The translations under genes and the position numbers were made by a program. This document shows positions 1-64,000 of a DNA stretch of 64,000 bases, one piece after another (within the stretch, counting starts at the first letter, position 1; each line of letters opens with the position of its first letter). Location of the stretch: the NCBI RefSeq assembly GCF_964194025.1, contig NC_134472.1:59582001-59646000 (forward strand), written 5' to 3'. The stretch comes from Convolutriloba macropyga. Its lineage: Eukaryota. The notes below the pieces were generated by a model that worked only from the letters and a program-made list of their open reading frames with translations, had not been told where the DNA came from and made no database searches.

Positions 1-3000
1 TTACATTTTAACTTTGTCACTGCAGTCTCTCGTTTCTGTTGGTAAGACAGAGGGCAACAACTTAGATTTTGGCGTGTTTTGATATAATTTTTAGTGGGCA
101 TAAATACTAGAAATAACTGATCTAAGTTGAATTTTTTCTAAGCATAGAAAAGTGCCCGTTTTTCTTCATAAATTAGTTAGGGCAGAAGTTCTTTAAGAAA
201 ATCAGAAACGCAAAGACGGCTAACTCGGAGAAAAACAATATTTAGGATATATTTTCAAAACTTGTCGGAACTTTGAGGCTACGGCCCCGAACCATCTTTG
301 CAAATTTTGCAACCACAGTGGGATCAGTCTTTAAAAGAGGTGATGAATTTTTTGCTGACTTTCTTTAACGATTAATTGAATGACGTTTCTGCATATAGAG
401 ACTGATTTAGTTTTTTTTACTTTTTTTATTGTTATTTTTTTGTGACTACTTATTATAGTTGAGACTTGATCTCAAAAACTGTCACCATAGTGAAAACCTA
501 CCTTCTCTGTTTATGTCACATTTTGACTAATACAACCCTTTAACCGCCCAAAAAGAGCCCATAGATGTCTGGGCACGGTTACTCAAATGGCGAATCTCTG
601 ACCGCTGTTGTGATGAACGTTTTCTGTGAGGTAGTGTTTTTCGACCCAATTTCTTGATTCTAAATTTATATTCTTGTTATACAATCTCCTTTGATTGCTT
701 CTAACTCTGGTTTTGTTAGAAACCAGGTCTGTAATGAATTTGCAATCTTTTATCCGTTTCTTTTGTTGCTTAACGTTAGATTTGGGATGGGCTACTCTAA
801 AAATTCAGATGATTACAGAGAGATCAATCAACATCCAATATATAGTTATAATCAGGTATCTAAAAGGCTCTTAAACTACGTATCTATTCAAAAATGGTGA
901 TCTTTTTTGTATGCAAGAATTAGCTTTTAGAGAGAGGTGTGTTGTGTAGCAAATTGGAGTTCACTTTTGGATACGTTAATCTTGCTAGATTTTCGCAACA
1001 AAAAATTTTTCTCTCCCACGTTTGTCACACAAAAAGGAGAAAGGTAGCGGCTGAGGCGCCGGTAACTCCTTTTACTTCACTAACAGAAGATTTGATTGCT
1101 TCGACTGCCGGACGCGAGACACCACTTGGCAATGTTAGCTAACGCAAGGCAGGCCAAGTGCTTACGATGGGTCAGAAACACTAGGTCAAACCACAATTTC
1201 CAGATTCGTCTTCATTCTCCAGCCAGTATAACCGTCAATAACGACTAAGGTATCCATTCCAAGCACTCATAGACGCGTTGGAGATTTCCCGATATAGAAC
1301 TGGGACTCGTTGCAGTTGAATTCCCACGCAGTAACATGAAGCAGAGGTCAACCACATGGTTTTGCGAACATTCTGAAACTTTGATTGTGCAATGACTGAC
1401 ATTCAGAGTCCTGTTGATTGATGACCATTGGAATAACTATCAACATGATGAGAGAAACTAATCAGATAACTGTTCAAACGATTCTAATTAAAGTGCAGTG
1501 TATACTTTGTTCATATCTGGTTCTCTTTTTTATATATTGTTACTCTTCAGAGGAATAGTTATGCCCAAGATGGTGACGTGGAAATGGATTTTCTACCGTA
1601 CGCTATCGTAGGAAAATTCAGAAAACTTAAGAAATTAGGGCAAAGTAATAACCTTGGGTTATTTCTCAGACGTTTTGAATTAAAAAAGAGTAAAGAATAT
1701 TGGCTAACTTAGTGTAATGAAACTTAGGTTTTCTCAGCTCAAATATGAGGCTATTTACTGAATTGGGGATAAAGTTGTTTTAATCGAGTGATTTTTTGTT
1801 GATTTTTTAGATAAGACTAGTTTAAAAAAAGCAATCAGACTTGATTATATCTCTATGACTCACCTTGGCGCAGTATGAAATCTTTTTTTCTGCCGCCGAA
1901 ACACAGAGTAACTCTACAGTTTTTGGCGTTCTTTGAATAATTTTCGCAATAGGCATAAGCAGCAGAATTTAACTGGTATAAATTAACTTTTTCTAAGTAT
2001 AGGGTTATACCCATCTTTCTTCCTAAATAATTTAGGGCAGAAGGTTTTTAAGAGAATTGAATTCATCTAGAGGGCTACGTTAGATAAAAACAATAATTAG
2101 GATCTTAGGATTAATTATATAAGTATAAATATCATTATATATTAGGAAAAAACGATTTTTTGTTGAGATTAATTTTTGCGTTTGTTGGGGAGGGGCCTCG
2201 CAGGTGGATGGTCAGAAGAGATGGTTGAGTGGTGGGGGGAGTTAGGGCGACCTAAATGCGTGTATATGTTATGTTGGGTGTAGGTACGTAGTGCATGGGC
2301 TTGGCTGCTGTGTGAGGTAAGGAAATATAGTTCGGGTTATATGCATGGGAATCGATAGCTAATTGGGCTCATAGGGGACCAAATTTCCTCTAAATGACCT
2401 TTATATAACCATGATTATTACCCCCGCTTGTACTTGCTAAACAAAAAAAGGTAAACTACTGTTCAAATGTCCGAAAACGAAAATTGTTTTTCAAAAACAG
2501 AGCTAAATGTTCTTGTAGAAATGGAAATGAAATTTCTACTTTAAGCTATCTCAGGAAAATCAAGAATCTTTGAGAAATTGTAGCAAAGTAAAAACGTTGG
2601 GTCAGTTCTCAGACGTTTTGAATTAAATTAGAATAAAAGAAAAGTTGCTAAGTATTTTGGGACTTTTTAGGCGTTTTCTTCAACAAATATTGATCTTGAT
2701 GAATGTAATGTCAGCTGTGCTTTTGTCTTAACTGAAAAAGTTTGGTACTTCTAACAAATTTAGCTTTCTCGGCTTAAATTAGAGAATGCTTCCTAAAATT
2801 GCGTAAACTTGTTTTAACAGTGTGATTTTTTTAGTGTGACTTTTCAAATAAGATTTTTTGCGATATCTTTGTTATGTCTCTATTATTTACCTTTGCGGAG
2901 AATATATACTGCTCGATCTAAGTATTTTCAGAGCCTCTTTGCATTTAGCTTTGTCAGTGAAGTCTCTCGTTTCTGTTGGTAAGACAGAGGGTAACAACTT

Positions 3001-3928
3001 AGATTTTGGCGTGTTTTGATATAATTTTTTGTAGGCTTAAATACTAGAAATAACTGATCTAAGTTTAATTTTTCTAAGCATAGAAACGTGCCTGTTTTTC
3101 TTCATAAGTTAGTTAGGGCAGAAGTTCTTTAAGAAAACCAGAAACGCAAAGACGGCTAACTCAGAGAAAAACAATATTTAGGATATATTTTCAAAACTTG
3201 TCGGAACTTTGAGGCTACGGCCCCGAACCATCTTTGCAAATTTTGCAACCACAATGGGATCACTCTATAAGAGAGGTGATGAATTTTTTGCTGATTTTCT
3301 CTAACGATTAATTGAATGACGTTTCTGCAAATAGAGACTGATTTAGTTTTTTTTTACTATTTTTCTTGTTCTTTTTTGTGACTACTTATTATAGTTGAGA
3401 CTTGATCGCAAAAATTGTCATCATAGTGAAAGCCTTACTTCCCTGTTTATGTCGGATTTTGATTAATACAATCCTTTAACTGCCCAAAAAACCCATAGAT
3501 GTCCGGGCGCGGTTACTCAAATGGCGAATCTCTGGCCGCTGTTGTGATTAACGTTTTCTATGAGGTAGTGTTTATCGACCCAATTTCCTGATTCTAAGAT
3601 TATATCTTTTTTATACAATCTTTGTTAATTTTCCCTGGTAAACCCTGTCCGCAGTTTTGTTTCATCTAAGTTCTTAGCATTATTCGATAGAGTCGGTGGA
3701 CTCAGAGATCGAATAGTAAAGTAGAAAATAGCTAAGAGACTCTTTCGACAGTTTCCTTTGGTTGCTTCGAACTCTGGTTTTGTTAGAAACCAGGTCTGTA
3801 ATAAACTTGCAATCTTCTATCCAATTCATTTATTGCTTAACATTAGATTTGGGATGGGTTACTCTAAAAAATTCAGATGATTACAGAGAGATCAATCAAC
3901 AACCAATATTTAGTTATAATCAGGTATC
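1..3928. repeat. ~2.94-kb tandem repeat (macrosatellite-like) with diverged internal sub-repeats
   Basis: 1-860 recurs at ~2939-3928 (e.g. GTCTCTCGTTTCTGTTGGTAAGACAGAGGG). Internal similarity between ~1580-2100 and ~2525-3185. The second unit breaks at CAGGTATC|3929. Confidence 0.85.
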
Positions 3929-5352
3929 TGTCCTCTTCTGAATTTCTGCTAGGCTCAACAGTGAGGGAACTCTGTCGCCCAAAAGATCGATCAAATAAAA
4001 TAAACCAAAGGTTTTGAATTGGTGAAGCAAGCGTTACTTTGTTACTCTGCGATTTCCCCTCTTCCCTTCTTGTAAGCTGTTGCAAATTAGATTGCCTTAA
4101 AATAAGTTAAATCACAATGGGGCTCGTAATGTCAATTCTAGTTATATGGATAACAGAGGTAAGCGAATTACTTGCACATCAATGGAAAAGACCAATTCAA
4201 GACAATTTATAATAGTAATTAAAAAAAATATTACCAATATCCGTGGTTCAATTTCCCAAAATGAACTAAACCAAAAACCGCTCACAGTATCGCAACTGGT
4301 CTTGCGATTACAATTCTTTTAAAGTTTAGTCCCACTAAACCAACTACTTTTCTCGCTTGTTCGAAAGCAAACTTCTGAAGTTGAATGACAGAGCATAATT
4401 TGATATTGGTTTGTTTGCATAGCAAACAAAGCCCTCCTACAGAATGTAAGAGATTGAAAGTGTAATTTGCAATGTTTATTTAAGAGATTAAGGTTTGTTT
4501 GCTTAAGATAATAGCGTATTGGTTGAGTATAAATTGAAGTGACACAGAAATTTAGAGAGAGAGAAAGAGACTTCTGTGTCACTTCAATTTATACTCAACC
4601 AATACGCTCTAATCTTAAGCAAACAAACCTTAATCTCTTAAATAAACATTGCAAATTACACTTTCAATCTCTTACATTCTGTAGGAGGGCTTTGTTTGCT
4701 ATGCAAACAGACCAATATCAAATTATGCTCTGTCATTCAACTGCTAGCAACCATTGTTCAACTTTCTCCTTATCTTAAGTAAACAACCTTTGGACTCTTA
4801 TGTAAACAAATTCACTCCACTTTATCTGATATATGCACTTGACATGTCAATCAGTGCTTGCTTAGTAAACATTGAACGTTGCTCTGAAAAGTTCTTATAC
4901 CTCTAATTCCGCTATCAAATTAACTAGCTGCAATCAATCCCTGTCAAAAATCATGTAATAAATAAATAACTAAACTCAACCCTAAATCAAAGACCAATTG
5001 TAATTTCCATTTTTTAAACTATTTCATGCAATTCCCCAGTTAAAAACCGCCGAAAATTCTAATACTCCTAAAAGCACACAATTTGACCTTTAGGGGTCAT
5101 CCAAAGGTAACCCGTCCAAAATGAAGGGTCAAGTTGATAAAAACTAAATATTGTCACGGAAAGCTCTCTCATATTTGCACCTAGCCACAAAATTTCATGG
5201 CCTAACTCCCACTAGTACACGAGCAATGAGCGCACACACTTTTCATCTACCTCCCGGATGACCGCAAAATTTCCAAACTTAATATCTCGCGAAGTAGTGG
5301 TCCAAACGTCTTCGGGTAAAAATTTCTAGTAAATACAGGGTGCCACAAACTT
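3929..5352 (-). repeat. Inverted LTR fragment (3' part), related subfamily
   Basis: Reverse-complement similarity to 5' LTR ~8040-9127 (e.g. TTTAGTCCCACTAAACCAACT vs AGTTGGTTTAGTGGGACTAAA); diverged in its middle. Confidence 0.8.
4379..4742. repeat. Near-perfect fold-back inverted repeat, 171-bp arms, 22-nt loop
   Basis: 4379-4549 is the reverse complement of 4572-4742 with only a few mismatches; loop ATTTAGAGAGAGAGAAAGAGAC. Confidence 0.95.
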
Positions 5353-5730
5353 TAGTAAAGAGCGATTGTAGCACGCGTGCAAAATAAATGCGGATTACAA
5401 TAAGAGCAACGAATACGAACTTACTTGTATATAGGCTTGTTGGAAAGCTCGCAATTAGGACAATCTAACTAAGATAAAAACACCAAAGCTAAATTGAAAT
5501 AATTTAAGTACTCTCTTGAAAGCAAACACATGGTGCCCCAAGTTCTCGTTAAAACAAATATGCACAAAAGTAAGCAAAGTTACAAACCGGAATAAGGCAT
5601 AACGAATTGGTTGAGGTTGAAGAATGAAAGGCTGTCAGGATAGATTGATGAGACAAACAGGCGGCGGTGAATTAGTAAATAATTGAATAAAAGCACAAGT
5701 CAAGGTTATTAAAGAAAGTAGCTTAACTAA

Positions 5731-6059
5731 ATGGCCAGAACAAAGCAAACTAGAAAAATTGTTCGTAAATTGAGAGGAAAAACTCAATCAAGTTCATCAG
5801 GATCAGAGATTTCTGTGCCCGCATCACCTCCCTCGTCCTTATTTGAGCCCTCGCATGTAGAAGTTGGCACATCTGCACCCGCACTGAAAGCAAAAACAAG
5901 TAAAGAAAAGGCAAAACCGGCCCTTAAAAAAGAGCAAAATCCAAGATGGCCGCTACTGGCGGAATAAATACGGAGGATATCCGGAAAAGGGACCCAAAAC
6001 TGGCCTTGGCGCTGGAGAAAATGCTCGCTAGGGAGCAAGCCAAGACCCAGAAAAACTAA
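5731..6059 (+). CDS. LTR-encoded histone H3 N-tail mimic protein (78-aa ORF to 5967; ~109 aa if a 1-nt loss in an A-run is restored)
   Basis: MARTKQTRK vs H3 MARTKQTARK. Ser/Pro/Lys-rich linker. The -1 frame after AAAAAAG (~5926-5932) reads RAKSKMAATGGINTEDIRKRDPKLALALEKMLAREQAKTQKN*. No histone fold. Confidence 0.65.
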
Positions 6060-6098
6060 ATTCTTATTGTATATATCTTTGTTAAGTAAAATGAAAAT

Positions 6099-7046
6099 TT
6101 ATTGCCTGCTCGTTGATTTCAATTCGAATCGATATATTAGGAGATAGTGTTGCACACCCTCTACCACTTGAAATTTCAAGAATATCCCACCATCTTGCAC
6201 TCCTTTAGGTTTTCCAGCCAGTTTTAGGTAATAGGGTTGTTCCCCACCCTCAGGATCATAATACACATAAATGTTTAAACGACAATGGCGGGCGAATAAT
6301 CGTAAGTCTGTAGTGTTTACGTACTCAACATCCTCGATTCCTCTGGTCAGGGAGGTTTTGCCAGGACATTTAAATAAATGCTTGTTTGGTTCATTCCGTA
6401 AAGAAACAAAAAAATTTTGATTTTTCCAGCCTGAGTGCGATCTCCAGTTGTAATGGCGGACAGACAGGAGGCCACGCAATTAAATTTGGGGTGGGCAGCA
6501 TCTAAGGTAACGGGATCATACCGTGTAGTTTCGAGCTCGGAACAACTAAAAACCCCCAGATTATAACTTTAATTTAGTCAGAGTGAATTTGGTATAAAAG
6601 TGCTTACCTTTCAAATAGCTCGTAGCAATGACGCTACTCTTGTTCTAGGCCCAGCTCCCGGCAAACCCGATTTAGTTTTGCTTCGGATAAAAACTTCATA
6701 GGACCACGAGTACAGCAAAATAGAGTTTCACTGTCGCAATCGAGAGATTCCTTTACGAATTTTCGGCACCACATTCGTAGGTCGCGGACACTAAATGTTT
6801 GTCGCGCCATAGATTCCAGATTTTCTCAGGAGGGATGATCGTTTTTCCTGTACAATTCTGTAAGCTTAGTTCTTGCGTTACCCCAGTGAAGAACCGTGAG
6901 CTCTGAACCCATTCGCAATAAAACCCCTTTTGATAATAATTTTGGCATCGTTTACGGAGTTCTTTCCTGTAAACCCACGTAGAATTTCTCGGATAAAGAC
7001 CAGATTTAAGATAATGAAAGATTACAAAGTAGATTTGACTATCCAT
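6099..7046 (-). pseudogene. Antisense spliced LTR gene: integrase-type N-terminal (YP/H2C2-like) region + OTU-like cysteine protease
   Basis: Exon 1 7046-6608, GT-AG intron 6607-6546, exon 2 6545-6099. Splicing keeps the frame (FES|CSELET). Motifs: YLKSGLYP, NDH...(C/S)LDC, FNCVASCLSAITTGD, NTTDLRLFARHCRLNIYVY, IFLKF...QHYLLI. Stops and frameshifts present. Confidence 0.65.
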
Positions 7047-9128
7047 TTCAACTGAAATTGTATATCATTTAATACTGTATGCAGAGTAAGAGAGAATGCG
7101 TTATTTGAGTAGAGTTTGTTGACTTAAAGTAAATAAAAAGGCAATTTATCAGTTTTCCAAATACACTCGGGTGAAAAGTTGTCCGACCCCCCCCCCCCCG
7201 GGATGGGAAGCAGTTATTGGTTGATAACCAGTCAATGATGTGGAGGAACCACTAATAGTCCTCTATTGCGAGCATAATTCTCAGGCGAATCCGACCACCC
7301 ACCTCTGCCCCCCCCCCCGTTATTAACACGGGAAGTAGTGTAATTTGAAGGTTTTTAGGTATATTACTGTGAAATATGAAATGTTTGAGTAAAAAATAAT
7401 GGGATTAATCAGTCGTAGTGTCATGCACGTATGAATTAAGGTATTTGCATGATCTTGGGAAGGGTTTAGGATGTAAAATGGCGATTTTTATATAATGGTA
7501 ATTATCACAGGATTGTAGTTAGCACCTAAATTGAAAAAAGTACTTTTTCGAAAAGTTGAAGTCGGATTGACCTGAAAATTGGGGGATAGACTAATTTGGG
7601 TACGAGAAATCCGATTTTAATGTCGGATCTGACCCCACACCAACCTGCACGGAACTAGCGCATGCCCGTGCTGCGGAACGTAAAATTTGAACTGCTCGTG
7701 GAGTATTGGTAGTAGCCCTATGATTTTTGGAGGGTTAGTGTAACTTTTCAAGGGCTTTCGATTGGTGATATTTTCAATCCCAGATTTCGACCGGAATTCG
7801 GTGCTTCGAGACAACCCGAGTCCCGAAAACGGGAAATTGGCCTTTCTGGGCGGCCGAACGACTTTGAAATGGTATCAATATGATAATCTGAGACAGTTAG
7901 TGACAAAAAATAACCACCCCGGTCAGTTTTGACGAACTCGGATTTTTCGGGTTTCGGCACCCACGACTCGTTAAAAATTTTTAAATTGCAAATGACTCGC
8001 GACGGCTGATCCGTTGGTCATGAAACCTGGCAGGCAAGTTGGTGGCACCCTATAGTTACTATAAAAGCTTACCCACTACTTCGCAAGCTATTACGTTTGG
8101 AAATTTGGGGTCATCCGGGGAGGTCGATGAAAAGTGTGCGCGGTCATTGCTCGTGTTCTATTAGGATTTAGGTGATAAAAATTGGTGGGTAGGTGTAACT
8201 ATGGTAGGACTTTCCGTGCCAATAGTTATTTTTACCAAATTGACCCTTCATTTTTAACTATTGACCTCTAATTGACCTCTAGAGGTCAAAATTTTGGGGT
8301 TTTGGGACTTTTTGGTTTCTGACTAATTTTTGTATGGGGAATTGCACGGAATGCTGGGAAAAGCATACAAAGCCATTATTTTAGCGAGCATGAATTAGCG
8401 ATATATTTACACATGGAGACCAATAGTCTTTGAATAACAAAAGCAACAGAATTGACTTGGCGCCAAATTTGTGTAGGCAAATAAGAGCGATAAGGACCGC
8501 GGACTTTGACGCTAATCTGTTTGTTTAGTGGAGGAAACCCCTCCCTCGGATGTATCAATCTGTCAAAATGATTTACGGTGTTTACTTAAGTTCTAAAAGT
8601 GTATTTAATTAAGATAAGATAAAGTTAGCCAATTAGAAAAAGTTGTAATCAGCTTATCGTGTATATGTTGGAGAAAGAGAGAAAACACTTAGCTAGTGAG
8701 CAGTTGGTTTAGTGGGACTAAACATAAAACAGTCAGTAAAGCGGCAAGACCAGTTAGGAAACTCTGAGCAACTTGGTTAATTATATTGCGAGTGAATCAC
8801 GATAAAGTTTTGAACTTACCCAAAATTTTTTGCAGTTGAATTTGTCTCAAGTTATTAGTTGATTGAGAGTTGCATCTTTTTACTGTGGATTCTACATTTG
8901 TGCTGGTGTTCTCTATTCAATTTAACGTCTTTTGGGACAAAGCATTTTTGACAGCCTGCAAGAGTGAACGAGGGGGAAAAACTCAGAAAAGAGACAAGGT
9001 AGCGCTTGCTTCATCATTTTCTTTTAAACCTTCGGTGTTGGTTATAATTAAGTTTGATCGATCTTCTGGGCAACAAATCCTCCTCAATGTTAATCTAGTT
9101 ATCTAGTTAGAAATTCAGAACACGACAG

Positions 9129-9146
9129 TGGCGCTCCTGGGTGGGC
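9129..9146 (+). promoter_or_regulatory. Primer-binding site, probably tRNA-Asn
   Basis: TGGCGCTCCTGGGTGGGC; its reverse complement GCCCACCCAGGAGCG-CCA resembles metazoan tRNA-Asn 3' ends (from recall). Confidence 0.8.
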
Positions 9147-9210
9147 ATCGCTCCTTGTAAGTTTCTGTAAGTTTATTTTTTTTATCCACTAAGTGGTAAA
9201 GTTTTCCGAC

Positions 9211-10441
9211 ATGAGTGAAAACGGAGACGATCTACCTAACGATCCTCTCGCATTGGACAGAGGTGACAAAGACGCGGATGACGATGCTCCAGACAATGGC
9301 CGAGGGGTTTTTGGACCGGGCACGCTGAGGCCGGATCGATACCCTTCGAAAAAACACTCGACGTGGATTCAGTGGAAGAAGCACTTTCTGTGGCTAGCTG
9401 ACACCAACGGTTGGGACGATGTTACAGCAATTTGGGCCCTTCCAACTTGTTTAACATCTTGGGCGCTTGGCGAGTTCGCCGCCATGCCTGCTAGATTTAC
9501 GAGACAAGTGGGAAGGAATTTGCCTTCAACACTAGCGAGGGTTTTTGAGTACTTGGACCCAAGAATGTCGCCTTACAGAGATCAACGTACGGCCAGGGAG
9601 AGCTCAGTTCAAGGCACTCATACAAGGTGACAAAGAGGAAACGTGTAAGTTTTCGAGAAGTTTAAGGGCATTGGGTGAAATCGCACATACACACATGAAC
9701 GCTTTGTCCCGAGATGACATGAACAGAGAACAATTTATTGATGGTTTGTTCGACTCCGATATTTATGAAATGATTCTTCGCGAGGTCCCACAGACATTCG
9801 ATGAAGCTGTAAACAGAGCGCTGAGTCTTGAAGCCATTACGAAAGGTTCACGATTTCGACAGCGGAAAAGAATATCGGCAATAAGGACTATGGCAGAGGC
9901 AACTTCGTTTCCTCCGGTGGTAGCTCAACCTTTGCCCTCACAAGCATCAAGAGGTGTTCAAGGCACCCCATTTGCACAAATGCCTCTGACTAATGATGCA
10001 CTTGAGACAAAAATTGACAAACTTGTTGACAGTCAGGAAAAATTTATGTCAAATATATCTTCGATGATGAGTAAGTTCTTCTCGTCTGTCATACCGGGAC
10101 CACCAGCAGAGCAAGCTCTTGCACCTCAGAACACTGGAAAGCAATTGTTCAATCCGTATTCTCCAGATAGTCGATACGGACAGTGATTTGCGTCAGCTTC
10201 TCGACCGAAGGGACAATACAAAACTGGCCAACAACGACGACAGGGTGGTACAGGCTGTTTCCATTGTGGAAGTTCGGATCACTTCAAAAGAGAGTGTCCG
10301 CTACTTGCCAATAGTCCTTTAAACTGGAAAGGGCCGGGCCCACCGGGGAATACCAGAGGGAAGGGTTTATCCCGGCCAAATACAAAAAAAACCCAAACAG
10401 CGGTGCCACCACTAACGAAGGAACGCAGTCCAATCAGTTAA
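9211..10441 (+). pseudogene. gag: Gag (one frameshift near 9600, nonsense at 10184-10186)
   Basis: Capsid-like motifs (EQFIDGL, PQTFDEAVNRALSLE); zinc knuckle CFHCGSSDHFKREC at 10256-10297; frame ends at TAA 10441. Confidence 0.88.
10318..10377 (+). promoter_or_regulatory. -1 programmed ribosomal frameshift signal (gag to pro-pol)
   Basis: T_TTA_AAC at 10318-10324 is correctly phased in the gag frame. The -1 frame is open into the protease ORF. GGCCGGG (10332-10338) can pair with CCCGGCC (10371-10377). Confidence 0.8.
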
Positions 10442-13400
10442 GGATGTATCATCAGTTGGACGAGACCCTAGTTACGAAGGCATCCACAAGAGACCAAATG
10501 GGTGATTTGCCGGAGCAAGGAAAAGAACCATACAGCATTCTAGTTTCGGGCGAGTTAAATGACTCGAAGCTAGCCTTCCTTATCGATACGGGAGCAAACA
10601 CGAACATAATCAGTTACGATACCTTGTTTTCTTTGGACATTCCGGTTAAAATGGAAAAGTATACTGGTAGACTGGAGACAGCAGACGGTAAACGAGTTGA
10701 CGTTATCGGCCAAGCCAAATTGCATTTACGTTTGCGCGAAATCGACACTGATATTGATGCTTTAGTCATGCATGATCTCGACAACCACATGATTCTGGGT
10801 CTTGAGACTTTAAAGGTGCACCGTTGCATTATCGATTTGGATACTGATCAGCTTTGGACAGGTCAGAAAGAGGGATCAACAGTGCCAATACGAATTGAAG
10901 GACCAAAAAAGTTGGCAACTTTTATTGAGGCAGTTCCCCATGACCGTCAAATGACTGTGCATGCTACAGAAGTTTCTAATGGCTCAAAAATTGACCGAAA
11001 CCGATTTGATCGCATTGCTGAAACACATTTTGATGTTCATTTACAGAATGATCCAAAACCGACGTCTCAACTTGAAGACAACGTCCAAAAAATATTTGAA
11101 TTATCGGCACCTGGTGTGACAGGCAATGATTTGAAGGATTTGAGAGCCTTAGCGCAAGAGTTCCAAGATGTTTTTGCCTTGACTAACGACGAGTTAGGCT
11201 GCATCAATGTTGTGGAACACAGGATTGAGACTGGTGATAGCCCGCCAAAAAAAAATTCCTCCCAGAAGAGCAGGCCTACCTAAAGTAGAGATTATCAGGG
11301 GAGAAGTAAATGCAATGTTGGACCAGGGGATCATTCGGCAGTCCCAAAGTCCTTATAGTTTCCCAGTAGTTCTTGTAAAGAAAAAGGACGGAAATGTGCG
11401 GGTTTGTATTGACTACAGAAAATTGAACGACGTAACAATTAAGGATGCATTCCCAATTCCTAAGATCGACCAGTCGTTCGATAAACTGAAGGAAGCAAAA
11501 TTGTTTTCGTCACTGGACTTGGCAACTGGATATTGGCAGATTCCGTGGCTCCGGAGCATTGTCACAAAACGGCTTTCGTGACACCGGATGGAGGTCCTTA
11601 TGAATACGTTCGAATGCCGTTTGGATTGTCAAATGCACCTGGTACTTTCCAAAGATTGATGAATGAAGTTTTTAGAGACTACCTCTACAAATTTAATCTC
11701 ATCTTCCTAGACGACGTCCTGGCTTATAGTACAAATAAAGCTGATCAATTGGACATTTGCAAACTATTTTACAAACACTGCGAGCGTTGAACTTGAAGTT
11801 GAAGCGCAAGAAGTGTAAATTATTTCAACGAGAAGTTGTATATCTTAGTCATATTATTGGAAATGGTGGAGCAAGACCTGACCCTGATAAAGTTTCAACG
11901 GTAAAGCATTGGCCAGTACCAAAGACGCTGAAACAGATTCGGTCTTTCGTTGGCTTCTGCAATTACTATCGACGCTTTGTGAGAGATTTTGCACAGATTG
12001 CAAGGCCACTCACGGATCTCAAAAAGAAAGATGCTCGCTTCGAGTGGAATTCCGACTGCCAATTATCATTTGATAGACTTCGAGTAGAACTTGATACCGC
12101 GCCAGTGATGCAGTTTCCTCGTTTTGATTACCCCTTCATCATTGCTACAGATGCCAGCAAAGTAAGTTTAGGAGCAGTGATCTCTAATGTTGTCGATGGT
12201 GTGGAACGGCCAATTGTTTACTCAAGTAGGGTGCTCACAAAAACAGAAATGATGTACTCCACAACCAAACGCGAGGCACTTGCAGTGATACAGGCATTGA
12301 AATGGTATAAAAACTACATATGTGGACTACCGTTCATCATTCGAACCGATCATGCTAGCCTTCGATGGCTCTTTGGGCAAGACAATGACGATGATGCAAC
12401 AGGAATGATGTTCCGAATGTGTCAGTTCCTACAGGAGTATAATTTTCAAGTAGTCCATCGAGCTGGATCGAAACACGCAGACGGACTCACAAGACGCACA
12501 GAGGAGAATCCTGAATGGGTATCCGGAGAAAGAGAAGAGACCGGAAGTTGTCCCGAGGCTGTGGATATAGACACAGCAATTTCCAAGGCCACTGATCAGC
12601 TACGGCTTACAGTTCAGGGTCAGTATGACGAAACAGCGGATCTAGAAGATGACCAACTCCTAGAAAACGATGAAGAGCAAGTTTCAATAACTTGGAATGG
12701 TGCTGAATCGGACGTGAGGTCGTTGCAGGAACAAGATGAGGCGATCAGCCGCATTCTTTTTTGGGCAGCTGTAGATGAAAACAAAAACTGTCTAAACTTT
12801 GGAACAAACTTGATAACCAACGATGACGCTGCTCAATACGAGCGAGAGGTAATGGCACTATGGGGAAGATGGAATGAACTGTCAATTGAGAACGGAATAC
12901 TATATCATAAGTGGTTCAAGAACGAGAGTGTTTCCTCGGAGGAGCGAGTCCTACAATTGGTTGTTCCAGCAAGTGGCCATAAAGAGATATTAGAACAATT
13001 ACATGACTCTCCCGTTAGTGGAGGTCATTTTGCATTCAAAAATCTTTCAATCGGGTCAGACAAAGGTTCTGGTGGCCGTCATTGAGGTTGGATATAGAAA
13101 AACGGTTATTGTGGTGTCTTCCCTGCGCTGCAAGGACAACCACGGGCCGGAAACGTGTTGCCGGCCTCCAACTGTTCGAAGTTGCGATTCGATTTCATAA
13201 GGTAGCGGCCGATATTTTGGGACCAGTAACAATGGCCAAAGCTTCGAAGGCAAAGCATATTCTAGTGATAACTGATTGGTTTACAAAATTCGTTGTAAGC
13301 ACACCTCTCGTGGGTACAGAGTCAGAAGATGGCGCCCGAGCAATTGTTGAGAAGTGGGTCTTAAAGTTCGGAGTACCAGATGTTTTGCACACAGATCAAG

Positions 13401-14537
13401 GGAAAAACTTTGGTAATCAGTTAATCCTCGACATGTGCAGACTACTGAAGATTGACAAAACACGTACGTCTCCGTATCACCCTCAGGGAAACGGCCAAGT
13501 TGAAAGGCACAATAGAATTTTGGCGGATGTCATATCCAAGTTTTGCGCAGATAATCCTTGGACCTTGGACGAGATGTTACCCTACGTAGACTTCGTTTTC
13601 AACACAACCGTTCATAGGACAACAGAAGCCACGCCGTTTAGTCTAGTGTTTGGACAGGAGTGCCAGTATCCAATTGATGTTTTTTATCCAAAACCCCCTG
13701 ATGAAGAGCGCAGCCAAGGAGAATTTATCGAGTGGCTCGAGGCACAGTTTTGTGAAGCTCATGCAAACGCCAGGGAGCAATTAGGAGTAAACCAGCAGAG
13801 ACAGAAGGACCTTTACTTCAAAAAGGTTTATGGCGAACCTTACGAAATTGGTGCAAACGTTTGGCTTTACTCGAAGCAAAAGGCCAAATCAAAGAAGTTC
13901 CTTGTTCCCTACGAAGGCCCTTACATTATCCAGGAAAGAACTTCAGAAGTCAACTACATGATTTGCAAAGAAGGAAGACCGCGAAAAACGAGGATAGTTC
14001 ATTTCAATTTGCTAAAACCATATAATGAGGAGCGAACGGGTGATAGAAGTGGTAGGAACAAGCGACCTACACTTTTTCGTTCGCAGGATTTCTTCAATAG
14101 ATTTCCTGATGATCAAGTTGAAGAATATGATGACGATGGGGAGGTTATGAGGAATACCGAAAACACGCTCCATGAAAGGCAACAATGCAGACGTAATATT
14201 GCTGCGGCACAAGTCCGATTACGTGATGCGAGATTAAATAAGCCCTCCGTCTCGCTAGTTGAAGCCGAACAAATTTCTAGCTCCTGCAATTTGGCTGAGG
14301 TTGTAGACATGTTAGCTGATATAACCCAATGTCCAAGCTAGTGATCTAACAAAAGCCAACCAGAGCAACGAGGAAAGTCCAATATCTGATAGAAACGACA
14401 AAAACCTTGACGTGGAGGAACAACTTGTGTTCCAAGCTAATGAACCGTCTGAAATGGTAGAAGGCGAGACTCCTCTGGCGCGCAGACGGCCTCGGCGAGA
14501 TATTAAGCCCGTGATCCGACTCGGGATTGTCGAATAG
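10318..14537 (+). pseudogene. pol: Pro-Pol: aspartic protease, RT, RNase H, integrase (several frameshifts)
   Basis: LIDTGA; CIDYRKLN, MPFGLSNAP, FLDD; ATDAS, KREALAV, RTDH; HDSPVSGGH..CLPC, ADILGP, HTDQG, GQVERHNR, GPY; frameshifted basic tail RRPRRDIKPVIRLG ends at 14537. Confidence 0.95.
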
Positions 14538-17419
14538 ACGTTTTATTTTGATACTACTGATAGGTTTTATGTTTTTTCTGGTTACCCCTCCCTGTAAAAA
14601 TAGAATTAGATCGTAAAAAAATGTACTTTTAGTATATTGGGCAAAATTGTTGATCTCGATTAACGATTTAAGTTTTTTGTAGTATTTCGTAGTAAAATAA
14701 TATGGACATTTATTTAGATACAATCCTTCATAATGGGAGGGGTGGTTGTGTGGAGGGCCGTTGTGTTGCTCATTCCTGCGGCAATAGTGCGATCAGAGAT
14801 CGAAAGAAACACGGCTCGAGCGGTTTTTATCCCTGAAACGCCAGTGATAATTTCAAGTGGACTCGAAGCGACGTGGGTAACCGTTCCCATTCCCGGACTA
14901 CCGGCAATAAATCTGACTCACTTAGACTTGGCTTATCAGGAATTCCAGTTGAATTTGGCCATAAAGTGGAGAGGATATGATGGAACCATATGTGGTGATC
15001 AGGAAACACATGACCGATTGTTGAACAGTACATATGTGACAATCAAAGGAGTGGAATATGAAGTCCAGGAGACTGAAAAGGGTTGGAGGGACATTAAAGA
15101 CCGCATAGGGACGTTTGTTAATGGAACGACTAATCCCCATCATGGCCGCGAGTTAACTGCCTTCAAAGTTGCTTTGCACAATTTTGGCTACGTGCTGGAC
15201 GATGCATTGGGTTCTCTGGCTCAGGGACACATTCCTGCTACATTGATCCCACCGGAAGTTCTGTTGCAGCTCTTAGATGGTCGTCAACTGGATACCCAGA
15301 ACGAGTCAATTCCACGACATGATCTTATGACGTATTATGGGTTTGAACTTGTGGAATCGACAATAGTTACACACAATAGGTTGAACATTCTGCTCAATTT
15401 TCCGGTTCACCATACGAATGGTTTTCATCGTGTTTACCGCGCGGTACCTATTCCGCAGCCAATAGCTAATGGGTCGATTTAGCTAAATTTGATAAAAATT
15501 ATTTGTTGGATTCGGAATATAATAATAATTTTGCGGAAGTTACCGAAGGAAAGATGAACTCGCACTGTATGATGACGATGGGGAGGTCATGAGGAATACC
15601 GAAAACACGCTCCATGAAAGGCAACAACGCAGACGTAATATTGCTGCGGCACAAGTCCGATTACCTGATGCGAGATTAAATAAGCCCTCCGTCCCGCTAG
15701 GTGAAGCCGAACAAAATTCTAGCTCCTACAATGTGGCTGAGATTGTAGACATGTTAGCTGATATAACCCAATATCCAAGCTAGTGATCTAACAAAAGCCA
15801 ACCAGAGCAACGAGGAAAGTCCAATATCTGATAGAAACGACAAAAAGCTTGACGTGGAGGAACAACTTGTGATCCAAGCTAATGAACCGTCTGAAATGGT
15901 AGAAGGCGAGACTCCTCTGGCGCGCAGACGGCCTCGGCGAGATATTAAGCCCGAGATCCGACTCGTGATTGTCAAATAGACGTTTTATTTTGATACTACT
16001 GATAGTTTTTAGGTTTTTTCTGGTTACCCCTCCCTGTAAAAATAGAATTAGATTGTAAAAAAATTTACTTTTAGTATATTGGGCAAAATTATTGATCTCG
16101 ATTAACGAATTAGGTTTTTTGTAGTATTTCATAGTAAAATAATATTGGCATTTATTTAGATACAATACTTCATAATGGGAGGGGTGGTTGGGTGGAGGGC
16201 CGTTGCGTTGCTCATTCTTGCGGCCATAGTTTCAAGTGGACTCGAAGCGACGTGGGTAAGCGTTCCCATTCCCGGACTACCGGCAGTAAATCTGACTCAC
16301 TTAGATTTGACTTATCAGGAATTCCAGTTGAATTTGGCCATAAAGTGGAGAGGATATGATGGAACCATATGTGGTGATCAGGAAACACATGACCGATTGT
16401 TGAACAGTACATATGTGATAATCAAAGGAGTGGAATATGAAGTCCAGGAGACTGAAAAGGTTTGGAGGGACATTAAAGACCGCATAGGGACGTTTGTTAA
16501 TGGAACGACTAATCCCCATCATGGCCGCGAACGTCGCGGTGCTGGAGCAATTTTTGCCGGGATTGCGGCCGTCTCAGTAGTTTCCTCAATTGTACTTGCT
16601 CCTGTACTTAAGGAAGGTTTCTGCCACTATATGTCTTTCTTTGGTTTCTGTGGAAGCAGCAAGGACATTGACCGTTTGGGCAAAGAATCCGAATTCCTGG
16701 ACGGAGCTATTCAAACAGTTATGGAGCTATTCAAACAGGAGAAAAGATTCACTTGCTAGGCCACCCTCTTAACAAAACCCAGGGTCAATTACGGCTGATA
16801 TCCAAGGATGGAAACAATAATCTTCACACTATTAGAGTTGCGATTTTGCAACTAGCGAAAGCGGTATCTTATGGAGCTTACGGTGACCAAAAACTGGGAC
16901 AGTGCGAAAAAAATCGTGAGTGGGCATCAACTCTTAAAAAGAGCATTGCCTTCACAACAGGAGTTCAAAATTTCAGCGATCATATGACTGCAATAAGATT
17001 GGAGTTAACTGCCTACAAAGTTGCTTTGCACAATTTTGGCTACGTGCTGGACAATGCATTGGGTTCTCTGGCTCAGGGACACATTCCTGCTACATTGATC
17101 CCACCGGAAGTTCTGTTGCAGGTCTCAGATGGTCGTCAACTGGACACCCAGAACGAGTCAATTCCACGACATGATCTTATGACGTATTATGGGTTTGAAC
17201 TTGTGGAATCGACAATAGTTACAAACAATAGGTTGAACATTCCGCTCAATTTTCCGGTTCACCACTCGAATGGTTTTCATCGTGTTTACCGTGCGATACC
17301 TATTCCGCAGCCAATAGCTAATGGGTCGATTTAGCTAAATTTGGTAAAAATTATTTGTTGGATTCGGAATATAATAATAAGTTTGCGGAAGTTACCGAAG
17401 GAAAGATGAACTCGCACTG
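14126..17419 (+). repeat. Internal tandem duplication of pol 3' end + env 5' part (14126-15567 and 15568-17419)
   Basis: TATGATGACGATGGGGAGG starts both units and both end ...GAACTCGCACTG; junction at 15567/15568 with TA microhomology. Confidence 0.92.
14733..15482 (+). pseudogene. env: Env copy 1, internally deleted (no furin site or fusion peptide) and truncated
   Basis: Signal peptide, then HHGR joins ELTAFKVALH, skipping the region at ~16531-17003 of copy 2. Confidence 0.85.
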
Positions 17420-18309
17420 TAGGGGGAGTTCCAGCTTGCTGCTCTGCATGAAATTTTTTCCAATGGCAAGAAGTTCCTCGGCAACATGTCTTTCGAGCCT
17501 TTTTTTCAACTTACCAACCTCTGCTTTGAGACTTTGTCATGAATTGAAATTCTACCCGACGAAGCAGCTGCCGAATACCTGGATGACTCAACTTACCTAA
17601 ACACGTCCAGCAACGATGATTTCAAATTCATTAACTATACTAGAGTGAAAGACCAATCACAAAGCGAACAGATACCCGGATGCAGGAGTTGTCTGATTAG
17701 ACCCAGTTGCCATGGAAGGGTTGAAAACCCTACGGTAACGATCGCTCTATACCCAGAATCCAGAACATGTCAGCATAATTCAAGCAAAGTTGTTATTGTT
17801 GAACACCATCCGCTACTGCAGTCATTGTTTGAAGTTTTGACAATGGTGGAAAACGAGAAAATAGGAGTCGAAATTCCGGAAAGTTTTGTAAACGCTGCCC
17901 ATGAGGAGATGAGTCTTTTAGACTAAACCTGGTAGACTTACCAGAGGGCACAGTTGACCAAGGGGAATTGGAATTGATTGCCAGGCTTTTTGCGGAACAC
18001 ATTATTGATAAACATACGCCGTTCCACTGGAAGGCGTATCACAGTTCACTCCTGCGCATTCTTCTTGGTCTGGTAGCTATAACAATTCTGCTCGCTATAC
18101 TCTGGCTGATTTGGAAAAAACTGCAGGAACTCAAATTGTGTCCTTGTCAGGAGAGACTGCACGACGAATCGTTTTTCGAACATGTGAGACGAACTGTGGT
18201 TCCCCCTGTTCGCTACCACCGTAGACACAAAAGAGGTAGCATCGATCGCATCAGCAATGATGAGGTGGTAATCGGTTCGCCGTCCCATAGCTCAAACAGG
18301 ATAATTTAG
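16175..18309 (+). pseudogene. env: Env copy 2, class I fusion glycoprotein (frameshifted)
   Basis: Signal peptide; furin site RERR (16526-16537) followed by hydrophobic GAGAIFAGIAAVSVVSSIVL; LAQGHIPATLIPPEVL; Cys-rich region; TM ILLGLVAITILLAILWLIW then KK; N-glycosylation sequons. Confidence 0.88.
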
Positions 18310-19106
18310 GACGACATGGAAGGCAGGCGACGCAGTTGGATTCAAAATCGTGAATTGCTTCGTGGGGACGCCGACCTACCACAGTACGAGCCTGAACCGG
18401 CCAAATTGTTGGTCAGCTCGCAGGGAGAAAGGACGATGCCGAGACCCTCTGAGGCCTCACCAGGACGTGATTTGTTGCAGAAGGACTTCGATAGGAAGTG
18501 ACGTGGATTGGTTGCGGAGAGAGCACGCTGGCCCTCAACACTAATTTTTTTTTCCTTCTTTAGTCAGAAAGGACTCGCGTGATTACAGACCTTCCTTTAT
18601 TTCTAATTTTAGTCAAGATTGCATGGTGCTAATCGGATGACTTTATATGTCAAATCTTCTTTATATTTTAATATACGAAGCTGGTGTGTTATTCAGAATC
18701 TCTTCTTACCTTATGAGTCAGACCCAACATTGAAACTGAGGGACGCTAATTTTTAAATATTCGTTTAACAGTGTATCACTGGGATTTTAAGTGTTTTGAC
18801 TTTACCGACCCTCAGTTTCGTTTTTGGTTTTATTGTGGCTCAGTCTTTACTTGCCGCGCAGTTTAATTTTCAAAATTAGACCTTAATGCTAGATTTTACC
18901 CTGTCTTATAGTCTAGATAATTACTATCGTGATTCATTCGAAAAAAACAATCAATTTAGAAACAAAACAGGTATTAAAGTAAATTAAGAAGAAGGTATAA
19001 GAAGCTACAGTAGAAGATTGCTCAGTCATGCGAAGGTCTGATAAGAAATAATACTATGGTCGAAAATTTATTGAGTCCAGTCGAAGTTTTCTGAAAGTCT
19101 GGGAAG

Positions 19107-19454
19107 CTAAGACGCGAGCTTAGGTTTTTCTAAACAAATAAAAACTTGGTGTAAGATCGAACCGTCCTCGTACAACTCGGCCTCGTTCCTTAGAGCCAAT
19201 TTGAAACGTTTAAAGGGGGCTGAGGAATTCCCAAGCGATAATTTGGTATCCTGGCCTTCGAGTACCACTGAAACGTCAAGCAGATAGAACTCCTTTAGAT
19301 TAATCGGTACAGGGTTTTTGGAGACAACTTGTATCAGGATACATTCAATGCCTATAACTGGTAGAAAGTCAAAGGGTTTGCACGTAACCCCATGGGGAAG
19401 GATAAAAGCCAGGGTTCTGTTGTTGAAGGCGTCCCTGAAACAGATAAGGAGCAA
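19107..19454 (-). CDS. Putative antisense accessory ORF, possibly a spliced terminal exon
   Basis: 115 open codons of globular-looking composition. A candidate intron 19517-19435 (GTAAGA...TTTCAG) joins in frame to ...PNASIGVGK-W-DAFNN. Confidence 0.35.
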   Translation of the reverse strand: MLLICFRDAFNNRTLAFILPHGVTCKPFDFLPVIGIECILIQVVSKNPVPINLKEFYLLDVSVVLEGQDTKLSLGNSSAPFKRFKLALRNEAELYEDGSILHQVFICLEKPKLAS

Positions 19455-19843
19455 TGAGTCATGGGAGAAAAGTTACAAGGTTTGCAGTATTACAAGGATT
19501 ACTAAAAAAATTCTTACATTTTCCAACTCCGATAGATGCATTAGGCTGGGTAATTCTGAACTGAAAGATGAGCGAGCTGGTTTATGGTTAAGCAACAATT
19601 TGGTAATTAGATTGGCATGATGGTTATCTTGAGCAAATATTAAATACGGCTTAATGGACAGATGGCGTGATTAATGAGATGTTTAAACAATGGGCAAGAG
19701 TGAGTGAAGTTCTCTTATCACAAAATAAACATTCTTATTTACCTTGAGTAAACAAACTGGGAAACAAAAGAATTTGTAAAAGAGATAAGATAAGAGCATC
19801 CGCACTAGCTGGAGAGAATTCAATAAGACAAAAACAGCAAACC

Positions 19844-20290
19844 ATGAGCAGCCCACAACCGTGGAGTGACAGCGAAGGTGAAGTAAACACTTCGAGCCGA
19901 ACAGAAGTAAGAGAACGAAATGAGTCGGCTAATGATCAGGATGAAGGGGATCAACAGAACCGAAGAACCACAAATGCAAGGCATACTGAAACCATGGGGG
20001 AAGCATCCGCTGTGGTGAGGGGATGGGTAACTAGATGAGGCCAAAGGCAAATTCCCCATTGGACCAGTAGAACCATTGGACAACGAGTGGCGTACTGCCT
20101 GGGAAGAAGAGGCAACACTCGCGGTGTGAACAAGTTCAAAAACGCGCACATTGAATACAAGCGCAAGATCGAGCGAGCGTTGGAGTGATGCAAAGCGCGC
20201 GAAAGATCGCTGCTGGAGGAATTGTCTCTCTTGGAGCGAAGGGAAATACGAGTCCAAGAATTGGGATTGTCGTCAAGCGACGAAGACTGA
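19844..20290 (+). pseudogene. Putative sense accessory ORF (~148 aa with two in-frame TGA)
   Basis: Acidic N-terminus, Arg-rich middle, helical Leu/Glu-rich C-terminus (LLEELSLLERREIR), ending SSSDED*; locally GC-rich. Confidence 0.45.
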
Positions 20291-20395
20291 GTACTACTTT
20301 TGAAAAAATTTTATTATCAAAAAATTTATTTCTAGTTTTTCTGTATTGATAATTTTTTTTAACTTGCAGGTTTTGCCATCATTCGGGAGTATGAT

Positions 20396-20413
20396 GAGAG
20401 TAGAGGGGGAGAG
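20396..20413 (+). promoter_or_regulatory. Polypurine tract
   Basis: GAGAGTAGAGGGGGAGAG abutting the TG of the 3' LTR. Confidence 0.9.
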
Positions 20414-20777
20414 TGAAGCACGCATGCAAAATAAATGCGGATTAAAATGAGAGCAACAAATACGAACTTACTTGTATATAGGCTTGTTGGAAAGCTCGCA
20501 ATTAGGACAATCTAACTAAGATAAAAACACCAAAGCTAAATTGAAATAATTTAAGTACTCTCTTGAAAGCAAACACATGGTGCCCTAAGTTCTCATTAAA
20601 ACAAATATGCACAAAAGTAAGCAAAGTTACAAACCGGAATAAGGCATAACGAATTGGTTGAGGTTGAAGAATGAAAGGCTGTCAGGATAGATTGATGAGA
20701 CAAACAGGCGGCGGTGAATTAGTAAATAACTGAATAAAAGCACAAGTCAAGGTTATTAAAGAAAGTAGCTTAACTAA

Positions 20778-21106
20778 ATGGCCAGAACAAAGCAAACTAG
20801 AAAAATTGTTCGTAAATTGAGAGGAAAAACTCAATCAAGTTCGTCAGGATCAGAGATTTCTGTGCCCGCATCACCTCCCTCGTCCTTATTTGAGCCCTCG
20901 CATGTAGAAGTTGGCACATCTGCACCCGCACTGAAAGGAAAAACAAGTAAAGAAAAGGCAAAACCGGCCCGTAAAAAAGAGCAAAATCCAAGATGGCCGC
21001 TACTGGCGGAATAAATACGGAGGATATCCGGAAAAGGGACCCAAAACTGGCCTTGGCGCTGGAGAAAATGCTCGCTAGGGAGCAAGCCAAGACCCAGAAA
21101 AACTAA
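20778..21106 (+). CDS. Second copy of the H3-tail mimic ORF (3' LTR)
   Basis: 78-aa ORF 20778-21014 differs from the first copy by 2 aa; same frameshifted extension to 21106. Confidence 0.65.
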
Positions 21107-21145
21107 ATTCTTATTGTATATATCTTTGTTAAGTAAAATGAAAAT

Positions 21146-22097
21146 TTATTGCCTGCTCGTTGATTTCAATTCTAATCGATATATTAGGAGATAGTGTTGC
21201 ACACCCTCTACCACTTGAAATTTCAAGAATATCCCACCATCTTGCACTCCTTTAGGTTTTCCAGCCAGTTTTAGGTAATAGGGTTGTTCCCCACCCTCAG
21301 GATCATAATACACATAAATGTTTAAACGACAATGGCGGGCGAATAATCGTAAGTCTGTAGTGTTTACGTACTCAACATCCTCGATTCCTCTGGTCAGGGA
21401 GGTTTTGCCAGGACATTTAAATAAATGCTTGTTTGGTCCATTCCGTAAAGAAACAAAAAAATTTTGATTTTTCCAGCCTGAGTGCGATCTCCAGTTGTAA
21501 TGGCGGACAGACAGGAGGCCACGCAATTAAATTTGGGGTGGGCAGCATCTAAGGTAACGGGATCATACCGTGTAGTTTCGAGCTCGGAACAACTAAAAAC
21601 CCCCAGATTATAACTTTAATTTAGTCAGAGTGAATTTGGTATAAAAGTGCTTACCTTTCAAATAGCTCGTAGCAATGACGCTACTCTTGTTCTAGGCCCA
21701 GCTCCCGGCAAACCCGATTTAGTTTTGCTTCGGATAAAAACTTCATAGGACCACGAGTACAGCAAAATAGAGTTTCACTGTCGCAATCGAGACAGTCTCT
21801 TACGATTTTTTGACACTACCTTTGTAGGTCGCGGACACTAAATGTTTGTCGCGCCATATATTCCAGATTTTCTCTGGAGGTATTATCGTTTTCCCTTTGC
21901 AATTCTGTAAACTTAGTTCTTGCGTTACCCCGGTGAAGAACCGTGAGCTCTGAACCCACCCGCAATAAAAACCCTTTTGAAAGATAATAATTATAGCATT
22001 GTTTACGGAGTTCTCTCCTGTAAACCCACGTAGAATTTCTCGGATAAAGACCAGATTTAAGATAATGAAAGATTTCAAAGTAGATTTGACTATCCAT
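21146..22097 (-). pseudogene. Second copy of the antisense H2C2-like + OTU-like gene (3' LTR)
   Basis: Exon 1 22097-21655, intron 21654-21593, exon 2 21592-21146. About 296 aa after reading through 2 TAG and restoring one 1-nt frameshift; retains DCLDC. Confidence 0.65.
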
Positions 22098-24195
22098 TTC
22101 AACTGAAATTGTATATGACTTAATACTGTATGCAAAGTAAGACAGAATGAGTTAGTTAAGTAGAGTTTTGTTGACTTAAAGTAAATAAAAAGACAATTTA
22201 TCAGTTTTCCAAATAAGCTCGGGTAAAAAGTTGTCCGACCCCCCCCCCCCCCCGGATGGGAAGCAGTTATTGGTTGATAACCAGTCAATCATGGGGAGGA
22301 ACCGCTAATGGTCCTCTATTACGAGTATAATTTTCAGGCGAATCCGATCACCCAGTTATTAACACGGGAAGTAGTGTAATTTGAAGGTTTTTATGTATAT
22401 TGCTGTGAAATATGAATTTTTGAGTAAAAAATAATGGGATTAATCAGTCGTAATGTCATGCACGTATGAATTAAGGTAGTTGCATGATCTTGGGAAGGGT
22501 TTAGGATGTAAAATGGTGATTTTTGAGTATAATGGTAATTATCACAGAAATGTAGTGAGCACCTAAATTGAAATAGTATTTTTTCGAAAAGTTGAAGTCG
22601 AATTGACCTGAAAATTGGGTGATAGACTAATTTGGGTACGAGGAATCCGATTTTAATGTCAGATCTGACCCCACACCAACCTGCACGAAACTAGCGCACG
22701 CCCATGCTGCGGAACGTAAAATTTGAATTGCTCGTGGACTATTGGTAGTAGCCCTATGATTTTTGGAGGGTTAGTGTAACTTTTCAAGGGCTTTCGATTG
22801 GTGATATTTTCAATCCCAGACTCCGACCGGATGTCGGTGCTTCGGGACGACCGGAGTCCCGAAAACTGGAAATTGGCCTTTCTGGGCGGCCGAATGACTT
22901 TGAAATGGTATTAATATGATAACCTGAGACAGTTATTGACAAAAATAACCACCCCGGTCAGTTTCGACGAACTCGGTTTTTTCGGATTTCGGCACCCACG
23001 ACTCGTTAAAAATTTTTTGCATACGACTCGCGACGGCTGATCCCTTGGTCATGCAATTTGGCTGGCAATTTGCTGGCAAACTATAATTACTATAAAACCT
23101 TACCCGGAGACACTAATTCCCAAGCTATTAAGTTTGGAAATTTGGGGTCATCCAGGAGGTCGATGAAAAGTGTGCGCGGTCATTGCTCGTGTTCTATTGG
23201 GATTTAGGCGATAAAAATTGGTGGGTTGGTGTAACTATGCTAGGACTTTCCGCGCCACTAGTTATTTTTACCAAATTGACCCTTCATTTTTGACTATTGA
23301 CCTCTAATTAACCTCTAGAGGTCAAATTTTTGGGTATTTGGGAAATTTTGTTTTCTGACTAATTTTTGTATGAGGAATTCCACGGAATACTGGGAAAAGC
23401 ATACCAATTCATTATTTTAGCTTTGGCGAGCATGAATTAGCGATATATTTAAACATGGAGACCAATAGTCTTTGAATAACAAAAAAGACAAAATTGACTT
23501 GGCGCCAAATTTGTGTGCGCAAATAAGGGCGATAGGGACCGTGGACTTTGACGTTAATCTGTTTGTTTAGTGGAGGGAACCCCTCCTGCGGATGTGTCAA
23601 TCAGTCAAAATGACTTACGGTGTTTACTTAAGTTCTAAAAGTGTATTTAATTAAGATAAGATAAAGTTAGCCAAATAGAAAAAGTTGTAATCAGCTTATC
23701 GTGTATAAGTTGGAGAGAGAGAGAGAGAAAATACTGAGCTAGTGAGCAGTTGGTTTAGTGGGACTAAACATAAAACAGTCAGTAAAGCTGCAAGACCAGT
23801 TAGGAAACTGTGAGCAACTTGGTTAATTATACTGCGAGTGAATCACGATAAAGTTGTGAACTCATCCAAAATTTTTTGCAGTTGAATTTGTCTCGAGTTA
23901 TTAGTTGATTGAGAGTTGCATCTTTTTACTGTGGATTCTACATTTGTGCTGGTGTTCAATTTAACGTCTTTTGGGACAAAGCATTATTAACAGCCTCTAA
24001 GAGTGGACGAGGGGAAAAACTCAGAAAAGAGACAAGGTAGCGCTTGCTTCATCATTTTCTTTTAAACCTCCGGTGTTGGTTATAATTAAGTTTGATCGAT
24101 CTTCTGGGCGACAATTCCCCCTCATTGTTAGCCTAGTTAGAAATTCAGAAGACGACTGTAGCACGCATAAAGACTGTCGCTCTTTACTAAATAAT

Positions 24196-26126
24196 AACGA
24201 TATCCGTGGTTCACTTCCCAAATGAACTAAATCAAAAACCGCTCACAGTGTCCCAACTGGTCTTGCAATTACAAACTTCCAGAGTTCAATCTCACTCTCA
24301 ATCTCTTCCCTGCTTTTCACGCTATCATTTGAATTTTAGTCCCACTAAAACAAATGCATTTTCTCACTTGTGCGATTCCAAACTTCTGAGGTTCTCCCAG
24401 AATCTCCAAAAACTGCCTCTATCAAAATTTCTCTGTGTTAGTTTAATTTATACTCAACCAATACGCTCTTATCTTAAGCAAACAAACCTAAATCTCTTAA
24501 ATAAACATTGCAATTTACACTTTAATTCTCTTACATTCTGTAGGAGGGCTTTGTTTGCTATGCAAACAGACCAATATCAAATTATGCTCTGTCATTCAAC
24601 TGCTAGCAACCATTGTTCAACTTTCTCCTTATCTTAAGTAAACGACCTTTGGACTCTTATGTAAACAAATCCACTCCACTTTATCTCATATATGCACTTG
24701 ACATGTCAATCAGTGCTTGCTTAGTAAACATTGAACGTTGCTCTGAAAAGTTCTTATACCTCTAATTCCGCTATCAAATTAACTAGCTGCATTCAATCCC
24801 TGTCAAAAATCATGTAATAAATAAATAACTAAACTCAACCCTAACTCAAAGACCAATTGTAATTTCCATTTTTTGAACTATTTCATGCAATTCCCCAGTT
24901 AAAAACCGCCGAAAATTCTAATACTCCTAAAAGCACACAATTTGACCTTTAGGGGTCATCCGAAGGTAACCCGTCCAAAATGAAGGGTCAAGTTGATAAA
25001 AACTAAATATTGTCACGGAAAGTTCTCTCATATTTGCACCTAGCCACAAAATTTCATTGCCTAACTTCCACTAGTACACGAGCAATGATCGCACACACTT
25101 TTCATCTACCTCCCGGATGACCCCAAATTTCCAAACTTAATAGCTTGCAAAGTAGTGTTCAAAACGTCTCCGGGCAAGGTTTTATAGTAATTATAGTTTG
25201 CCAGCAAATTGCCAGCCAAATTGCATGACCAAGGGATCAGCCGTCGCGAGTCGTTTGCAATTTAAAAATTTTTAACGAGTCGTGGGTGCCGAAATCAGAA
25301 AAATCCGAGTTCGTCAAAATTGACCGGGATGGGTGTTTTTTGTCACTAACTGTCTCAGGTTATCATAATAATGCCACTTCAAAATTGTTCGGCCGCTCAA
25401 AAAGGCCAATTTTTGGCACTCGGGTCCTCCCAAATCACCAACTTCTGGTCGGAATCTGGGATTAAAGTTATCACCAATCGAAAGCCCTTGTAAAGTTAAA
25501 CTAACCCTCCAAAAATCATAGGGCTACTACCAATACTCCACGAGCAATTCAAATTTTACGTTCCGCAGCACGGGCGTGTGCTAGTTCCTGTAGGCTGGTT
25601 TGGGGTCAGATCTGACCTCAAAATCGGATTCCTCGTACCCAAATTAGTCTATCCCCCAAATTTCAGGTCAATCCGACTTGTACTTTTTGAGAATATACTA
25701 TTTCAATATAGGTGCTTACTACCTCCCTGTGATAATTACTAATATACTCAAAAATTACCATTTTACATCCTAAATCCTTCCCAAGATCATGCAAAAACCT
25801 TAATTCATACGTGCATGCCATTACGACTGATTAATCCCAATATTTTTTACTCAAACAGTCATATTTGAGAGTAAAATACCTAAAAACCATCAAATCACAC
25901 TACTTCCGGTGTTAATAGCTCGGGGGTGGGTGGTCGGATTGGCTTGAAAACTATAACCACAATAGAGGACCATTAGGGGTTCCTCCCCATCATTGACTGG
26001 TTATCAACCAATAACTGCTTCCCATCCCGGGGGGGTCGGACAACTTTTCACCCGAGTGTATTTGGAAAACTGATAAATTGCCTTTTTATTTACTTTAAGT
26101 CAACAAAATTCTACTTAACTAACTCA
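24196..26126 (-). repeat. Second inverted LTR fragment
   Basis: ~24196-25140 repeats ~4236-5280 directly; ~24930-26126 is the reverse complement of 3' LTR ~22149-23340. Confidence 0.85.
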
Positions 26127-26632
26127 GAGCGAAAAGGTGTAACCGGCCCCGTATCCCTATTTTATATGGACAATTATCAGGGCAACATCTCCACAAATTT
26201 TCAGATTCCAATGATGAACATAACTTAAAAAGTCGGGGGTAACAGTTTTGGGAATGCCCATTATTTTGCAAATTTTAAATCGCATATTCATTTACTTCAA
26301 ATTGAAATTCCAACTTTGATGAAAGTATCTAGTTCACTTCAAATGTTCGCTCTCTAGTTTTCTTCTAAAGTTTAATTTATTCATTTGGACCTTGGCCTGA
26401 TGCACAAATACAGCTTTGCTAATTAACCAAAATATATTGACAGCTCAATGTATCTTTTGTTCATTAGTTTGTTTATTTAAGATATCTCACTCAACTCCCC
26501 TCTCTGGCGCCTTCGCAACAATAACCCTTCAAGAAAGAATGCTTACTTCAAACACCTAATCAACTTATCTAAGTTGACCTAAATAATCTATCTAACTCTC
26601 AGTTTCTCCTTGAAAATTCTCTGCATCTTACA

Positions 26633-27935
26633 GTATCCAAGAGGCTCTTAAACTACGTACATCTCAAAAATGGTGATCCTTTTTGGATGCAAGAATTAGC
26701 TTTTAGAGAGAGGTGTGTAGTGTAGCAAATTGGAGTTTACTTTTCGATACGTTAATCTTGCTAGATTTTCGCAACAAACAATTTTTCTCTCCCACGTTTG
26801 TCACATATATTGCAAAAATGTAGCGGTTGAGGCGCCACTAGCTCCACTTACTTCACTAACAGAAGATTTGATTGCTTCGACTGCCGGGGCGCGAGACACA
26901 ACTTGGCAATGTTAGCTAACGCAAGGCAGGCCAAGTGCTTACGATTGGTCGGAAACACTAGGTCAAACAACAATTTTCATATTCGTCTTCATTCGCCAGC
27001 CAGTATAACCGTCAATAACGACTAAGGTGTCAATTCAAAGCATTCATAGACGCGTTGGAGATTTCCCGATAGAAAACTGGGACTCGTTGTAGTTGAATTC
27101 CCACGTAGAAATATGAAGCAGAGATCAACCACTTGGTTTAGCGAACAGTCTGAAACTTTGATTGTGCAATGACTGACATTTAGAGTCCTGTTGATTGATG
27201 ACCATTGGAATAACTATCAACATGATGAGAGAACTAATCAGACTGTTCAAACGATTCTAATTAAAGTGCAGTGTATACTTTGTTAATATCTGGTTCTCTT
27301 TTTTATGTTTTGTTACTCTTCAGGGGAATAGTTAAGCCCATAATGGTGGTGTGGAAATTGATTTTCTACCCTACGCTATCGTAGGAAAATTAAGAAAACT
27401 TAAGAAATTATAGCAAAGTACTAACCTCGGGTTATTTCTCAGACGTTTTGAATTAAAAAAGAGTAAAGAATATTGGCTAACTGAGTGTAATGAAACTTAG
27501 GTTTCTCAGCTCAAATAGTAAGTTAATTACTGAATTGGGGATAAAGTTGTTTTAATCGAGTGATTTTTTGTTGTTTTTTTACATAAGATTAGTTTAAAAA
27601 AGCAATCAGACATGATCACATCTCTATAATTCACCTTGGCGGAGTATATATACCGCTTGATTTCCGTATATTTTCAGAGTTTCTTTACAATTTGTTTTTG
27701 GAAATGAAGTCTTTTTTTTCTGCCGCTGAAACACAGAGTAACTCTTCAGATTTTGGCGTTCTTTAAATAATTTTCGTAATAGGAATAAGCAGTAAAATTT
27801 AACTGGTATAAGTTAACTTTTTCTAAGTATAGGGTTTTACCCATTTTTCTTCCTAAGTAATTTAGGGCAGAAGGTTTTTAAGAGAATTAAATTCACCTAG
27901 AGGGCTAGGTTAGATAAAAACAATACTTAGGATCT
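26633..27935. repeat. Continuation of the 2.94-kb tandem repeat unit after the nested insertion
   Basis: GTATC-CAAGAGGCTCTTAAACTACG at 26633 matches GTATC-TAAAAGGCTCTTAAACTACG at ~856. Similarity to ~861-2105 continues to ~27935. Confidence 0.85.
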
Positions 27936-29968
27936 ATTTTTACTTCTTGGAATGGAAAACATCTGTGTACATAAAATCTCAATCGGAAAGAACAATGTTC
28001 TTGAATGGCTAGGAAAAAATGAAATTTTAATAACAAAATTTACGATTTATGTGAATAGCAAACTTTAAAAATAGAGGTTTTTAGCTGGTCCAGTACTCTT
28101 TGTTAACTTGTTTTGGTTGAACCCATTGTATATAGGATCTCAATTAGAAAAAAGTGTCGTAGTTTGTCATGGACAAGTGTTAGACTTTCATACAGAAATT
28201 TTTGAACTTTACGAATAACGAAATCTTGAAAGAATGTAATTTTTTCGAGCCAAAAGGTTTTGAAAATCCAGTTCAAATTGGTATGAGAGATTCGCCTTGT
28301 ATTTAGAAATCCAATCAAAATGTTTTTTGTCATGTCTAGGAAAAAAATAAGGAAATCTAGAAGAAATGGAAGTTTGCGAAATTTGCAGATAACTAAACTT
28401 AAAAACTAAATTTTTAATCTGGTCAAAAAGATATTCAAAACCAACTTACCTTGGTATGGCAGATCAAAATTGATTATAGTGTCTCAATTTAAAACACAAT
28501 TTTGTCTTAGTTTGTCCAGAAAAAAAGTTAGGTTTTCATGTAGAAATATACCAAAAGTTTGATGAATAGATCTTTCTATTGAATCAAGGAGTTCATCAAA
28601 TCCTACCAAACTTGGCATAGGCGGAGTTGATGTGGAGTCCTAAACAAAAAGACAATTTTAATGGTAGTATAATTTTTTTCATAACGAAAACTCAAATGGG
28701 TTGCATGAAAAATCGTTGAAGTGGAAACTGCATAAGAAACATGGCCGATAGTATACCTGAACCAACTCAAAGTCGTTCCTAGTATAACTGAGTCGTTCAG
28801 TAAAAGCCCTTAACAAAACCTACCTATTTCAGAAAAATTAAACACCAAATAAATACAACGCAATATATATCAAAAACTACCAATTTTTGATAGGATTGTT
28901 TTTAAGTGTTTGAGGGGGGGGGGGGGGGGTTTCTATATGTGGAAGAGTAGGTAGGTAGGGGCTGTTAGGTAGGTAGGACAATTATTTTTTATCGAGTCAA
29001 GGATTTAATCAAACTCAACCAAACTAGGTGTTGGAAATTCCCAGTGTGCATAGTCGTCAGTTAGAAGGAATTATTGTCGTAGCTTGTTGTCGAATTTTTG
29101 TAAGATCTGTTTTTAAAAATACCAAAATGATGTAAGATTTACCCAAATTAATTATACTCTGAAAAATACTCCCAAATTAATAACTCTAAATTAATTACCA
29201 TTTACGGACGCTGAAAACAGCCTAAATTATGTAAAATTTTAAATGGCCAAATTTGTGTAATATCTACGTTTAGAAACGCAAAATGATGTAAGATCGACGC
29301 TAAATTCGACGCAAATTTCTCTAAGATCAGAACTAGCTTAAAAACAAAAATTTTGTGAGGTTTACGCTAAGGAGCGCTCAGATGCCTGAAGTTAGGTTCT
29401 GATTAATAATGAATGCGATGTTCAAGAAAAGTGAAGTATAGTGGTCCAGTGGAAGATTAAGTGACACTAATTCAGAGGGTGAGTTGTTCGAGTATGAGAG
29501 ATAGAGGTCGATGCGTTCAAACAATGCGCAAAATGTGTAGGTAGGCTACATTTATTGAGATCTACGCCTAAGAACGCAAAATTATGTAATATCTCTGCTT
29601 ATAAACGCAATATTATGTAAAATAAGCGGCAACTAGCTTTGACTGGTTAGAAAAATAACGGAATTTTTTGTGCATAACTTTGCAGTGAATGCGTTGAATT
29701 GAGAGAAACAAATTCAACTCACTCACCTCAAAATTAAGCACAAAAATGGCAGTGTTTTTTTAACGTGTCAACACTAGTCACAGCTTATCTTACATAATTT
29801 TGCCCAGATTCCTCGCCCGTCTAAATGCAACTCTAATTTGAATACTAATTCAGAGCTATGATCTTGTCTTTTTTACACTTGTCAGCCTTGTGCACGTCTT
29901 GGCCAAGATTTGCCAGTCTAAATCTAATTCTTGTATACAGCCATCCCAACAATTTAGTCTAATTTCAG

Positions 29969-30202
29969 CTGGATAGCGAGATCTGTGTTGCTAGTCTACC
30001 GAGATACGATGAATTCAGGAGTGATGTATGCGTGGGAGACAGTGGGGGGCCTGCTGTCAACGATGAAGAGGATTTGTGTCTCTATGGAATTGTAACAGAG
30101 GTTACGCCTTCGATGTATAATGGTGCCCTAGGAGCAATCCTAACCCGAGTTTCCTTCTTTGAGCAATGGATAAAAGACACCATGCGCGATCTTAATCAGT
30201 GA
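29969..30202 (+). CDS. Terminal exon of a trypsin-like (S1) serine protease
   Basis: After a TTTCAG acceptor: LDSEICVA...DVCVGDSGGPAV...LCLYGIVT...ILTRVSFFEQWIKDTM...*; catalytic GDSGGP motif. Upstream exons not identified. Confidence 0.85.
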   Translation: MDSEICVASLPRYDEFRSDVCVGDSGGPAVNDEEDLCLYGIVTEVTPSMYNGALGAILTRVSFFEQWIKDTMRDLNQ

Positions 30203-33200
30203 AGCCTTTAACTATACTCATATGCTATACATTGCCATGTGTTGTCCATTTTCTTCGAAGTGTAATTAATTCATTGGGCTGCCCATCACATTATGTCATA
30301 TATGACTAATATTTTGTGATCGTACAATATAATCATACATAAAAGAAAATGCGACCTCAAAAATATTCACAGGACATTGTTACAAACTTCAGTGGGCACG
30401 GGTCGTTTTTGTATGACCATATATGATTCCTGTGGGAGTAGTGCCCCTGGTCATTCACGGGATATACGTGGTTTTCCGGATCTTTTACTTTCAGATTGGT
30501 TTGCAGCTGTTGATGTTAGGACCCTTACTAATAAAATATCGCATCGAAAACTATAGAAGCTTGCATAGATATTGATTTAGAGCGCGTTCCGGTGAAAGTG
30601 CCGCATTCAAAGAAGAATTATGTCAATAGGAAAGTTAGCGAGTTACATGACATTTTTAATCTCTGATTATTTTTCTATCAGACTTGCCTACAAAGTGGAA
30701 GACTCGATTGTCGCTTAATCAAATTATATTGTAAACTAACTACATGAGACGATAGATTTCACTGAAAAGAAAGACACCCCAAAGTATGTGTGTGTGGCGG
30801 GGGGGGGGGGGGGGCGGTTTTGTGTGGGCACATCTAATAGGCTTCATCTTTTATGATTTGGTGGAACAATTTATCACTGACTTTGATTCAATACTTTCTA
30901 AGATCCCTTTTAAATTCAATACAGTACTTCTCTTCCAGAAAAGATAATTCATTGGATAGTCAGAAAATGTCTGAATTTTGTTATGAAAATCAGAAAACAG
31001 TAAATTGTACATGACAATTCAAGCAAAAACAGTGTATTGGATGATATTTAGAAAACATTACTTATGGTTAATATTTTATCGTGGAGAGTATTCTCGATTG
31101 AGGCATAGTCAAATTAGACAGAATTTTTGTCCATCCAAAAGTAAATTTCTTTCGACAAAACTTTAAGTGTTCACTTTTTCGTATAGCTGACAATATCGAT
31201 TGCCATAGCTAACGAAATTTTTCTACACGTACATTATTCAATAAAGTAAATCACCAAACTTTTGTTATAACAGCATCAGGAGCTGAGTGATTTAGTTAGC
31301 TGAAATGATACTATGACCCGTACCGGTGATTTTACTAGCCACCAACAATGCCAATAGATACACTTATGTAGGTATGTTACATTCTAACTATTCCACATGA
31401 TTCCTCAAGAATATAGACCATTGGAAAAACCTAAGAGAAAGAAAGTAATAGAACAAGATTCTGAGTTGAAACAAGTACGTGCAAATCTTAAAGTGTCACA
31501 TCGCAGAGATTAGAAATTCGGATTTCAAAGCTGCAGTGACTTGCAAATTAAGCGTTTCAAGAAAATTCTTCATGACTCTGCTTCAGAAATTTCTCCTCAA
31601 TGGAATATATGGAGCAGCTGCAAGGTTTTTTTCTGATGTTAAATCTTCTCATGAAGATGGTGCAATCAGAACCCGGGAACAGAGATCAAGAAAGGAGGGT
31701 GTTTTTTTGTTTACCCGCTTTAAAAAAGAACAAAAACATTTAATAAATTCAGACCGTTTTGAATATAATCATGTATGTTTTTATTCGTTTTGAATTTGAT
31801 TGATTGCATTTGAGAGAGTTATTATTTCAAAACAAGATTTTGGTTCGTTTGTTCAAACTGACAGCTTTGGAACTACCTGTTTACTAAAATGACCAAACTA
31901 ATTCGTAAACAAAATTTACTATATGGGGGCAGAATCATCTTGTTTTACTCTGGAGCCATGTTTCTAGAACAAATACTGATTATAGATTTTTATAGAAGTG
32001 AAGGCATCAACGCACTCATATGAGCTGTCTTCGGCTTCTCAGTAGTACCAGATGCCAAAATTCTGGTAACGGAACAAGAAAAAAGTTATGAAGATTAAAT
32101 TTCTTAGTATAAGACCTACTAAATATAGGAGTGTTCCAATTTCTTTTCTACTTTTGAACTACTAGAATGTTTGAAATGTAAAACAATTTTGTACTAATTA
32201 CCAATGTTTTAGGTATGAAAGAAAACTGCACTTCTTCTTCTTTTTTTCATTGAACAGAATTCCCGAACACAATATTTCAGGATTGGAATTTTGTGGGAAG
32301 AGCAATTATTCTACTGTTTACTATTTTACATTTTCAAAAAATTTTCTGGAGAATTTCCAGCTTCTGTGTTTTCATTCGAAAAAATTGGATAGAAGTTTTT
32401 CGTTTTTCGGCCATCATACTGCATGAGTGGCACATTTTTGATTGCCCTCAAGCGGCAAAAACAGAATGCAATAATCTTGCATAAACAGATGAGGGACTGG
32501 TTGAGTTTGCGCACAAAAATTTTAAATCAATTGCCATTTGAAGTCCCTGATAAATTGATGATAATTGTTTAAAAAATTTCAGTCGATCAACAGATGAAAT
32601 TTACATTTTGGAACGAAATGTAAATGTCATAGAAATTGATTAAAATGTACGTTTAGGAAAAATAGGTCAGAAAATTTTTGTTTTTATAAAAAAAATCAGA
32701 GACATTTTTTAGAAAAAGAATACCACTGCACTAAATGGACTCTAAGCAAAGCTTGTCTTTTAAAACTCTGTTTAAAATTTCCCTAAAATCCATTTTCGTT
32801 AGATTTTGCTAATCATCGCTTATCCCGAAGGACCTTGATTTTTAAACTTTTATCTGAAATTCTTTCACAGGAAAGTGAATTTTAGCTTTTCAATTTTTAC
32901 TCACTATCCGCAAGTATGAAATTCTAAAGTTTAACACGAGAAGATCAACAATTATTTTTGTGAGACGAAAATGACAAAATTACTGCAGTCGCCAACAATG
33001 CAGGAGTATAAAATTAAATAGAAAAGCTTTATCTAGGTGAACCAAGCCAAGTGTTTTTATCTCAAAACTTTGAATCTCGAAAACAAAACTGAAATTGATG
33101 TTCATATTTAATCCAAATTCGAAGTTTACCTTGTAAGATCTTGACTAAACTTTGCAAAAAGTTTATCTTATATTTCGGTAATAAACGTCTGCTCTGTATT

Positions 33201-35169
33201 TTGTTTGCAACTGTCATCTTTTAGTTGATGAAGGAATCTCGGAAGTTTCGTGATACCATTCAAGAACCTTTCAGTTCACATCATCTTCCAAAATTTTGCG
33301 GAAATTATAAAACAAGGGGGTTGCATTTCAAAAGCTAATCATGCATAAAACTTTTGAATAATGCCAAAGAGCTAGAAAAGGGGTATATACACGTTTTACA
33401 AGAAAAAAATTACTAATAACATTTGTTGCCATATACTTTTATTTCATCTGTTATTTAGTTCTATTTGTTTAGTGTGCAAAATTTTAGGACTAGGTAACAA
33501 AGACCAAAGTAAATCGTTATCATTATCTATTATATTAGAGCAAAACCGTACCCGTTTGCTGATGAGCAACTTATGTAAGACCAAATTTTAATAATAAAAG
33601 TCTATAGACGTTAAAGTATTAATCTGCTCTTATGAGTTGCTTTCGGCTGCGCAGTAGTGTCACTTGCTATGGTTTGATAAAGGAATAAGGATGAAATATG
33701 CTGATCTACTTTCTCATCTACTTTTTGAAACTATTTCAAGTGAGCATATCATCTTAGAACAAACTGGCATTTTCTGAGAATCCTGAAGATCAAAAATCAT
33801 TTTGTGAGATTTTGCAAGACTGGTGCAGGACTTTCTTGGTACCTTCGTTTGTCCAAATATTAATTAACCGAGACTCCTGTATTAGCTTACAAGATGTTCA
33901 GATAAATTCGAAGAAATCCATCAGGACCCCACTCAGTTTCCATCTTTACAGCTCAATAACCCTCCAAAAGTTGAGTTTTCGGAGCAATTTGAAAGGGGCG
34001 AAAGTTCTCAACTCACAGTTCAAAATTTTTTTGTTGGCGAAATAGGTCTTTTACCTCTGAAGCTCCCGTAACGGCTTAGATTTTTACTATTGGCTCATAT
34101 GAAATATTTTTTAACAATTAACGATTTGTCAGGTTCACCTCAATAAATAGACTGATAGAAAAAAAATGATATGTAATTGATGTCACCAATGATAATTTGT
34201 TGGAGACGTTTTTGCATCGCTTGCCTTCTTTGTGAAGTCATGACAAGTGCCACTGACAACTCTACCCACAGCTATTGGCTGTTCATTTTTCCGGCATAAA
34301 TTTCTTCAATAGTTTTTTTTGATGTTATAAGCATTCTGATGAGCGGAGTAATTCAACGAGCGTTTTGCTTGGTAAATTTTTTCTTGCTTTGTTTTTACGT
34401 TTACTGGGTGCCCTATTCTAAACGGCGTGGCGTGTTTTTGATATCCAGTTACCGCAATTAGAAAAAATCTGTTGTAATACAAATTAATTTAAAAGCTTAA
34501 TAATAGTAATTTAAGCTCACCATATCTGATACCATACTTATGTGTTCGTAAACAATTAAAATTCACTTTGAACTTTTGACTGATGTCAAATTTTTTATAA
34601 AAAATATTATTATCAGTATACTCACTGCTGTAAATCGAGTAAAAATTTTGTGAAATTTTTCTATTGGTTTTAATATAAAACCTACTGATGAATTGTTGAT
34701 AAAAGAGTACAAACCAAGTGAGCCTTCTTTTAAATTTTGCCTGGGAAAAATCTAAAATACATTATTGAAATATCGAAAATTTTCATGTTACAAATAATAG
34801 TCTTGTCGAGAAAGTTAACTGAATTTCATTCAAAACGTGTCATCATAAAAAAATGAATAGATATCTTAAGAATAATTATTCGGTCAACGCATAATGTTTT
34901 TTGAAAGACTTTCCTACACAATAAAACTTTCAAATCACTGGAGGTACCTCAATGTTACCGGAAAATTTTTCTGAGAATTTCGGGCGTGTCAACGTTATAA
35001 ATGGTTGTATGGTGGAATCAACAATTTTATCGTTTTTTGATCTCAGATAATTGGTCAGTTCGTGCACGGAAAAGAAAGAAAAAGTCTGAGTAAAGTGTAG
35101 AAATAGCTATCTAAATTTAATGTAGTAATCTAAAATTAAAGTAGTTTTCTAAATTTAATGTTTTGTTCA

Positions 35170-35597
35170 TATTTTTTCAAGATTTGTGCCAGAATTATGC
35201 AAGACAACCATTAATTCTGCCAGAATTTTTCAAGATATTCTTTTTTCTGCCAGAATCTTGCAATTGAACATATTTTCTGTCCGATCTTGCAAGATTGTTC
35301 AAACATGTAAATTTCTCAGAATTTAACCCTAAGCTTAGATTTCTACATGCTTTAAAATGTTAAAATAAATTAATCAGTATTGTTATTAATAATTATTTTT
35401 TTAAAATTGTGGCTGTTCGTTCTCATAGGTAAAAATAGGATTTGAAGTTTCTTATTTGTCTATTAACGGGTACTTTTTTGTTCTGATCGATCAAAAACTC
35501 GGTTAAAACAACCATTTTTTTGGCAGATCTTGCAAGATAACCATTTCTTGAAAGAATCTACAAGAATCTTCCAAGATAACCAACCTCTCTCGCCTGG
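35170..35597. repeat. Remnant of a CCC-ended TIR element with (T)CTTGCAAGA subterminal repeats
   Basis: Repeated CAGAATCTTGCAAGAT-like motifs ending in ...CCTGGG; partner end not found. Confidence 0.4.
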
Positions 35598-48930: not shown

Positions 48931-51112
48931 GTAAGGATCTATTTTTTATTCGAATGATTTTTTCCAGCTACTTCAGGAAATTTTATAATATTACCTAAAA
49001 GGGAAAGCCGTCGGCTGTTTCACATTTATATAAGACTTCATGATTGATCGGTCAAATGTAACTAATCCGTCATAATAATAAATTGCCGGAGTTCATATCA
49101 AATCTACCTATATAGAAGCTAACTTTCGTCGAAAAACATGCCAGTTGAAAACTCACAAATCTGTGGCATCTGTTCAACATTTTTGTACGTTTTAGATTAT
49201 TTTAGTTAAAATCAGAAAAACAAAAATCTCTAGAGCAAAATTTATCCACTCAACTTACCCACTGATAAATCAAAACAAGATGGCTCGTGCGAGTCTATGC
49301 CTTGCACAGTATGTGCCGACAGAACTGTCAAGGTTGCAAAAAACCATTAATTTCTGTCAGAGAAACCGCTGGGAGTATCGGAAGCAACTTACATGCATTG
49401 GAGAAAACAATTTGGACTGTTTGCAAGACGTGTAATTCAATAGCATAGAGTAATCAAATGTGGAACGAGGCCCGAAAATCTTTTAAAAAAACTATGATAT
49501 TTTTGCCATTAATAAAAAGCTTTATTGATCGGCTGAATGTTTCACCCAAGATTCAATTGTTAGGGATAAACTTGTAACGTCTATTCCACTATTGAGTTTC
49601 GGAGGTGTGACTCTAAGAGAGTAAGGTTCAAAATAATTCACAGTAATGACACTCGAATCTCCGCTCTTCTTATACTCTTCATTCTGTATGTAATGAAATA
49701 TTTGTTAGTAAAATCAGTCCAGACAATTCCTGGCCTACAATTCAAAGAAGTTTTCGTTGACTAAAAAAATAGACAAAAATTTTACTATGAATGGATTGGG
49801 GGAACCCTTTTGAAAAATCCTATCGTATGGACTGAAATAAACGGCTGAAAATACCTAAAATTTATGTTACTAATATATACTAAACACTTCATACATTATC
49901 ACTATATACATTGATTCCCCTGTCAGATCAGTCACTCACACAAAATGCGGCCGTCAGATCAGTCACTCGACCAAGTTCTTTTTTTCATTAACAATTGCCA
50001 TGTCCAGCTTTCAAACTATGTGAAAAAGTAGATTTCAACAACTATGTAAAAGCACCTAAATACGGAATAATAATGAAAAGTTAAAGTGAAAAAACAGACA
50101 GAATTCGGCAACATTATTTATAAATATCACTCATCTGTTTGCTACAAAAAACAACTCAAAAAAAATCGATTCAATTGAAAAAGCACCAACATTTGCTCCC
50201 CCAAATGCTATCAAAATTTTTGAAGAACACAAAAACTACTAAGAAAAAACGTAAAACAAGGCAAAGGGTCTGAAAAATAGCTGAAAATTGAATATAGAGG
50301 TGTACTAGTTAGTTCAGTTTCTAAAACGCACTCTTTCTAGTTCCAATAATTGAGAGTAACACTTTTGATTGGGATAATTGGAGTTAAAACTAAAAAACTG
50401 CCTTGAAAAAGCAACACGTGATCAAATATTTTTTTCCGCTCAGAGAAAGTCTTTTCACCTTTACGTTTTTTGCTCTCTCAAAAAAATGATATGATCAGAA
50501 AACCACTTTTCTTCTCTCGGTTCTTCAATTCGTTCAGCCGTTTGACCTAAACATCACTTGCGGCATTGACTTGCTCATCCATTTTTAAATACACTTCAAA
50601 AAACATCATTAAAAAATACAGTCCACAATACTCCTTTTCGAGTTAATTGTTAAAAAGACAGCGGCCCAATACAATTCAATTTTTTTGAATTGTAAAAAAA
50701 TGTTTTTCTTTCACATTTAAGACCTCAGTACACTTTTTTCTCTGAAAATCAAAATATCTTAACCTGGAAGAGCAGAATTTGGAGTCTCTAAATTTGAAGT
50801 TAATGGAAAGAGAACTAAGCAAGTAATATTTTGCCCGCTCTTTTCAGTGGCGTTTTCGCTGAAAAACATCGACCTGGGGGTTACATGATTGCTTTTAGAA
50901 ACATTATTGACTCATATTGGAGCTTTTTTGCCGCAATATTACTATTTTAATTAGATTCCTTTTTCTTTTTCCTGTTTCTAATTTGATACGCGCTTTCTGT
51001 TGCAATTGCATATTTGAGGTTTTCCGTAAAATTGAGGTCAACTCAAGGGCACACTTATTTGCACCCGGTTTGTAATGATGCTTGCTGGTCTCTCAGTTCA
51101 TTTGTATTTCAG

Positions 51113-52107
51113 GAACGCAGACGGAAGACCAGCTGAACCCCGATTATGACACAGTTTACGAGGGCGAAGAAGCCAATCAAGAACTCCTCAATCGCGACAA
51201 ACAAGAACAACAACAACAACAGCAAAAAGTGGAATCAACTCTTTGCTGTAACACCTGTCAGTGCTCTCCATCACGCGAACCAGCCCAAAATGCAGATAAA
51301 CCAACAATCCCTCCCCCACCTCCAATACGTCAGAACACATTGAGTCATCACTCGAACCCACAAGAAGTCATCAGGAAACATTTCTCAACATTTAGCCCTC
51401 AAACATACACCCCAGAGCAGTCCCCGTGCAACCGATTCAATCGAAGGTCATTTACGAATGAATTTTACGCTCTAAGTGCCCAAAATAAGTCTTCCAGCCC
51501 TACGATGGAAAGCCCGAAATACGACGTGAGTCAGTTGTTTAGTGATGACTACAACGCAACTTTGCGACCTCAAAAGCAATCAAATCCTTTCGTAATTCCC
51601 AATAAATTTTTGGACGATTTAAATATCGCTAACAACAATCCATTTTTATCAACTTTTGGACCGCAAGACGTATACGTTCCTAGACAAACTCAGAATTTAG
51701 ACACTGAAGCACTATATCAACATCAATATTCGAACGAACAAGCATTGCGAATCGAACAAAACATGCTAACTTTCACTAACGCGGCGCCCTCTACCGCAGT
51801 TTCCACTAAAAAGTCTGCAATTAATAACAATCCCTATTGCTCGCCAATGGTCGCACGCAGACTGCTTGCGCATCAAACGCAAAGTAGTCAACATAGTTTA
51901 GTAAGGACACGTTACGGAAGTTTGGACGATATAAATGAAACTTTAGAGCAGGATGACAGCCAATCAGATTCGACTGACTTTCGAATCGCAGAAACGATTA
52001 ATATAGGCAAAAATGATACCTTGACCAAAAAGATGAAATCCAAATGGAGAATGGTGAGACGAGCAATTACAAGGGGCTCCAGTATCAGGAAAAATTCAAA
52101 GAATTAA
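51113..52107 (+). CDS. Terminal exon of the same protein (poly-Q, PPPPP, NPF motifs)
   Basis: Phase-1 acceptor TTTCAG|G matches the preceding donor; open to TAA 52107. The three exons total 2319 nt (772 aa). Confidence 0.8.
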
Positions 52108-55100
52108 ATTTCAGGATTGTTCAATTGTTTATCATCAGCTATTGTCATGTTTCACTACTTCACTTGTTCTTTAGTATTGCAATTCATAGTTTAATTCAAA
52201 TTTGCAAACGTGTTTGTTTAAGTTGGAGAGCTTTTTGTGAAAAACGAAAAGTTCGAGAGCTTTCGAAAAGGGCAGTCCACGAAAAAGAGCTTTTTAGCAA
52301 AGAACATTAAAATTGACTGACTGAAAACAAAATTTGTAGGGCAAAATTTTGCAGTTTTCATTACACTGCTTGTGGTAATACAACAGAAGCTTACCAGTCT
52401 GAGGTTTGGCTTTAATTGCGCAGCTTGGCAGATAAGTACTGAAAAATTTCAAAGTTGCAAAAATTATTGATGATGTATCTAATACGAATGGATTCTTAGA
52501 TAAAATACAATTTGTAACACTCCCTATTTGAAGAGGAGTTTTGCAATTGATTACAAATGTCTAACCAGACATATAAAAATAACTTACTGTTAAATAGAAT
52601 TTTTCTACCGCCAAATCAAAAACAATGTGATTAATCAAACATGCATTCATAACCGCAGAACATGGAATTATAAGTAAGAACATGGCAAGTAAGATGATTT
52701 TGTCTCAACACCGGAAACAATAACAGAAAAATTTCCAGATCTCTACAACATCTTAGGTATGTTGTTAATCAAATTTAGTCTGAGAAATGCTTTAAGAAAA
52801 GTTTTTTGCGGAATTAAAATCATCCGGCGCCCCGTTCACAAGAAAACTACAACGGAAAAACCCATTATTTGCCGTAGGCACACATTTTAATCAAATGATG
52901 TAAATCCGCTGAAACACCAGCATAAACTGTGCTAAGCTGCATCTTAGGGCCAAACACCTCAATATGTGGTCAATGCATTTATGTCGCACCAGCATGGTGC
53001 TCAAAGGCGTGTTGCTTGTTTTAATTTGGTTGATCATTGTCTTTGTGCCGTTCTGTGGTTTTTAGCCTGAAGTAGTAGTAAACTGCCGATATATGATCTC
53101 TTTGAAAAGCGACTCTCGGGTGCGCCTGTACACGATTTTCTTTGCATGCCGCTCCCGACTTAACGATTTCCGTAGACAATTCTCGTATGATCTGGTCTCA
53201 CTTTACTATCAGCTCGCTGATCTTCGTATACATTGCGATTTTATTCGATCAGTCGATATACTACTAGCTCCAATAGCTCGCATACATCACTCTCACTATA
53301 CTACTAAGTAGACAATTTTTTCATATTGATTGTCAGAATTATATATGGTGATTGTAAAATACGTTAGAAACAACATTAAGATATATAAATAAAAAAACAT
53401 AATTTGGTTTAAAGATCTAGTTGTTTAAAAAAATAGATGGATAAACGCTAAATATCATCTGATATGTCAAAAGATATCAAGGAGGCTCGGTATTTTGAAC
53501 TCGGGCATAATGATCCGACAGCGCTTATCAACAAGTTTGGCTTTTTTGTTTACCAAATGAGAAAGAGGTAGAAAACTTTCAAAAAGTCCCATGTAAGGGA
53601 AAAAAAACTTCGACTCAAACAACATAATAATGAAAACAACATTTGTGGGCCGATGAGACCTGCCCATCAAATATTGAAAACCATTAGATCAATTTAAATA
53701 CCATAATGTTGGTTCATACCTCCAAATGAATACATTGAGACCTGTCATTTTCTAGAACCTGTCTTACGTCTACAAAAACACACGACAAATTCAGACGTTA
53801 AACAAAAATTCCATTGAATTTTTAAGGAAACCGTGTCGAAGCTGTTAAAGCCATAATCTTCACCAATTTCTTTTAAAATATAATCAATGGCGCCTTTGAA
53901 CAACAAAAATTTGGGCAACATGTAATAAAATATTAAAAAGGAGGAAAGCTGAACAAATCATTTGTTTTTTTTTCAGAAACAATTAATTTCAAATTCATGA
54001 AAACTATAGCTAGGAACAGAAATAATTTAGTATTTTCCCTTATTTATCAAAAATATGTCATTGAGATCTGTCATTATTCAGATTTAGTCATACGAAAACA
54101 AAAGGGAAAACAAACACATAAAAATCAAAAATTTTGAAATAATATTTTGCGAAATACCGATTACGAAGCCGTTAAAACAATAAGCAATGCACCAAAGACC
54201 TTCAATATGTTCAATTATGTTTTCGTCAATTCAAATGTGCAACTTGTAGTTAATGAAATTAGGAAACAAGAAAAAAGAAAAGAACAGCAGAGTGCACATT
54301 TAAAAATAAGTCTCTATATACTATTTTGAAAATTTTGACTTCAACGTCATGAAAAAATTTAGCTATCAACTGAATTCTGTATATTCATTCCTTTTTTTCA
54401 TTAAACGCCGCTAAGATCCGCAAATATCCAGATTTTTTCTTACGACTACAAACACAGCGGCAAATAAAGACAAAAATAAAAAACTATTTAAAATCTGCTA
54501 AAACATGGACTCAAAGCAGCAGTTGAAACCGTTATGTATTCCATGAAATACTAAACCGTGATGTGTTTAATTGTGCTTTGTTTTAAGGTGCAAACAGTGT
54601 GACATCTGAATTTTCAGTAATGTGAAAAGACACGAAAGAAACCTCAATGATGAGAAAATATCCGAAAACCATGATTTTTTTGTGAAAACTTCTTGTAGCA
54701 GAGATGAAAACCCAATAATTAAAACTGAAAACAGCAATAAACTTTGTATTTCAATCCGTTGGAAAGACTATGTGACTTTACTTTGTAGACATCAAATTAC
54801 ATATTGAGCAATAAAGGGACAAAAATTCGTAAAGCTCATTGATCCTTTGTTTACAAAAAAAGTCCATAAGCGACCATATGCGTTCTACTAAAAAATAGAT
54901 AGGTTCCCTTTTAACTTTTCAGGAAGCCCATTGGACCTGTCATTAAAACACTCTGATTCAAATTGCTCTGGCTTGTATTTAACGTGAAAAAAGGCAGAAA
55001 AAGCGAAGTTACTTTGAAAAACATCGACTGCTTACAGTCCAATTTTTTTTGAATTTTAAAAATCAACGATTAAAACGACACGACACCTGCAATTGCCGTC

Positions 55101-58100
55101 AGTTCATTAGCAGTTCGTAACTGTTTCAAATATTATTGACACAGATAACTTGACAAAAAAGTCAATTTATAAAAAATGATGCATTTAGCTTAATTATCGA
55201 ATTAGTTAGCACTTTGTGAACATTTTCGAAGTATACACAATTGAAAAAAGTTTTACACGGAGTTAACAAAGATTAAGTCAGCAGTTATTAAAAGTTGTAA
55301 TTTGGCGAAATTAAATAAAGGTTTAAAGAAGCTTACTTCGTGCTTCTTGTGATGGAAGAGGATTTTCTCAATTTTTAAAAAAAATCTGATTTTTTGGAAA
55401 TTTTAGCGAACATTTTAGTTTAAAAAAAAGATCGAACAACTAAACACTATTCAGTTGTTTTTAGAGATTCAACACTTTTGTTACAAATTGTAACATTTTT
55501 TTAAGCGAATTGCAAAAAATTTTGTAGAAATATGGAAAAAGTGAACATTTGATAGGTTGCTGTGCAAAAACCTTTATTTTGTATCTATTTCAATCCATTT
55601 CCATCCACTCAAAGTATAATATTTTGAGAAGATCTTTGGAGCAAACTTTATTTTTTACAGATTGGATCTTGTTTGCAAGTTTTCAACACACTCGTAAATT
55701 ATACCAAAAAATTCAACAAGCCAGGCTTGCCCATTTAAGAGCAAAATATATCAGTTCATTTATAAGCTTTCTCTCTTTTGGTTTTGAGATTGTTCTTTGG
55801 ATTGCTTTGGGCTTGGGTAAATGATTGTGTTTGCAATATTTGTTTCTCCAAAGGAAACTTGCACAAAAGTCTAAATCAATTTAGATGGCTCACGATTAGA
55901 TTTGATTCTCCAAACGCTGTATGAAAAGTAAAGTGCATTATTACAATCAGACCTTGAGACACATTCAAATAAGAATCCTGACGTGTCATGACTCTTTTCA
56001 CTAACACTAACAAACTGAATATTAACATGAATCGATGTTTAACTGTCCCCTACAAGTAAGGTTTTATAAGGAATTGATTTCCATATTTAAAATTATACCG
56101 AAGTTGATGGAAAGTTCTCCCGGAGTCCTCTTTCAGACAGAAATATTAAATTTGTGATTATGTTGGTTTCTAGATTTGTAGAGGTATTGAATAACTTAAA
56201 CACTCACGCTACCAAGAATTGTTTATTCTCAGTTTCGCTAGAGATGGCAACTCAGTTTTTTGTTTTTTGTTTCACTTAAAAGCCTGCCAATTCAAGTTTC
56301 TTAATTTCCTTATTCAATAAATAGTCTGATGAGTCTTGTCAAAAATTTTGGAAAGCGCCTAAATTACTTTATAGAGGTGAAATTTCTGTGTATTCTAAAT
56401 TTTAAAGTCTTCGTTGTCTTTCAGAACGTTTTTGAAATTTCCAAAGACTAAAGATAGTATTTAAGGTATCACTTTGGGACTAACTAATTGCTTTGATTTC
56501 AGCTATAATCGCAGTGTCAAACAATAAGAATCAAAAAGGCAGAATTGGTTCAAAACACGTTTTGGACAGAAGTACAAGTGTTGAACGACTGAACATTTTT
56601 TCTAAACTGTAAAAAAAACTGTAATTTGTGTAATCTTGCATTTTCCTCTATGCATTCTGCAAAAGAAAGAGTTTGGCTTAATTATACACACATCCACTCA
56701 TTTCATCGGTTTTGTATTCACTATTGAAAATTGTTCAGATTAACAGATTCCTGGGTTTTTCAGAGTTGATTCACTTTTGTCAAGATTAAATTTCAGCTGG
56801 ATTTTATCCATTCAGTCGCAAAATTTATGGAGACTTTGTTCTACCTTCTTTGTCCTTTGGAGAGCAGTATATTGGCGTATCATTGACGAACAGGTTTGTT
56901 GCTCATATTGCTCTTTTTAATTACAAGCGAAAGAACATTACAATAAATTAAAAAAAGTGCCAATATTTACACATGACGAACACCACTTTTAAGGGCTCCT
57001 GTTTTGAAATTAAAAATTCCTAAGCAAACAAACTGTTTTCCTTCATTTATTTTTGATTTCAAAGTTCCGCGAAATATGCATCAATTTTCAACTGCTTCTA
57101 GTTTCCTTGAGTATATCTAATCTTCAACAATATTAAAGTAATTACTGAGCTCAAGAAAAACACAATATAATGATTCATGATTGCTTATGTTATATAGCGT
57201 AACTTCTACCACTTGAACCTGAGTGATTGCTTTGATGGTACTTAGTCTATTTCTTAACCCGTACTTACTAGGACTTAGAAGTACTTATTTCCCAAAAACT
57301 GACATAACGCTCTCGAAAAAATTTTTTTCAAACTTTTTTTTAAGTACCGGCAAAAGAGATATTGGTAGTTGATTCGTTGTTTGTGTTCTTTTCGCAAGCG
57401 TGCTTTTGAAAGGTCTCACCTCGTCCATGTAGATTATTTCAAAACAATTGAAAACATGAGATCAAATCAACTGTTGAAAGCGATACATAAAGTGTCGCAT
57501 TTCGCAGGATTTACAGCATTTAGTATTACTTTATGTACTTTAATCACTTCAGCAGGTAGTTTCTTGTTCAAAACTTTGTTTGTTTCTTTTTCTTCTATGT
57601 GACAATTAAAGTACAATCATTACTTTTTTAAGCTTTTTTACCCATTAGTGATTGCTTATTTGTAACTAATATTGCTTTTTTCAAAGAATCGACAGTTTTA
57701 ACAATGAAGGTATTCTAACCATTGTAAGCTGCTAAAGCTCCCAAGGTTGAGACTGACAATGACCAAAAGTCTCCTTCACTACTTGCAGAAAATCATAACA
57801 GTACTACGGAAAAATGAAAATCTGAATATCTCTACCATCTGGGGAACAAATTAAATAACCTTGTTCAAATAACAGAACCTGACAATACATATAGTGTACA
57901 TCACCGATGACAACAACCTTCTTTCAACATGGCCTTTGAAATTTTTGTACAAAACATATAAGGGTTGAGAGATGAATTAAAGGCACATAAGGTACGCTGA
58001 GATAAATAAAAAAATTGAAGTGAATAGGCGATGAAATTGCAGCTCGGCGTTGACCACCGATTGGTCTAGAAGACCATTCGACGACTCCCGTTTTAATGTA

Positions 58101-59145
58101 CTCACTAATGTACAAATGTACAATTATAATGTACTCGCAAGAAAACTAGCAATATGATCGAGTAAAAGCCCTTGAATGCCTGTTTAGATAATAGATCAAA
58201 GTTTTCTACTAAAAAAAGACAAAAGACTGGTCTCAGTTCTCACTCAGTCCATCTCTTTTGAGTTTCGGACCAATGGTTGAATGCGTGCCGTGTTTGGGAA
58301 AAGAAATCCAGTTGTACTACTCATTTGATTACAAACCAAAAAGAAGGTTGCCGTGAAATCGAATTGCAGTTCCCATTAACGATTGCTTGAATCTCTTCGT
58401 AGTTTTTGAGTTTTTTCTGGTTTATTTAAATATGATATGGTTTTAACCGAAAAATGGTTTATGCCTAGTGAACATAAATAAAACTAACAGAAAAAAAATG
58501 AGTAATTATGGTTGTTGATCTTCACTATGCGATGGTGATATTAGCATTTTAAATACTTGCAGTAAAAGGTCACCGAGTTGACGTTTCGTCTTGTCTTAAC
58601 GCTGCCACCGTCACATAATGATGATCAGTAACCACAAACTATTGGGTGTGGGTTTTCTCAGATTTTTTCTTTCCAGATCGTGTTCTGGTCTGGTTTATTA
58701 TTTCCCCACAAAACGAACAGTGTGTTACCGCACGAATGATTTAAAGTTTTTTTTTCATTTTGGTGCTCATGTTAAACGTTCTGTTTACAGTAACTTCATT
58801 ATCAACTATGATAAAGTTAATGAAGAGTGCTCTCGGCCGTTTTTGCTTTTTCTCCAATTGCTCAATTTATTTACAGTAGTTTTATTGTTGTTTGGATCAC
58901 CTCTGTTTTGTTGTCTTAATGAATGTGTTCTTTTTGAAGGGTTCGTAAAACTTGACTTTTGCAGGGCCAGTTTTATTTAAATCATCAAGGTTTAGCTGCA
59001 AAAGCTCAACATATCTTCTCAAATTAGAATAATATAATGATCTTGTGCCTGAGAAGTCCAAATAAAGTTTAAAAACAAGCAATGTATGTTAAAGATGAGA
59101 TATCATATATTAAACGCTGCGCACACCTCTACTTTTTACGGACCC

Positions 59146-61045
59146 AAAAGCTGGTGGGACAATAAAAACCCCTCTCACCCTGGTGGCCAAATTAAACACT
59201 TCCACAAACCACATCAAAATAAAAATTTTCATTTATTGTTCTTTTTCGGAGCAGTTAAGTTTCATATAACGGAAATGGGGATTCTGAAGCTGATATAAAA
59301 AAAATTTCAACGGTTCTAGATAAGATAGCTGGTACATACAGAATGTCAGTGTAGGCCATAGGATTCCATCAAAGATGTTGAAATTTTTGAAGAGTTCAAT
59401 TCTAAAAAGACGTACTCAAACAAAAGACAGACGTCAGCTGAAAACTTCCCAGCGCAGGTAATTCAATTAGAAGTAAACCTACCGAGCAAAGTCGATATGC
59501 ATTCGTATTACAACAGAATCAACGATCTGAAAAAAGTATTTGAAGATACTGCTCTTTAAAAAATTGACGACCCAGAGTTACAAGAAAAAGAAGAGAACGA
59601 ACGATTGAGTGCAGTGAAACCAAATTATTCATTTGTGGTTCCTTGGATAAATAGATTGGTCATTTTCTCAATTTTCTCTTTGCTCGTAGTGTCTTTCATA
59701 TTACAAAGGGTCAAAGATTTGAATTCCAAGACATTAATTAAGAACTAATTCGTTCAATAACGACAACAACCAACGAAACAACCAGATCTCCAAAATTGTA
59801 ACCACCAAACAAGCGAAAAACAACTAGAACTTGCCTGTTTTTTCAACAATTTGCCTAAAATCTGATTTTGCTGGTTTCGACAAAAACTATATTGAAGTCC
59901 AAATTAAAATTGAGAAAAATTCTACTCCTTTGTGGTAACGATGGCGCTGGAAAAAAAGACTTTATGTCTGTAGATATTGAATCGCCTTAAAACGCAGCTC
60001 TTCAAAGAGTTACACTAGAAAATCTCGAAGTATTTGCTTAAAGTGTAGGGCAAACTGACATATCTTTAGATAACACGAGAAAGGGGATAAAAGCGACAAC
60101 CTTTATCGTCTTCGTAGCAGGGATAAAAAATTTCACCACTTGTTTTGCGATATGACTGCCATATCATCTTAGAACAAACCTTTTGCAATGTTCGTTCCAA
60201 GCGCAAGCAGTTTACAGAAGGGAAAAGAGCTATTCCATCCGAACGACAAGAATAGTGTGAAATTTTTATTGGTTAAAATGACAACTTCATAAAAACTCTT
60301 GGTCTCAACAGGCAGCTTGAAACTGATCATTTAGTTCAAAAGAACCCAAAAGAGAGGAAACTGCAGTTACAGTTGACAATTCCGAACACCATAGCTACTC
60401 GTTGCTCGTTGTCTGTTATATAATTTAGAGAAATTTCGAAAAACAGAACTTACCAAAATAAGTGCTTCATTTTGGCAACGAAAAAAGAAGTGAACGCAAC
60501 CTTCTTAACTCTCGCATGAATAGTCTTTGCCTTTCCTCTGATATTAGCAGTCAGCTTTGACAACGAAAAAAAATGAAGTCAACCTTCTAGAATTTCCGCC
60601 GGATAACCACTGCGTGACCACATTTTGCGCAATTTTTTTCTGGGTTAGCGCAGAAAAAAATTTAGAAACTCAGAGACAAACGTCACCAATCAAAAACTGG
60701 GTGTCCAATGGTTCAATTGCACTAAAACAGCGTCTAGCAGCAAAATCTGGTTGGACAATAAATAACCTCTTTCACCCTGGTGGCCAAATTGAACATTTCC
60801 ACAAACCACAGCAAAATATAAATGTTAACTTATTGTTCTTTTTCGGAGCAGTGAAATTTCATTTAACAGAAATGGGGATTCTGAAGCTGATATAAAAAAA
60901 GTTTACACTGTTCTGGATAAGATAGCTGGTACATGCAGAATGTCTGCCGTAGGATTACGCCCCTGATGTTGAAATTTTGGAAGAGCTCAATTCTAAAAAG
61001 ACGTACTCAAACAAAAGACAGACGTCAGTTGAAAACTTCCCAACG
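59146..61045 (+). repeat. ~300-bp dispersed direct repeat pair (~59146-59453 and ~60743-61045)
   Basis: Shared TCACCCTGGTGGCCAAATT ... GAAATGGGGATTCTGAAGCTGATATAAAAAA ... GACGTACTCAAACAAAAGACAGACGTCAG. Confidence 0.85.
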
Positions 61046-61065
61046 TTGACTGCCGGTGTTGACTG

Positions 61066-61380
61066 CCCAGGTTTTGGTGCCATCTGGATGTGACCTCTGA
61101 TCTGACCGTGCCAGGTTAAATTAACCTCTGCTCAGACCATCCCAGATCAAAGTATCCTCTGATCAGACTAAAGTGAGCTCGAAACACCGTGTGCGCTCGA
61201 AGTGCGCCCGAAACTGGCTCTGATCAGACCATTCCAGAGAGAAAGAACTTCTGATCAAACCATTGTCTCGACGATTGTGCGACCATGGCACAGACCAAAC
61301 CCAGACCATCGTCCAGACGACTTTGCAATCAAAATCACTTCTGATCAGACTCAATTTCGCTCGAAATAGTCTGATCAGTG
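61066..61380. mobile_element. Truncated relative of the 42682-43943 element
   Basis: Begins CCCAGGTT and carries TCTGATCAGA / GCGCTCGAA motifs. Confidence 0.55.
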
Positions 61381-62504
61381 AAAAGTTGACTGGTATTTGT
61401 CCGATACCACTTCCTTCATGCGATTGCGCCTTATAAACAGAGGCGTACGTTTTCTCAATTTTCTCACATGTTTTATTCATAGCGATATTAATTCTAGTGC
61501 GGGCCAGCTATTTCAATTTAGCTTTTATATATTGAAATTTTTCCGTTATGTTTAGCTCTTTTTACTCTAGAAATCAGTTGACATCTGATGAAGTTTTCGC
61601 GTTCAATTTTGTAGACTCAGTTGTTGCACAGCATCAACGAATGCACTCTCAGCTCACAAATGCCGTTCATCGCAACCGTGGAGAGAGCAGTGATTTCTAC
61701 TGTTAGGATTGCACGAGACACAATGGTACGTATTCTCGGTCGCCGGGCTGTTTTAATGGCACCTTCGACATTTTGTTCCCATAACTGATTGAACTTTAGC
61801 TCATGAGGGCATCGTTGCTCAATCAATCAAGGAATCGAACAGGCTGGGATAGTTTTGAGAGATTGTAACTGAGGATAACTCTGCAAAAAAGACGGCTGGA
61901 GTTGCAACAAGTCATTGACTGTACAGTGGCACCTTTGAAACGTCAATGAGGAATTGGAATAGCGACCTACCAATGATTCTCATACTCGAGCATCGCACTG
62001 GCAGTTGTCACTTTGGTATTTCCCGCCTCGTTCAGTTCAGTTTTTAAATAAAGACTTTAACATTCAATCGGTTCTTGATTTTTTCAGACCGTTGTTGTTC
62101 GGGTGTGTCTTATCACTGCAGAAATAGCGCTTTCCTGCAAGAAAACTTCTGGCGCTAAGTATTTCCATTCGACTGCCGGCTTGAACCTCGGGGGCTTAAT
62201 CTCCATCATCGCCTGCAGGATGACTTTTTCGCTCTCAACTATTTTCGTTTTGTTCAGTTATTTCCCGGACAAAAACGCTGCACTTGTTCTCTCAGAAATG
62301 AACTCAACTAACTGAATAAGGTCTTTGGCAACCGTTTTTTGGGACTTGGTAGACGGCTGAACCCGTTGAAAAGGTGTTACCACAGATGAAAATGACTATT
62401 ACTTCAAAGGTACCTTCAACACGGATGAACTTTGAGGTTGTAGGCGTGCTCTGGTTAGAGACCAGATGTTGAAGTTCCCCGCCTCCAGATTCCTCGACTA
62501 GGAG

Positions 62505-63625
62505 TCAGCGCAAAAGAACTTCGTAGGCGCTGACTTGAAGATAAGGAATCATGATATCCGCACCCATGCAACAAAAACTTACATCAAAAATGCTCCCAAT
62601 GGAAGCCCTCCAAACAAGTTTTGAATTACTACAAACATGAAACTGTTTAACGAGGTCTCATCAAGAACTAGGTGTTATCATACCTTAGCCCTCCTTTGCT
62701 GAGTTGGAAATTTATTTTCAATATAGGTCAATTTAGCCACCCTTTGCCTTAGTCATATCTGGAGATTGTGCATCTTTTTCATTGATGAGAGCTTTCAATG
62801 AGACTTTTTTTCGACGACACAGTTTTGAATCAGATGTTCTGTGTAGAGATCAAATGTTCAAGTTGAACGACTCCGCGAAAGAACTTCGTCGGCTCTGACT
62901 AAAAGCTACGGGAATTGCGATCTCCGCACAAATGATAATAAAATATTCATCTAAAACATTGCCATTGGAGGCCCTCCACACATGTTTTGAATCATTAAGA
63001 ACTTGAATTTATTTAACAAGATCTAAGCTGTATTGCATAACTTAGCACTTGCTTACAATACAGGTGCCTTTATCTAGCATGATAATTCCTTTTCCTTAGT
63101 CAAATCTGGAGATTGTTGCCTCTTTTTCATTGCTGAGAGCTCACAATTAGATTTTTTGAGCTTGGAACTGTTCCTGTTATTCCAGATCTATTTTTTTCGA
63201 ACTCTCATTGTTTTTTTGCGCTCCCGTCATACTAATTATATATTGTCATAAATCACATTACTATGTTAGAATATAGCGCGTGCTCCGCTGGGAAGTGAAA
63301 TTGATAGCCAACCAAGCTGGAGAGGCAAAACAGAATAGATCGGTTTTTCCTTTCGGATTCTGAAAGTTTTTTGCTGTCAAAATTCTTCTTCTACCGAGTT
63401 CTGATTGAAAGCGAGTGAAATGAAAACTTGCGTCTAAAATCCTTCCATATGAGGCTCTCCAAACATTCTGAATCAATTAAAAGTGAAACTAATTAACGAG
63501 ATTTCATCAAGATCTAGGGGTTATGTCAAACTTTAGCCCTTACATGCTCAGTAGGAAGTATATTTTCACTATAAATGCATTTAGCCAGCATGATACTCCA
63601 TTTGCCTTAGTCAAACCTGGAGAAT
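62505..63625 (+). repeat. Degenerate ~365-bp tandem repeats
   Basis: AAAGAACTTCGT at ~62513 and ~62878; CCTTAGTCA(T/A)ATCTGGAGA at ~62747, ~63094 and ~63605. Confidence 0.65.
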
Positions 63626-64000
63626 ATGCCCAAAAAATATAAGCCCACTAAGCTGGGGGGGGAACAGAATACATTGGTTTTTCCATTCCGATAATATGAT
63701 TTTTTGCTGTCGAAACTCTTCCTCTACAACGTTTTGATTGATGGGCTGACGTATCTGAATTTATCATTTATCTTCGTTTGCCCTGTCTTCAGGTAACAGA
63801 ATGCTGAGGCCATCTTTCCTAACTAGAAGAGGGAAAATTTTCCGTTGTTTATCATTGTAGGAGAGGTTTTTCATTTTTGAAGAAAAACCTCTTCTTTTTG
63901 GATTTTTGGATTTTTTTCGTTTGTGCTACCAACTGAGTGGGTGCATATTATTTGATTCCCCCAGACGCATGTGCAATTTGTTTACATACTGACCTGGTAT

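Follow-up and report, generated by a model that had tools for sequence, protein, structure and literature searches.

Starts that resemble the N-terminus of histone H3 on other proteins (H3TMs), H3-like genes borne by transposons, OTU domains in Ginger1 and Helitron elements, and the VANC proteins of plants are already known. H3TMs such as VRK1, BCL11B and PCLAF/PAF15 combine an iM-small-R-x-K start with a non-histone protein, some 21,000 human proteins including 48 with an M-small-R-x-K start, and influenza NS1 is a parasite protein with an H3 1–4-like motif, ARSK (accessible part of PMC8166343). Pyrenophora hAT transposons have multiplied an H3-related coding sequence, H3L (accessible part of PMC3538342). 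OTU domains occur in Ginger1 and Helitrons, and Ginger1 transposases have a gypsy-integrase-like N-terminus with an H2C2 site, a C-terminal OTU domain and an intron (accessible part of PMC2836005). VANCs of VANDAL transposons are accessory genes that diversify fast and have a proposed counter-silencing role, according to the available text of PMC5735166 and PMC13547354. Each of these systems has something in common with the locus reported here: H3TMs, NS1 and H3L with its first gene (gene 1), Ginger1 with its second (gene 2, the partner gene) and VANC with the two together. Accessory ORFs in the retroviral U3, the upstream part of the LTR in which gene 1 also lies, are represented by MMTV sag and HIV nef.

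Here, we describe a Ty3/gypsy element whose LTRs carry a two-gene cassette. In our main reading, to which we assign a probability of about 0.45, the cassette counters host chromatin silencing and gene 1 acts as a decoy of the H3 tip. Functional H3 mimicry of some kind by gene 1 is mildly favoured, and that gene 1 is a real, selected accessory gene, broken in the copy analysed, is very probable from the sequence comparisons below. Only tentatively do we propose the wider picture of an animal LTR-retroelement lineage with an LTR-borne counter-silencing cassette, made of an H3 mimic and a transposase-derived deubiquitinase in old interchangeable versions, in which sister lineages mimic either the K4 tip or the K14 region.

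The window, by which we mean the whole 64-kb stretch of DNA analysed, comes from a 1.18-Gb host genome and contains an element with the LTRs, primer-binding site, polypurine tract and protease–RT–RNase H–integrase order of Ty3/gypsy elements (Table 1). The env-like frame is 804–806 aa long in natural copies and matches Baculo_F weakly, at an E of 2e-4 that falls short of the curated cut-off. Gene 1 starts 365 nt into the LTR, its copy in the 3′ LTR is also 78 aa long, and both cassette genes are broken in both LTRs of the window. Rfam gave 0 matches in 5300–9300, and no tRNA was found in the window.

Table 1. Features of the element and its LTR cassette, in window coordinates.
Feature	Position	Strand	Remarks
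5′ LTR (TG...CA, about 3.76 kb), env-bearing Ty3/gypsy element	5367..9127	+	93.6% identical to 20414–24156
Hypervariable LTR cassette (approximate ends)	5660..7250	.	types A, B, C align at 66–76%, in patches only
H3-tip gene (gene 1) as found here	5731..5967	+	78-aa frame; broken within 5920–5945 relative to naturally open copies
H3-tip gene span where a type A copy is naturally open (108 aa)	5731..6059	+	MARTK start, S/P-rich motif, Lys-rich middle, C-terminal helix
M-A-R-T-K-Q-T	5731..5751	+	matches host H3 1–6; all residues but the Q are invariant in five LTR types
SPPSSLFEP, second conserved block	5824..5850	+	P-x-x-SLFEP invariant in five LTR types
Partner exon 2: predicted OTU-fold cysteine protease domain	6099..6545	-	frameshifted here; tail to tail with H3-tip gene
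Inferred 62-nt GT-AG intron, partner gene	6546..6607	-	splice-like sites; family F lacks this stretch
Partner exon 1: integrase N-terminal-like domain, H2C2 zinc site	6608..7046	-	broken in this copy
Primer-binding-site-like sequence	9129..9146	+	common to types B, C and family F
gag + pol (protease, RT, RNase H, integrase with H2C2 and C-terminal domain)	9193..14341	+	frameshifted here
env-like gene	14718..18309	+	fragmented, partly duplicated in this copy
Polypurine tract	20402..20413	+	–
3′ LTR with second cassette copy	20414..24156	+	contains H3-tip ORF 20778–21014

Several further features surround these. Integrase-end and env segments are internally duplicated at 14126–17421, and an antisense ORF of 82–121 aa downstream of env (19107–19472, minus strand) is found again in each of types A, B and C. 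Between env and the 3′ LTR, a 148-aa ORF (MSSP..., acidic start, Arg-rich end; 19847–20300, plus strand) is broken in the window, has natural copies at L111, L107 and L135 and is present in types B and C and in a deletion subfamily; the same region of family F holds different ORFs of 185, 102 and, antisense, 136 aa. The LTR part 7097–8352 is 84% identical, inverted, to a right-flank repeat at 24880–26126; the two flanks have a 777-nt repeat in common (4573–5349 and 24432–25208) as well as long inverted repeats, and beyond the 3′ LTR a short LTR-start repeat and an inverted left-flank copy stand in place of a target-site duplication. Farther downstream lie 30–32-nt tandem repeats based on TCTGATCA (42831–43949) and two long low-complexity frames on the plus strand (47823–48998 and 51079–52107), probably host-gene exons, with no Pfam match. 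Elsewhere in the genome, elements occur in tandem runs with common LTRs, at a spacing of about 11.9 kb in family F and 13.7 kb in type C (G000:C2:17259245–17307690; C3838:29601–57373).

The ATG at 5731 opens the sequence MARTKQTRK, in which M-A1-R2-T3-K4-Q5-T6 are identical to host H3 (taken from locus L104); a first-pass annotation of this DNA had noted the match to H3. The same annotation saw no histone fold in the gene, in line with Pfam (0 families) and with an AlphaFold model of the gene 1 protein that has helices at 5–15 and 80–106, is otherwise mostly coil and reaches a pTM of 0.25. Chance alone would give 3e-5 occurrences of MARTKQT per window and 0.5 per genome, and one isolated genomic match (L103) has a stop right after the T; a single copy therefore proves little, and it is conservation that carries weight. 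For the annotation, an ATG absent from most copies, or a motif no better conserved than flanking non-coding LTR, would have spoken against mimicry. Neither is the case: of 21 close copies, 19 have the ATG and 16 read MARTKQT, and five LTR types conserve the motif as protein sequence. Six loci of a tandem array of decayed cassette copies (L022–L027, G000:C5:73.21–73.22 Mb) have no ATG, and three further loci are too decayed to read. In all types, the MARTK ATG is the first in its frame after an upstream stop, and MARTK in types A–E fits the sequence definition of an H3TM start (iM-Z-R-x-K, with Z small). On the other side of the balance, several ATGs precede it in the LTR, with no clear splice acceptor before the gene 1 ATG, and type C has no AATAAA after the gene 1 stop.

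Downstream, the picture given by the annotation has to be changed. The segment KSKMAATGG...LAREQAKTQK lies in a different frame from the 78-aa ORF and ends at 6059, and it had been joined to the start by restoring one A in a run of A. The longer gene stands, with a natural frame of 107–113 aa in 9 of the 21 close copies and one of 145 aa in another of these (among L001–L021). The supposed cause of the break falls: the run is 6 long in 13 of 16 script-readable copies, 5 in two and 1 in one, and never 7, and it is also 6 in most naturally open copies, so that the frame break is not a lost A. Nor did the echo of H3 KSAP...ALREIRRYQK survive comparison with composition-keeping shuffles of five ORFs, run against H3 segments including 1–10, 10–45, 25–56 and 45–135. 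H3 10–45, 25–56 and the fold region gave p 0.06–0.98, and H3 1–10 was the only segment above the shuffles, with p 0.0005 in each of types A, B and C. With no fold, no likeness to H3 45–135 and no tail homology at the K9, K14 or K27 contexts, gene 1 is not an H3 variant. As for the second conserved block, its S-P-P-x-S core presumably resembles a GSK3/Fbw7 phosphodegron.

A protein search of the genome with gene 1, in which 150 of 168 candidates were scored, returned 148 matches, many of them 38–48% identical and with open frames; one of 40 distant matches examined was unrelated (L100). Besides type A, these comprise LTR types B (MARTKNTKK) and C (MARTKNTRR/S) and the single copies D and E (MARTKPTRK), the gene 1 proteins of the five types being about 40–45% identical. 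In the three types sampled (A, B and C), gag, pol, env and the two outer LTR parts are about 85–93% alike; LTR nucleotides ~300–1880 align only in patches of 66–76%. Four of seven LTR pairs are 96.6–99.1% identical, the other three being partial, interrupted or unpaired. Synonymous divergence is likewise uneven, with an env pS of 0.10 against a cassette pS of 0.68–0.91, and since the cassette is saturated at synonymous sites, we interpret the types as alternative cassettes of old standing on a backbone that they have in common and that was active recently. Such divergence may be read as in an arms race.

Across this divergence, the start of gene 1 is held constant. Fourteen of 108 positions are invariant in the five types (M1, A2, R3, T4, K5, T7, P-x-x-SLFEP, S22 and M90), six of them within the first seven residues, and the chance that five of the first six non-Met positions would be invariant is 7e-5 for five types and 4e-3 for three. 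The invariant N-terminal residues are H3 A1, R2, T3, K4 and T6, and the sole variable one (Q, N or P) corresponds to H3 Q5. Between types A, B and C, codons 1–5 have 0 non-synonymous and 2–3 synonymous differences (25 pairs each; open copies numbered 9 A, 14 B and 11 C, five of each were used between types, and broken copies were left out), and all four Ala codons are found across types A–E. This restriction of change to synonymous sites at an invariant start points to protein-level selection on the H3-matching residues. The pattern MARTKx(T)(R/K) occurs at 81 genome places, compared with 0 for a reversed control; of three unfamiliar matches examined, one arose by chance and the other two belong to the family. 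Deviating starts occur in single copies: MAGTK (twice), MARAK, MARSK, MVRTK and MARRK, a type C-like copy, L129, beginning MARRKN.

For the rest of the gene, the true frame is stop-free and the +1 and +2 frames have 4–10 stops. Weighing against our reading, omega within types is 0.45–0.90. An excess of pS over pN across the whole ORF is weak evidence, because wrong frames give it too (pS 0.39–0.74 vs pN 0.34–0.54) and protein-guided alignment inflates pS/pN. Within type A, too, frameshifts are no rarer in the ORF (2.05/kb) than in non-coding LTR (1.83–1.86/kb), although such post-insertion decay at the non-coding rate is expected if selection acts only on replicating copies.

A sister family, F, resembles the window family in its core (64% identity in RT, 59% in the RNase H region, 67% in integrase and 47% in gag) and has a 3.4-kb LTR, with a pair 99.5% identical. 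Its gene-1 slot holds a 117-aa basic ORF that starts MDGKIVK, without MARTK, and is not detectably related to types A–C (p 0.16–0.76). The conserved first 26 residues of this ORF contain GKAPIK and GKTPRA, both kept in older copies. Two non-overlapping matches to H3 GKAPRK have p 0.003–0.005, with p 0.64–0.94 for a reversed-H3 control and only 0.03–0.07 for a single match; as the test was designed after the motifs had been noticed, this K14-like motif pair is suggestive only as a likeness to H3. The genome also encodes H3 variants with Thr after K9, Met after K27 and changed residues 28–36 (L102 and L105; G000:C5:67543276 and C16:5549809). KKTLAAK of family F was considered as a copy of a host H3 variant and dropped, since it was not the best-scoring match.

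In another branch, a type A subfamily, the whole of gene 1 is deleted (5710–6118), and the resulting joint, 5709–6119, is the deepest joint in both public runs. This subfamily is very young by its LTR pair, which has 99.85% identity across 2742 nt, and it retains an intact OTU exon with its Cys and His. As it spreads without gene 1, the element has no need of the gene in cis; gene 1 may be supplied in trans or be of benefit only under some conditions.

Six-frame comparison revealed the partner gene as a second conserved cassette gene, antisense and tail to tail with gene 1, and both reading frames and the convergent layout are seen in the five LTR types and in family F. In family F, the partner gene is a single 297-aa frame, which defines the 62-nt GT-AG intron of types A–C by its uninterrupted course; two public runs, with contigs of unrecorded kind, had no joint at the predicted intron ends. 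Such an intron would survive reverse transcription because the gene is antisense. Exon 1 matches Pfam Integrase_H2C2 in a natural copy (E 6.6e-5). A model of the natural 297-aa protein (pLDDT 73, pTM 0.53, the OTU half being of low confidence in parts) has H2C2 at 64–109 and OTU at 154–294. Model residues 2–110 match the integrase N-termini of foamy virus, Ty3 and MLV (Z 7.0–8.6), and the OTU half matches OTUD3 (Z 10.6, rmsd 3.5, 126 aligned) and OTUD1 (10.5), the nine best rows all being OTU. Foldseek agrees on the folds at weak E (OTU best 4.5e-3). Pfam gave no OTU match for the partner protein, a sequence search of the PDB nothing under E 0.3, and the ESM Atlas no usable match for the whole protein, one Atlas cluster at 0.90 having OTU on 19% of its members.

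Exon 2 is thus a predicted OTU-fold protease. Its candidate Cys is kept in 18/20 type A, 34/35 type B–E and 8/8 family F loci covered, and its candidate His in 19/19, 38/39 and 8/8, respectively. The two residues lie at the expected ends of the OTU domain, their candidate catalytic assignment being by motif and not by superposition, and no Asp or Asn follows the His. Between types A–C, the OTU exon has a pN of 0.20–0.22, with pS saturated. At L133/L165 (G000:C13:16567420), a 166-aa homologue of the OTU exon has Ser where the candidate Cys would be and Lys where the candidate His would be. It stands without a neighbouring partner ORF and is possibly an inactive OTU. Since Ginger1 transposases join a similar integrase-like N-terminus to OTU, a Ginger1-like gene minus its DDE core is the likely source of the partner gene. 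A complex prediction with gene 1 and the two partner exons as separate chains, in which alignments were not used, gave a score of 0.00 and speaks neither for nor against a contact.

The host genome contains SUV39-like (chromo, pre-SET, SET) and RBBP4-like genes, together with a gene combining MBD and pre-SET, which we take to be SETDB1-type architecture. In Drosophila, silencing by Piwi involves Lsd1, Mi-2/Rpd3 and Egg/SetDB1, the last of which needs ubiquitination for activity (accessible part of PMC8490990). These two sets of components together suggest a model in which competition for readers of the H3 tip is coupled to deubiquitination by the OTU protein. The gene 1 product would be a small, largely disordered, basic nuclear protein, from which removal of Met would expose a free A-R-T-K-x-T start as in H3. 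It would then compete with the unmodified H3 tip for its readers and erasers, such as LSD1, the PHD fingers of Mi-2/CHD and RBBP4-type subunits. Gene 2, expressed from the opposite strand and spliced, would yield an integrase-N-terminal-domain/OTU protease that may deubiquitinate either a silencing factor or chromatin. Expression of both genes would thereby produce the postulated anti-silencing effect.

Gene 1 could be real without being a mimic, its start forming a basic amphipathic helix or a nuclear or nucleolar targeting signal that resembles H3 by chance. M-A would then reflect a good start context, followed by R, K and T, and the protein would do another job, for example in RNA export or particle assembly. 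The predicted helix at residues 5–15, the 25–28 K+R residues of the protein, the end of the H3 likeness at residue 7–9 and the different start of family F all agree with this. Composition alone predicts MARTK.T 17 times per genome, and the 48 human proteins with a relaxed start imply that a partial H3-tip match is not rare among nuclear proteins. Yet the invariant residues are exactly those of H3, a separate Lys-rich block sits mid-protein, and family F independently has an H3-like motif pair; moreover, such signals, to our knowledge, need neither two invariant threonines nor a fixed N-terminal position. We consider this explanation unlikely, though a serious one. A mimic might, on the other hand, recruit: methylated at K4, it would draw WDR5/COMPASS, PAF1 and TFIID to the LTR as a transactivator, the role in which accessory proteins of complex retroviruses work. 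The N-terminal conservation data are the same for recruiter and decoy, the S/P-rich and acidic C-terminal parts would suit a recruiter, and methylated H3 N-terminal mimics bind K4me3 readers, influenza NS1 binding PAF1 (accessible part of PMC8166343). But the gene 1 protein is without a DNA-binding domain and the deletion subfamily spreads without gene 1, although supply in trans fits too, and we rate recruitment as distinctly unlikely.

The first-pass annotation had also considered a captured and remodelled H3 or CenH3 tail, so that the start would be the relic of a drifted capture from a host gene. Transposons do carry H3-like genes (accessible part of PMC3538342), and the first five codons of type C are identical to those of the host H3 cluster, an identity that is uninformative as synonymous sites are saturated. 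Past residue 9, shuffles are not beaten and nothing is H3-like; against the 112 readable residues of the host CenH3-like tail, whose first exon was not found, p is 0.57–0.85; and a neutral relic would not retain only the H3-matching residues. A neutral relic is therefore largely refuted and drifted capture very improbable, whereas an origin by H3 capture with later selection as a mimic is possible. Constraint might instead act on the DNA, through the start context or through AAATGGC around the ATG, which we take to be a YY1-like site, and not on the protein. In every type, the ATG lies within AAATGGC or a near match to it, and the MAATGG codons hold a second AAGATGGC; however, the Ala, Arg, Thr and Lys codons differ synonymously at their third positions and the frame is open for 108–133 codons in each main type. 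DNA-level constraint is contradicted for codons 2–7, which leaves this explanation barely plausible. Just as implausible is a decoy for the UHRF1 PHD finger, with the OTU protein blocking UHRF1–DNMT1 maintenance methylation in the manner of PAF15/DPPA3, even though PCLAF/PAF15 begins VRTK and DPPA3 is described as binding the UHRF1 PHD (accessible part of PMC8166343 for the former). The genome search found no SRA domain, exon-split searches being able to miss genes, and no DNMT1 RFD, for which the control also matched nowhere. Methylase matches were either DNMT2-like by inspection or within a copia-like polyprotein (3 genes, from 5/18 matches), and CpG is barely depleted (o/e 0.82–0.91; CpG transitions 0.030 vs 0.022), all of which makes a UHRF1–DNMT1 target unlikely. 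L147 (G000:C6:8213000–8216000) and similar loci encode such copia-like polyproteins with a cytosine-methylase-like domain.

No homologue clearly from outside this element group was found for either gene in the following searches. For gene 1, 7 proteins and 18 representatives were retrieved, and 18/18 examined look like copies or fragments of the same LTR types; 27 pattern matches in viral contigs gave none confirmed. For the partner, 282 longer candidates contained no outside homologue, 18 proteins 61–98% identical are consistent with the same family, 90 pattern matches in metagenome contigs gave none confirmed, and phage records gave none. The literature titles and beginnings of abstracts searched, a scope outside which most subscription papers, supplements and Repbase fall, mention no LTR-encoded H3-tip mimic or LTR-borne OTU gene, nor do the accessible parts of PMC13269885, PMC6338049, PMC11963269 and PMC2774666.

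If the counter-silencing reading is true, a retrotransposon-encoded histone mimic would be newly described within the literature searched. Little is understood of how animal retrotransposons defend themselves against piRNA/heterochromatin silencing, and it is plant VANCs that have been well studied as anti-silencing proteins. For direct tests, the cassette supplies two small and soluble candidates, namely a short peptide and an OTU domain of 150 aa, and nature provides the controls: the three main alleles, family F with its different H3-like motif and the young subfamily without the mimic. Binding partners would reveal which silencing factors of the host the element is under selection to target, and the LTR appears here as a carrier of swappable genes, one with an antisense intron.

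Compared with the described systems, the cassette differs in each case in the carrier, the domain content or the arrangement. H3TMs, in the accessible account, are host genes, whereas gene 1 is LTR-encoded, exact at H3 A1, R2, T3, K4 and T6, and a predicted mimic; the NS1 motif is C-terminal, with no free H3-like N-terminus, whereas that of gene 1 is N-terminal and belongs to an endogenous element (PMC8166343). H3L retains the histone fold, of which gene 1 has only the tip of the tail (accessible part of PMC3538342). Unlike Ginger1, as far as it is covered by the available part of PMC2836005, the 297-aa partner protein has no room for a DDE core or GPY/F, and its gene lies antisense within an LTR. 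VANCs belong to plant DNA transposons; they bind DNA at specific sequences, and DNA methylation is lost (available text of PMC5735166 and PMC13547354). By comparison, the cassette belongs to an animal LTR element in a host in which no DNA-methylation system was found, and its counter-silencing role is predicted. Unlike MMTV sag and HIV nef, it consists of two convergent genes, one of them antisense and apparently spliced, in interchangeable cassettes.
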